Source: Mytilus trossulus | Taxonomy: Eukaryota | DNA length: 64,000 bases | Reading direction: 5' to 3' | NCBI RefSeq assembly: GCF_036588685.1 | Contig: NC_086386.1 | Location: 43,710,001 to 43,774,000 of the forward strand | Part shown: positions 1 to 64,000 of the stretch, piece by piece | Numbering within the stretch: position 1 is the stretch's first letter | How the letters are laid out: the number at the start of each line of letters is the position of its first letter | Notes under the pieces: model-generated | The model's input: only the letters and a program-made list of their open reading frames with translations | What the model was told of the DNA's origin: nothing | The model's database searches: none | Program-made: the position numbers and the translations under genes

Positions 1-663
1 AATGATAATTATCGCCAAGTTTGGTTTAATTTGGCCATGTAGTTTCAGAGAAGAAGATTTTTGTACAAGTTACAAAAAGTGACGAAAATTTGTTAAAAAT
101 TGACTATAAAGGGCAATAACTCCTTAAGGGGTTGACTGACAATTTTGGTCATGTTGACTTATTTGTAGGTTTTACTTTGCTGAACATTATTGCTCTTTAC
201 AGTTTATCTCTATCTATAATAGTATTCAAGATAATAACCAAAAACTGCAAAATTTCCTTAAAATAACCAATTAAGGGGCAGCAACCTAACAACGGGTTGT
301 CCGATTCATCTGAAAATTCTAGGGCAGATAGATCTTGACCTGATGAACAATTTACCCCATGTCAGATTTGCTCTAAATGTTTTGGTTTCAAAGATATAAG
401 CCAAAATATACATTTTACCCCTGTGTTCTATTTTTAGCCATGGCGGCCATCTTGGTTGGATGGCCAGGTCACCGGACACATTTTTTAAACTAGATACCCC
501 AAGGATGATTGTGGCCAAGTTTGGTAAAATTTGGCCCAGTAGTTTCAGAGGAGAAGATTTTTGTAAAAGTTTACGGACGACGGACGACGGACGCAGGACG
601 ACGGACGACGGACGCCAAGTGATGAGAAAAGCTCACTTGACCTTTCAGGTCAGGTGGGCTAAA
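1..663 (-). mobile_element. Helentron/HINE-like non-autonomous element, 5' end at ~663, runs off the window start; nested in a same-family copy
   Basis: Reverse complement of TTTAGCCCACCTGACC...GGTCAAGTGAGC subTIR/IR at 630-663, GACG-rich microsatellite at 573-614, ~500-bp central repeat unit (1 vs 501). Confidence 0.8.
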
Positions 664-1728
664 AATGGTTAAAACTTGACTGTAAAGGGCAATAACTCCT
701 AAAGGGGTCAAACGACCATTTCGGTCATGTTGACTTATTTGTAAATCTTACTTTGCTGAACATTATTGCTGTTTACAGTTGATCTCTATCTATAATAAAA
801 TTCAAGATAATAACCAAAAACAGCAAAATTTCCTTAAAATAACCAATTCAGGGGCAACAACCCAACAACAGGTTGTCCGATTCATCTGAATATTTCAGGG
901 CATATATATCTTGACCTGATGAACTATTTAGCCCATGTCAGATTTGCTCTAAATGCTTTGGTTTTTGAGTTATAAGCCAAAAACTGCATTTTACACCTAT
1001 GTTCTATTTTTAGCTGTGGCGGCCATCTTGGTTGATTGGGAGGGCCACGCCACACATTTTTTAAACTAGATAACCCAATGATGATTGTGGCCAAGTTTGG
1101 TTTAATTTGGCCCAGTAGTTTCAGAGGAGAAGATTTTTGTAAAAGATTACAAAATTTACGAAAAATTGGTAAAAAATGACTATTAAGGGCAATAACTCCT
1201 TAAGGGGTCAACTGACCATTTTGATCATGTTGACTTATTTTTAGATCTTTTTTAGCTGAACAATATTGCTGTTTACAGTTTATCTCTATCTATAATAATT
1301 TTCAAGATAATGAGCGAAAACGGACAAAATTTCCTTAAAATTACCAATTCAGGGGCAGCAACCCAACAACAGGTTGTCCGATTCATCTGAAAATTTCAGG
1401 GCAGATAGATCTTGACCTGATAAACAATTTTACCCCATGTCAGGTTTGCTCTAAATGCTTTGGTTTTTGAGTTATAAGCCAAAAACGGCATTTTACCCCT
1501 ATGCTCTATTTTTAGCCATGGCGGCCATCTTGGTTGGTTTGGTGGGTCACGCCACACATTTTTTAAACTAGATACCCCAATGATGATTGTGGCCAAGTTT
1601 GGTTTAATTTGGCCCAGTAGATTCAGAGGAGAAGATTTTTGTAAAAGTTAACGACAACGGACGACGACGGACGACGGACGCCAAGTGATGAGAAAAGCTC
1701 ACTTGGCCCTTCGGGCCAGGTGAGCTAA
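664..1728 (-). mobile_element. Helentron/HINE-like element with ~500-bp central tandem units
   Basis: 5' end AGCTCACCTGGCCC...GGGCCAAGTGAGC at ~1696-1728, GACG microsatellite, repeat period 502 (1077 vs 1579); same family as 9233-10541. Confidence 0.85.
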
Positions 1729-2356
1729 AAAGGAGCAAGAAGAATAAAATGAAAGAAAAAGGCATAACTGTTACCTTGTATTGAGACAGGTTGTGTACAT
1801 TTATAAATGGTTTACATGGTTTAACCCCAAAACAAGTGACAAGGTAAATGTTTGTGCACATTTATGTATCTACACCTTGTGTTGTTCATTGCAGATGGAT
1901 ATTTTCCTGGAGCAGAGTTTGTTGTTGGTGTGAAAAAATGTTGGTAATTCTACAATCCTTTAATGTACTAGATCCTTATTTATGCATCTGTTTAGGTCTT
2001 ATATCATGTATATAAGACAGTTAAAATCCTCACTTTGTATTTTTATATTTGCATATCATGACTTTGAACTATGCATTTTAGTTTTACAGAGCAGATTAAA
2101 GTTGGCATACATTTGTAGGTCAAACTTGGTGTTGAATTATTTCTGCAAAAATGTTCAAAATTAGACAAACAATTATATTTTCTGATCATGTTGATATTAC
2201 AAATCAATAATTCTTACGGGGAAAGGAGGGGCACTAAATGGCCAGTCATGCTTCATTGATTCATTTGTAATCAACCAAATTTTTCCCATACCCCCCCCCC
2301 CCACCAAAATCAACCTATGTAATCTGTCTGCATGGCCAGCATGGGATATATTTTAC

Positions 2357-2452
2357 CTTGATTTGTTCCACCATATCCTGAAGCAGCTGTATTTCATCAT
2401 GGACTGGGACAACCTTTCTTTTTATTTCAGAAATGGCATTAGATATTTTCAT
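2357..2452 (-). CDS. TRIM gene coding exon 2 (96 nt, coiled-coil: MKISNAISEIKRKVVPVHDEIQLLQDMVEQIK)
   Basis: ttttcAG acceptor and AAG|GTAAAA donor, phase 0/0, heptad-like sequence, 96-nt length typical of the first TRIM coiled-coil exon. Confidence 0.7.
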
Positions 2453-3949
2453 CTGAAAAGTACGAATTAATAAATTACCTAATAACATCAAATTAAACTG
2501 AACATGCTGAAACAATGATTAATCAGCATCTGCAAAGAAAAAATAATGTAGTGCATTTACTTGAAAATATGTTGCATCCTATATAAACGTGCAACTTATA
2601 TATATACATGTTGAAGAACGTACTTTGACCTGTAATATGCATTTTATCCCCCTGCACCTACATTGTACATGTACATTTTGTACATGTACAAAATTTAGGC
2701 TAGAGGGACATTACATATGTACATGTAAGCTAAGTGTTACCCTTGGCCATCTGTACTTTCAACCATCTGTATGTATGTCCCAAAATTAAACAATGTGTAT
2801 TTAGTTGAGGCAAACTATAGTAAAAGAACAGAAATCAATTCAAAGCGTGTTGAAGACCGTACTTTGACCTTTAATGGTTTACTTTTTACCGAATGTGACT
2901 TGGATAGCTACATTTTTTTTGTACAAGACTTGTCTCATTTGCACTCATACCACATCTTTTTTTTATCTACATGTACATGTATACACAATTATATATTTAA
3001 ATAATAATGTATTTTGATTGACACAATCATAGACCATGATTTATAAAAAGTACATCTATATTTTGGATATTACATATACATTCATCAAAAAAAACAAAAA
3101 AATGGAGAATGTGTCCATAAGACATGTAAGACACAGATGATGCTACGCTTGCATATAAAGTTATAAAGAGATATACAGGTAACTAGCTATATAAAGAGAT
3201 CTGTAAAAGAGAACACCCCCAATTTGAACTTGAACTGTATTTTATGGTACAAAATGTAGTTTACATGTACATGTACATGTATATATACATGTGTACATGT
3301 CAAGCATGTAAGCAATGTGTATTAAGTTGAGGCAAACCAAAGTTAAACAACAGAACCAATTTTGGGATGTAAGTACATATGCTTGAGTGTACGGATGGAC
3401 ACTGGTAACACTTGACATGCTTAAGCCCTCCCCCCCCCCCCTTTCCCCTCGCCTAATGGCAAGGCAACAAAAATGCAAGACATGGGTAAATTCGGGTCGT
3501 TAACAAAGTCATTAACTCGCCAGGTAAAATTTTGTACATTGAAAACGGAATTTATCTTCTTTCTTTTACCAAATTAAACATGTTAAAGGAAGATTGATAT
3601 TGACAGTCAACAAATGAAAATGAAAATTTTGACATAGAAAAATGTTGGCGCAAAAAATATTGCCAGCAGCCGTACTTTGTTGCCAGATGAAATACACATG
3701 TTAACACCAAATATAGGGTTTGTTCCCAACCTGATTTAAATTAAATACATGTACATGTATAGCAACAACATGATCACCGACACCATGCTCTTGGTAGCAT
3801 GTTGAATCAATGCAGCTTGGACAATAGATAGAAATAAGGCAGTTGCTTAATTCTCAAGTATTGTTGATGCATGATATTTTATCTGTACTTCAAAGTGATA
3901 ACATACATATTTTCCTCTGAAATAGGTTATTTTTCTAACTATTTTACTA

Positions 3950-4130
3950 AAGTAATCGAAATGTAATCGAAAAGTAATCGATGATTACATCTAAATTTTT
4001 GCTGTAATCGATTAAATTACGATTACATGTAATCGTAAATGTCTTCGATTACAGATTACTGTCGATTACTTGAAAAAATGTAATCAATTACAATCGATTA
4101 CGATTACAGATTACGATTACCCCATCCCTG
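3950..4130. mobile_element. Partial MITE end with GATTAC/GTAATC subterminal repeats
   Basis: Many GTAATC/GATTAC repeats ending in CCCCATCCCTG; the opposite end was not found. Confidence 0.5.
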
Positions 4131-4198
4131 ATGTTGATGCATTTTGTACATGAATAAAGCCCTTGGGAGAACACAGACTAATCTATCAATGATATTAC

Positions 4199-4684
4199 CT
4201 GATATTGGTCTGCTTGTTCTTTGATTGGGACACATTTATGAATTGTGCCTGATGATTTGTCTGTCACACAGTCACATGACCTACATACAGCCCTGTTACA
4301 TGTCAGACAGTACAATGACATCGGCTCAGAATTGTGCAGAAGACAGGGACTGTCAGAAACTGAAGAATCAAGTTTCCATGCTGCATCATTAGATGCTAAT
4401 GGTTCGTCTTTTCTGTGAAGAGCAATGATATTCTCCAGAATTCTATTTACTGTTAAAGATTCAACACCACGATCTAATTCAATAGGTCGTTGACACAATG
4501 GACAATCCAGGTGATACTTCAGACGATGTCTTGGTAGCTGTCCATAAATATTTGGTCTACTATTCACAGAGAGTATCCCCTCTATACATTTCCTACAGAA
4601 ATTATGAGTACATGGCAACATTAGAGGTTTGTCAAAATATTCTAAACACACTCCACACATCAGTTCTGCTTCCATATCAGACAT
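4199..4684 (-). CDS. TRIM-family (RING + B-box) E3 ligase, first coding exon (162 aa)
   Basis: ATG at 4684; C3HC4 RING CGVC..LPCTHNFCRKC..CPLC and B-box CLLH..LYCLTC..VCRSC..H; donor CAG|GTAATA at 4199/4198. Further 3' exons were not identified and probably lie beyond the window start. Confidence 0.9.
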
Positions 4685-7289
4685 GTTACGAATAATAACA
4701 ATTATCAATATTTCCTGTGATTATACCGGTAAGTTTCTTACCGTTAACCGCGAAGCTACCACTAGTGGCACTTCGAAACTCAGCACTAGCAGAAGGAAGA
4801 ATAAAAATTTAGGCCATTTATCGAAACACTGTGTTCATTTTTAGTGCACAGAAGCAACTTTACTACTGCACTGTTTGGGAAGATTCCAAGTTTGTGAACT
4901 TTTTACGTCATTCCATAACGTTACACCAAAGAAAGCAGTTATCTATCAATCAACATTTTCTGTCAGTTTGTCTTCCTAAACTAATTAACATTGATTAATC
5001 AAATTAACACAGAAATGTTATTAATATAAACGTTTGAATGACTGCGTTGTCACGGTTGGTATCAAAACCCGAAAAGCTTTATTAAAAAAAGTACAACAAC
5101 AACGTACTGTCAGCAATTTGTCAGCAGTCGTCTATAACGTATTATCTTATTTTTGTATGAATAGTGTTAGTAATTTGCACAAACTATAATGTATCATTGA
5201 TTTTAAATCACAGGGCTTATTATACTTCTGTATTACGGCATAAAGTTAGCCCGGCGAGGAATTTGCATGATGTAAAACTTTCCGAAGTTCTGAGACTACT
5301 ATAACACAAAATTGACGTTATATAGTTATAGTAGTTTCATAGTTCTTCAATCGTTTTAAAGTAGATTAGGCCTAGACTAAGTCTAGTTTTATACAATGAA
5401 CATATATAGAGCTCACAAGTTCATTGTTATGCATATTTACTATAGTTTATATATGATATCTTATATCATTGCTTTTTAAAGATTTCTCTCAAATAAATAA
5501 TTCATTAAATAACTTCTTTATAAACCTATATCAACAATAGTCCCAGCCTATCAGATCCTATAGTTAAGTTATTTTTAAATAAAGGACTTTCAATCATCCA
5601 GGATTTATGATATCGTAATTAGAAATCTATGAAATAGCGTATATAAGCTATTATATACAAGATATCTTATAAGTTATATGATTGATTTATCAGTTATCTT
5701 TTTAGCTTTTAAAAGTGTGGACATAGATGAGTGTGGATAGTATGTTTAGATGTTTGACAGTGTCTTATGACAAAAGAAATTCTATGTTTTTCCTATATGG
5801 TGTTATTAACTGTCAGCGGTTGAACGATGAAAACCAATCTGAGCATTAGGAGTGTTATTTGTTAATTTATTTATTTTTATGTTGAAGACGGGCATGGAGG
5901 AGACAGTAATTACATTAGTTACCAAATGATTATGATAGAATATGTTCTACATCTTTGATTTTTGATACATTTTGTAGCTATAAGAGCAACACATAATAGG
6001 TTCTTTTTTCACGTTTTTTTTCTTAATGGGAGATGACATCTTGTTTTGAGAAAATGATACAAGGAGCCTGTGATTCAGCGGTTGCTGTTTGTTTATGTGT
6101 TACGTATTAGTTTTTTGTTTACTTTTTCAATAAAAATAAGGACATTATTTTTCTCGTTTGAATTGTTTTACATTGTCATTTCGGGGCCTTTTATCCTTTT
6201 TTAATTGCAAACATTTTTGTGGTTGTATAAAAAAATGTTGAACATGTACAATGAAATATAGTTTTAGAAATCGATAAGACTAGAGTAGATAGGTCTTATA
6301 ATCCCCCCCCCCCCCACATAATTGAAGGACCATTTACACTCAGGACCGATCCATCAGCAGGCAGTACAGATGCATTTTAAAAAACAACCTAGCATCATAT
6401 TGCTAGTAGCGGGAGTAGCTTTGTTCGGTAAATTTTTTATTTTTTTTTATAAAATGTTTGGTTCAAATCAAAATAGAATGCTTTTATCTCCCTAATACTT
6501 ACATTGTACATAGAGGTGATACTACTTTGACATGTTTGACAAATCCTTGTTCATGAGAGTTGTCCTTCAAATCTTTATTTCACAAAGAAAGAATTGCATA
6601 ACAATGAACTGAGCTCAAAACAAAGTACTTTAATAATACACTTAGACAAAGAGCTAAATCCAGTGATATACTTTGTACTACAGGTCCTTCATGAACATGT
6701 TCCACCTAAATAATATCTCAATAACATTCCATACTACATGGTTGGATTCAGAAGTCCTGAAAAAGACAAGATTTTTTTTATCGTATTTTAAGTATATATG
6801 CACAGGTTAAAACTTTCTTGTGGTATAATCATTCAGTATATAGCAACTATCAATTTGATTCATGCACATATTGATATAGGTTGAGTGCCCCTCTGTTGGA
6901 AAAAAGAAACACACCTCCACCTAATTTTAGTAAACTGACGAAGAAACAGTCAAATCTATAAATTGCTACCTAAGACTTGTCATTGTCTTTTTACCATTGC
7001 CACTGAATAAGATTCCATATCTACAACCAATAAAATTAAATATCACTCTAATAGACTAAGCATTGAAATCCCAGTTTTCTAAAATGGTAGCTATAGTAGC
7101 TTATATGATAACATAGATACCTATGGCTACTACATCTAATCTATGATGGTAACTTTATAAGTTTATATGAAAAAATCAGTATATATAAGATATCTTATAT
7201 GGTTTGTAAGATACATTTTAAGTTACAATTATAAACAAGCCAAGTTATCTTTTTAATTAAATAGATATCTAAATTTAGTTGAAGATATT

Positions 7290-7840
7290 TTTATAACCAC
7301 ATTCTATCCCATCGAACTTGAGATAAAATATGATACACCAGATACGGTAAGTCTTCCTATCATTTTGACTAACACATAGCAATTGACAATGGGTGTCGGT
7401 TGAAAACAAAACTTTACGACAAAAGAGCAAATAGCAACATTTCAGCAGCAGCAGTACACGAAGTATGTAATTCCAAATTCCGATATTCTCTAGCTTGTTT
7501 TTCTCATAACGATTTTCTTGATAGAGGGTTTATACTTCACAAGGAAACTTTTAAATCAAGAGTTCCATATGGTTAAGTTAAAATCAACCCTTCGTAAATT
7601 TAACGGGTTTGTAATAACATGAATAACATAACGGATTTCACACGTGGAGTAGGATAGGCTTACCCTTCCAGAGCACCTGAGATCATCCACAGTTTTTGAT
7701 GGGGCTCGTGATGCTTAGTCTTTAATTTTATATGCTGTTTAACTGTTGTGTACTATTGTTGGTCTGTTTGTCTTTTTTCAGCCATGGCGTTGTCAGTATA
7801 TTTGCGACTTATGAGTTTGAGTTTCAAGTCCTCTGGTATC
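7290..7840 (+). mobile_element. Degenerate Penelope-like retroelement RT C-terminal fragment plus non-coding tail
   Basis: Interrupted translation resembles YPIELEIK..TDT...RLKTKLYDKR..SNI.AA...YS.ACFSHNDFLDRG..RKLLNQEF.MVKLKS.LRKF. The tail (CCCTTCCAGAGCACCTGAGATCA...GCCATGGCGTTGTCAG) recurs at ~56690-56860. Confidence 0.65.
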
Positions 7841-9186
7841 TGTTGTCCATATTATATTAAACTGCAACCAAGTAATCCATGATTCTTCTGTGTTTGCTTT
7901 CGATACAAGTAGGAAAGTGTCATTTACACAAATGTTTCATGCCTATGGTCAATAAGGTATCACCCCTTGTGTCAGTTGCCTTTAGGAAGCAATAATATAC
8001 TTTAATTTTTGCTGCTGACACAGAATGAGTCATAGACATGCTTAACTTTTAATTTCTTTTTTGCTACTTACTATATGTTTAATTGATCCAACTTATTGTG
8101 TACTTTCATTTTTTTTTAATAAGGCAGTTAGTTTTCTCATTTTAATTGTTTTACATTGTAACCATTCATATACAATAAAGTAAGATATCACATTACTTTG
8201 GTGTTGTAGGAAGTTGTCATTTTGTCTCATCTAAAATGTATAGGTGCTTCATGATCTGAATACTTCATTTGTTATATTTCACTTACTACGACAGGCACTA
8301 CATTAACAAGCATTAGTGCCAAAATTGGTTATAATCGGCTTAAAAGTTTGAGAGAAATCAAGTATAAATCAAAAAATTTACAGCGATTTGTGCAATTTTT
8401 TGTCAAAAAATTCAAATCTTGCTGTAAAGTGAATAAATATAGCGTAGAGCAAGAAACTCTCCAAGAAATTGTCAAATATTCTAGAAACAAACAGTTGAAT
8501 ATTGATACAAAAGATGATTCAGAGAGTTGAACACCACTAATGTACCTTTATGTTTTCATTATAAGAACCCGTTGAGTTCATTTAAACCTCTCATTTCCTC
8601 ACAATTGTATTTTTCAGGCTAGTAAATCATAGTTTGGGGTTACTATCGCACATTTATAAATTAAATATGACAATAAATGAGCAATTGAATTGTTCAAGCT
8701 GAAAGCATGAACTATCCATATAACAGTTTTAATAAAGGTTTTAAAAATGCCTAATGTAAAACTTAAGCTTAGCTAGGCAGCGTTCAAGAGAGGGAGGGTA
8801 AACAATGTGCTGTTATTGTTTCAAAAAGCTTGCTTTTTTATTGTGTATTCTGTAAAGAGTTACTTACATGACTTAGGAACATCTATGAAAATTAGTTATT
8901 ACATGTACATTTGTATACGTTCATTTACGCAAATTTCACGTAAAAAAAGTGTGCAAATTATATGAACTTAAAATGAATAATAGAGCTTTCTCTTTTTACT
9001 ACTTTTATAAAGTTTTGATTTTTTGGTCGATTTCTTGTGAATTGGTTTATCAAACGTCTCCTTTGAAACATATTCAAAGTAACTCGTTTTGACAGATTTC
9101 TCTAAAGCAAAGGACACGATTCCAAACAACACAATGAAATTTTAACATGAGCAAAATTATCATCAAACTTTAAAAGTGATGCCAGG

Positions 9187-10636
9187 CATTGGCGGATTCA
9201 GGGGAAGGGTTCCGGGGTTGGAATCGCCCTTTTTAGCTCACCTGGCCCAAAGGGCCAAGTGAGCTTTTCTCATCACTTTGCGTCCGTCGTCCGTCGTCGT
9301 CCGTCGTCGTCGTCGTCCGTCGTCGTCGTCCTGCGTTAACTTTTACAAAAATCTTCTCCTCTGAAACTACTGGGCCAAATTAAACCAAACTTGGCCACAA
9401 TCATCATTAATGTATCTAGTTTAAAATTTGTGTTTTTTTACCCGGCCAACCAACCAAGATGGCCGCCATGGCTATAAATAGAACATAGGGGTAAAATGCA
9501 GTTTTTGGCTTATAACTCAAAAACCAAAGCATTTAGAGCAAATCTGACATGGGGGTAAAATTGTTTATCAGGTCAAGATCTATCTGCCATGAAATTTTCA
9601 GATGAATCAGACAACCCGTTGTTGGGTTGCTGCCCCTGAATTGGTAATTTTAAGGAAATTTTACTGTTTTTGGTCATTATCTTGAATATTATTATAGATG
9701 GAGATAAACTGTAAACAGCAATAATGTTCAGCAAAGTAAGATTTACAAATATGTCAACATGACCAAATTGGTCAGTTGACCCCTTTAGGAGTTATTGCCC
9801 TTTATAGTCAATTTTTAACCTTTTTTCGTAAATTTCCATATCTTTTACAAAAATCTTCTCCTCTGAAACTACTGGGCCAAATTAAACCAAAATTAGCAAC
9901 AATCAACATTGATGTATCTAGTTTAAAATTTGTGTTTTTTTACCCGGCCAACCAACCAAGATGGCCGCCATGGCTAAAAATAGAACATAGGGGTAAAATG
10001 CAGTTTTTGGCTTATATCTCAAAAACCAAAGCATTAAGTGCAAATCTGACAAGGGGAAAAATTGTTTATCTGGTCAAAATCTATCTGCCCTGAAATTTTA
10101 AGATGAATGGGTCAACTGGTTGTAAGGTTGCTGCCCCTAAATTGGTAATTTTAAGGAAATTTTGCTGTTTTGGGTTATTATCTTGAATATTATTATAGAT
10201 AGAGATAAACTGTAAACAGCAATAATATACAGCAATTTAAGACTAAAAAATAGGTCAAAATGACCAAAATGGTCAATTGACCCCTATGAAGTTATCGTTT
10301 TTATAATCAATTTTTAACAATTTTCATAAAATTTGTGAATTTTTACTAACATTTTCCACTGAAACTACACGGACAAGTTCATTATAGATAGAGATGATTG
10401 TAAGCAACAAGAATGTTTAGTAAAGTAAGATGTACAAACACATCAAAATCACCTAAACACAATTTTGTCATGAACTGTCTGCTTCCTTTGTTTAATTCAC
10501 ATATACCAAGGTGAGCGACACAGGCTCTTTAGAGCCTCTAGTTTGGATGATCAATGCATTTGAATGGGGACATATAGTTGGGATCCCCTTTGGCCTGTGT
10601 TGGAACCCCCTGTTAAAATGTCTGGATCCGCCCCTG
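9187..10636. mobile_element. Small MITE (TIR CAGGGGCGGATCCAG) split by a HINE insertion
   Basis: Left CATTGGCGGATTCAG and right CTGGATCCGCCCCTG (12/15 match); flanking 5-bp CCAGG/CGAGG target duplication. Confidence 0.7.
9233..10541 (+). mobile_element. Complete Helentron/HINE-like element
   Basis: 5' TTAGCTCACCT subTIR + IR, (CGTC/CGT)n microsatellite, ~500-bp central repeats, 3' AGGTGAGC subTIR followed by GGCTCTTTAGAGCC hairpin; inserted in a T-run. Confidence 0.9.
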
Positions 10637-11034
10637 CGAGGGATACAAAAAAGATAATCAAACTCATCAGTTGAAAACAAACTGACATTATCGTTTCAAA
10701 TTAAAAGACACAAAAAGATTAAATTTAAGTTTAAAGACTAATTCGTTGGCAAATAGGTCAAATTCGAGGAGAAGAGGACGGAGTTGTGATGAAACCAATG
10801 AAACAAGACAACCAACTCGTGACAACGATTTTTATTTTTTTTTTATTTTCGAAGGGAGTCTTTTAACCAGAGGCACAACTTCGAGCTCTTAATTTGAACT
10901 TGTGCTTCTGAGTGCAGGATTTCCTCGCTATATAAAAAACTCATTAGTGGGCTTCGTTTGTTTTGCGCACTTTGGTCGGTTGTCAAGTTGTCTATTTAAC
11001 ACATTCCCCAGTCCCATTCCCAATTTTATTATCA

Positions 11035-11150
11035 TTGTGAGAATAGACCCTCTATTAAGGAAACAATTACAGGAAATATTAGTCCTGTAATATCGTATAA
11101 ATTGGGAAATATATACTTCGTATACAGGCGCTTCTGGAATGTTTCTCCAT
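11035..11150 (-). mobile_element. Second Penelope-like RT fragment
   Basis: ORF track NIPEAPVYEVYISQFIRYYRT..CFLNRGSILT is homologous to the 7290-7610 fragment. Confidence 0.6.
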
Positions 11151-12668
11151 AACTTCATTCAAGGAAATCATGAAGGGAAAAGCAATAAAATGAAAAATGA
11201 AAAATATATCACTAAGTCTTTCATTACAAATGAGACAACTATCCATATAGAGACCAAATGACTTTAAATATTTAATCACAAGATATGTATATGTGAACCA
11301 ATCACCCAATATTACATGAGCTATTCAAATTATCTTTTTTTTTGTCAGAAAAAAAGGGTTATGTATCGGGTTTAAAGAGATCGAAGGCCTCAAAACAGTA
11401 TGAATAGTATGAATAGTAAAATACAGATAATGAGGTAACTCTCACAAGAGCGCAAATGACACAGAAATTAAAACAACTATATCATAAGGTCACCGTACAG
11501 CCTTCAATAAGCAAATTCCATACAGCATTGTCAGCTTCGTCTCCGAAATGACAAATGTTAAACAATTCAAACGAGAAAACTAACAGCCTAATTACAAAAA
11601 AATAGCTGAAACTAATATGTAACACATAAACCAACGACAACCACTGAATTATAGGTTCCTCACTTTTGGACAGAGGTACCGCGGCATAATACAGACTGTA
11701 GTGGGATTAAACATGTAAGCGGGAATCCAACCCTCAAACGAGAAGAATAACGGAAAAAAAAGTGAACGGTATTCCATGTCTTCGTAATGGCTATGGCTGC
11801 AGCTTTCTGTTGCATATTAGTTTATAAAAGAAGATAAAGAAAACTTACAGAATATATGCTAAAAGCGGGAAAAAATTAACAAGAAAATGTGACCTTTATA
11901 TCATAAATCATAAATATGTCTGTTTATATTAACACATGATCAGAAATGACAAAATGTGAAACATTTCACTTGAAAAAAAAAACACCAACGGATTCACGGA
12001 TTCACGGATTAATGTAATAGAATTAAGATATGATAACGAAATATTCATGACATCATTGTAACGTCATTAAATTGGCTAAATGACGTCATGAAAAATAAAA
12101 AAAATAAACGAGATTGAAATGGCATTGACAGATCATCATTATATTATGATTTTAAAGCTAAAATCAATATTTATTTTATTAACCTTAACCATCGGCCCAA
12201 TCGGCCTATTGGCTGCTAAACAACAACTAAATCGGCCCAATCGGCCCATTAGCAGTTAAAGGTAACCCGCTGGCAGATAATAAAAAAATGGTATATAACA
12301 TAGAACGTTGTAGTCTTATATTTCTTTGTGAATATTTGTAATCGTTAGACTTTTCAGTGTAGTTCGGAATCAATTTGTCGAGATAGTAAAAGTCCAAGGA
12401 GTATGGAATTTAAAATCTTAGCGTCTGCTCGATTACCAAATAAGTTGATTTATTAGAATTTTATTGTTTCTATTCAAGGATTTTGTAAATTCTTGACGTT
12501 TTGTGTTGATATATTTTAATCTCACCGTGATAACTGATTTACGACACCGATTTTATGTACAAATTGTATGTGAAAACGAAAAATCAATGAATACTAAAAA
12601 AACACACATCAACAAACAGACCATGAAAAAATCGATGTAAACAAACAGCAGATCACAGATTTCTGAAG

Positions 12669-12772
12669 ATGGATGTTGAACAGAGAAAATTTTTCAATGA
12701 TTTTGTGTGTAAAGTAAAAGTTTTTGATAAACAGCAATGTGTACGGTGTTTTAATCTATTTGATAAAAACAG
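12669..12772 (+). CDS. Naam: Nicotinamidase alternative first coding exon 1a (MDVEQRKFFNDFVCKVKVFDKQQCVRCFNLFDKN-R)
   Basis: ATG in AAGATGG context, open frame, AG|GTAAG phase-2 donor; splices in frame to 20963 to complete the EF-hand loop DKNRDGYLDGKE. Confidence 0.8.
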
Positions 12773-13378
12773 GTAAGCTACATTCATGATTATTGTTGTC
12801 CGATATATACGCGTATTTCCCCTTTACGGAACAGGTAAACACTACAACTTACAAGTAAAACAGGTGAAGAACAGGTGACCCTATATATATATGCAATTAG
12901 GAAGTACACATTCAAACAGATAAATTCACATTTGCATGTGAATCAGTGATTAAAGTGTTTTTTTAAGATTCAGAACAGCAGTGAAATAGATTATTCAATT
13001 ATATGTAATTTGTGTTATATGCCATATTTGGTCTTGTTTTATTGAATTTTTTTAATTAGGTTATTTTTAGCAGTTTATGCAGTAATGTTTGTAAATGCAA
13101 GGCAATTGTTATAACTTTTGTTTGCACATCTACAAACAATATATGGCCAGACACAATGATTAAGTGAGTCCTCAACAAGTGTTTCAATGCAAAGGGTTTG
13201 AAACATTTCTGTTTATCATGATCTTTTTTATATGCACAAATGGAAGCAGGACAAATGGCCAAACTGTCAAATCGCCTCACTTTTTCACCAACTCTTAAAA
13301 AATCTACTATATATATGTACTTTACCTGTTTAGGTTTGGATGAGCTCAGTTTATAGACAACGGACCCATTACTTTTAA

Positions 13379-13775
13379 GGAAGCTGGCTTGTCCTGTTTT
13401 GGATTTTTTTGCAGATTTTCGGAATCCCCCAAATCTGGTTTTATCCTTTTGAATGCCTTGAAAAATTTTGCCTGGTAACCCCCATTTTTCTTTTTGTAAA
13501 TATTGTACATGTATAATGATAAGCCATCTGTTAAAAGTCTTATAAAATTTTAATTAGTTTTTAACAGTTTTTGAGAACTTCAACTTGTCAATGATAAATC
13601 TATGAAAAGTCAAGAGGGAATGTTTTCCCGCCAAAATTTCAATGGCTAATATCTCGAAAACAAGCACGGTAACCTATATATTTTATTTGCTCTGTGGATT
13701 CCTTTATTAATCCACTATTGATATAAACTAATGTTTTGAAAAGTTAATTACTTTGAAACTGAGAAGCGAACTCCC
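13379..13775. mobile_element. Degraded TTAA-type (Kolobok-like) MITE
   Basis: TTAA-GGAAGCTGGCTT ... AAGCGAACTCCC-TTAT imperfect TIR. Confidence 0.5.
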
Positions 13776-14033
13776 TTATAAAGTCAATGATATAAGGTGT
13801 GTATTTGTATTTGCATATAAAAATTATTTGTTACCCTTCTCGCTGTCAGGGTCAATTGACATTTAGACTTTTGCATATATGTTAGCCATGGGAGCTTACT
13901 TTATAAATTATATTTTATTAATTATCTACATGATCTACAGGCTTGTGAATGATAAAATTTAGATTTGATATAATATAGTCAATTGATATTTAGTTTTGGT
14001 AGTCTGAAACAATTATAGTATTTTGTATATTGT

Positions 14034-16220
14034 CTGCAGTTCTTTACTTAGGACTGTTCAGCACATTGCTGCAATTCTTTACTTAGGCCTGTTCAGCATA
14101 TTGCTGCAGTTATTTACTAAGGACTGTTTAGCACATTGCTACAGTTCTTTACTAAGGACTGTTCAGCATATATTGCTGCAATTCTTTACTAAGGACTGTT
14201 TATCACATTGCTACAGTTCTGTACCAAGGACTGTTCAGCACATTGATGCAGTCCTTTACTAAGGACTGTTCAGCACATTGCTGCAATTCTTTACTAAGGA
14301 CTGTTTATCACATTGCTGTAGTTAAATTCTTTACAAAGAACTGTTCAGCACACTGGTGAAATTCTTTACTAAATGACTAAGGGCTGTTCAGCACATTGCT
14401 GCAATTCATTACCAAGGACTGTTCAGCACATTGCTGCAATTCTTTACTTAGGACTGTTTATCACATTGCTGCAGTTCTTTACCAAGAACTGTTCAGCACA
14501 TTGCTGCAATTTTTTACTAAGGGATGTTCAGCACATTGCTGCGATTCTTTACTAAGGACTGTTCAGCATATTGCTGCAGTTTTTATTTACTAAGGACTGT
14601 TCAGCACATTGCTGCAGTTCTTAACTAAGGACTGTTCAGCACATTGCTGTGCAATTCTTTATTTAGGACTGTTCAGCACATTGCTGCAATTCTTTACTAA
14701 TGACTGTTTATCACATTGCTGCAGTTCTTTACTAAGGACTGTTTATCACATTGCTGTAGTTAAATTCTTTACAAAGAACTGTTCAGCACACTGGTGAAAT
14801 TCTTTACTAAATGACTAAGGGCTGTTCAGCACATTGCTGCAATTCATTACCAAGGACTGTTCAGCACATTGCTGCAATTCTTTACTTAGGACTGTTTATC
14901 ACATTGCTGCAGTTCTTTACCAAGAACTGTTCAGCACATTGCTGCAATTTTTTACTAAGGGATGTTCAGCACATTGCTGCGATTCTTTACTAAGGACTGT
15001 TCAGCATATTGCTGCAGTTTTTATTTACTAAGGACTGTTCAGCACATTGCTGCAGTTCTTAACTAAGGACTGTTCAGCACATTGCTGTGCAATTCTTTAT
15101 TTAGGACTGTTCAGCACATTGCTGCAATTCTTTACTAATGACTGTTTATCACATTGCTGCAGTTCTTTACTTAGGACTGTTCAGCACATTGCTGCAATTC
15201 TTTACTGAGGACTGTTCAGCACATTGCTGGAGTTGAGTTCTTTACTTAGGACTGTTCAGCACATTGCTGCAATTCTTTACTGAGGACTGTTCAGCACATT
15301 GCTGTAGTTGAGTTCTTTACTTAGGACTGTTCAGCACATTGCTGCAATTCTTTACTAAAGAATGTTCAGCACATTGCTGCAGTTCTTTACTAAGGACTGT
15401 TTAGCACATTGCTGCAGTTCTTTACCAAGAACTGTTCAGCATATTGCTGCAGTTTTTTTTTTACTAAGGCCACATTTAAAAGAATGTCTGTTTCCCCTCC
15501 CCTGGGTCTATCCATTGTAAACAGACCATGGAAGGCAAGTTCTTTTTTTTTCTTTTTTTTTAAAAACTGGATGTGATTGTCATAGCATGGTCACATGAAT
15601 GGTTTGACTTGTCCAGTCCAGGCCACTTATCAGTTGTTTGTGCTCAATTTGTGTGTATCTATTTAGATTATCAATCCTTCTGCTTTTAAGCACTTTCCAA
15701 AAATGGAAACAAATTATTTTTAGGAAAAAAAATAATTTTCCATTTTTTTGTGGAAAATAACTTTTTTACCAGGGGGCTTATTTTTGACCCGAGTGGGGGG
15801 TGGGGGGGGGGAAACAAACATATTTTTAATTTTGGTCTAAGGACTGTTCAGCACATTGCTGCAGTTCTTAACTAAGGACTGTTCAGCACATTGCTGTGCA
15901 ATTCTTTTTTTTAGGACTGTTCAGCACATTGCTGCAATTCTTTACTAAGGACTGTTCAGCACATTGCTGCGATTCTTTACTAATGACTGTTCAGCATATT
16001 GCTGTAGTTTATTTAACTAAGGACTTTTCAGCACATTGCTGTGCAATTCTTTACTAAGGACTGTTCAGCACATTGCTGCGATTCTTTACTAAGGACTGTT
16101 CAGCATATTGCTGCAGGTTTTTTTTACTAAGGACTGTTCAGCTTATTGCTCAGTTCTTAACTAAGGACTGTTCAGCACATTGCTGTGCAATTCTTTACTA
16201 ACAACTGTTCAGCACATTGC
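14034..16220. repeat. 35-bp minisatellite (~50 copies) with a 438-bp higher-order duplication, interrupted by a MITE
   Basis: Unit CTGCAATTCTTTACTAAGGACTGTTCAGCACATTG; identical ORF-track peptides 438 bp apart (14373/14811, 14396/14834). Confidence 0.95.
15468..15837. mobile_element. PIF/Harbinger-like MITE inserted in the minisatellite
   Basis: ~30-bp TIR GGCCACATTTAAAAGAATGTCTGTTTCCCC / GGGGAAACAAACATATTTTTAATTTTGGTC; TAA duplicated, as judged from the intact repeat unit. Confidence 0.8.
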
Positions 16221-17043
16221 ATCTTCACCACATTACCAAAGCAAATGCAGTTTTTTTTTTAAACAAACCCTCTTCCACAAACGTAAAAACACAAGTAAAG
16301 ACTGTTAATAGATATAGGAAGATGTGGTGTGAGTGCCAATGAGACAACTCTCCATCCAAATAACAATTTTTAAAAGTAAACCATTATAGGTTAAAGTACG
16401 GCCTTCAACACGGAGCCTTGGCTCACACCGACCAACAAGCTATAAATTAAAGGGCCCCAAAATTACTAGTGTTAAACCATTTAAACGGGAAAACCAACGG
16501 TCAAATCTGTTACTAAGTCAAGATTTGGATTGAGTCTGACTATTTAAGCATTTATAAGCTACATTTATATACCTATATGTAGTTATTTTCTTTCAAAACA
16601 ATATATATATAGGTCATTCTTTCGAAGATTCAACCTGGACGATACCCTTGCTTTCACCTCAATTTCATGATTTTTGTCATGTCAATTTAAAAAATGAGTA
16701 ATCATGGTAATAGGATAACAATATTTTGCATATTGGATATGAGGCCCTTGCAATGCCTACATGGCTATCAGACAGGCTCCATTCTCAATTATATTCATGG
16801 AGCAGTGATTAAGTTACCTGATTTCTGTTTCTCAGATATTATAAGCAGTAGGTCAACTACAAATGATATATGTGGCAAAGTTATGATTGTAAGGGATACT
16901 ATTACATGCCAGTCTGTTTCATCTGACCCTGACCTGATTTTCATGGTTAATTGCATTGGTAAATGTTTAAAGTTTTTGTGCTTTGGTCTGTTTTAATCAA
17001 TTTCTTATAGCAATATAGGTCAAGAATGTTTGGTGTATAGAAT

Positions 17044-17320
17044 GAGGGTAGTAATGCCCTTTAACGTCGGGCATCAAACAGTCATTTTCAGCTACTGTTA
17101 ATGTCAAGTTGGTTAAAATGTTACCATGATTCTTCAGAGGCCTCAAATAATTATTGTTACTGTTATTTTTGTAAAAAAATTAACGTCAATATCAGTCAAT
17201 GTTTCTATTGTCTAAAAGAAAGTCTACATTTTTTCGTCATACACTAACAATTACTGCTAATTTCATTTGTCAAGAATTTTTACTGTTATCCGTCATGAAG
17301 GTGCCCCCATTACGACCCTC
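17044..17320. mobile_element. MITE with AT flanks (ISL2EU-like), nested in an older HINE remnant
   Basis: TIR GAGGGTAGTAATG / CATTACGACCCTC, AT on both sides. Confidence 0.65.
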
Positions 17321-18163
17321 ATAATTGTATAAAGTGTACATGTCTGTCTGACAGTATTTATTTGACTTGACCTTATTGTTATGAATCTGAAAACATGTTT
17401 AGTTTATGTGATGCTCAAAGTAAAACTTTAATATTTTAGACTTTCAACATAAAATGTTTCATCAGTAAAGCAGACATTTCAGCATGTGCACTCTTGTTAT
17501 GTTAATTAGATGAGGAAGGAGTACCATTGTCAAGAAAAGCGCCACATTGAAATGCGTTCAGTAGACCTAAAATCCATGATATTTGACAATTTCAGTTCTA
17601 GCAATTGTCAAAACACTTCTAATGACTATGGAAATATCACTCAATGTTTGCCAGGCCTCATTATATGCTATCCATATATGTTTCTTACTTATTCCCCCAT
17701 TGACCAGAGGAGATTTCTCGCTCTGCTGTTGGGGATTAATTTATGTCATATACATATATGTATTGACTATTTATAATTGATATTTAATTTTAGCAGAAAA
17801 TAATTTGAAAAGGAGAAAAATGGTTTGAACCAAATCTTATCAGGAAAATTATTTTTCTTAAATTTAAATACATGTAGGTGTGTAATTTATGACATATGCA
17901 GTTTACTTGTTACATTGTATGTTTATGTTGAGTCATCAGATGGTGTCACTTTAAATACATCATGGGTCGTCATTAATTTTCTGGTCCAAAGTTTATAACA
18001 ATCATGTAATTTTCTGGATAAATCTTTTAATATAAAACCTTTAATATCATAACACATAGTCATATTAGTAGGATTATAAACCTCTTATTTCAAAGTACAA
18101 AATATAAAACTATAAGTATTTTAATCCTGTACATGTTGTATAACTCTTTACATAGAATTTAAA

Positions 18164-18273
18164 ATGGATATTATGAAGGCACAAAATGATTTTATAAACA
18201 GCTTCAAAGCAAAACAGAAATTTTTTGATGCACAGCAATGTGCTTGGTGTTTCCACTTGTTTGATGAAAACAG
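18164..18273 (+). CDS. Naam: Nicotinamidase alternative first coding exon 1b (MDIMKAQNDFINSFKAKQKFFDAQQCAWCFHLFDEN-R)
   Basis: AAAATGG start, open frame, AG|GTAGG phase-2 donor; clear paralogue of exon 1a (FD.QQC..CF.LFD.N); upstream acceptor ctttacatAG at 18155. Confidence 0.8.
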
Positions 18274-20387
18274 GTAGGAGTATTTGTTATGCTTTGATAT
18301 TAATATGATTTTTCATTTCACTCTTCTCTTATTAAGCTTGTGATATGGATTTTTCTCAGTAAAAATAGAATGTATGGAGTCATGAGCTTACATCATCTAG
18401 GAATACAATAGCAAACACATTATCAGTCTTTAAAACTTTAGGATGTTTCTAGGTTACGTTCTCATCACAGGGTTGTTGCCCTTTGAAAAAATTGTTACTG
18501 ATGAAAAACGCCCTCTCATCCGAAAATCCACCATTAATCTACAGTTTATTATACATATATTATTTTTTATGAAAATTCTTATCAACATGCAGTTACAGTA
18601 AATATAAAAATCGCCTGAAAATCTAATTTCAATGTATTATTAAAAGTCAAACAATTGTAAATTAAGGTCTGACAGGACATAACACAAAGAAGAAAGTTTT
18701 GTCAATTTTTGCTCACTTGTAAATAAGATGTGCGTTTCTAAAACATTTATGACTATAAGTTGTTTGACATTTGATTCAGGTCCGTCACTTGTATCAGACC
18801 TGAATGTCAAATAACTAAGGTTTTCCAATTCCTTTAAAATTTCTTACATTTTAGGAGTGAATGTATCATTATTGAGGCAAAGCTTACAGTGATTTAGCTA
18901 GCGCTCGTCACTTTCGTATTTTACGAAAAGGTTTTCGAAATGACGAAAATATTTCATATCAATTTCGTCACTTAAATTTGGAAAGTGTAAAAATATTTAC
19001 ACATCAAATTACTTGAATTCTACCTGTCTTTATGTTTCTGACAAGTTTATGACCCTCAGGTAATTAACGTTTACCAAAGGTGTTAAAAGTTGTGATGACA
19101 AGTAATCCGCCTATCGCCAATCAGATGGGTCGCTAATCCCTTAATTATCATTATAAAACCTCATAAATGACCATCATAATAATCTATTTAGGTTAAATCA
19201 GTCAGTCAGCATTTCATTTTAATCATTTCTCACAGTTCAGTCGTATTTTCGTCATTTGAACAAAATTGATAAACTTCCCGGACATTTCAACTTTATTTTA
19301 ATTTCAATATTTCCCTTACGATCATAATTTGCAGTTTGCTTGTCGTAGTTTCGTCATTTCAACGTATTTTCGTCATACTTTATATAAATATTCATCAAAA
19401 ACTTTCGACAACTTCGATTAAAAAGAATGAACTTTATTCAAAACGTAAATATTTTCACTTGCAAACAGGTGCTTCCTGTTCTATGTATTGCGCATGCGTA
19501 AAAGATCGTAGATGAATCCGGTTTTATTCTGAAATTATAATTCAATTGTCACTTCCCGTTTTCATTTCATTTCGTTTAAAAATCGAAAGTAAACATGATC
19601 TACAGTCTACAGTCATTAGAATCGTCACATTAAGTACGGATGCAGATCCTTCTATCCAATATTAAAGAAATTGATTCCAAATAGATATTAAAACGTATTT
19701 TCAAGGATATACATGATTGTGAAGGGAAAAAGTCGTTACAAGTTCATTTGTGCAGTGGTTAAAAAATAGAGGCACCCAACTTTTGATAAGGGGTGTGCCC
19801 TGAAAAAAACTGAAGTGATGTTTTGACCATATTACCAGATCCCTGTTCTTATCTTCATATCTTAGCATCACATCAGTCAATTCATTCAATATATATATAT
19901 TGTCAATAACTGCCTACATTAGCAAGTCTTCAAAGATCCTAGACTAGTCCTTGAAGGACTTGGACATATATATGTATAGCTAGTTCGATAAACATCCTAG
20001 ATCCCTTGCTTTATAAAAAATTAAGGCTGATTTTTATCACGCGCAAAAGTGACTAAAGCCCTCAAAATCCTAGCTAAAACCCTGGCTTACAGTTTTATTT
20101 GTTAGTTTCAATTTCTGATATTTTATGACTACTGCTTCATAAAATTATAACAGATTTTGCAGGAAATTTGGTTTATAATAACATTCTGATGATTTTTGAA
20201 CTGAACTGGGGTAATCCCTTGTAACATCAGCTTGAAATTAAAAAGTTCATCTTTTATTTCTTTGGCAACTTGAACTAATGCTTCCCTTGCAAAGCTGTTG
20301 CAGAAATACAGTGTTATGGATGGGTAACCCATACCCTTTCTGTACTATTATTGTACAAATGTACAGTGAAAAAATAGACGTTTATTT

Positions 20388-20752
20388 AATAATTGAATGC
20401 TTCTTTTTATAAATTTATTGGGGTGTAAAAGCGTTGACCGAAGTACATTTTGTATGAAGTGCGGAAGTGCTTCATTCTAAAAATGTACGCACTGTCAACG
20501 CTTTTACAACCCTATAAAGTTACAAAAAGAAGCATTCAATACTTATAATTACATTTTTAGCTAGGATTATAAAAACACGATTTTCATGAAGTTAAATTTT
20601 TAAATTCACCTGTGCACTTTATTGTGGGACCTCGTGTCATCATGAATGAAATGTTATTGTCTCATGCAACTGCTTACGGAATAACATGTGATGTGCAATT
20701 AGCCAATCAGAATAACATTTTATAATGAAACATACATCTAATGTAATTATTT
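20388..20752. mobile_element. Element with a ~150-bp palindrome at one end
   Basis: Arms ATTGAATGCTTCTTTTT...TGTAAAAGCGTTGAC / GTCAACGCTTTTACA...AAAAAGAAGCATTCAAT (20392-20540). Confidence 0.65.
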
Positions 20753-20962
20753 ATTGAATGAGAGTTAAATTCTTCATTTCTTTTTTTTATTTAGGTACAG
20801 AGAGGGGTATTTACTAATTTTAGATGGAAAGGAGTTAGATTCTATTTAGTGTGAAAGCTTTCTTCATTCTTTATCTATATTTTCAGAGATGAGTATTTAG
20901 ATGGAAAGAAATTAGATGTTTATTTAGTGTGAGTTTTCTTCATTTTGTATCTTTATTTTCAG

Positions 20963-21089
20963 AGATGGGTATTTAGATGGAAAGGAATTAGATAATCTTT
21001 TGTTAGCAGTTTTCTCTGATGGTACAGAATCCTACACTGTTAATTCTGACTATAAGGCTGAACTGTTAAAACTGCTAGATCAAGATCAG
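20963..21089 (+). CDS. Naam: Nicotinamidase exon 2 (EF-hand 1 loop/exit helix and start of EF-hand 2)
   Basis: tttttcAG|A GAT GGG TAT...: DGYLDGKELDNLLLAVFSDGTESYTVNSDYKAELLKLLDQDQ, donor CAG|GTATC. Confidence 0.85.
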
Positions 21090-21307
21090 GTATCTTATAT
21101 TTATATATTTCAACATAGATATGATTATTCAGAGGGCATATCAAATAAGGGTGATGTCTGAAAACATGGACATTAGAGACAGATGATACAAGTAATTGGT
21201 TACTTGATTTAGTCAATAATCTTACTTGTGATTCATTTATTTCTGTGAATATCAATTTGTGTTAATTGAGGAGAAATTCTATTTGCAGATATTTTTGTTT
21301 TCCTTAA

Positions 21308-21585
21308 GGTGGTACCTAACACTACAGGGAGATAACTCTGTAAAATCAGTTAAACGTTTTAATTACGTTGTGTTGTTTAAGGTAATATTAAGCTTCTCAA
21401 TGATCAAAATAGGTGTTTGTCAAACTGCTATATATATAACCAGTGTAATTTTTCTGATAACACGGTTGGTTCAAATTCTTAATTTTTTTTATATTTTTGT
21501 CAAAGGATCAAAGTAAATACTTTGTCAAAATTTTATTTAAATTAAACAAGCCAAATTAATTTTAGTTTATGTGTTGGGTACCACT
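21308..21585 (+). mobile_element. TTAA-flanked MITE (Kolobok-like)
   Basis: TTAA-GGTGGTACCTAACAC...GTGTTGGGTACCACT-TTAA; inverted copy at 39146-39408. Confidence 0.85.
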
Positions 21586-21729
21586 TTAATATTTAATTTC
21601 ATGGTTTTGTCAGAGTCTGAATACAAACATATAGAAAAAATTTGCTTAGTAAAACATTGAAATCCGAGGTTAATCTATACCCACATAAACCAATGACCAG
21701 GAAACTTAATATTCCAGGATTGATAAATA

Positions 21730-22110
21730 TTAATAATAATAATAATAATATAATAATTATTCTTTATTTAAAGAGGGTTACACAGTTAGCTATAAAGCTA
21801 ATCTTCCCCGAGATCCTCATGAAACACAATGACATATAACAAACAATTACAAAATATCAAACAAACACACATACATGAATAAAGCAATAAAAAATTGTTA
21901 TGAAATATACAATTTTCCAAACAGGTTAAAGTTACAAATTCCTATATGACATATATAGTATTGCCATCAACAATATCATAAGTTTGAGTAAGTGTGAGAA
22001 AAATATTATGCTAATAAAATCGCACAGCTTTTAAATGATCCAACAAGTAATTTTTTAAATCTTTTTTGAATGAGCTTGTACTTGAGGTTGATTGTATCCA
22101 CAGTATTGAA
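21730..22110 (-). mobile_element. 3' end fragment of an L2/CR1-group LINE
   Basis: Minus strand ends ...GGGAAGATTAGCTTTATAGCTAACTGTGTAACCCTCTTTAAATAAAG plus (ATT)n tail; upstream translates SSFKKDLKNYLL. Confidence 0.6.
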
Positions 22111-23099
22111 ATATAACACTCAATATTTTTCCTGATATTCCTTTTCTTTGAAATTTACCTCATTTTCCTTGTTCATGTATAAGATACATTGTACTATAAA
22201 CAATAGGTCATCTATATCCATGACCTAATTTTTATAGAAGTTAGACTGAAATTTTTTTTGGTATTAAGGTCTGATATTTTTCCAATACCGGTAGGCCTAA
22301 TATATTTAGGGTACCTGTAATGATTATAAAAAGTGGTTGTCTGTCTGCCAGGGTTTATCTGACCTTGAACTCCTTTACTTTGATCATTGATAATGTTAAT
22401 TATGGTTGTATTATATTAAAACCTTTATATTACATACTTTTAAATACAGTAAAGTAGAGGCAAGACATTTCAGTGTGTGCTCTCTTATTTTATTTTTAGT
22501 TTTTAGGAGTTTGCCTTATTTTTAATATTTTGACTCAATTTGCCTCTTTTTAATATATCATAAAGAATCTTAAAGATAATGACTTTTTTCCTACTTTACA
22601 AATTTTAGCACTTAGTGTACAAATGAACATTTTCCCATGTAACTTCTATGCTATTTTAAATAAGTTTGATCCACAGAAAAATTTAAAAACAGCATTTTGC
22701 TGAAATCAATATTTACTAATGTGCACTTTGTCTATACTTATTTTTTTTGGATACAATATATATAACCAAAAGATAAACTTCTCATTACAGTACACAAAAA
22801 TTCCTACACACACTTGAAACCCACATCAAAGTAACAATTTACCTATTATCTTGCATTTTAAAATTTACTTGACAAACATTTGTTAAAGGAAAGCTGATAA
22901 TTTATTGATCTAATATAGTTTGGAGTGTTTTTCTTGGTTTTAAACAGGCTATATCTCTAGGTACAACTATTAAATAGGAAGAGATGTGATAAGTCCTAAT
23001 CAAACTTAATAACTGATCAAACATTTGAAGTAGTACTGACGTTTTACCATAAACATTTAAAATAGCACAGTCATTTGACTATGATCTTTATTGACTCGT

Positions 23100-23220
23100 G
23101 ATCAGATGGCCAGTTTTCTTGGTCAGTAGCCAGTTGTTCTCTCCCAGCACTAAAAACTGGATGCCATTAGATAACCAACATTGTTGAAAGTGGCATTAAA
23201 CACAACCAATCAATCAATAA
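23100..23220 (+). mobile_element. Degraded SINE 3' fragment
   Basis: AAAACTGGATGCCA...GTTGAAAGTGGCATTAAACAC(AATC)n tail, similar to 40177-40410. Confidence 0.45.
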
Positions 23221-23804
23221 ACTAAGGAACAAATGTGAATACCAACTGAAGGGTTTTTGTTGTTCAGAAGTTAAAATTTAGACCAAAGAAATTTACAATC
23301 ATGTATTTAATCCGCTGAGTCAGGATTTTGAAAAAAGGGCGCCCCATGGCCCCAAACAAGGCAGTGTTTTTTTAGAACAGTTAAAAAGAAAAAGTCTTCA
23401 TTAACTTTAAATGTAGCTTCATAAAGGGGGTTTGGCCCCCTGTCCTCTCTCATTAAGTCTGCCTCTGTGAAACTTTTGATAAAGCAATTGTCAGCATGTA
23501 TGGAAAATAAAATAATTCAACTGAAACAAAAAGTACCGTTGATTTTACAATAAATCAAAAGTGATGTACCCTAATCATACACAATAATGACATTTCTTGA
23601 CAGGTGTATGGTACATCTCTATATATATAAAGTCATTATATATTCAAAATGAAACTATCCCCAGGTATGTTGTGATTAATGATACAGAATATTTCTATGT
23701 ACATGAACTAGAAGCTGTGCTTACTTAGTAAGAAAATTAGCCTGACAGTGTTGTTACCTGTGTATTGGAAAAGTCATCAACTCCATTTATAATTGTATTG
23801 ATTG

Positions 23805-26278
23805 TAGTATCAGGACATTGGTTTTATTCCTTTAACAGGGGGTATATACAGAGATGTTAAAATAGTGTTATCACACTGTTAAATACTAGTCCAAGGTTTC
23901 CGGACCTAATAATAGTATCAGGACATTGGTTTTATTCCTTTAACAGGGGGTATATACAGAGATGTTAAAACAGTGTTATCAGACTGTTAAATACTAGTCC
24001 AAGGTTTCCGGACCTAATAATAGTATCAGGACATTGGTTTTATTCCTTTAACAGGGGGTATATACAGAGATGTTAAAATAGTGTTATCACACTGTTAAAT
24101 ACTAGTCCAAGGTCCCCGGACCTAATAATAGTATCAGGACATTGGTTTTATTCCTTTAACAGGGGGTATATACAGAGATGTTAAGATTAGTGTTGTCAAA
24201 TCGTACACTTTTGCCTAACCGGTTACTCGGATAATCGTTCGACCGATTAACCGGTTAACCGGTAGTTTTAAGTTGTCATTCGAAAGCCTTTTCAATAGTT
24301 CCATACATGTACACATAGTTATAAGATGTGGTAAAAGTGTCAATTTGACAACCTTTCATCCAAGTCATAATACTACGATTAAAGAATTGAAGTTTGTCCT
24401 TTGGCATTATAAGGCTTTATCTTACATTGATCTTTTGATGTAGTCCCTTAGTTTGCATTTCACAATTTTTAAGGTAGCATTTCGTTTAAAGAAAGACTAA
24501 ACCTTGCACTACTGAGGTCACACATTAAGATGTTTACACAATATTAGATCAAAAACGAAATAATGAACTAATTAGTAAAATTTAATCGCATCTCTGATTT
24601 AAAGTTATTGTTAAAAAAACATGTTTACCAATCATGTTTCTTTAAGCTCCTGCCCTGAGCTCTAATTAATTTCATGTATTTAGAATCAACAATAGCAATC
24701 AATCATATACTGGGCAATTGATCTGTCAAATAAATAACCACGACGACAATTTTAAAATAAAACATAACTATTTAATGATTTCCATGCAAATTTATATCAA
24801 AACTATCAAAATTGAAAAAAAAGTCCGGTTAACCGGTTAGCGTTTTTGGTATTCGGTATTCGGTCGTTCGACCAGTTAACCGTTGACAACACTAGTTAAA
24901 ATAGTGTTATCAGACTGTTAAATACTAGTTCAAGGTCTCCGGACCTAATAATAGTATCAGGACATTGGTTTTATTCCTTTAACAGGGGGTATATACAGAG
25001 ATGTTAAAATAGTGTTATCAGACTGTTAAATACTAGTCCAAGGTCTCAGGACCTAATAATAGTATCAGGACATTGGTTTTATTCCTTTAACAGGGGGTAT
25101 ATACAGAGATGTTAAAATAGTGTTATCAGACTGTTAAATACTATAGTCCAAGGTCTCCGGACCTAATAATAGTATCAGGACATTGGTTTTATTCCTTTAA
25201 CAGGGGGTATATACAGAGATGTTAAAATAGTGTTATCAGACTGTTAAATACTAGTCCAAGGTCTCAGGACCTAATAATAGTATCAGGACATTGGTTTTAT
25301 TCCTTTAACAGGGGGTATATACAGAGATGTTAAAATAGTGTTATCAGACTGTTAAATACTATAGTCCAAGGTCTCCGGACCTAATAATAGTATCAGGACA
25401 TTGGTTTTATTCCTTTAACAGGGGGTATATACAGAGATGTTAAAATAGTGTTATCAGACTGTTAAATACTAGTCCAAGGTCTCAGGACCTAATAATAGTA
25501 TCAGGACATTGGTTTTATTCCTTTAACAGGGGGTATATACAGAGATGTTAAAATAGTGTTATCACACTGTTAAATACTAGTCCAAGGTCTCCGGACCTAA
25601 TAATAGTATCATATTGGGCCTAGTGTTATCAGACTGTTAAATACTAGTCCAAGGTCTCCGGACCTAATAATAGTATCATATTGGGCCTAGTGTTATCACA
25701 CTGTTAAATACTAGTCCAACGTCTCTGGACCTAATAATAGTATCATATTGGGCCTAGTGTTATCACACTGTTAAATACTAGTCCAAGGTCTCCGGACCTA
25801 ATAATAGTATCATATTGGGCCTAGTGTTATCACACTGTTAAATACTAGTCCAACATCTCCGGACCTAATAATAGTATCATATTGGGCCTAGTGTTATCAC
25901 ACTGTTAAATACTAGTCCAAGGTCTCCGGACCTAATAATAGTATCATATTGGGCCTAGTGTTATCACACTGTTAAATACTAGTCCATGGTCTCCGGACCT
26001 AATAATAGTATCATATTGGGCCTAGTGTTATCACACTGTTAAATACTAGTCCAAGGTCTCCGGACCTAATAATAGTATCATATTAGGCCTAGTGTTACCA
26101 CACTATTAAATACTAGTCTAAGGTCTCTGGACCTAATAATAGTATCATATTGGGCCTAGTGTTATCACACTGTTAAATACTAGTCCAAGGTCTCCGGACC
26201 TAATAATAGTATCATATTGGGCCTAGTGTTATCACACTGTTAAATACTAGTCCAAGGTCTCTGGACCTAATAATAGTA
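23805..26278. repeat. Composite satellite: ~10 x 108/110-bp units followed by ~10 x 67-bp units sharing a core
   Basis: Period 108 (23805, 23913, 24021) switches to period 67 at 25604; shared core TAGTGTTATCACACTGTTAAATACTAGTCCAAGGTCTCCGGACCTAATAATAGTATCA. Confidence 0.95.
24188..24894. mobile_element. hAT-like MITE inserted in the satellite
   Basis: 12-bp perfect TIR TAGTGTTGTCAA/TTGACAACACTA, 8-bp TSD GTTAAGAT/GTTAAAAT, subterminal AACCGGTT motifs at both ends. Confidence 0.85.
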
Positions 26279-28096
26279 TAGGGCCTATATATTTAGTGTT
26301 GATGTCATATCAAAGGAAAGTTGTCTTGTTTAAAAGTAAATATGGTTCTCAAGTACCTGCTTTGTTGTTGTATTGGTATTGATGTTTAAAATGTCAAAGT
26401 TTAAATTTTCTGATTATTTCATATCAATGAACATTGACCAGTAATTATATTCAATAAGGGCTTTGACCAGTTAATATTGATGTTCAGAGAAATTTTTAAG
26501 GTTGAGAGAAAGATCTTTTTTTTGGGGGTGGTTATCGATGGGATTGATTTAAATAAAATTGAGAACGGAAATGTTTCAAAGAGACAACAACCTGACCATA
26601 GAGCAGAAAAACAGCCGAAAGCCCACAATCAGCAAGAATTTCCAGCATTGGAGGCATGCTTCAGCTGGCCCCTAAAAAAAATATGTACTAGTTTCTAGTT
26701 GAACCATTTTAATACGATGTTAGATTAAGCATATTTAAGAACCCCAAGAATTCAAGAATAAACCCCACTGAAATTGATCATGAAATAAGCCATTTTCATT
26801 TGAAGAGGTCTAGTGATCTATATTAGAAGAGGTCCACAAACTACTTCAGTCATTTGGTCAATACAGTCCCTAAAAATTATTGACACAACTGAATTTTAAA
26901 AGAATGATTTTATTATAATTCTATTCACATGGTGAATATTTAAAAATAGTGAAAACTGGCTACTACCGTATTTATCATTATTATGAATATTCATTTCTTT
27001 TAACTAAACATGGTTCTATATCAAAAACACAATAAAAACAATGTACAAAAGAAAAAATTAAAGGCAATCATACATCAGAAAAATAAGTATCTTAAGACTA
27101 GTTATATCTCGTTTCTTCTATTCAACGGAAGATGATGGTTAAATGTAGTGTGTCAGGCGAATTCTTAAAAACAGGCTTCAGCTTGTTGAAGTGTCATCAA
27201 TTGGTTGTGATATAAATTTAGAATTTGATTGTCTAATGCTAGTTTTATGTAGAATTTGATTATACAATCGATAATGGCCAATCATTTTACACAACATGTT
27301 TTATGTACTAACTTGTTATATTCTTTTTCAGAAGAGTAGATTTTATATTGATCTATTTCATGTTCATTAAAGCAGATTAATAAAATCAGGTCATTAGCCA
27401 ATGTTTTCTACCTGTTTTAATTAATGATAAGATGAAAGAATTCTAGACGTGATTTCAACACTGGAAAAAATATGTTTAAAAAAATCAAAGAGAAAAAAAA
27501 AGAGATTTAATTTTTGAAAATGAAAATTTTATGTTGAAACGGTTGCAGAGTATTAGGTTTTTAATTCACTATAAAATAAACATTGTTTAATTGATTTATA
27601 ACAGTAAATGTTCTCTATGCTGTAAAAGGTTGGGTATAATTTGAATGGTTCAATATTTAAAGGATCTTCAGGAAAACAATGTAATCTGTAGTCAAAGACG
27701 ATTTTTTTATGACCATAAATAGTTCTTTTTGTTACTTATTGATCCAGTCTTGCAAACATGCAATTAAGTCTTAAAATTGTTGTAACATAATTTCCTTTAA
27801 GTAATCTTTTTTATCATGATATCTGATTAATAAATTCATGTTTAAACTTGCACATTCATTTGAAGTGATAAACCCCGGTTTTATAAACCATTCCATTTTT
27901 CGTGGAAAACATGGGTATTCATTTCAGTAATTAATGGTAAAGTACTCTGTGGATTTTTTGTACTTATTGATTTTATTAGACACTTTTTTATTTTAATGTT
28001 TTATGTATGTTGATTCACCAACTTATGACATTTATCGTAGATGTGTCATGCATATTGAAATCAGTAGCATATTTAATTATTGAGGGGGTGGGGTAT

Positions 28097-29105
28097 ATAA
28101 AAAAGAAGATATGGTATGATTGCCAATGAGACAACTATCCACAAAAGACCAAAATGACACAGACATTAACAACTATAGGTCACCATACAGCCTTCAACAA
28201 TGAGCAAAGCCCATACCACATATATAAGTCAGCTATAAAAGGATCTGATAAGACAATGTAAAACAATAGACCACTTTCAAGTTCATCCGTCACCTGCAAA
28301 AACTCGTCAATTAGGCACGCCTGTATGACGTCATTTACCAGATAGAGGGGGTCGCCTGTATCCCTGCACTATTTAGGTTCATCAAGCGTCTTAGTGATCG
28401 TCTTTGTGCAGGACAAACTAGAAATAATTTCTGCTCTGTAGGTATTTACTGACAATTCCCTAATGACAGCAGTGTTGATTGTCAATTTTGAGAATTCAAT
28501 TTGTCGAATAATTCGTACAATATAGAATTATAGTTTTCCAACCACTCGCTCAACATTGGTGGGGAAGTGACGACGCCCCTAAACGCACAAATGACGGTGA
28601 TAAAGGCGTGTATAATTGATGAGTTTTTTCCGGTGACAAATGAACTCGAAAGTGGTCTATTCAAACAAGAAAACTAATGGCCTCATTTATGTAAAAAAAA
28701 TCAACGAAAAACAAATATGTAACATATAAACAAATGACAGCCACTGAATTACAGGCTCCTAACTTGGGACAGGCACGTACATAAATAATGTGGCAGGGTC
28801 AAAAATGTTAGCGGGATCCCAACCCTCTCCCTAACCTGGGACAGTGGTATAATAGTACAACCTAAGAACGAACTATAAAAATCAGTTGAAAAAGGCTTAA
28901 CTGATCAGATGGACAAAAATACAAGTGGACGTGGCCAGATATAAAAATCATGCATCTTATACTAAACTATCGATCCGTACACATCCAACTTCCAATGGAT
29001 TTAGTGTAAAGACGTCATAAACAGTCAGAGAAAAACATGACCTTGTGCAATGCCAAGTTACAGGTATCGACAGATTGTAGATCCATGAATATGTATATGT
29101 ATATA
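28097..29105. mobile_element. High-copy dispersed repeat (AAGATGTGGTATGATTGCCAATGAGACAACT family)
   Basis: Related fragments at ~6060, 11220-11740, 16310-16500, 24320, 46730, 54550, 55130, 59790 and 61920, in both orientations; class not determined. Confidence 0.7.
28268..28658. mobile_element. Long-TIR MITE with AT target duplication (ISL2EU-like)
   Basis: ~70-bp imperfect TIR AGACCACTTTCAAGTTCAT... / ...ATGAACTCGAAAGTGGTCT; the empty site AAACAATTCAAAC is visible in the paralogous host copy at ~11560. Confidence 0.8.
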
Positions 29106-30230
29106 ACATGTAATTCTTCAATTAAATTGATGATGCTGCTAGTCTACTGGCAGTCCTTAAAGTTTCTACTATTCAGCACTGGAATGACTTCAATGATGCA
29201 TTGTTTATTTTTAAATTTTTCAGTTTATGAAAAAAAGTCAATTCACATGTTAATGCGAAAAATACACAGTTTCTTTTAATTTGCTTGATTGATTTTAGGC
29301 CAATACACATACAGTAGCACATGCAAGACTCAACTAAATATACCACAATGGGTGTCAATATGAAAAATGCCTTTCATATAAATTTTCTTTTAGGCTCTTG
29401 CATGTGCCAAATATATTTTTTTTGTTTGTTTGGTAAAGACCATATTTGGCCCTGATTATAAAGTTGAACGTTTCAATAAAACGAATAAGTAAGAATGTTA
29501 TAAAGAATCATTTTTTTCAAAAGCATTGATTTTGAGATTTCTAACAATCAGAAAGTAGAGATTTTTGATTTTTGCTAAATTTTGACAAAATCATCCAAAT
29601 AGCCAAAAAGAATATGGACTTGATAATACATATCAGCATTTATTTAACCACTAAGATGTCCTTTAATAACCAGATATAAATATAAATAGATTATAAACAA
29701 CCATATGGAATTAGATTTTTCTAGGCCTGTTTAAGTTTGAAGTCTTAGAAGTTCAAAGCATATAAATGTTGAAAATATGACGCACAACCCTATAATTTGA
29801 CCTTTGAACAAAATAGTAGTGCATATCAACTTTCTGTTCTGGGATAAAAGTTTTCTAGAAACTTCATAGTAAAAGTGGCACATATTTTGCCTATGGCAAA
29901 CTTTATAATTGTTTATATGTACAGAATTGCAACCTTAGATAGAGTTTGTGAGATGTACTGCTCAGACAATCTCAGAATAGACAGCCAGGATCAGTTCAGA
30001 TTTCAAGCTTGTTAACATAGATAGTTACTCTTACTTGTTAATCTTCTTCTATATAAAGTTTATCATTTTATATTACAATTCATAATGAAGATTTATGAGT
30101 TTAAGCTGGATAATAATATTGCTTAAAGTATAGATAATGGAGTTTGTAGGTGTCTTATAGGTGTTAATGGTTAACCACCCTTTAATCACACTATAATTAA
30201 TGGTATAATGATGTTCTTCTTTTATTACAG

Positions 30231-30287
30231 GATGACAGATTAAGTAAAAAAGATTTTCTGGAAACATGCTTTTATTGGTTGAAACAG
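30231..30287 (+). CDS. Naam: Nicotinamidase exon 3 (DDRLSKKDFLETCFYWLKQ)
   Basis: ttacAG acceptor, CAG|GTAAAG donor, phase 0/0; completes the second EF-hand-like loop DQDQDDRLSKKD. Confidence 0.85.
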
Positions 30288-30951
30288 GTAAAGGCTAAAA
30301 ATACATGTAAGATCTAGAGTATATACTGAGGTCAAGGTGACCGATGGAAATCAGAGTTTATAGATAATTCTCCAAATATATATTGATTGAAATAATTCCA
30401 GAAAAATATGCATGGCTTTATGTATATGTTGTTAGTTGCAAAGCTGAAGATCTGTGACAAAAACTAATAAGGATATATATAGGTTAATACAATTATTTAC
30501 AGAGATTAGAATTATATCATGTGTAATTAAACAACAACCATCCATACCACATTTATGGTAAAAGATAGAAAACATCAAGATATAATAAACACCAACAATT
30601 ACATAAAAGGTTAATGAATTTGGTCAAGCAGATATATTCAAGTTGCTGTTTCAAAGTTTTGGGAGTTACATTTGAAAGATGAAAATACAAATACTCAATT
30701 TCTCACACGAGTGTACCTACACAATAAATGGTTAACAGTTTTTGGATAAATGGAGTATATGCTGTAGTATTTTTGCTTTCTAAAATAATTCAAAACAGTA
30801 ACAAAAATGTGAAAATAAAAAAAGGGACAAATAAACCACCAAATTAAAAAAAATCCATAAATTGTTATACCGTAGGCAGCACTGAACATCCCAAAAAGCA
30901 GCTGTCCTTTTATTTAAAAAGACAATGATTTTAACTTTTTTTTCTTCCCAG

Positions 30952-31191
30952 ATATTACAGCCAGTATCTGCTTTGATAGTGGTTGATGTGCAGAATGATT
31001 TTTTAGATGGTAGCCTTGCCCTTCGTAATTGTCCTGCTGGTCAAGATGGCCTTGGGGTCATTCCAGCCATTAATTCCGTCCTTGACACCGTCAACTTTGA
31101 CCTGGTTGTGTATACAAGAGACTGGCATCCATCAAATCATATATCATTTATAGACAATATAGATAAACGAAAACTACACTCAACAAATAAG
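30952..31191 (+). CDS. Naam: Nicotinamidase exon 4
   Basis: ALIVVDVQNDF (catalytic Asp) and TRDWHP (metal ligands); canonical AG/GT; 240 nt. Confidence 0.95.
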
Positions 31192-31371
31192 GTAAGAATT
31201 TGAAGAGAAGGCTAAAAAATGAATGAGTTGTTACTAGATGTTTTGGTGTGACTTGAAATGCAAAAATACAAAATACAAAAGCCTGTCGCTTGGTTTAAAG
31301 TTTGTTTCATCAAAAAAGGTCAAATTAACTTTACAATTGATATATACACATGAAATATAATGCATAATCTA

Positions 31372-31587
31372 CTATGGATTCATTTATTTTCGTGGGTACC
31401 AATTTTTGTGGATTGAGGAAAACTTGCATATTCATGGATATTCATTTTCAAAGTTTTGGCAAAGTCTGGATACTGTTTGTGAGTCCTTTAGACAATTTGT
31501 AATTCATTGAACATTTAAACTTGTGGTTCCCCTGTACCCAAGAAATCCATGAAAATTAGTATCCAACGAATATTAATGGACCCACAG
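31372..31587. mobile_element. TA-flanked MITE (Tc1/mariner-like)
   Basis: TA-CTATGGATTCATT...AATGGACCCACAG-TA; related copy at 46835-47015. Confidence 0.65.
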
Positions 31588-31639
31588 TAATTGACAAATG
31601 TGGAATTCAAATCTGGCAGAGTTGTAAGTGTGCTTTCAT

Positions 31640-31777
31640 TTTTATACGACCACAAAAAAATTTAATCACAATCCAAATTTAGAGCTGTATCAAGCTTGAA
31701 TACTGTGTCCATATTGGCCCCAATAGTTCAGAGTTTGACTGCTGTCGTATCAAGCTGCACCCTTCTGAGCATTTTAT
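31640..31777 (+). mobile_element. Internally deleted mini-copy of the HINE at 41994-43781
   Basis: 5' TTTATACGACCACA joined directly to the 3' segment TTTAATCACAATCCAAATTTAGAGCTG...GTCGTATCAAGCTGC. Confidence 0.75.
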
Positions 31778-32113
31778 TTAGCTTCACGCTACTACACACT
31801 GCTAACAGTAACATGGATGACTTGAATCAGTTCTAACTTCTTCTACAACAGTTTTGTACATTTCTGACAAGTAGAAGAGTTTGATTTGATTTTGCTCAGA
31901 ATTTTCAATGAACTACAAAAGGAAGACAGCAACACTTATAATCAAGTCACATTTAAAAGATTTTCTGTAGTAAATGGGAATATTTCCATTCAGATACTAG
32001 TACGTGGTCTATTACCTTTTTGTATTGTTTCTAATTTTCAGCTTTACCATTTCAAATATTTTTCGGAAAAACATTTATTTTGAAATGTTTAAAAAAGTAC
32101 ATTTTATTTACAG

Positions 32114-32242
32114 ATCTTGTGTTCAGAGGCCAAACCTATGGATACTGTGATATTTGAAGGTCCACCCCCAACTGTACAGAAACTCTGGCCATCACATTGT
32201 ATTCAGGGTTCATGGGGATCAGAGTTACATACAGAATTGAAG
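32114..32242 (+). CDS. Naam: Nicotinamidase exon 5
   Basis: ILCSEAKPMDTVIFEGPPPTVQKLWPSHCIQGSWGSELHTELK (WPxHC motif); AG/GT; 129 nt. Confidence 0.95.
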
Positions 32243-32585
32243 GTAAAATCATTGGTGTGAAATACAGATACTCAGACACTTTATTAAAACAATGCTATTT
32301 GAGTATATTTTGTGAGGGCTTGTAATTTCATTATGGTTGTGGAAGTGTAGTAAGGGACTTTACAAATTGAAAATGCTGAAATATTTTGTTTCCCTTCTTA
32401 AGTTTGCCTAAACCAAATGTTTTGAAACGTATACACCATGCTTATTACCACAAAACACTAATCAATTTCAAATTTTGGTGGTGTCACTTTTACCATTCTA
32501 GAATTATGCCCATTTACAAATGGAAAAATTGCTTTGTGGGGGGGGGGTCCCATTGACACATTTATTTTCTATTTGACATAGTTAA

Positions 32586-33166
32586 AGGAGTAGGTCCGGT
32601 AAGACCTCTTTTTGGTCCCAAAATATGGCAGTTTTACAAAATTGTTAAAATGTAAACTTTTAGTTATTTATTGGACAGTTGAATGCTTCTGCTACATACA
32701 TATGGGATATTTTTGACAATACAATGCACACATATCGGGTTGTAGCACCATAAAGTCATGCTAAATTACTGAAATCTTCAAAATTCTATCATTTTAGTTA
32801 AATTTTAGACGGTTTCCGTGTAAAACGAAAGTGGCCGCATTCGTGTTCATCCTTAATATTGAAATGTAAGTTGTATTTCCTAATAATACATAACATAAAT
32901 AAAGGTTGTGGATGAACACAGATGCGGCCACTTTCATTTTTGACCAAAACTATCTGAAAAGTGACGTTTTTTGGCATATTTGAGAGATTTTTCATATTTA
33001 AGCTTGAATCGGATCGTTTTTAATGACTAAATTAGTTAAAATCTTTCACAAAAAACTAATTGAATCAAGTGAAATAGACACTTAAGTGTTTAAAAAGTGG
33101 TCAAAATCTTTCGTCAGATGAAACTGAAATTTGAGGCCAAAATTAGTCCTTACCGGACCTACTCCT
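32586..33166. mobile_element. TTAA-flanked MITE (Kolobok-like)
   Basis: TTAA-AGGAGTAGGTCCGGTAAG ... CTTACCGGACCTACTCCT-TTAA, 18-bp perfect TIR. Confidence 0.9.
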
Positions 33167-33225
33167 TTAACATTTAGACAAGTATGTATGCACATCTATG
33201 GAATCAGTTCTTTTACTTTGCATTT

Positions 33226-33606
33226 TAATTATAGTATAACTAATCGCCGTATTTGAATATCAAAAATAAGACAACGCGCGACCAAACGACGGATGGATTA
33301 AACGAGTGCGCAGCACGAGTTTAATCCATAGCGGCGTTCGGTCAAAAGTTGTCTTATTTTTGATATTCAAATACGGCGATTAGTTATACTTTTTATAACA
33401 TTGGCTAATGGCTTTTTTTTATGAAATAAATGAAGAAATTGTAAGGAACTATATGTTTTTCCTACGCATTCAAAATTTGTTTTGATACAACGTTATCGCA
33501 TCTTGACAACGCCTATTGTTGTATGACGTCAGAGAGTGAAGTAACCACGTTTATTTCACATGTGAAATTATCGGTTTTATCTAACTGGGAAATCAATGTA
33601 ATTTAT
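33226..33606. mobile_element. Element with a ~158-bp palindrome at one end
   Basis: 43-bp perfect arms AGTATAACTAATCGCCGTATTTGAATATCAAAAATAAGACAAC (33233-33390) plus imperfect inner arms. Confidence 0.7.
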
Positions 33607-33682
33607 TGCAACCAATGTAATAAAAATATTTATTTGTTTTTTTATCTAGAACGTATATTTGTTTTTGTTATTTTTAATCTAG

Positions 33683-33851
33683 AACACAGATGGTGGTATC
33701 ATAGTTAACAAAGGAACACATCCCAATGTGGATAGTTACTCAGCATTCTGGGACAACAATAGGCAATCCCAAACAGATCTGGTCAAAATATTGTCAAAAC
33801 ACAAAGTTACTGATGTGTATGTGTGTGGTGTAGCATATGATGTATGTGTAG
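33683..33851 (+). CDS. Naam: Nicotinamidase exon 6
   Basis: NKGTHPNVDSYSAF (catalytic Lys) and GVAYDVCV (nucleophile Cys); phase-1 donor G|GTAAG. Confidence 0.95.
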
Positions 33852-34441
33852 GTAAGTTGTTAAATGCATTGTTAGCTGGTGCAAATACATTTAAGTCATT
33901 CAAGATTCCAAATCAGTATTGTAAAAATTACAATATTCTCTGGGTTTTCATAAGATATTATTTTTTGTCAGACTACAAATTAATAAAGTCAAATTCAAGA
34001 AATAAAACATCCCCAGAATGAAAGAAATGTTTTTTCACTAAAAATATTACAACAAAAATCTATTGTAACTTATACTGAAATGATCATGACATACATATAC
34101 TTTTCTTTGAGGGTTGTTTGCAGTATGTAACTGTGTTAATCACTATACATATACATACCTGCAAACTGTCACTATTTGCATGGAATTTCCCCCATGGAGG
34201 TTCCCTAATTGAAATTTTGAGAGAGCAATTTTGTCCACAATTTTAAACAAAACATGACTTAGGCTTGTAAAAGTATGAAGAAGCCCAAAAAGCAACATTA
34301 AAATGTATTTGAAGGCCCCCTTGAAGGTTTTTCAGGACTATGGCAGCCATCTTGCACACAAAACCCCCATGGGCATTTTAAAAAGTTGGCAGGTATGCAT
34401 ATAAAATGTATATGTTAATAGCTTTATTTGATGTTTTACAG

Positions 34442-34584
34442 GGTTTACCTGTTTAGACGCTGTAGAACATGGATTTAGGACAGTACTAATTGAGGATGCC
34501 TGTCGAGGTGTAGATCTGACAGATATAGATGAAATGAGGAAAAATCTGAAGACCAATGGTGCTGTCATTAGTCATTCCTGCAAG
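34442..34584 (+). CDS. Naam: Nicotinamidase exon 7
   Basis: (G)FTCLDAVEHGFRTVLIEDACRGVDLTDIDEMRKNLKTNGAVISHSCK; AG/GT; phase matches exon 6. Confidence 0.95.
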
Positions 34585-34640
34585 GTATGATTTTAATTTA
34601 CAAACTTTGTACTTTTGTACTTTACATTTCAGTCAGGATC

Positions 34641-35735
34641 CTACTTCGTCAAAATTATCTCCCCATTACGCCAGTTCATTTTCACAATCGTAGAAACGTA
34701 AGCCATTGTAGGGATGACGCGCAACCAATTTTGCTCTTGGAAACCGATAAATTTATCCACATTGCACCATTACGATCTTATATGTCAGTTGTATTTTTAA
34801 AGACAAATGTATCAACTAGCTAATGAGCATCAGTTAATAATCTTGTCTGCATTGATTCAGCTTAAAACTATTGTCTGATCGGTGGTCAGGTGGAATTTTC
34901 GAAAATTCATAAAATTAAATTAAATATTTCGTGGAAGGGCAGACTAGATTTTTTTAGTGTATAAAGACTATAAACTCTAGTTATCACACACAAAAAATTA
35001 GAATTTTTCGAAGATATGCATTTTCATCATCCAACTTGAAAGACTGTCGTCAAGTACTTTCAGTAAAAAAATAGCTATACGAACACACCTTCTCTGTTTT
35101 TGTGACTCATTAGATAGGTATTTCACTTGACCCATATATTCCATCTTTTAGTACTGTGATTTTTTTTGTGTTATAACATCAACCTGTAGCTTTAATATAT
35201 AAAAATGATAGAATCTGAAGCGAGACGATGTATGAAATATTCTTACTTTGTACGATATCAAGACAAAATACTCAATACAAACACGCCCTAACATAAAAAG
35301 GTGCACTCGATTTTCACTTTTCGATACAATTGTTACCCATTTTTTTTATTTATTTCTTCAGTCACATAATCAGGGCATATAGGGCAGACACGAAAATTAC
35401 TGAACTTATAGATTGATATGGTTTCCGTCTGTGGTAATTTTTTTCAAAAAAATCGGAGGTTATGCATTTTTGTCATCCAACTTGAAAGATACCCATGTCG
35501 TGGACTTGGTATCTAATTGTTCTGCTTAACTATGAACTAGATAAATTGAAAACTTATGCAAATGGTGTTTTTAAAATAAAATGCCTCGTAATTGAGAAGA
35601 AAATTGCAATTTTGTTTGTTTCTATTAACTTTTAAAATTTTTGTCACTATAGTAAACAATACAGTAATCATTTATCGCCTTCTCTAATAAAGAGCTTAGA
35701 TTCTTTTGAACTATTTCAACCTGGTTTCCGACTGC
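34641..35735 (+). mobile_element. ~1.1-kb unclassified dispersed repeat, inverted copy at 62826-63914
   Basis: Continuous high similarity to the reverse complement of 62826-63914. Confidence 0.85.
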
Positions 35736-35854
35736 ATTTGTCCAAAAAAAATGCATATCCAGTGACATATGCCCAAGAGTTATTTGCACTTCTAATGGGT
35801 CTTGTCCTGATTGACCAACAATTTGAAAATTGTAACCTTTGTCTGAGACAATTT

Positions 35855-36286
35855 CATGAAAGTTGTACTTGTCCTGTAGTTTGTTTTTGACATGAAAGTT
35901 GTACTTGTCCTGTAGTTTGTTTTTGACATGAAAGTTGTACTTGTCCTGTAGTTTGTTTTTGACATGAAAGTTGTACTTGTCCTGTAGTTTATTTTTGACA
36001 TGAAAGTTGTACTTGTCCTGTAGTTTGTTTTTGACATGAAAGTTGTACTTGTCCTGTAGTTTGTTTTTGACATGAAAGTTGTACTTGTCCTGTAGTTTAT
36101 TTTTGACATGAAAGTTGTACTTGTCCTGTAGTTTATTTTTGACATGAAAGTTGTACTTGTCCTGTAGTTTGTTTTTGACATGAAAGTTGTACTTGTCCTG
36201 TAGTTTATTTTTGACATGAAAGTTGTACTTGTCCTGTAGTTTATTTTTTACATGAAAGTTGTACTTGTCCTGTAGTTTGTTTTTGA
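35855..36286. repeat. 36-bp minisatellite, 12 nearly identical copies
   Basis: Unit CATGAAAGTTGTACTTGTCCTGTAGTTTRTTTTTGA. Confidence 0.95.
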
Positions 36287-36326
36287 CCCATCTGTGTATT
36301 GTTAGGGTCCCCACCTAGTTGTGAGC

Positions 36327-36502
36327 NNNNNNNNNNNNNNNNNNNNNNNNNNNNNNNNNNNNNNNNNNNNNNNNNNNNNNNNNNNNNNNNNNNNNNNNNN
36401 NNNNNNNNNNNNNNNNNNNNNNNNNNNNNNNNNNNNNNNNNNNNNNNNNNNNNNNNNNNNNNNNNNNNNNNNNNNNNNNNNNNNNNNNNNNNNNNNNNNN
36501 NN
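36327..36502. other. Assembly gap (176 N)
   Basis: Run of N within the last nicotinamidase intron. Confidence 1.
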
Positions 36503-37095
36503 GTTTTATATCTAGAGAATTGTTTTAATTTCATACTTTATATTTCACATACATGTATATTAACCAACACCTCGAGGGTGTGCCATAATGTTTGTCCTTG
36601 GTCAAAGTTTAAGGTTAAAAACTTTGGTTTTAGTTGACAACCCCTTGTCCTATGGTAAAGATTGTTTCTGCTCTATATCTTGAGAAAAGTATGTTTTCAA
36701 AATTTATACTTGACATGTATATTAACTTAAACCAGAGGGTTTGTCATAATGTATGTACAACTGTTTGAGTCAAAGATCAAGATCAAACACTTTGGTTTCA
36801 GGTAGTATGGTACAGATCATGTCTGCTCTATAATTTGAGAACCTTTATGATTTCAAAAATTTGTACATCAATGTTACTAAAAAGAAAATATTTTGAAAAA
36901 GAAAATCTGAAAAAGTCTATTATAAGGAATGAAAAGCTACTAATTTTAAGATAAAAAAGTAATTAAGAATTATGTTAAACAACCCAAGAATAAATCTAAC
37001 AATTCCTTCACTATTAATGACAATTGAATAAGTGGAGCAACTAAACATAAAAGTCAGTCTTTGAATTTAGTAAGTCTAAGAATTATAATAACCCA

Positions 37096-37252
37096 CAGGC
37101 CCGAAGCCAGGAATTTCCAAGGGGGGGTTGTTGGACTCACAAACTCGACTTTAACAGTCACAATTCGAACAGTACATTGACTTTAACAGTGCTTATTTGT
37201 TTTCAAGGGGGGTTCAGACGCCCCCCCCCCTCCCCTCCTGGCTACGGGTATG
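37096..37252. mobile_element. Small MITE with 5-bp TSD
   Basis: ACCCA-CAGGCCCGAAGCCAGGA ... TCCTGGCTACGGGTATG-ACCCA. Confidence 0.75.
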
Positions 37253-37386
37253 ACCCACCTGTTAATAATTTTTCCTTATTATTGAGTCAGTATTTTGCAT
37301 AAAGGAGCCAAATAAACCATTGATGATCCTTTTAGCATTTAGTTAATTCTTGAAGTGAAATTATTTTTACTTTTTACTTTCAACAG

Positions 37387-37494
37387 ATTAAAGATCTTGT
37401 TGAAGCTCATGACCGACCACCTCAACTTGGGTTACAGACTGCCAAAAATGTGGCATTGGCCAGGACCCTTGTAGCAGAGGGAAAAGTAACGTGA
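37387..37494 (+). CDS. Naam: Nicotinamidase last coding exon (IKDLVEAHDRPPQLGLQTAKNVALARTLVAEGKVT*)
   Basis: Strong polypyrimidine acceptor caacAG, phase 0, DRPxxLG C-terminal motif, TGA at 37492-37494. Confidence 0.85.
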   Translation: MKDLVEAHDRPPQLGLQTAKNVALARTLVAEGKVT

Positions 37495-37969
37495 CCAGAC
37501 CTTCAATGTGTATTCTAGTCAACAGAAATGGATTAAAGTCATATGTGTGTCACATGACCATCACATGACAAGTCATGAGACAGACTGTTTGTTGTTAAGT
37601 TAAATTATTCATTGTATATGTATTATGAGATGCACAAAGTTTAAAAATATACATTTCTATTTAAAGACATTATAACAAGTGTATTCCAATGCTATTTTAT
37701 ATATTTTCAGTAACTATCCTCTGACAATTTTTAAGTTTTTGTTTAAATCTGAAAATTCTACTGTAAATATATTGTACTGCTAAAGGTATGATACAGGCAA
37801 TACATTATTTGTGATATTATAAAGTGATCATTTCTATTCTATATACTCTATGACTTCTAAGTTTTGTACTTAAGCTTACTACTAACATTATAAGGTTTAT
37901 TTGTTCTATAAGTATATATATTATGGATTTTGTCAATTACATATACTTATCTGAAGTAGTATATAATTG

Positions 37970-38110
37970 TTTAGGGGTCAGCTGAAGGACCCCTCCGGGT
38001 GCGGGAATTTCTCACTACATTGAAGATCTGTTGGTGACCTTCTGCTGTTGTTTTTTTCTGGTCGGGTTGTTATCTCTTTGACACATTCCCCATTTCCATT
38101 CTCAATTTTA
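37970..38110 (+). repeat. Short high-copy dispersed repeat
   Basis: Related copies at ~10900-11030 (+), 26550-26680 (-) and 47370-47500 (-). Confidence 0.7.
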
Positions 38111-38237
38111 TTATCAAATATCATTGATGTATTCTGGACATTAAAAAAAACTGCCACTCATGGGATTGTATGTATATATATATAAGATGGTTTCATATCC
38201 TGTCAAACAAATTAATTTGTTTTGTTATATCTGCTAT

Positions 38238-38697
38238 TTTCATGCCCCACCTACGATAGTAGAGGGGCATTATGTTTTCTAGTCTGTGCCTCCGTTTGTC
38301 CGTCTGTCCGTCCGTCCCGGTTCACGTTAAAGTTTTTGGTCAAGGTAGTTTTTGATGCAGTTGAAGTCCAATCAATTTGAAACTTAGTACACATGTTCCT
38401 TATGATATGATCTTTCTAATTTTAATGTCAAATTGTTTTTACCAAATTTCAAGGTCCACTGAATATAGAAAATGATAGTGCAAAGTCAGGTTAAAGTTTT
38501 GGTTAAAGTTTTTGGTCAAGGTAGTTTTTGATGAAGTTGAAGTCACATCAACTTGAAACTTAGTACACATGTTCCTTATGATATGATCTTTTTAATTTTA
38601 ATGCCAAATTAAAGTTTTGACCCCAATTTCACGGTCCACTAAACATGGAATATGATAGTGCGAGTGGGGCATCCTTGTACTATAGACACATTTTTGT
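38238..38697 (+). mobile_element. Short HINE-like element (second family)
   Basis: ATGCCCCAC subTIR + GGGGCAT IR, (GTCC)n microsatellite, two ~176-bp central repeats, 3' GTGGGGCAT plus hairpin. Confidence 0.8.
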
Positions 38698-39145
38698 ATT
38701 ATTTATTTTGAAGAAAAAATATCAGTAGAACATCAAGTTTCTACTGTCTCCATATTAAACAAACAATTTCAAGATGATAACTTGTGGTTGCTTTGGGGAC
38801 TTTTTAACCTTGCAACATAACTATCTTCCATTAAATGTCAGGTCCAGATCTAGTTTTCACTGTTTTCACTATTGACATTCAAAAGTAATGCCTCTTACAT
38901 AGATCCATTGATACAGAACGCCAGTACTATAAGATGTTATTTTAAAAAATAACTATCCCACCGAAGGTTCATTTTCTGTGTATACTTTGTCTACCTCCGA
39001 CAATAAAAAAGCTGCCCTGATATTGCAAAATCTGCTGATTGTGGTGTTAAACACCAGAAGTCAATCATATAGAGAATAAGGACTAAGTCGTCAACAAGAT
39101 TGTGTGGTCATACAAAAATGCAAATGTGTGTGAAGTAAAATTTAA

Positions 39146-39408
39146 GGTGGTAGCCAACACTTTCACTAAAATTTATTTGGCTCGTTTAATTTACATTAAA
39201 TTTGGTCAAAGTACCCTTGAACAAAAATATAAAAATTTCAAAAATTTTGAACCTACCGTTTTGTCAGAAAAATTTCACTGGTTATATAGTAGTTTGACAA
39301 ACACCAATTTTGATCATTGAGAAGCTTAATATTTCTTTTACAACACAACGTAATTAAAACATTTAGCTGATTTTACAGAGTTATCTCCCTGTAGTGTTAG
39401 GTACCACC
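39146..39408 (-). mobile_element. TTAA-flanked MITE, inverted copy of 21308-21585
   Basis: TTAA-GGTGGTAGCCAACAC...GTGTTAGGTACCACC-TTAA. Confidence 0.85.
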
Positions 39409-40176
39409 TTAAGAACAAAATAATGAAAACTCTTTGTTTGATGCATTTGAAAAGTAACATTGTCTTTGTTCTAAAATGGTTGTTTCTAGATGTCTGTCTG
39501 TATTTCATCTTAAAAATGCATGATCTTTCTGATTCTAATTCTTTTCAGACAATGCTTTAAGAATTCAATCATAGCTAGTTACATTTAGATACTATTTCAT
39601 AATTTATTTATCAAATATTATTAATATACAGAATTTATAATAAAAAACTTGTACGGTGATTGTCATTTTAAAAATTATTGTAGATCTTGAGTGACTGAAA
39701 TCTCATATTTTTTTATAGAGAGTATTTTTACAAAATCCAAACAAAACTCTGTTTAATGGTCTTTGTACAAATACCATATTTCTTTTTATTATTTTACAAA
39801 ATTGCTTTTGTGATACTTAGGTTGTTAATATTAAAAAAAAAAGAGAGTAGCATGCATTTCAGTATAGTAATTTGTTTATATCTTGAAATAGAAATATGTT
39901 TTTTTTATTTCTTTTGTAACTGTCCATATTACACAAAATAAGATTACATACTGTCTCATTTTTTTAAACTTTTCATATACTTTCTGCTATATTTAAGAAC
40001 TACTGTAAAAGGGGGAGTTGAATATTAGATTTTCCAAAGCATTATTTCAATCATTGCATTGTAAAATTTGGAATATTGATCTTATTGGAAATTTTGTTTT
40101 GTATTATAAGATAAAGTTATATTTTTTTTATTTGTGTTTATATTAGTACTGAAAAATGTATTGAAGATTTTTTTCG

Positions 40177-40410
40177 GGGCCTCTTTGAACAAATGGTTTA
40201 AGTTGTTCATCTATAGTGATCACTAACCTGTTTACACTGAGGTTGTGATTTTGAATTCTGCTGGTTGTAAGGTGCCTTCAACTCCAATCTTAATCAACTC
40301 CGATTGCTAATTTTCCTGCCCAAGGCTGATTGTTTTTTCCCGGTACTCAGAATCAAATCATCAGAAAAATACTGGTTGTGCTAAAAATAGTGTTTAACAC
40401 TTACAATCAA
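40177..40410 (+). mobile_element. Degraded tRNA-derived SINE
   Basis: GGGGCCTC start, decayed A/B boxes (TGGTTTAAG; TTTGAATTC), TTTTCCCGGTACTC central motif, AACAC..CAATC tail. Confidence 0.5.
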
Positions 40411-41993
40411 TTTATTATTAATTTTTCAAGGGTTTGAAATTCTATATTTTGTGGAATAATTGTTTCAAAAAGGCTTTGAATGAATCTGGATACCAAGCTA
40501 TATGAAATTTGTATTACCTTGAAGACTTTATTGGTAGCTGAACAATATCAATAGAATCTACATTTTTTTCACACAAATAATGATAAAATCAAATGTTCTC
40601 AATTTAGTTAGAATCTCGATTATATTAAAAGAACCGTCCATGTTCCAAATAGACATTTTTTAAGCTTTAAAGTCACAATAAAGAACCATTATATTTATCT
40701 TTATTGGTTATTTATATATAACGTTTTGACTATTATTTTTACACCATATTGATCTGAAATGTTGTTCAAATGACACCCTAGAGTCACAAACGATAGATTT
40801 GAAGTTGTACACCTGTAGAGGATTTTTTGTTCAAACATTTGTGAAGCTGCATTTACAATACTATTTTTCATTTATACAAATGTATTTATGATTGTTATTT
40901 TATCACATTTTTTTCTGAATTTCTGTGATTTTTTCACTGCATTTCATAAACTTATGGATACTGTAAAATTGCTAAAAGTGCTAAATTGTAGTTGAACAAA
41001 AGTTTACCATTCTTTTGTAAGTTTGTTTTTTCTTATCTGAATATTTGTTAATTTTTGTGGTCACTACAAGGGCAGGTTCCCTGGTTCACATATTGTTGGT
41101 TTCTGTTGTTTTCAAGAAATCACTGCTGAATATCAATATATGCATATACAACATATTTGGTTGTAACAAATATAAGCTCATTAGTAGGTGCACATTTTTT
41201 TCATAAAAGTACATCCATTTTGGATTCTTATTATGGTTTCTGTGTAAAAATGAATTTGGTTTATTTATCTCTTTACTCTGACATCAAAGTCTAAGAAAAA
41301 TATATATTTGGAAAGTTAAGTTCTAAGTTTTCTTATAAGTTTTCACCTTCTAAATTTGCTTCTTGCATATTTATTTAAAAACTGTCCAATAAGTGAAATA
41401 ACATAGGGTTCCAAAAGATGGACAAAAGATACCAAGGGGACAGTCAAACTGGTCATTTGAACTTAATATATTATGTTTTTATTACCACAGCAATAAAATG
41501 AATTTATTATTTGATGGTTGTAAAACTATTGAATAATGCTTTCATGGGTTCTCTAAAATAGAAAGAAAGAAATTGTGTTAAGAAGTTCTGTCAAAAATTG
41601 TTCATACTACAATATTATTCTGCTGATCTTAGAGGTTTTAATCTGTAAACTGTTGAGCTAACTTTCCTTCATAGTTGAAATTCACAGGTTTGATGTGTTG
41701 TAATTATTAATTATAAAAACCTTTGCACATTTGTATTTGGATGATGAAATCCCTTTTGCTGATTTATCTGTGTCCGTGCTGAATGCCATTATGATAGTCA
41801 ACACTAAGCAGTAGATAAAATAGAATAGGCTTCTTCAAACTTTATGGAGTTGCTTTCAAGTAATACAACTGACTTTTGTTCTGTTTTAAGATTTGATTTT
41901 GTTTACTTTTATTACTTTTGATCTACCGGTAGTTGTGTTTTTCTACAGAAGCACATGATATAATAACTGATCTTTAGAAATAACAAGACCATT

Positions 41994-43781
41994 TTTATAC
42001 GACCGCAAATTTTGAAAAAAATTTCGTCGTATATTGCTATCACGTTGGCGTCGTCGTCGTCGTCGTCCGAATACTTTTAGTTTTCGCACTCTAACTTTAG
42101 TAAAAGTGAATAGAAATCTATGAAATTTTAACACAAGGTTTATGACCATAAAAGGAAGGTTGGTATTGATTTTGGGAGTTTTGGTCCCAACATTTTAGGA
42201 ATTAGGGGCCAAAAAGGGCCCAAATAAGCATTTTCTTGGTTTTCGCACTATAACTTTAGTTTAAGTTAATAGAAATCTATGAAATTTTGACACAAGGTTG
42301 ATGACCACAAAAGAAAGGTTGGGATTGATTTTGGGAGTTTTGGTTTTAACAGTTTAGGAATTAGGGGCCAAAAAAGGGCCCAAATAAGCATTATTCTGGG
42401 TTTTCGCACAATAACTTTAGTATAAGTAAATAGAAATCTATGAAATTTAAACACAAGGTTAATGACCATAAAAGGAAAGTTGGTATTGATTTTGGGAGTT
42501 TTGGTCCCAACAGTTTAGGAAAAAGGGGCCCAAAGGGTCCAAAATTAAAGTTTGTTTGATTTCATCAAAATTGAATAATTGGGGTTCTTTGATATGCCGA
42601 ATCTAACTGTGTATGTAGATTCTTAACTTTTGGTCCCGTTTTCAAATTGGTCTACATTAAGGTCCAAAGGGTCCAAAATTAAACTTAGTTTGATTTTAAC
42701 AAAAATTGAATCCTTGGGGTTCTTTGATATGCTGAATCTAAAAATGAACTTAGATTTTTTATTATTGGCCCAGTTTTCAAGTTGGCCCAAATCGGGGTCC
42801 AAAATTAAACTTTTTTGATTTCATAAAAAATTGAATAAATGGGGTTCTTTGATATGCCAAATCTAACTGTGTATGTAGATTCTTCATTTTTGGTCCCGTT
42901 TTCAAATTGGCCTACATTAAGGTCCAAAGAGTCCAAAATTAAACTAAGTTTGATTTTAACAAAAATTAAATTCTTGGGCCTCTTTGATATGCTGAATCTA
43001 AACATGTACTTAGATTTTTGATTATGGGCCCAGTTTTCAAGTTGGTCCAAATCAGGATCTAAAATTATTATATTAAGTATTGTGCAATAGCAAGTCTTTT
43101 CAATTGCACAGTATTGTGCAATGGCAAGAAATATCTAATTTCACAATATTGTGAAATAGCAAATTTTTTTTTGATTAGAGTTATCTTTCTTTGTCCAAAA
43201 TAGTAAGCAAGAAATATCTTATTGCAAGAATTTTTTTAATTGGAGTTATCTTTCTTTGTCCAGAATCAACTTAAATCTTTGTTATATACAATATACAATG
43301 TATATTCACTTTTTACTACCAACTGATAAATTTAAATAATCTTTACCATTCAGTGATAACAAGCAGGTTTTTTTACATCTTAATATTTTATGATGTATTG
43401 AAATGAGTAGTTATTGTTGCAAACTCCATTAGAATATTTTAATTGAGATTAGTTTTGGAATAAGGGAAAGGGGGATGTGATTAAAAAATTGGGTTCAATT
43501 TTTCTCATTTGAAATTTCATAAATAAAATAAAAATTTCTTCAAACATTATTTTGAGAGGATTAATATTGAACAGCATAGTGAATTGCTCTAAGAGAAAAC
43601 AAAAATTTTAAGTTCATTAGAACACATTCATTCTGTGTCAGAAACCTATGCTGTGTCAACTATTTAATCACAATCCAAATTTAGAGCTGAATCCAGCTTG
43701 AATGTTGTGTCCATACTTGCCCCAACCGTTCAGGGTTCAACCTCTGCGGTCGTATAAAGCTACGCCCTGCGAAGCATCTGG
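41994..43781 (+). mobile_element. Complete HINE-like element (third family) with two central arrays
   Basis: subTIR TTTATACGACCGCA / TGCGGTCGTATAAA, (CGT)n microsatellite, ~160-bp units (42111, 42270, 42431) then a ~260-bp dimeric unit, 3' hairpin. Confidence 0.88.
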
Positions 43782-45051
43782 TTGCTTATGTAGTAAGTTT
43801 GCTTACGGTCATTTATAAACAGTCATTGTCTTTAAAAGAAAGGTTATTTAACAGTTTATAGAGGATGAAAAGAAGTAGATACACAATAATTAGCCTATTA
43901 TGCACTTATGTAAAGCTGTTTAAAATATAGTACTGTAGAATGGTTATGGTCTGATTTCATCATCATACAAAATGTAAATTACATACCGACTGATGTTTTA
44001 TGGCCAAAAGATGTGCCATATAGTATATATTTGAAATGTTAAATTGGAAGAAAAATGTGGAAACTTGAGAAAAGTTGGATTAATTATTCAAATATAATAC
44101 GATAATCTGTATTTTTCTCTCTCTGAGTAATAATATTTACAACTGTTTTCTTAAGCTACATACATGTATAATATAACATTGTTGGTACTTAATTTAAACA
44201 AAATTTGTATTGATGTTTCTCACAAATATGTGTATGTTTCACATATTATTTTATAAAAGTTTCATTTTTTGTTTTAAGGTTATACTAATAAATCAATCAT
44301 ATCTAACAACTGTTCTTTTTTAAAATCATTTCCACATACAAAGTAGAGGTTATGTCTATTTGACAATTTCATATGTTGCACATTACTTTCTGGTTGCCTA
44401 GATAACACCTTATTTCTGTGAATTACATTGGTTGGGGTAAAGATTGCAATCAAAATCTTATGTGGCTTACTTGATAATTACAAATTTTTCAAACTTTATC
44501 ATTATTTTTGAGGTATACAAAATATATATTATTGCTTATAACATTCTATACATTATCTCCAAGAACATTTACAGAATTTATCAATAAACTATATGCTCAG
44601 GAGTCGATTTCACACACACAAAAATTTACAACTAAGATTGATTGTGTGTGCTTGTGGTTTTTACCACAGGGTTGTGTATGCATCTAGTGCAGTGGTAGAA
44701 TCAATGCTCTATCACTGCCGCTGGCTAACTCACTTGTAGGTGGAAAGAAAGTCGAGTGTGTAAATCTTTCCTGCCAGTACAAAGCCTCTGCACTATCCAA
44801 GACTTCTACAGTGCCTCCTGGCGACAGCACACGGTAACTAGGTTTTATTATCCTAGGCGTCATCTGTAGAGGATCTCGGAGCAGCAAGGACCCACCGGCG
44901 TGTGGACACGCCCTAGCACTCATCATCCTTTCACCAGCTATGGGTCAAATAGTAATACTGCCTTGTGATTGGATTCTTGAGCTATGGGAGTAAATTCAGA
45001 CAGAAAATCCGGGTAGAGTCATTTCCTCCTCCCTCAGATACTATTTAATGG

Positions 45052-46210
45052 TCAATTTAGAGCACCACCGTCATGTTTTGTCATGAAAGGGTAACACACT
45101 TTTTGTAATTCTTTCAATTTGTCCTCATATTCTTATTTCTCTGCCAGAGGATTATTATCCAACCAATTTCGTGACTCTTCACAAGGCTGTTTAGCACTAA
45201 CTATGTAGTGTTTCAGTTGATTTCTTGCTGTGAAACGCTGTGTTTGCTTTTCATCTTCTTCTTTATATTTCTTTGCATTGGAAACCATTCGTTCAATTTC
45301 CTCTATAGCGAGCCCTACACTGTCACTTATCACAGTGATTTTTGTTAAATTCCCAGTGCTTTCTTTGTAAGCAAAACATCTTAAAGTCCATCAATATCAA
45401 CATCAAATTTTAAAACAATGTTAACTGCACCACGGGGGATGGAGGTAAATCATTAAGATAAAATGTTCTACCAAAATAAGGGTCTGTGGTCATAAATCTG
45501 CCTCCTTCAAACACTTTAATACTAGATAAAGGTTCATCGTTCGAAAATACCTTTGAAACCCTTGCAGGAATCATAGTATGTTGACCATAAATCCAGCTGC
45601 AGTTTCTAATTCAAGGGAAAAAGGAACTACGTCCATTAAAACTATGTCACTATGATAACCTGACAGTAAAGCTGCTTCCAAAGCTGCACCATAAGCAACA
45701 GCTTCATCTGGATGGACGGATGTATTCAGTAATTTCCCATCAAAATAATTATGTAGTATTTTTCGTATTTTTGGTATCCTTGTTGAACCTCAACAAGTAC
45801 AATCTCATTAATAGAACCTTTATCAAGTGTAGTATCTTTTAAAGCTGTTTCAACTGGTTCAAGTGAACGTATAAACAAATATTCACCTATTTTTTTTCAA
45901 ATTTTGATCTAGTTATTTTTGTGACGAAGTCTTTTCCCTCAAACAAAGAATAAATTTCCACACTTACCTCAGTGCTGCTGGACAATGCTAATTTTGCTTT
46001 CTCACAGGCTGATCTCAGTTTTCTGATTGCACGATTATTGCCAGAAATATCCTTTTTATACTTTCTCCAAAATTCATTTACAAAATAATGTGGAGCGAAC
46101 ATCGTACACTAAATCCTCATCTATTAAAAGAATTGAAACGTCGAATGCTCCTGCTCCCAAATCAAATATTAACACGTTTCTTTTGCCTGATAATTTCTTG
46201 TCAAGACCGT
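45052..46210 (-). pseudogene. hsp70: HSP70 pseudogene, lacks the N-terminal ~180 codons, many frameshifts and deletions
   Basis: Fragments [58 protein letters not shown]. Confidence 0.9.
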
Positions 46211-46834
46211 TGAATATGTACACATGAAATATTCAAAACAACACACCCGGCCTTGTAATTCTACTGCATAATTCATACAATGTCACATCTTAACAGAAAT
46301 GCTATACAGTCGTTGCGTTTTGCATGTAATAGTAGCTTATAAAGTTTCATAAATAAACTGATCTATAATTAACATAAAGGTACCACAAAGTCGTTGGTTT
46401 GGGTGAAGTTTCTAAAGTTATATATTCCTTAATTTATTGAAGAGATGGTATGCATTCATTGTGTAATGCAGTTTTACTGAAGTGTCACATTTGTTTCTGG
46501 CTGTACATAATTTTTCGAAAATGTAAACATGGCCAACCCTGTCCTATTCTGTAGGTGTCTGGTCAATGCCAGGAGACTTTTGTTCAGTAGTTGGCGTTTT
46601 TGGCTGTTAATCATATTTATTCTTCGTTAATTGTTTTGTAATAAATGAAGCCTTTTTCTTTAAAAGCTTTGATATTTTAAAAAAGTAATATGAGGTATGG
46701 GTTTTACTAATGTTGATAGCTGCCAAATAGTTGTTAATGTTTATGTCATTTGGTCTCTGGTGCAGAGTTTTGTCATGGACTATCAAAGGACATCTACCTG
46801 TTTACATTTGCACTATGGTCGCAGTATTTGAAAA

Positions 46835-47015
46835 CTATGGATTCATTATCATTCTTCGGATACTAATTTTCGTGGGTTTCGTATGAACAGGTAAAAATAA
46901 CGAATTAAAAAGTTCAACGAAATACTAATTTCTATTAGATTGATAATAGACAAAAAGGGCTAGTTTTCCGCAATTCTCGAAAACTGGTATCCACGAAAAT
47001 AAATGGATCCCACAG
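46835..47015. mobile_element. MITE related to 31372-31587
   Basis: CTATGGATTCATT...AATGGATCCCACAG-TA. Confidence 0.6.
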
Positions 47016-48371
47016 TAGAATATGAAGTTGTTACACCACTAATTTATAATCAACATTATAAACGTCTCGGTGATTTCAACAGATCGCCCTTGTTTTTTTC
47101 AAAACGTACGTATATATAGAAGATATGCATACTGTCATGCAAATTGTTTTTCAAAGTACATGAAGTTTTACAAATACACATAATATAATTGATATATTAT
47201 TATGTCATTACAGTTATTGTGTTACATATATTTCATGAACATTATTTATAGAATACATTTACAAAGGGTATATATCAGTAACTGCAATCTCATAACATGA
47301 TAGAAAGATGAACGAGGAGAGACATAGTTTAATTCGATTTAGCTTTGCCTGTATATTGGGTTAGATTTAATATGAAATTGAGAATGGAAACGGGAAATTT
47401 GTAAAAGAGACAACCAACCGACCAAAGAGAAGAAAATATCGAAGGCCACCAACGGATCTTCAACAACGCAGACAAATCCCACCCCTGGAGGCGGTTAATT
47501 AACAAAGGACTACAAGTTTCTGACACGTCAGATCCAGACCTCAATTAAACTGATTGAAAGATTATGTCTTCATCATATGAAAATCAAGCACATTCCCCTC
47601 CATTTGGGGTTTAGAATCATACAATCATAAAATATGCAAGACGAAATTCATCAACGCAATTTGGTATGTCAAAAATAAAAAAATATTTTCATTCAAATAG
47701 TGACGTTTCAAACACCAATGAAAAAATACGATGAAAATCATAATACTAGTACTTGTTGCAACAATTTCATTATTTAATCGAACATAAAACTTATGGGTCA
47801 ACAAATGACAAATAACAAATGAGGATGAGAAATTATTGTCAGCATTGTGCATATCCATTCTGAAATATGCAAATTGTCTATGGGATTAATTAACATACAT
47901 CTCTGCAATTTGCCTTTATTTTGTCAATTGAGATTAAGTTCAATAGCTTTGATTCTTACAAAGTCCGATAACACAGTTATTTCGTAGTGCAGTTATTTAA
48001 GAAAATAGATTTAGATATAAAAAATCGCACTTGCTCTATCTCAAAAAGATTTTAACAGTGTAGTGTACTAATATTTAGACAAATAATATCAAAAATTATA
48101 AAACAAGACATATATGGACAATTCTATGTTAAGAGGATCTAAAATTCACTTGACAGTTTCAGACATACTGAGTTTTTACATTTTTGACCAAATCACTACT
48201 TAACATAAATATACAGCACCCAATTGTTTTTTATATTGATTTCTGCCCCTTACTTTATATTTCATCCATGAAACATCAAAAATAAATTGGGAGAGTAAAT
48301 GAAAAAAAAATGCAAGTTATACACTGTTTACACTATATAGCTAGGGCCTACGAAAACCAATGGACGATAGT

Positions 48372-49790
48372 TTAGTTTAAACATATTTTATTTGCTGAAT
48401 TAAAGCAAAATGGATTAAACACAAGTAAATCATACCTATCATGAAGTCTTCTCCATAATACAATATTAATTTACAATAATAGTATATATAATGGACATGC
48501 ATATAATTGAAGACAAAGTTTTCAGATAGCCAGTTAAGGTTATGGAAAAAGGTTTTTCTACATAGTGTGTAATTTGGGCAAACGAAGAAGTAATGGTAGA
48601 CATCCTCAATATCGGATCCACAATGGCAAGAAGGATCATTTATAATAATGTTAGCTCTAATAGGTCATTGTTTAAGAATGAAGCGGAACATCGCAATTGC
48701 GTTAAGATAATATTTAAATTTCCTTGGGCAGTACAAATAAAACGTCACAGTTTCAATTTTACATAATAGACTATCGTTTTTTAATTCTTTCTTAAATTCA
48801 GAAATAGAGTCGACACTGCGAATTTTCGGATCAAGTTTATTCCATTCACGTATAGTAGAGGGAATAAACGATTCAGTAGTAAGGGAAAGTCTACAAAATG
48901 GAACAATAATATCATGACCATTTCACAACGGGTAGTTGGTTGTACTTTGTACACAAGGAGGTACAAGATTACATAGATATTCTGGTGCATGCTTTTGGTT
49001 AATGTTATAAAACATCTGTAATTTTCTTCTCCTTCTTCTTTCAAAAAGAGATTCACAGCCAACCTCGGAATATAAAGATTCAGTTTTTGTAAATATTGGT
49101 AGACCTGTTACTATTCTTGCGGCCTCTAATTGCAAATTCTAATTTATGTGAGTAGCCTATTCCACAATTATCCCACACTTCTGAGGCATATTCAGAAATG
49201 GGTCGAATAAAAACTAAGTATAGTTTTTCTAAGTTATTTCGAGATAATCGGTATTTAAGTTTACGTAAAACATTCTATGGGGGTGGGGGGTGGGGGGAGG
49301 TGGAGCTATGGGTTTTTTTTCTGTGCAAAACCTGGAAACCAACTTTTTTTTCCAAAAATAAACCATATAAACCATAGCCCCCCCCCTCCCCTGAAAATCA
49401 AATGGTTGCTGCCTTAGAAATTTTAGTTTATTTCTCACGGATCTTATGTTGAGACTACAAATGAATATAAAATTTTCTTGTGGTTGCGTTTCATTCACCG
49501 ACGGTGCGTTCGATTCATTACGAAAAATTGGGCCTGGATTTGTTTCAATTTTTCCGATAATAAAGAGAAAATGAAGTACGTACAGCAGAAAAATAATGTT
49601 TGATCTTGGATTTATTGTTTGTAAAACAGAGAGATTGAAGATGAGGAGACTTCAACGTAAGTTGATTATAAATATGTCTAGATAGGAAGCTACATGTATT
49701 TGTAAATTGGATGAAGGTCCACATTGGTTTTTTTTCTGTTATTAAATATACCTATAGCAGCCCTGTAATCCTGGACGCAGTTATCCATTA
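48372..49790 (-). mobile_element. Internally deleted CR1-group LINE (ORF2 N-terminus joined to C-terminus and 3' tail)
   Basis: MDNCVQDYRAAIGIFNN start (ATG 49788), GKIETNPGP, ICSLNIRSVRNK (APE start), then QLEAARIVTG..APEYL, CHCG..EDVYHYFFVCPNY zinc knuckle, AATAAAATATGTTTAAACTAAA tail. Confidence 0.85.
49257..49413. mobile_element. Small G/C-tract MITE remnant inside the LINE
   Basis: GGCAGCAACCATTTGATTTTCAGGGG end on the minus strand, opposing poly-G/poly-C tracts, TAA flanks. Confidence 0.5.
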
Positions 49791-51141
49791 CATGAATAAA
49801 CTGTTACAGGAATTAGGAGAGCATTACAAAACTGACACACATATCACTATCATCATAACCAAAAAATTACAAAAAGTAAGAACAAGAAAAGTTGAAAAAT
49901 GTAAAAGGCCAAAAAATAAGACTCGCAAATATGGAAGTCATGAAAAAAATGAAAATGAAAATGGGATATTGTAATACTGAAGAAGTTATGTATTACATTA
50001 GATAAAAAAAAATTGTGAATAAATAAAGAAAGAAAAAAAGTAAATGGAAATGTATTTAATAGTTACGTAGGAATCTATGGACGATAACTGTGTCCTTGGA
50101 CCAATTATTTGTAGATGTTGTAAATGACCCAACTTAATATCAGCCTCAAAGTTAATATGATATAAAGATTGTCATTGCTTTAGTCAATACAATTGGTTTG
50201 CCCCCTTTAAAGTGGAATATTTTTGCACTTTTTGACAAAAAACAAAATAAAAGATGAAAATGAATGATGAGCACTGACTTACTACTAGACAATAAGAAGT
50301 TTTGTTTCCTTCGCACTTTCAAATATTTGTCCCTTCTTTTCAGTCTATTCTAACTCCATTGCTTTATTATTTACTAGATATTATACTCGACTAACGTTCT
50401 TTTTTTAAAACACCCTTAAACTGGGTAGACCCAGCATTCCGACATCTTAATCAGCATGTTTGACTGAAAAGACCACAAGTTCTGTGATATGTATTATCAA
50501 CTTTTTAAATATTTTTTCAAACAAAGTAAAACAAAATAAAATATCATTGCAACAATAAATAATTATCAAAAATCATGATTCACAACAAAAGTAACAAAAA
50601 CAGTCTTAAGCTAAGCAAAAAAACGCTATAATCATTCGGTTAACATTATTATGGGTAATAAATGTGAAAACGTATTATGCAGACTATAGCTTGCATACAC
50701 ACATACAACTGATACAAAAAAAAACTTCCGTTAGTAATTCCTGGGTCTTCCTTGGGAACTAGATATTATACCTGGCCATTATGTGAAGGAATACATATGA
50801 ATTCAAAGCATTCAGTATCGAGGACATTTTAGAGAAGAATGTAAATTGATTCAGGTTAAGTGTGCTAACTTAAAGTTTACTACGAAATGTCTCGATGCTC
50901 TGATTTCCTATTACTTCAGAGAAAAAAGTGATCAGCCTTTCATGGAACACACGATAGTATTGACGAAAGCATAAACCGAAGAACGGTTTGACATTGATCA
51001 GTAAACCCCTGCTATAGAAGATATATCCCAAACTGACTTATTATAAACTTACAATGAACATTTAATTCAAAAAGTTCATAACCCAGTTTCCCCTCAGTTG
51101 ATACACGTGACATGCTACCACTATCATACAAAGCTCACGTT

Positions 51142-52938
51142 CTAATTGTTTTGAGGACCAGTGTGACCCTTTGTTGCGAAGGGGATGCACACTTTTTTCA
51201 ATTCTTCCATTTTGTCCTCATATTCTTCTTTCTCTGCAAACAAATTATTATCAAGCCAAATTAGTGACTCTTCACAAGCCTGTTTAACACTAAATATATA
51301 GTGTTCCAGTTTATTTCTTGCTGCAAGAGCCTGCTTTTGTTTATCATCTTCTTTTTTATACGTCTCAGCATCGGAAACCATTCGTTCAATTTCCTCTTGA
51401 CTGAGTCTTTCTGTGTTATTTGTGATTGTAATTTTCTTTGAATTTCTATTGCATTTGTCTATAGCTAAAACAGTAAAAAGTCCATTTGCATCAAAATCAA
51501 ATTCTACATCAATTGTAGTCACACCTCGGGGGGCCAGAGGTATACCATCCAGATCAAATTTTCCAAGACATTTATTGTCTTTTGCCTTGTCTCTGTCACC
51601 TTCAAAAACCTGAATCATCATTGCGGGTTGCTGGTCCGAATACGTCGTAAATGTCTGTGTTACACTTATAGGGATCCTTGTATTCTTTCCAATTAGTTTG
51701 GTCATTACACCACCTGCAGTTTCAATTCCCAGAGAGAAAGGAGCTACGTCGATTAAAAGTACATCTTTGATGGTGTCGCTGCGATCGCCTGACAGGATAG
51801 CAGCTTGGACGGCTGCACCGTAAGCAACAGCTTCATCCGGATTGACCGATTTATTAAGTTCTTTTCCATTCATAAATTCTGACAGCAAGTTCTGTATTTT
51901 TGGTATCCGTGTAGAACCTCCTACAAGTACAATTTCGTCAATACTACTTTTATCAAGCTTGGCCTCTTTTAGCGCCTTTTCTACAGGTATAAGTGTACCC
52001 CTGAACAAATCTGCACACAGTTCTTCAAATTGTGCTCTAGTTATCTTTGTGTAAAAGTTTATATCTCCATACAAAGAATCACACTCCACATTTGCCTCTG
52101 TACTGCTTGATAAAGTTTTCTTGGCTTTCTCACAAGCTGTTCTCAGTTTTCGTTTTGCACGATCATCGCGCGAAATGTCTTTTTTATATTTTCTTTTAAA
52201 TTCATTTAAAAAATGATTGACCAATCTGTTGTCAAAGTCTCTGCCTCCAAGTCGACTATCACCGACTGAAGAACGAACCTCGAACAATGAACTCTCATGT
52301 ATCGTAATAATTGAAACATCAAATCCTCCTCCTCCCAAATCAAACATTAGGACGAGTTGTTCGCCAGATAATGTTTTGTCAAGACCGTAAGCTAAAGCAG
52401 CAGCAATTGGTTCATTTATTATCCGTAGGACATTAAGTCCTGCAATAAAAGCAGCATCTTTTGTGGCTAGTCTTTGAGAAAAACTAAAGTATGCTGGCAC
52501 TGTGATGACGGCATCTGTAACTTTCATTCCGAGATAATCTTCAGCTGTTTCTTTCATCTTTACCAATATCATCGAACTTATTTCCTCCGAGGTAAATGTT
52601 TTTGTTTTGCCTTTGTGTTCAGCTTGTAGTTTTGGCTTGCCTTCACATGCGATGACTTTGAATGGCCAAAATTTCATATTTGACTGTACTTCCAAATTAC
52701 TAAATTTTCTGCCGATCAGTCTTTTGACATCAAAAATTGTATTTGAGGCATTCACTGCAATTTTGTTTTTAGCTGCATTACCAACCAGTCTTTCAGTATT
52801 CGTGAAAGCCACATAACTTGGAGTTGTTCTGTTCCCCTGGTCGTTGGCAATGATGTCTACTTTGCCATGCTGGAAAACACCAACACAAGAGTACGTTGTT
52901 CCTAGATCAATTCCGATAGCTTGACATTTTCCTGCCAT
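51142..52938 (-). CDS. hsp70: Heat shock protein 70, intronless CDS, atypical (598 aa, shortened lid, no EEVD)
   Basis: [34 protein letters not shown] signatures, DVLLIDV linker, SBD; open from ATG to TAG; likely 5'UTR intron acceptor tttacAG at ~52956. Confidence 0.97.
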
Positions 52939-53984
52939 ATTTGTCTACTATCGGTCTGTAAATGAAATATTCAATCTTATCAAAATCTGAAAAAATGTAC
53001 TGATATTGAAAATTGTCTTATCGTACATTAATCTCTCTATGGCCTGTGCGTATACGACCTTTACCATGAGCCTCTCGTTATAACTTCAGCAATCACAAAG
53101 CTAGAACGAGTAGAAAAACATGATAAATAAAAAGGTTATAACAATCGTGCACTGGAAGGTAGATTCTGCCAGGAAAAAAATAACACCAAATCATTTAATG
53201 GTTGTTATGATAAAGTTCAATTAAAAAATAAAAACAAATACATACAATATGGTAAAACAAATTTACATCCATCTACCAACTCGATTATTTATCAAGTGCT
53301 CCATGATTTTGTGTTGTGGTAAACTCTTAAAATGTGCTGTTCCAAGTACCAAGTCAGGAATATGGCAGTTGTTATCTTAAATTTCGTTTCTATGTGTGTT
53401 GCATTATCGCACTTTAGTTTTTCTATCGTTTCGTTGTTTTCCTCTTATACCCCGGATTTTATTTCTCTCAATCGATTTATGACTTTCGAACAGCGGTATA
53501 CTACTGTTGCCTTTATTTGACAAAACACAAGTTAATAAACAGCTAACGTTTTCGGAAACAATCAATGAATGACGATTATTTGCAATGGATTCTTAATCAA
53601 TGTAAAATGACGTGCATAAAGGACTAGTTTAGCATATATGCATGCATAAGTTCAATGATTTCCTTAACATTAAATTTACAAGAAACTCGTTTTATATGAC
53701 TTGATGCATTTTTTCTATTGATGGCAAGCGTGCATAATAGTTGAATGTTTTAATGAAATCTCTATAGTACGCACAACACTTTAACCTGATGACACGAAAA
53801 AAAAGTGTTTTTTTTAATAATATATTACTGATAAACATAGCAATATTCGTATCGTCAAAATAATTTGTTTCAAAATAGAGATAGGCCAATGATAAAGGCA
53901 ACATTATTTTTTTATAATTAGTTGAGTAAATAGACTAAAATAAGTTCTATCTTACTACATTGTTCTAAGGGCAAATGCAAAAGA

Positions 53985-54211
53985 AAAGTAATATATTTGG
54001 TTAGCTTGCTTGCTAGGTTAACCGTGAAGTCATTATTATGTAAGGTATACTACCCTCCTTTCGAAGTAGCCTAGTCCTACATACACATGATACAGATCAT
54101 GGAATTGGTTATCTGTTAGACTAGTCTACTCTTAAAGGAGGGTAGTAAACTTAATCTTATAATGACTTTACGGTTCGACTAGCAAGCAAGCTAACCAAAG
54201 ATATTACCTTT
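53985..54211. mobile_element. Foldback (almost entirely palindromic) MITE-like element
   Basis: TTTGGTTAGCTTGCTTGCTAG / CTAGCAAGCAAGCTAACCAAA and TACTACCCTCCTTT / AAAGGAGGGTAGTA arm pairs. Confidence 0.75.
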
Positions 54212-55340
54212 AGGTACACACTCAATGAAACAACAAGAATTAGAACATGTCAGAATTATAGCTCTAATAACTTACACATAGTGTGAATAAGCATCATACA
54301 CCAGTTGTTATAAAGCATAAAAATATGAAAATGAAATTTGACATACCAAATACTGAAATATTATTTTATAGCCGTTTCACTTCTTTCCTTTGCAGTTTTT
54401 TGAAGCCAAAACGAAAGTTCGCGTTATTTCCGGTGATAACATGTTTAAAATTAGAACATTGATTAAGAACGATAGTCTGTGTCATAAATCTTTCTGAAGT
54501 ATGATAAGATACAATGATATGGAAAAAATATGTTTGTTGTTAATTTGTGTCATTTTGGTATCTTGTGGAGAGTTGTCTCATTGGCAATCATACCACGTCT
54601 TTTTTTTTATATTTGGAATAATATCTCAAAACGATTGTTATCCGAATAATTATTTACATCGAACATTAACGGGTTACGCCTAGAATGTGTGTTTTACTTT
54701 CCACTGCTGAACTTTCTATAGAGTCTATCAGTTTAATTAGGCGTAAAAACCATTGATGAATAGTAAAAAGTTAGATATTCGCACCTACATTATTGCTTCT
54801 GTACTTGCGTTGAACATACTAGAACAGGCAGAGCAGTGCTTAATCACGCTTAATATCTTTCAGTTTAAAAACATACAAGTTTTCAATCGAAGCAAATTAT
54901 ACTGTTACTTAAAGAAACTTTTTCTAGAAAAAAAGAATCAAAAAGCTTATTTTAGAAAAATAATATCCCTCCCCTACAAGAAAATTATGAATTGTGTGCG
55001 TATTGATGGTTACAAAGGGGCAATATTCATAAACATCAAATCGGGAGCAAACAAATCAGATGCATCCATGTAAATTCTTAAACTTTAATCTATTTTCAAT
55101 CATGTTTTCAAGATTACAAAAGAACTTTGTGTCATTTTGTTTTTTTGTGGATAGTTGTCTCATTGGCAATCATACCACATCTTCTTTATATATTGACGCT
55201 GTGTTAAAAAAACAGGTCAAAATTTAACTTTCAACAGCAATCGAGAATATATAAAATCAGCACCAGTCTGTATTGTATTTATATTTTAGAGTAAATGTCC
55301 TTCGACTTAGAGTATAAAAACCGAACTAACTTATAATCAT

Positions 55341-56180
55341 ATAGCAGGGACAGGGGCAGCAATTATTAATGATCTTGGAACAACCTACTCGTGTGTTTAA
55401 GTTTTCAAGCATGGAAAAGTAGACATCATTGCGAACGACCAGGGAAACAGAACAACTCCAAGTCATGTGGCTTTCACCGACATTGAAAGACTAGTTGTTT
55501 AGTTAAAAACCAATTCACAATGAATGCTACAAATACAATTTTGATTGCCAGTAACTGGTCGGCAGCTATTTCAGTGAATACACAGTTTAGTCAGACATGA
55601 AGCACCGACCCTTCAAATAATTAAAAGTGGAGACAAGACATAAATTACCTGCTAAAAGCAAAGGAGATACACAAATATTTACCCCAGGAGAAATAAATTC
55701 AATGGTAAGAAAATTACAAACACCATCATAACAGTACCTGCATACTTTAATCACTCGCAAAGATTAACCTCACATTATCCTGATTATATTTCATAAATCA
55801 ACGTACTGCGAATAATAAACGAACCACCAGGTGCTGATTCAGCTTATGGTCTGGACAAGAAATGATCAGGCATGGATAGCATGTTTATATTTGATTTGGG
55901 AGAGAAACATTGGATTCAAGATATTCATTCGATTGACGATGGTTCATTGTTCGGAGTTCCCTTCCCCGACGGCTTTTATCACCTTTAAGGCGGAGACTTT
56001 GACATAAGAATTGTCAATCATTTTGCAATTGCAATTGAGAGAGAGAGAGCAGCAAAGCCATTTCTGGTAAAAAAAATCTCGTTCTTAGAATAATGAGAAA
56101 TGCTTGTAAGAAAAAACGAAAGCATTATCAAGCAGAACATAGGCAACCGTGTAATTCGACTCATTGTTTTAGTGAGAAAA
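55341..56180 (+). pseudogene. hsp70: Heavily degraded HSP70 pseudogene (N-terminal ~290 codons), opposite strand
   Basis: ATA(start lost)[50 protein letters not shown]; IITVPAYFNHSQR; NVLRIINEP; AYGLDK; DFDIRIVNHF; stops and frameshifts; not in the ORF track. Confidence 0.9.
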
Positions 56181-57778
56181 ATTTCTACAAAAAAAGGAAA
56201 CCAAAAATGAATAAATTGCAAAGTGTTGGACAATTCCTAAAGTTTCGTAGTATACAAATACTAGTATATAAAGAAAATGATTTATTAATTGTGCTTTTTA
56301 TGATTCATGAATATTCATAAATACACGATTTTAAAACGAACATTTCACAATGTCATTGTGTTAAGGCAGAGCTTATTATTTAGTTTTCTATGTTGTGTCA
56401 TGTGTACTATTTTTTGTCTGTTTGTCTTTTTCATTTTAATCCATGGCGTTGTCATTTTATTTTGATATACGAGTTTGACTGTCCCTCTGGTTTCTTTCGC
56501 CCCTCTTTTATGAGGTTTATAAAGTTTCATAAATGGATTGATTCATAATGACGATGTCACAAACTCGTGGTGTTTATAAGCACAGTTCGCAAAACTTAAT
56601 AAGTTCAAGAATCTAGAATGCACAACCACATGATAGCAGTGTAAAGTGGTGTTCATGAATTTAAATTTGTTATAACTTATACTCCATACCCCTTTCCCTT
56701 CTGGAGCACCTGAGATTAACCTCTTTTTTGATGGGGTTCGTGTTGCTTAGTTTTCAGTTTTTTTATGTTGTGGTTTGTGTTCTTTTGTTTGTTTGTCTTT
56801 TTTCTTTTTTGGCCATGGCGTTGTCAGTTTATTTTCGATCAATGAGTTTGAATATCCCTTATCCATATGGAATCTTCAAAACTCTTCGATCAACATTATT
56901 TTCAACAACCAGATTGGGACATAACGATCCATTTGGTAAAATGATTTTGTAGTAATCATTTAAGGTTTCGAAGATAAAGGTTTCGAAGAAGTAGTCTGCA
57001 CGAGAAAAAAAACCCAATGTTCATGTGGATAACTCTTACAAAGAAAGGTCTCGGTTAAGCGTGGTCAGTTTGAAAAGCATATAAACCATTCGAAATCATG
57101 TACCAAGATCTAGTCAACTTTGAATAACACATATACAGCGCAAAAAAACAAAAAAGTCGAATGAAGAAAACAAAACAAAACAAAACGAAATCAAAACGTC
57201 TTTCCACGGAAAAGATATTAGACTTAAATATCTCATGCAATCCCGCCATATTTAATTATTTTTTTACAAATATTCGATTAAAAGGAAGTACTAGAGTGTA
57301 CCTGAAAATGAATCACAGGGTATGATGATCAAATAAAGCTTGATAACAAATAAGGAAGCTATTACTATTATTATATATAAAGTTTATGAAAATGTCATAC
57401 GTGGACATTTTGTGTTAGATTACATTATAATTCGAATCAGTATTTGGTAACCAGAAGCTGTGATGAGAAGAATGTAAAAACGTTTCACACGTGTACATGC
57501 TCAAATAAATCATGCAAAACAATATCGGAAAAACTCTGATTACCTGGTGAGTAAAGGCTAATCTTTCATGGGAACAATATACGGACGAACAGAAACTTTT
57601 TTTATAGAATGGAAAGGTGTTAATTGGAGACCCTCTCCTTTATGAGTAGAAATATCGATATTTAACAAACTGGCCATTCGGAAATTTAGTCATATGTTTT
57701 CACATATGTTCCTGTGAAGAGCATTTACAGTCATTTTATCATCAGACCTATTTGTTATACCACTGTGATGTTTCAATA

Positions 57779-59521
57779 TTAAAAGTTGCACGCTTTTTGT
57801 ATTTTTTTCATTTCATTCTCGTATTCTTCTTTCTCCGCCAGAGAAGTATTATCAAGCCAATTGAGTGACTCTTCAAAAGCCTGTTTCACATGAAATGTAT
57901 AGTGTTCAAGATGATTTCTTGCTGTGAGACACTGCTTTCGTTTTTCATCTTCTTCTTTATATTTCGCAGCATCGGAAACCATTCGATCGATTTCCGCGTT
58001 ACTAAGCCTTCCTCTATCATTTGTTCTGGTTATTTTCGTTGAATTTCCAGTGCTTTGGTCTATAGCCGAAACATTCAAAAGTCATATACATCAATAGCAA
58101 ACTTCACTTCAATCTTGGGTTCACCGCGAGGATTTGGAGGTATACCAGTAAGATCGACTTTTCCAAGAAAATTATTGTCTTTTGTCATTGCCCTTTCACC
58201 TTCAAAAACAACAATACTGAATGAAGGTTGATTATCTGAATACGTTGAAAATAGCTTTGAAACCTTAACAGGGATATTTGTATTTCTTTGAATCACTTTG
58301 GTCATGACGCCACCAGGAGTTTCAATACCAACGGACTAAGGAGTTACGTCAAATAAAAGTATATCTTTTATGATGTCATTATGACTGCCTGGTAGTATAG
58401 CTGCTTGGACATCTGCACCACAAGCAACAGCTTCATCAGGATTGACAGATTTATTAAGTTCTTTCCCATTCATAAATTTAGATAGTATTGTCTGTATTTT
58501 TTGGTATCCTTGTAGAACCTCCTACAAGTACAATTTCGTCAATACTACGTTTATCAAGTTTAGCGTCTCTTAACACCTTTTTAACAGGTTCAAATGTTCC
58601 TCTGAACAAATCTGCACACAGTTCTACAAATCGTGTTCTTGTTATCTTTGAGTGAAAGTTTATATCCTCAAACAAAGAATCGCACAATGCAATTACCTCT
58701 GTACTGCTGGATAATGTTCTCTTGGCTTTCTCACAAGCTGTTCTCAGTTTTCTGATTGCAGAAATATCCAATTTTATACTTTCTCTTGAACTCATTTACA
58801 AAATGATTAACCATTCTGTTGTCAAAATCATAGCCTCCAAGGTGACTATTTCCGGCTGATGAGCGAACCTCTAACAATGACCATCAACAATTGTAACAAT
58901 TAACACGTCGAATGCTCCTCCTCCAAAATCAAATATTTAGACGTTTTCCTCGCCTGATAAATTCCTGTCAAGACTGTATGCTAAAGCAGCAGCTATTGAC
59001 TCGTTCATCATTTGCAGTACATTAAGTCCTGCAATAAAACATGCATCCTTTGTGGCTAGTCTTTGAGAATTATTAAAGTGTGCAGGTACTGTAATGACGG
59101 CATCTGTAACTTTCTGTCCGAGATAAGCTTCAGCGGTTTCTTTCATTCTTACCAATACCATTGAACTTATTTCCTCTGGGGAAAATGTCATTGTTTCTGC
59201 TTTGTATTCAGCTTGTATATTTGCCTTGCATCCTTTTTGGATTACTTTAAAGGGCCAATGTTTTATATTTGCCTGTATTGTTGAATCTTTAAAGTTTCTG
59301 GTAATAAATCTTTTGACATCGCAAATTGTATTTTCAGCATTCATAGCAATTTTATGTTTTGCTGCATCACCAACCAGTCTTTCAGTATCCGTGAAAGCCA
59401 CATAACTCGGAGTTCTTCTGTTTCCCTGGTCGTTGACAATTATTTCAACTTTTCCATGCTGGAAAACGCCAACACACGTTGTTCCTAAATCAATTCCAAT
59501 TGCTGGACTTTTTACTGACAT
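57779..59521 (-). pseudogene. hsp70: Full-length HSP70 pseudogene
   Basis: Collinear fragments from [15 protein letters not shown] to WLDNTSLAEKEEYE; nonsense codons at 58937 and ~58336, frameshifts near 58880, 58765, 58500 and 58077; YS deleted from GTTYSC. Confidence 0.93.
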
Positions 59522-61805
59522 ATCAAGTTATGTCACTTTTGTTTACTATAAATAATCTGAAAATAAAAAATTAAAAGTGGTAATGGCCGAAATTCAGCTA
59601 CCACGCCTTTAATTTTGTATATCAAACGTTCGCAAAACACAATGCCAAACCAGCTAAACTTTAATATGAAATTTCAAAAATAATTAAGCGCAATACTTAT
59701 AAATCTTAAACTCTTTGGGGGATAATATTGATTTGAAATAAATAATCTGAAAATCAGCAACTCTATCTAAAAAGGCTTGAGAGGGTCCCAACATGACTAG
59801 TGTAAAACAATTCAAACAGACGTCTTATTTATGTAAAAAAAAACCACAAGAAACGAGAAACACTTTTAAACCATACCAACAAATGAAAACTACTGAACAA
59901 CTGTTTCTTACTTCGGACATTTTCAAACAAATGCAGCGGGTTTAAAGGTTGTAATAGTGACCGACCTGCAACCTTAACTGAAACATTAGGAAACATTACA
60001 ACAAAGAAAATAGTAAGACAAACTATTACATATCAATTCAAATGACTTAACTTGACCAAAACGAAACACTGCTGTACCCATCATATTTTAACTTTAGTTT
60101 GTTATGTCTGTTTCGTTCATGCATCGTTGTAAATATAATGGAATTTAATGCGACTGTCAAAGACGTAAGAGGTTAAGCGCTATTAAAATGGTTCAATCCG
60201 CATTTTTTTTACATCTAAAAATGCCTGTACAAAGTCAGGAATATGACAGTTGTCGTCCATTCGTTTGATGTGTTTTGTCATTTGATTTTGACATTTGATT
60301 AGGGACTTGACAATTGAATTTTCCTCGGAGCTCAGTTTTTTTGTGATTTTACTATTTATTTACAAAGGCAATTACACATACACTGAACAAAACAAATTGC
60401 TCTATGATAAAATATGTAAAGCCATGTCAAAAGACAACTTCAACATGGGACAAAATGGTGTTGAATATGGTGTACGAAGATGTTTATAGTACGATAATAG
60501 AAGTGAATATTTATAAAACTTAATACTTTTTTAAGAACTTATTTTGTACATATTACAAATAATGAGACGAGATGTAACACAAAATAAGTAAACATTTATT
60601 AACAAAACTGCATTACAAGTTGTGTCAGCCGGTCAAATTCACACGAACGTACGATTCGAGAGTACTCACAGTTACTGGAAGCAAGTTAAAAGCCAAAAAC
60701 AATTAATATTAAAATAAAGTCAAGCATCAGAGACTTCAATCCACCTAAAACGCACCCCAGGGATTTAGTGTTAAGCGAAATGGTCAGTCAAATAAGACAT
60801 AAATTGTGCCATTCAAAAATATAGTTTGAACTCAACCTACAGATTTGTTTTCTTTTTAAGTCTTTTTTCCGATTGCCTATACGACCTTCAGAAGTAAACA
60901 TTGACCAAACTGTGTTTCTTTGTCTTTTAAGTACAACCTTATAGTTACAGCAGTCTATTCATACTGGCTGGAAGTAAATCTGACTTGATTGTCTTGCTAG
61001 GGAATTATAATTTATTATTTCTAACAAATGGGTGACCTGGGTTTTACAGACAAGATTTCTTTTGGCCATATTATACCTCATTTGTGTTCTTTAATCATGT
61101 ACGAGGACAATTAATACCTATACCCCATACCATTCACGTAGCAGAAATCAAAAGACTCCCACCTCCAACTGATATTGCCTACTTTTGCCCCTTTTTTGAA
61201 CGGTATCAAACTCTATAAAGCCCATTAAAGTTGCCATATTGCCATAAACGCAAATCTGAGAAGAGTTCATGGACCATGAATTGCAGGATTAATTATCCTA
61301 CTCTCAAGACACTTCAGCTGGGACAGTTATCAAAATGTATGGAGGGTCATACGGGCAATCAAATAACAGTGGTCGCCATCACGACGATTTGGGTTAAATG
61401 AATGGATAATTGCTCTCTGGCAGAGAAATGAACTTATGGTCAAAATAGAAGACCTGCAGAAAGTAGGTATACGACCGTCATGACAAAACTTCATTACGAT
61501 GCCAAAATAGACCATTAAATAGTACAGGGGAATTAAGCACCAACAATGGAATAAGTTGATTAAAACTTAACCGTAAATAAATAAAATGCACTTTGTAGAT
61601 GCATGACTACTTATTGTGTGCTATAATTACTGTTATTTACCTTGTTGTAAGCAGCTGATGTTGATTGATTAATGTTATCTTAAAGTTTTGAATATCTGTT
61701 TAAGTAATTTAACTTGTTACAAAAATGATAATGTTCATATATGTCATACATGAAAACATTAAATTACTGGTAGAGTCATCTCAAAGGCTAAGATGTTATT
61801 TTGCA

Positions 61806-62335
61806 TGCTAAAATTATAATCCTGGTATATGTGATGAGTTTTTACAACCTCCATGTATCTGCTGGTGGACGTTTCGTCATCGATGGTATAGCCGACAAAG
61901 TAGTACATGTAGTAAATAGAAATAGGAAGATGTGGTGTGAGTGCCAATGAGACAACTCTCCAGCATGTTTGTGTTGACATTGATTACCAGCATCTTCGTG
62001 TTGACAGTGATTATCAATGATGTTTTTTTGTAAAACTGTTTATGAAATCTTGAAAGATTAGAAAGGTATCAGGCTTATAATTTGATACGCCAGACGGGCA
62101 TTTTGCCTACACAAGACTCATCAGTGACAAAATATTTAGAAAGCCAAGTAAGTATAAAGTTTGAGAGCATTGAGGACCCAAACTCATGAAAAGATTGCAG
62201 ATGTCTTATTTCAATATTTTTTCTGGAAATGTTTGGATTAAATGCATGTCAACTTTGTACTTGATTTAGCCAGCTGTTTGTTTTATTTGATAGCCACTGA
62301 TGACTCTCATGTAGACGTTACCCTCGTCACATAAT
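61806..62335. mobile_element. Nested decayed retrozyme-like (hammerhead-containing) repeat fragments
   Basis: Two CTGATGA-stemII-(GAAA)-GTC cores in opposite orientation (62089-62128 minus; 62293-62330 plus), each preceded by similar sequence (...CAACTTTGTACTT / CAAACTTTATACTT). Confidence 0.6.
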
Positions 62336-62825
62336 TCTGTAAATGATTGAAGTCATGTTTCCTATAATGTTGTTGAGTTATCCTTCTTTGTTTATAACAT
62401 GGACAAATACAAATACGAAAACGGTCTTATTTAGGACCCATTTAGTATCATATTGAATAAAAAATTATCAAATTATATTTGACAATTTATTTTCACATGT
62501 AAAAGGTTACTTACTATGTCTCAGTTTGAAAGGAAAATCCTGAATGTAATCAACATTATGCACGACCCGATGTTTTCACAACTTATTTTGAGGTCAAATC
62601 CTTAAAATGGAACTCGTCGAGGACCATCTATCGTAGCACAGTTAGCACTATTTCCTGTCCTATTCACCAAACGTTAAGATGAGATATGACATAAAAATAT
62701 AATGTCAGATTATGTTGATATCTATATATACATAATTTACTTAGTTTACTAAGTAGCTGATTGCATAACCTTCAAATACACTGATGAGAAGAGAATGCAG
62801 CTATTCATGTATTATGTATTGCAAT

Positions 62826-63914
62826 TCAGTCGGAAACCAGGTTGAAAAAGAACAAAAGAATCGAAGCTCTTTATTAGAGAAGGCGATAAATGTTTACTGT
62901 ATTGTTTACTATAGTGTCAAAAATTTTAAAAGTGAATAGAAACAAACAAAATTGCAATTTTCTTCTCAATAACAAGGAGTTTTATATTAAAACACCTTTT
63001 GCATAAGTTTTCAATTTATCTAGTTCATAGTTAAGCAGAACAATAAGTTATCAAGTCGACGACATGGGTATCTTTCAAGTTGGATGACAAAAATGCATAA
63101 CCTCCGATTTTTTGGAAAAAATTACCACGGACGGATAACATATCAATCTATCAGTTTCGTAATTTTCGTGTCTGCCCTTCCATTATGTGACTGAAGAAAA
63201 AAATCCAAAAAATGGGAAACAATTGTATCGAAAAGAGAAAATCGAGTGCACCTTTTTATGTTAGGGCGTGTTTGAGATGAGTATTTTGTCTTGACATCGG
63301 AGAAAGTAAGAATATTTCATACATCGTCTCGCTTCAGATTCTATTATTTTTATATATTAAAGCTACAGGTTGACGTTATAACACAAAAAAATCACAGTAC
63401 TAAAAGATGAAATATATGGGTCAAGTAAATACCTATCTAATGAGTCACAAAAACAGAGAAAGTGTGTTCGAAAAGTTATTTTTTTACTGAAAGTACTTGA
63501 CGACAGTCTTTTAAGATGGATGATGAAAATGCATATCTTCGAAAAGTTCTATTTTTGTGTGAGTGATAACTAGAGTTTATAGTTTTCATACACTAAACAA
63601 ATCTAGTCTGCCCTTCCACGAAATATTTAATTAGAATTTTTTTAAATGTTTATGAATTTTCGAAAATTCCACCTGACACCCGATTAAACAATAGTTTAAA
63701 GTGGAATCAATGGAGACAAGATAATTAACTGATAGCTAGTTGATACATTTGTCTTTAAATATACATCTGACATATAAGGATCGTAATGGTGCAATGTGGA
63801 TAAACTTATCGGTTTCCAAGAGCAAAATTGGTAGCGCGTCATCCCTACAATGGCTTCCGTTTCTACGATTGTGAAAATTAACTGGCGTAATGGGGAGATA
63901 ATTTTGACGAAGTG
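62826..63914 (-). mobile_element. ~1.1-kb unclassified dispersed repeat, inverted copy of 34641-35735
   Basis: Reverse-complement similarity along the whole length. Confidence 0.85.
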
Positions 63915-64000
63915 GGCGCTACGGGAGAATAACACCTCCCAAAACAAAATCTATCAAATTTATTCGTTCATAGTGTGTAAATATACGTTTCTTGGTTGAG

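Follow-up and report, generated by a model that had tools for sequence, protein, structure and literature searches.

We describe a duplicated first coding exon in an EF-hand nicotinamidase gene of the mussel Mytilus trossulus, located in a window of 64,000 nucleotides (the whole stretch of DNA analysed; NC_086386.1, positions 43,710,001 to 43,774,000). The two copies, 1a and 1b, each join to seven common downstream exons (Table 1). In the reading that we prefer, to which we assign a probability of about 0.6, both copies go back to a first coding exon that was duplicated in tandem long ago, and each transcript would use either one or the other, yielding the same enzyme with the same calcium ligands and a different predicted N-terminal helix; 1a would be the main form and 1b a minor one under looser constraint. 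The chief purpose of this arrangement is most likely regulatory, concerning where, when or how efficiently the enzyme is made, and any effect on the Ca2+ response would be small and indirect.

Table 1 Features of the nicotinamidase gene, in positions of the window
Feature	Positions	Strand	Remarks
Likely promoter/5′ region	12000..12500	+	CpG-rich (o/e 1.46); motif matches only: CRE at 12081, four CCAAT/ATTGG boxes at 12071-12237, TATA-like word at 12292
Candidate UTR donor	12261		99.5th percentile; sequence score only
Candidate acceptor	12479		98.7th percentile; sequence score only
Exon 1a, first coding	12669..12772	+	34 codons + 2 nt; model equals P0033; encodes predicted N-terminal helix, EF-hand-1 entering helix and loop positions 1-3
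Candidate weak acceptor (AG ends 18155) and 8-nt leader before 1b	18137..18163	+	
Exon 1b, first coding, putatively derived duplicate	18164..18273	+	36 codons + 2 nt; model equals P0035
Exon 2, common	20963..21089	+	EF-hand-1 loop positions 4-12, exiting helix, EF-hand-2 entering helix
Exon 3, common	30231..30287	+	Degenerate EF-hand-2 loop end and its exiting helix
Exon 4, common	30952..31191	+	Nicotinamidase (isochorismatase-family) domain begins
Exon 5, common	32114..32242	+	
Exon 6, common	33683..33851	+	Region of catalytic Lys and Cys
Exon 7, common	34442..34584	+	
Final coding exon, common, with stop codon	37387..37494	+	

The 8-exon model beginning with 1a reproduces P0033 exactly (358 aa; M. 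trossulus isoform X2) and that beginning with 1b reproduces P0035 exactly (360 aa; M. trossulus isoform X1), with AG/GT present at all junctions. Fold and domain matches identify the gene as that of an animal EF-hand nicotinamidase, a vitamin-B3-recycling enzyme. Both isoforms score 96.6-96.8 bits for PF00857 (cut-off 27), reach 34.8 and 35.9 bits for the N-terminal EF-hand pair PF13499 (cut-off 30), pass the Pfam cut-offs for EF-hand_1, _6 and _7 with similar scores, and have the same predicted fold (mean pLDDT 94.0 and 94.1). The motifs that we take to be the Asp-Lys-Cys catalytic triad and the Asp/His/His metal site are conserved across a 29-sequence alignment. They also align residue for residue with 9U8M and 2WT9, and the top 7 matches of a PDB sequence search were all nicotinamidases or Pnc1; comparison of the mussel protein with 9U8M gave a phmmer E of 3e-95 and 326 aligned residues (Z 43.6, rmsd 1.4 Å, 44% identity). 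Judged by sequence and fold, the mussel protein belongs to the animal EF-hand nicotinamidases of the Naam type, with nicotinamide hydrolysis and Ca2+ binding as predicted functions.

A preliminary description of the locus had proposed that the two exons are diverged paralogues, each with its own ATG, an open frame and a phase-2 GT donor, and that either one splices in frame to 20963 to complete a 12-residue EF-hand loop; all of this, exon coordinates included, was borne out. The two copies, 5.4 kb apart, are alike beyond chance expectation: they align by blastn over 59 nt (12717-12775 with 18218-18276; 79.7%, E 3e-7) and share 17 of their 32 final residues, and a translated search of the genome with 1b gave two matches from two candidates, namely 1b and 1a. 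Stop-to-stop length is only 49-50 codons for both exons. Their donors (CAG/GTAAGC at 12772 and CAG/GTAGGA at 18273) reach the 99.9-100th percentile among all GT dinucleotides of the window; this figure is partly circular, since the training set of the small matrix comprised these donors and the others of the gene. With only 7-9 synonymous sites available, the paralogue comparison gave dS of about 1.65 and dN of 0.22 over the last 19 codons, and 1.8 and 0.16, respectively, over 16 codons; dN/dS is about 0.1. Similarity between the 300-nt flanks did not rise above that of shuffled sequences (168 and 160 of 200 shuffles score as high). When neutral drift was simulated, a run counting as passed when the ATG, the frame, the GT and 12 or more of the 19 residues all survived, 8.8% of runs passed at 0.2 substitutions per site, 0.2% of 20,000 at 0.4 and 0.005% of 20,000 at 0.6. 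Together these figures point to an old duplication with constraint on both copies.

Satellites occur in the region, and the exon-2 acceptor has a local tandem copy of 100 nt at 20819-20917. Such surroundings could speak for an assembly artefact, or for 1a belonging to another gene or a truncated paralogue; this explanation is, however, largely refuted by the cross-species pairs and appears extremely improbable. Independent assemblies from four species carry this pair in their annotation, the divergence between the copies is too great for haplotypes, no second downstream exon set was found within the window, and a genome search with exon 4 gave three matches from three candidates, the other two being 53-55% paralogues on C13.

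Public annotations from four Mytilus species agree with the earlier proposal that one EF-hand nicotinamidase exists in two isoforms, set apart by their first coding exon alone. RefSeq holds X1/X2 pairs for M. trossulus, M. edulis and M. galloprovincialis, and GenBank holds pairs for M. coruscus (CAC5389330/331) and M. galloprovincialis (VDI67614/616); the annotated 1b-type proteins number five, from four species, and a search with region 1-60 of P0035 found one protein among five candidates, the M. coruscus 1b form. Among the matches listed, the records of M. californianus and of M. edulis (CAG) show 1a alone. As a general observation, annotations can copy each other via protein evidence. Outside Mytilus, a short-protein search for 1b gave no candidate and exact look-ups of two exon peptides found neither, which does not show absence because 90% clustering hides isoforms; the pair is apparently lineage-restricted. 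In oyster, a single N-terminal type occurs in 8 of 8 full-length records (10 fetched of 15 listed, 32 cluster members), C. gigas X1 and X2 differing by one lysine near the C-terminus, and the three scallop records fetched likewise have one type. Four mytilid-like records match 22-27 of the final 28 residues of 1a. Its resemblance to the outgroups suggests that 1a is the ancestral-like form and 1b the derived one. Our literature search found no description of the Mytilus isoforms among the matches listed; five papers combined nicotinamidase and Mytilus, and in one of these the enzyme occupies a table row.

The preliminary description had further held that 1a and 1b cannot be used in tandem. For the protein this stands: if 1a is joined at the AG before 18156, codon 37 is a stop, each of the seven AGs tested between 18040 and 18200 leads to a stop after 1a, and a tandem transcript, ending prematurely, would therefore yield no fused protein. 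It does not extend to the RNA, where tandem splicing would not be barred, and the AG before 18156 is itself a weak candidate acceptor (93.4th percentile, against 94.9-99.7 for the gene's seven true acceptors, leave-one-out). The choice between the exons may be made at the 5′ end, a shared CpG-rich promoter being followed by splicing from 12261 to 12479 (1a) or to 18156 (1b); alternatively, 1b may have a second, tissue-restricted promoter of the TATA type. The candidate shared UTR exon would place both copies behind a common upstream donor, as in strictly mutually exclusive internal exons. A CpG-rich promoter-like region is present only before 1a; CpG o/e around 1b is poor (0.33 and 0.10), and 1b is preceded by an AP-1 word and two common TATA words. 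The candidate 1a leader contains 5-6 upstream ATGs, the candidate 1b leader none. A third first exon in a promoter-like stretch at about 19460-19600 was rejected as lying inside a dispersed 1.2-kb repeat, and the odd N-terminus of P0003 was not taken for a third exon, since by inspection it looks like a frameshifted P0042 start. A sigma-70 promoter scan was disregarded, the gene being an animal one.

The stop that ends such a tandem reading (18160-18162) lies one base ahead of the 1b ATG at 18164. This placement, along with a candidate acceptor and a strong donor and no CpG-rich promoter, would also suit a 1b that acts as a cassette exon behind 1a, its inclusion serving either as a poison exon leading to decay or as a stop-restart device yielding the 1b protein. 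We consider this very unlikely: the acceptor is weak, the junction 12772>18156 was not observed in four presumed-RNA runs swamped by repeats, a stop beside an A-rich start context is unremarkable in AT-rich DNA, and a pure poison exon would need no conserved EF-hand helix.

Those runs, 4 of 24 presumed-RNA runs mapped on 16400-23700, showed no joint or loose end at 18273 or 20963 among the matches listed (15 of 84 joints, 24 of 1328 loose ends), and the junction of 1b to exon 2 was not seen in them. Only one run, X6, has depth in the bin holding 1b (3.1, with 0 in both adjacent bins); the uncovered 1b in the other three is no evidence of silence. A contig of 1571 nt from run X1 carries exon 2 without differences at record positions 378-508; it extends 377 nt upstream of that exon with no depth over 1b, and the length of the contig fits a 1a mRNA. 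Among the 15 listed members of a 16-member cluster, none of the five 1b-type proteins has a Logan or ENA source, compared with two of five named 1a-type proteins and two further ones. Full-length Logan-sourced proteins exist for 1a; the 1b junction is documented by annotation only (five annotation sets). From record counts and contigs, which cannot measure expression, 1a is likely the main form and 1b the minor form.

Selection on both exons had also been proposed. Purifying selection is indeed indicated for both, but it is unequal, 1b being much less constrained. Between M. trossulus and M. coruscus, 5 of 36 residues differ in 1b, compared with 1 of 34 in 1a (p 0.20) and 4 of 358 in the rest of the protein (p 0.0005), and protein change in 1b is about ten-fold faster than in the remainder of the gene. 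Its last 13 residues are invariant in all five sequences and its first 23 hold 6 variable sites (one-sided p 0.052). It is conceivable, if quite unlikely, that 1b is decaying, having once been constrained and now being rarely spliced, with annotations sustained by low-level reads and homology transfer. This fast change would agree with decay, as would the CpG-poor surroundings, the weak candidate acceptor, the depth in a single run and the fact that we found no transcript-derived full-length 1b record; yet all five sequences, from four species, retain the frame, the ATG and an intact 13-residue EF segment, one variable site carries four different residues that are all hydrophobic (F/M/I/V), the donor is strong and the paralogue dN/dS is low.

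To judge what the swap could do to the protein, its position relative to the calcium site matters. Core helix positions -8, -5, -4 and -1 are identical in both exons, and this includes the CxxC, whose cysteines occupy -8 and -5, counted from loop position 1; in the Kretsinger consensus these are sites of the EF-hand entering helix that face inward and are hydrophobic. The CxxC also occurs in oyster, scallop and Mactra sequences; being common to both exons and to outgroups, it cannot distinguish the isoforms, and the suggestion of redox tuning loses weight. Of the three loop positions that 1a and 1b supply to EF-hand 1, the ligand positions 1 (D) and 3 (N) are shared by the two exons and by all of the 10 named Mytilus sequences listed; the sole change is at position 2 (K/E), which is not a ligand (ligand positions as in the available part of PMC3997525). 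The preliminary description had confined the differences to the entering helix and the first residues of the loop; those do differ, at loop position 2 and surface residues, but most of the differences fall in an extra predicted N-terminal helix ahead of the EF-hand (predicted helices: residues 3-15 and 21-31 of the 1a isoform, 2-12 and 23-33 of the 1b isoform).

The idea of Ca2+ tuning, likewise put forward at the outset, is weakened by the unchanged ligands: the exons do not differ in Ca2+-ligating residues, as those of a calcium-sensitivity switch would. It would hold that the swap of N-terminal helix, entering helix and loop position 2 alters Ca2+ affinity or catalytic coupling and is the reason why both exons were kept. 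The Mytilus EF-hand 2 is degenerate, with D where oysters have G (loop position 6) and E (loop position 12), and EF-hand 1 would therefore be the main site; the net charge of the swapped segment changes from +2 to -1, including K to E in the loop and R to W on the helix; and EF-hand splicing can, by the available text of PMC9177970, yield isoforms with distinct Ca2+ sensitivity, as in actinins, P/Q channels and OGDH. Nevertheless, we regard this explanation as unlikely given the identical ligands and core positions, the similar EF-hand Pfam scores and common predicted fold, and a literature search that found no paper showing Ca2+ regulation of any animal nicotinamidase, although subscription papers, including any on 9U8M, may address the EF-hand. 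A more elaborate scheme, distinctly improbable in our view, has one promoter and a short untranslated exon feeding a splice switch between 1a, with several ATGs in its leader, and 1b, whose leader is clean, the tandem product as a stop-restart or decay route, and a swapped packing helix on the only intact EF-hand altering Ca2+ gating of nicotinamide clearance; if true, the splice switch would be a natural two-state probe of the EF-hand's role in an animal nicotinamidase.

We return to an old duplication with one first exon per transcript. The pair is a real but ordinary kind of alternative start: the proteins are already annotated, the class is known and the calcium ligands are unchanged, so specialists would think it neat but unsurprising. 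As an invertebrate instance of first-coding-exon duplication, a splice class that is rare and usually functional, it is a clean one, and it provides a ready comparison for asking whether EF-hands regulate animal nicotinamidases, a question on which our literature search found no paper.

The C. elegans nicotinamidase forms pnc-1a and pnc-1b differ by alternative first exons, one of which encodes a secretion signal. In contrast, the mussel exons are homologous duplicates, neither with an obvious hydrophobic signal stretch by inspection; the existence of the two worm isoforms is recorded in the available part of PMC5576752. Drosophila Naam likewise has an EF-hand pair fused to a nicotinamidase domain (9U8M, 9ULF-9ULI; PMC9683716), but the accessible portion of that paper does not mention a duplicated first coding exon, and 9U8M aligns with model residues 24-349 only, leaving the mussel 1a/1b N-terminal helix without a counterpart there. 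Mutually exclusive calcium-site exons occur in alpha-actinin, P/Q-type calcium channels and OGDH (4a/4b), where, as far as the text available from PMC9177970 goes, they are internal, frequently accompanied by short introns and distant branch points, and the OGDH pair 4a/4b switches Ca2+ sensitivity; the mussel copies, unlike all of these, are first coding exons, widely spaced, with ligands unchanged. The closest likeness is to N-terminal substitutions derived from tandem exon duplication, in which duplicated 5′ coding sequences are combined with alternative promoters, and which account for 39 of 236 curated human events (PMC8373072, available part). As in that class, 5′ coding exons that are homologous, adjacent and of equal donor phase would join common downstream exons, both copies apparently under purifying selection, whereas the mussel pair stands apart in its seemingly lineage-restricted occurrence, its unequal rates and a possible splice choice behind a shared promoter. 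With these differences, the mussel pair adds a new case to the known class of N-terminal tandem duplicated exon substitutions.

In this study, we find that LOC134697169 encodes a mussel nicotinamidase of the animal EF-hand group. In both of its isoforms, an isochorismatase-family domain and a pair of EF-hands exceed the Pfam cut-offs, and the nearest solved structure is the Drosophila nicotinamidase 9U8M (phmmer E 3e-95; Foldseek E 5.6e-40), on which the predicted mussel model superposes with Z 43.6 and an rmsd of 1.4 Å over 326 residues. Two more nicotinamidase-like genes (L002 and L003, loci on C13 of the M. trossulus genome) show about 47% identity across the first part of the catalytic domain; no EF-hand match was found at either within 3-kb loci.

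Exons of LOC134697169, including the alternative first coding exons 1a and 1b (window positions)
Feature	Position	Strand	Properties
Exon 1a	12669-12772	+	104 nt, ATG start, open, ends two bases into codon before GT donor
Exon 1b	18164-18273	+	110 nt, ATG start, open, ends two bases into codon before GT donor
Shared exon	20963-21089	+	AG/GT ends
Shared exon	30231-30287	+	AG/GT ends
Shared exon	30952-31191	+	AG/GT ends
Shared exon	32114-32242	+	AG/GT ends
Shared exon	33683-33851	+	AG/GT ends
Shared exon	34442-34584	+	AG/GT ends
Shared exon, last of seven	37387-37494	+	AG/GT ends

Spliced in silico, 1a and 1b alike join 20963 in frame, and the translated models match exactly the protein records P0033 (1a, 358 aa) and P0035 (1b, 360 aa), annotated as isoforms X2 and X1 of this gene. 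This confirms the exon positions, start codons, open frames, phase and joins of the preliminary description; the pair is already in public annotation. Its proposed paralogy is also borne out, with a 79.7% nucleotide match over 59 nt (E 3e-7) and 17/32 identical residues at the C-terminal end of the exons, and a translated genome search with 1b returned only 1b and 1a (2 matches from 2 candidates).

Among the 15 of 16 protein cluster members listed, five named proteins are of the 1b type (M. trossulus, M. edulis, M. galloprovincialis twice, M. coruscus) and five of the 1a type (M. trossulus, M. edulis, M. galloprovincialis, M. coruscus and M. californianus, the last with a 1a record only). None of the five 1b-type proteins listed has a Logan or ENA source, compared with two named 1a-type proteins, and all five further full-length mytilid-like records (P0002, P0003, P0039, P0040, P0042) are 1a-type. 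A read-out of 16400-23700 gave contigs from 4 of 24 listed runs, which may be RNA. Sequencing run X1 (not the isoform) has zero depth over 1b and a 1571-nt contig with exon 2 at contig positions 378-508 without differences; its size fits a putative upstream part of a 276-nt leader and exon 1a, followed by the shared exons and a 217-nt tail. Run X6 shows a depth of 3.1 in the 1b bin and 0 in the bins either side, a hint of spliced exon 1b, and the depth of 0 there in the other three runs is not evidence of silence. As no 1b junction was among the contig joints listed for these four runs and this interval, the 1b isoform rests on annotation and the X6 hint.

Based on just 7-15 synonymous sites, dS between 1a and 1b is about 1.65 (dN 0.22) over the last 19 codons, 1.8 (dN 0.16) over the last 16 and saturated over 32. 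Their 300-nt flanks are no more similar than shuffled sequence (168/200 and 160/200 shuffles scored as high). In 20,000 simulated runs, neutral copies kept the ATG, frame, donor and at least 12/19 residues in 8.8% of cases at 0.2 substitutions per site, 1.3% at 0.3, 0.2% at 0.4 and 0.005% at 0.6; 1b has therefore been constrained through most of its history. Selection on both exons, as first proposed, is supported, but the constraint is unequal. Comparison of M. trossulus with M. coruscus shows changes at 5/36 residues of 1b, against 1/34 of 1a (p 0.20) and 4/358 of 1a plus the shared body (p 0.0005). Across the five 1b sequences, all six variable sites fall within the first 23 residues, and the final 13 are invariant (one-sided p 0.052). 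In four mytilid-like records, 22-27 of the last 28 residues agree with 1a and 15-17 with 1b. With a probability of roughly 0.6, we read 1a as the ancestral-like main form and 1b as an alternative start that is derived, under looser constraint and probably retained for regulation.

Both isoforms are predicted to adopt the same fold (mean pLDDT 94.0 and 94.1). In these models the swapped exon encodes an N-terminal helix (residues 3-15 in 1a, 2-12 in 1b), followed by the EF-hand 1 entering helix and the first three residues of its loop. The 9U8M chain aligns from mussel residue 24 and lacks a counterpart of the N-terminal helix; a similar aromatic pattern is present in oyster and scallop sequences. 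The entering helices differ by V/A, R/W and N/H, and the net charge of the segment is +2 in 1a vs -1 in 1b. The N-terminal helix differs as well, so that confining the difference to the entering helix and first loop residues was too narrow. In the EF-hand consensus, entering-helix positions -8, -5, -4 and -1 point inward, and these are C, C, F and F in both exons. Since its cysteines occupy such positions and are the same in 1a and 1b, the CxxC, also common to oysters, scallops and Mactra, is most simply helix core and not, as suggested, an isoform-specific redox element.

Tuning of the calcium response, another proposed meaning of the swap, finds no support in the residues: of the canonical ligands, described as loop positions 1, 3, 5, 7, 9 and 12 (PMC3997525), the exon contributes 1 and 3, D and N in both forms, and the sole loop difference is K (1a) vs E (1b) at position 2. 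The second EF-hand loop (21078-21089 plus 30231-30254) is canonical in oysters but degenerate in Mytilus, with D at positions 6 and 12, and therefore leaves room for a modest effect via EF-hand 1; we consider such tuning possible but improbable.

A 500-base stretch starting at 12000 is CpG-rich (o/e 1.46), with one CRE and four CCAAT boxes, and the surroundings of 1b are CpG-poor (o/e 0.33 and 0.10), their motifs limited to an AP-1 word and two common TATA words. The candidate splice sites, selected post hoc from 28 GT and 26 AG, comprise a donor at 12261 (99.5th percentile) and an acceptor at 12479 (98.7th) upstream of 1a, and a weaker acceptor, the AG before 18156 (93.4th; true acceptors 94.9-99.7 in leave-one-out). 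The sequence is compatible with a shared untranslated exon spliced to either 1a or 1b, which would place about five upstream ATGs in the 1a leader and none in the 1b leader, and also with a second, restricted promoter before 1b. In a 1a-to-1b splice, the 1a frame would stop one base short of the 1b ATG; the original bar on tandem use thus stands for a fused protein, but such an RNA might still occur, either as a substrate for decay or as a stop-restart message.

The exon-2 acceptor region is partly repeated in tandem (20750-20917; 88% over 100 nt), and the copy contains a strong decoy acceptor at 20887 (99.6th percentile). Behind it come 14 EF-loop-like codons and a stop; use of this acceptor would truncate the protein. 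Intron 1 holds, at 18887-20085, a young DNA transposon of 1.2 kb, non-coding and dispersed (40 scored matches in the genome at 92-100%, out of 472 candidates), which explains the high contig depth there. In 4/4 loci inspected it has short terminal inverted repeats with CAG...CTG ends and target duplications of 5-7 nt. Intronic tandem arrays occupy 14029-16239 and 35855-36287 (units of about 36 nt) and 23805-26279 (about 108/67 nt). An inverted 1.1-kb repeat pair (34640-35738, inside the last intron, and 62823-63916; 91% identity) is probably another mobile element, and three related downstream stretches of 1-1.8 kb (45056-46210, 51149-52940, 57759-59523; 70-79% identity) may be old mobile elements or a gene family arranged in tandem.

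Our literature search, largely of non-subscription papers, listed no work on this Mytilus exon pair or on regulation of an animal nicotinamidase by Ca2+. Isoforms a and b are reported for C. elegans pnc-1 (PMC5576752). Duplication of 5′ coding exons combined with the use of alternative promoters is a known class, with N-terminal cases making up 39/236 curated human events (PMC8373072), and introns are reported to concentrate in the N-terminal half of EF-hand loops, with duplicated-exon splicing at calcium sites known from actinins, P/Q channels and OGDH (PMC9177970).

Follow-up and report, generated by a model that had tools for sequence, protein, structure and literature searches.

Is an Hsp70 that has lost the threonine of its catalytic loop, part of its lid and its EEVD motif still a protein with a job, and of what kind, or is it a redundant duplicate in slow decay? 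The question is raised by one gene, here called copy A, in a stretch of 64,000 nucleotides of Mytilus trossulus (contig NC_086386.1, positions 43,710,001 to 43,774,000 of the forward strand; hereafter the window). A preliminary description made from the letters alone had proposed a derived, slow-ATPase, co-chaperone-independent and holdase-like Hsp70 rather than simple decay. Four Hsp70 copies lie in the window (Table 1); the inverted one, copy D, was absent from that description.

Table 1. Hsp70 copies of the window and altered sites of copy A, in window coordinates
Feature	Positions	Strand	Remarks
Copy A	51142..52938	-	Intact intronless ORF; 598-aa atypical HSP70B2-derived protein
Copy B	57779..59521	-	Pseudogene in the window; 2 in-frame stops, 4 frameshifting indels
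Copy C	about 45030..46208	-	5'-truncated pseudogene; first 184 codons gone, stops, 6 frameshifting indels
Copy D	55341..56193	+	Inverted fragment of the Hsp70 N-terminal part, much decayed; 5 stops and 5 frameshifts
Gly205 (codon GGA)	52324..52326	-	At Hsc70 T204 / DnaK T199 / BiP T229
Ser152-Phe153	52480..52485	-	At Hsc70 N151-D152 (DnaK D148, client-to-ATPase signal)
Ile178	52405..52407	-	At Hsc70 T177 (DnaK T173, linker contact)
Remodelled segment 224-233	52240..52269	-	T222S, A223V, T226S, H227R, E231R (Hsc70 numbers)
Met440	51619..51621	-	At substrate-pocket Val438; Phe in copy B
Lid-deletion junction Q553-A554-C555	51274..51282	-	Missing: end of helix B, B-C loop, first half of helix C
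Stop codon	51142..51144	-	Cuts off G-rich tail and EEVD; identical position in M. edulis and M. galloprovincialis

The reading frame of copy A is free of stops and frameshifts over its 598 amino acids, and the product matches the Pfam HSP70 family (PF00012) with 745 bits across residues 7-583. A fold search with its model returned Hsp70 structures, and the NBD-linker-SBD architecture places it in the Hsp70 superfamily. It is about 70% identical to HSPA1A/Hsc70. Its best matches are HSPA1/Hsc70 structures and molluscan HSP70B2/HSP68 proteins (67-79%), and by this comparison of matches, the tree described below holding none of these subfamilies, it does not descend from Hsp110, Ssz1-HSPA14, HSPA12 or HSPA13.

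Gly205 was placed on Hsc70 T204 by alignment to human HSPA1A and bovine Hsc70; T204 is, we assume, T199 of DnaK and T229 of BiP, in agreement with published text on these mutants, and the other conversions from Hsc70 to DnaK and BiP numbers likewise follow our assumed cross-species numbering. The glycine given in the preliminary description is confirmed by this reading, and so is the alanine that it gave for the two other minus-strand copies, encoded by GCA in copy B (58913-58915) and copy C (46146-46148). A further change of copy A is L399F (Hsc70 numbering). The lid deletion is in frame; 19 residues are missing relative to the Mytilus parent, and 21 (residues 552-572) relative to human HSPA1A. 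Since the junction of the deletion can be set on either side of Ala554, the earlier position 51276/51277 is acceptable. The junction is identical in copies A, B and C, as had been proposed, and the motifs KQACEES, KQAFEES and KQPCEES are all found in the window copies. Copy A ends in GPQNN, with no remnant of EEVD or of the tail within 1.5 kb downstream. Three features of canonical cytosolic foldases are absent from it, namely EEVD, the loop threonine (DLGGGTFD) and a complete helical lid. The canonical catalytic and nucleotide-binding set is complete (D10, T13, K71, E175, D199, E268, K271, S275, R342), and the rest of the nucleotide pocket is kept as well (T14, R72, G201-203, G339, S340, D366), together with the proline-switch and docking residues (P147, Y149, R155, R171, D395, N483), the linker, the lid latch R469/E543 and W580. 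The retention of D10, T13, K71, E175 and the linker noted earlier therefore holds for copy A. Also kept are R171, E218 and the linker as the sites that we take to face J-proteins. The NBD has a pI of 8.8, against 6.1 in canonical HSP70B2.

These states are rare and confined to one lineage. The loop around T204 is visible in 272 of 296 proteins, with Thr in 262, Gly or Ala in 9 and Pro in 1, an unrelated fragment; all 9 Gly/Ala proteins belong to the lineage of copy A, which argues that the loss of T204 is not due to chance. Ser-Phe at 151-152 occurs in 6/264 proteins and the Arg/Arg pair of the 222-231 segment in 5/281, every one of them an orthologue of copy A. D152 itself was ruled out as a strictly invariant residue, for Asn stands there in 37/264 proteins, mostly canonical ones from oysters, and only Phe and His are unusual states. 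No open-access paper was found that deals with H227, E231 and D232 together.

Disabling lesions are present in copies B, C and D of the window and absent from copy A; the sister copies B and C of the preliminary description are pseudogenes here. M. galloprovincialis (XP_076070091) and one Logan contig have the B-type gene in intact form; it carries T204A, E175A, V438F and the identical lid deletion, and the M. galloprovincialis gene also has T37I. The reported change of HLGGEDF to HLGGYDF in copy B can be read only across a frameshift, intact M. galloprovincialis B has HLGGEDF, and in copy C the corresponding segment is deleted; copy A has H227R and E231R there. That three of the four window copies are dead, and that B, intact in M. 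galloprovincialis with E175A and T37I, is dead here, is what would be expected if copy A were a jobless, redundant duplicate in slow decay, the last survivor of a dying sub-clade. Under such a reading it would be transcribed at a low level alongside heat-induced neighbours, and selection would remove only misfolded or interfering products.

Canonical Mytilus HSP70B2 genes (XP_071127801, XP_063415269, CAH04106) form the parent group: they are 75-79% identical to copy A, intronless, share its extra serine and lie on the same chromosome-scale contigs. This serine is a one-residue insertion of the ATPase domain at 216-217 relative to human and bovine proteins, and has been described as a signature of metazoan cytosolic Lineage A (bioRxiv 10.1101/2020.09.21.307264). 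Judged from its sequence relationships, copy A descends from these canonical Lineage A genes by tandem duplication. Accession numbers of canonical HSP70B2 genes adjoin those of lineage members in Mytilus assemblies, which suggests one tandem cluster. The parents differ from copy A, which has T204G, N151S/D152F, T177I, the remodelled 222-231 segment, V438M and the 19-residue lid loss, and no tail or EEVD.

Orthologues of 598 residues are intact in three assemblies, two from M. galloprovincialis and one from M. edulis; disruption in other species, which was looked for, did not appear in them. A 90% cluster of the protein has four members, all of 598 residues and 92% identical (window copy A, M. 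galloprovincialis XP_076070090 and OPL21180, M. edulis XP_071127803), and the frame is open in these four full-length records. Alternative gene models, M. edulis CAG2254420 and M. galloprovincialis VDI84256, skip or fuse parts and may hide lesions, a point that would suit slow decay. In M. californianus, the 682-residue model XP_052076579 combines Gly at T204 and Ser-Phe at 151-152 with the absence of EEVD and has two lids, first one of canonical type and then a deleted one, as read from the protein of this gene model only. It retains T177 and V438, and because T177I, E231R and V438M are absent from it, these three changes, on this comparison, need not be present in a member of the lineage. 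Among the 120 best matches there was no A-type protein of M. coruscus or of another genus, a search with the lid region returned just canonical proteins and lineage members already known, the 120 best of 7,991 shorter proteins included no A-like fragment above 74%, and pattern scans of metagenome contigs gave no match.

Our maximum-likelihood tree (33 rows) joins A, B and C in one clade (97/96) among canonical Mytilus B2 proteins, with the M. californianus protein as sister to the remaining A proteins (97/98); the placement of C and D, both on long branches, is uncertain. This clade and the identical junction bear out the derived lineage of the preliminary description. Taken with the state in M. 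californianus, they place the loss of T204 and the lid deletion, as far as the tree tells, before the duplications and before the M. californianus split. The earlier view that the shared changes predate the duplications holds for these two and not for the loss of EEVD, because the ends of A, B and C arise from three different lesions. The end of copy B comes from a one-base deletion common to the window copy and intact M. galloprovincialis B, and in copy C a remnant of the canonical tail can still be read in register over the 8 codons that follow the stop, after which a repeat starts. EEVD loss is accordingly not shown by these sequences to be an ancestral change of the lineage. Two aspects of the tree would fit slow decay, namely that losses touch every step of the cycle and accumulate along the branches, and that the terminal branch reaches 0.072 in window copy A, against 0.026 in the edulis/galloprovincialis form. 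Against it, no more than 1-2 of 585 sites separate the protein of M. edulis from those of M. galloprovincialis.

Selection on copy A was gauged by branch dN/dS, counted on majority-rule triplets of the window copies. Branch A has 0.41 in the A,B,C triplet (317 of 400 codons usable; p 6e-5) and 0.32 in the A,B,D triplet (189 of 239; p 5e-4), below the value of about 1 that neutrality would give, whereas the other copies have 0.58-0.59 (B), 0.94 (C) and 0.79 (D). By domain, the NBD value of 0.17-0.29 speaks against slow decay, and the value of 0.78-1.05 for the linker and SBD, based on low synonymous counts, speaks for it. A fully neutral SBD would be an overstatement and was rejected, for changes in this domain still keep away from invariant positions. 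In every A sequence the 18 invariant sites of the lid are all unchanged, which, with the preserved nucleotide pocket, also speaks against a jobless gene.

A second measure used the 311 of 585 aligned sites with 97% or more invariance across 130 canonical proteins. Of the changes of copy A, these near-invariant sites take 13 of 41 in the comparison with M. galloprovincialis, 34 of 114 in that with the parent and 35 of 105 in that with M. californianus, a share of 30-33% compared with 53-54% in neutral simulation; canonical orthologues compared between species place 0-1 of 17-22 changes there. The pseudogene control, window B against M. galloprovincialis B, is skewed too (47/117, 40%), so a living gene is not needed for part of the skew, and the NBD changes that separate the window from M. 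galloprovincialis show no avoidance of invariant sites (11/231 vs 9/157, p 0.82). Simulated neutrally, 105-114 replacements bring 6.7-7.5 stops, with none of 300 runs free of stops, and in copy A the frame has remained open on several branches that each carry over 100 replacements, which speaks against slow decay; for the window-galloprovincialis pair alone 2.6 stops are expected and 7% of runs are stop-free, so that the zero observed there is not significant. Between species the protein diverges by 7.0%, against 1.2% for canonical proteins. Constraint on copy A is real yet strongly relaxed, amounting to moderate purifying selection at about six times the canonical rate.

Evidence of expression comes from a study of DNase-treated gill RNA-seq in M. 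edulis (PMC8774603). The 1207-nt unigene Cluster-103175.0 has as its best protein match OPL21180, the M. galloprovincialis orthologue of copy A (score 1509), with canonical Hsp70 proteins present in the database used, and scores 992 against Swiss-Prot in the supplement (PMC8774603). Using a vertebrate Hsp70 as a stand-in for the Swiss-Prot entry, we slid windows along candidate genes: the observed score was reached while beating canonical proteins in 41 of 41 windows of A, and in 0/9, 0/12 and 0/18 windows of B and two canonical genes. The two scores stand in a ratio of 0.66, within the A range (0.58-0.76) and outside that of the others (0.82-1.05). This pair of scores, which fits A and neither B nor the canonical genes, assigns the unigene to the orthologue of copy A. 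Its level is 1.31 at 33 C against 0.15 in the control (log2FC 3.14, padj 0.039; PMC8774603), and the supplement as available lists it once, in the '33 C v control' block alone. Canonical unigenes of the same block stand at 28-46, single ones being some 20-35 times more abundant (PMC8774603). The orthologue of copy A is thus likely transcribed at a low level and heat-responsive, rising about 9-fold, with the unigene assigned by scores and not by sequence; the low level is also what slow decay would predict. Another unigene listing OPL21180, Cluster-53306.25449, was rejected, its score of 281 being a tie between the N-termini of A and canonical proteins.

Assembled contigs of four sequencing runs over 50400-61500 cover copy A, two of them unspliced through a putative 5'-UTR acceptor, with no splice joints listed over this interval; they were rejected as evidence of expression, since they could derive from RNA or DNA. 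Seven contigs of run X1 tile 51051-53100 without gaps, and two longer ones (X20 record 9, X5 record 18) contain gap letters. Among the 40 of 918 differences and 12 of 82 indels that are listed, 7 of the 16 differences inside the copy A ORF are synonymous; because of this partial listing and the gap-bearing contigs, no dN/dS was drawn from them.

The full-length AlphaFold2 model of copy A (mean pLDDT 75.7) retains the fold of an Hsp70; its lid is shortened and consists of three helices, helix B at 514-550, a short helix at 556-564 and a helix at 570-584. A model of the SBD alone (pTM 0.43, no canonical control) has the same helices with the lid not closed, and only its beta-sandwich matches SBDs of known structure in superposition. 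The full-length model resembles ATP-state structures (best TM 0.74-0.78) in a docked-like pose, which was dropped as evidence of state, no canonical control having been folded.

We tentatively favour the reading that copy A encodes an ATP-binding, hydrolysis-poor and non-cycling Hsp70, a brief-contact accessory under moderate purifying selection, which we regard as plausible though short of probable. ATP is likely still bound, all checked pocket residues except T204 being kept. Hydrolysis would be poor, by analogy with BiP T229G, which is reported to bind ATP without hydrolysing it and to retain the low-affinity state (PMC2171714; PMC5655141), and with Hsp72 T204A, whose kcat is lower, whose Km is higher and which is not stimulated by DnaJB1 (PMC9438496). 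A weak response to J-proteins is predicted likewise, and the slow, J-protein-unresponsive ATPase of the preliminary description seems a fair inference from these mutants. DnaK T199A is reported to retain allostery, D148A to be unable to sense client, and T173 to contact D393 of the linker (PMC12406271); client sensing would, on the example of D148A, be lost in copy A. Trapping of clients would be weak or blocked given V438M and the shortened lid, an unfolded lid having been found generally to block the substrate pocket when the lid bundle is disrupted (PMC7294093), and hand-over to TPR co-chaperones would be absent along with EEVD. Copy A protein likely docks its two domains and would rest in the open, low-affinity ATP state, and its most likely job, if any, would be that of a minor heat-induced accessory making brief contacts with clients or co-chaperones without cycling. 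It would work like Hsp110 or Ssz1, and unlike a foldase or a tight ADP-state holdase. A holdase-like protein in the sense of tight binding is unlikely because of T204G, V438M, D152F and the low affinity of BiP T229G, and a disrupted lid tends to block the pocket; taken in that sense, this part of the earlier proposal is not supported.

Slow decay of a redundant duplicate, with the evidence on its two sides given above, we judge to be somewhat unlikely, though it comes close behind the favoured reading. The earlier phrase 'rather than simple decay' is favoured, as far as simple neutral decay is concerned, by the intact orthologues, the branch values and the likely transcript, and weakened by the dead sister copies and by constraint far below canonical.

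Quite unlikely is a weakened but cycling Hsp70, with slower or exchange-factor-dependent hydrolysis and altered client specificity, that has lost only the TPR branch. Cytosolic Hsp70s do not, on the mutants compared, all respond alike to the loss of T204, because Hsc70 T204V reportedly hydrolyses ATP normally while binding it about 100-fold more weakly (PMC2196005) and BAG1 restores the activity of Hsp72 T204A (PMC9438496). A cycling protein would also suit the retained K71, E175, D199, R171, linker and latch, the Asn tolerated at D152 in 37 other proteins, and the stress induction of EEVD-less HSPaB2 genes in Tegillarca (PMC10939072). Glycine, however, removes the whole side chain and is the exact hydrolysis-dead substitution of BiP, T204A is unstimulated by DnaJB1 (PMC9438496), D152 has become a bulky Phe, and pocket and lid are changed too.

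Very unlikely is a decoy or brake, in which the ATP-state protein would dampen the response to heat shock by occupying J-proteins or exchange factors, or by pairing with canonical Hsp70. In its favour, Hsc70 ATPase-site mutants including T204V were dominant-interfering in cells (PMC2196005), R171, E218 and the linker are kept and induction is likely at the higher temperature only; against it, the transcript is far rarer than canonical ones and no interference of BiP T229G with wild-type BiP was seen in translocon gating (PMC2171714).

Returning to the non-cycling accessory, its nearest likenesses among known systems are partial. Hsp110 and Ssz1/HSPA14 are not known to run an EEVD-dependent cycle. 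They are ancient, highly diverged proteins with dedicated partners, whereas the lineage of copy A is a young offshoot, and the predicted likeness would be in the way of working only, with nucleotide bound and little hydrolysis; Ssz1 is reported to bind nucleotide without ATPase activity (PMC10687569). The plant truncated cytosolic Hsp70T T1 lineage, EEVD-less and with variable lid deletions, is close to full-length cytosolic Hsp70 and has expanded in tandem clusters (PMC10687569); it is of independent origin, and the available text does not mention loss of the T204 residue (PMC10687569). Among bivalves, the HSPaB2 proteins of Tegillarca granosa include HSP70B2 copies that lack EEVD (5 of 11 have it), several of them stress-induced; in the accessible text they are described without active-site or lid analysis, and their likeness to copy A lies in the loss of EEVD (PMC10939072). 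EEVD-less Hsp70s are also reported in Daphnia (PMC11098801). EEVD-less tandem Hsp70s are, by these reports, already known. What appears to be new is the natural, cross-species-fixed combination of T204G, D152F, a lid deletion and a pocket change in a young metazoan lineage. Our literature search, which left most subscription journals outside, found no published description of this lineage and no paper naming any of six accessions from it, and the available text of PMC11268181, PMC12838483 and PMC12692333 does not mention it.

The rise of ATP-binding, non-cycling Hsp70s is not traceable in Hsp110 and Ssz1/HSPA14, which are ancient. The young Mytilus lineage, with intermediates in M. californianus and the edulis complex and dead sisters as controls, would make such a transition testable. 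A bolder version of the favoured reading, which we consider unlikely, is that selection has turned an inducible Hsp70, within one genus, into a natural ATP-locked, Hsp110/Ssz1-like non-cycling partner, the steps being legible in living species as T204A and the lid deletion, then T204G and D152F, then E231R and V438M, and the residue changes matching the mutations by which biochemists freeze an Hsp70 in its ATP state. If slow decay is all there is, the locus would be an ordinary case of birth and death in a tandem array. Counts of 'expanded HSP70B2' in mussels, and HSP70 stress markers, include copies probably unable to fold clients.

Engineered BiP T229G, DnaK T199A and Hsp72 T204A are changed at the position of Gly205, T229G by the same substitution, and a DnaK T199A/D148A double mutant mirrors the T204G and D152 changes together (PMC12406271). 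These are laboratory tools in a full-length background, whereas the change in copy A is natural, fixed across species and accompanied by changes of lid, tail and pocket.

The ATPase domains (NBDs) of this atypical HSP70 lineage are basic in every member, with a pI of 8.8-9.1 as against 6.1-6.6 for canonical Mytilus NBDs. At residue 174 of gene A, the intact 598-aa frame, the window encodes Ile, which is the canonical state, whereas Thr is found in all four public sequencing runs aligned there (4/4) and in the M. edulis and M. galloprovincialis proteins. This difference could reflect either polymorphism or reversion.

An intact B-type gene, known from M. galloprovincialis (XP_076070091) and a Logan contig, has an open frame of 586-588 aa in which T204A, E175A, T37I, Y149H, A406P and V438F all occur together. 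Several of these are classic inactivating substitutions, here united in a single gene. Its protein and that of the window's dead copy B are unlike at 20.5% of residues, far above the 7% observed among A orthologues. In the A-type M. californianus model XP_052076579, an A-type NBD and substrate-binding SBD-beta are followed by a full canonical-type lid and then by another lid, which carries the 19-aa deletion. This arrangement could reflect a recombination that restored a complete lid to gene A or, alternatively, a chimeric gene model.

Features of the window around the HSP70 copies and beyond
Feature	Position	Strand	Remark
RING finger + B-box exon	4178-4684	-	
Two exons, weak isochorismatase-domain matches	30886-31203 and 33683-34021	+	
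36-bp repeat	35855-36502		twelve copies; span includes the assembly gap
Assembly gap	36327-36502		176 bases; beside 36-bp repeat
Repeat	45039-45161		inverted copy at 61403-61524
Short frames	48377-49651	-	between copies A and C
A residue 174	52418		adjoins N174-E175 motif
Splice-acceptor-like site	52987-52995		pyrimidine-rich; just upstream of A start codon
Heat-shock-element-like palindrome	56304-56321		three units, perfect; 3.4 kb upstream of A
Splice-acceptor-like site	59557-59570		pyrimidine-rich; just upstream of B start codon

The acceptor-like sites preceding both start codons suggest a putative 5′-UTR intron in A and B; that of A is crossed unspliced by two aligned run contigs, which may derive from either RNA or DNA. 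Scored against the heat-shock-element consensus, the window holds one perfect site besides the palindrome upstream of A, at 29853.

The inverted repeat begins, in its first copy, at the end of the canonical-tail remnant of pseudogene C. The short frames between A and C, which resemble non-LTR retroelement remains, gave no match in a Pfam search, and the 36-bp repeat yields long minus-strand open frames. Elsewhere, the RING finger and B-box exon is typical of a TRIM-type ubiquitin ligase, and the isochorismatase-like exons resemble a nicotinamidase.
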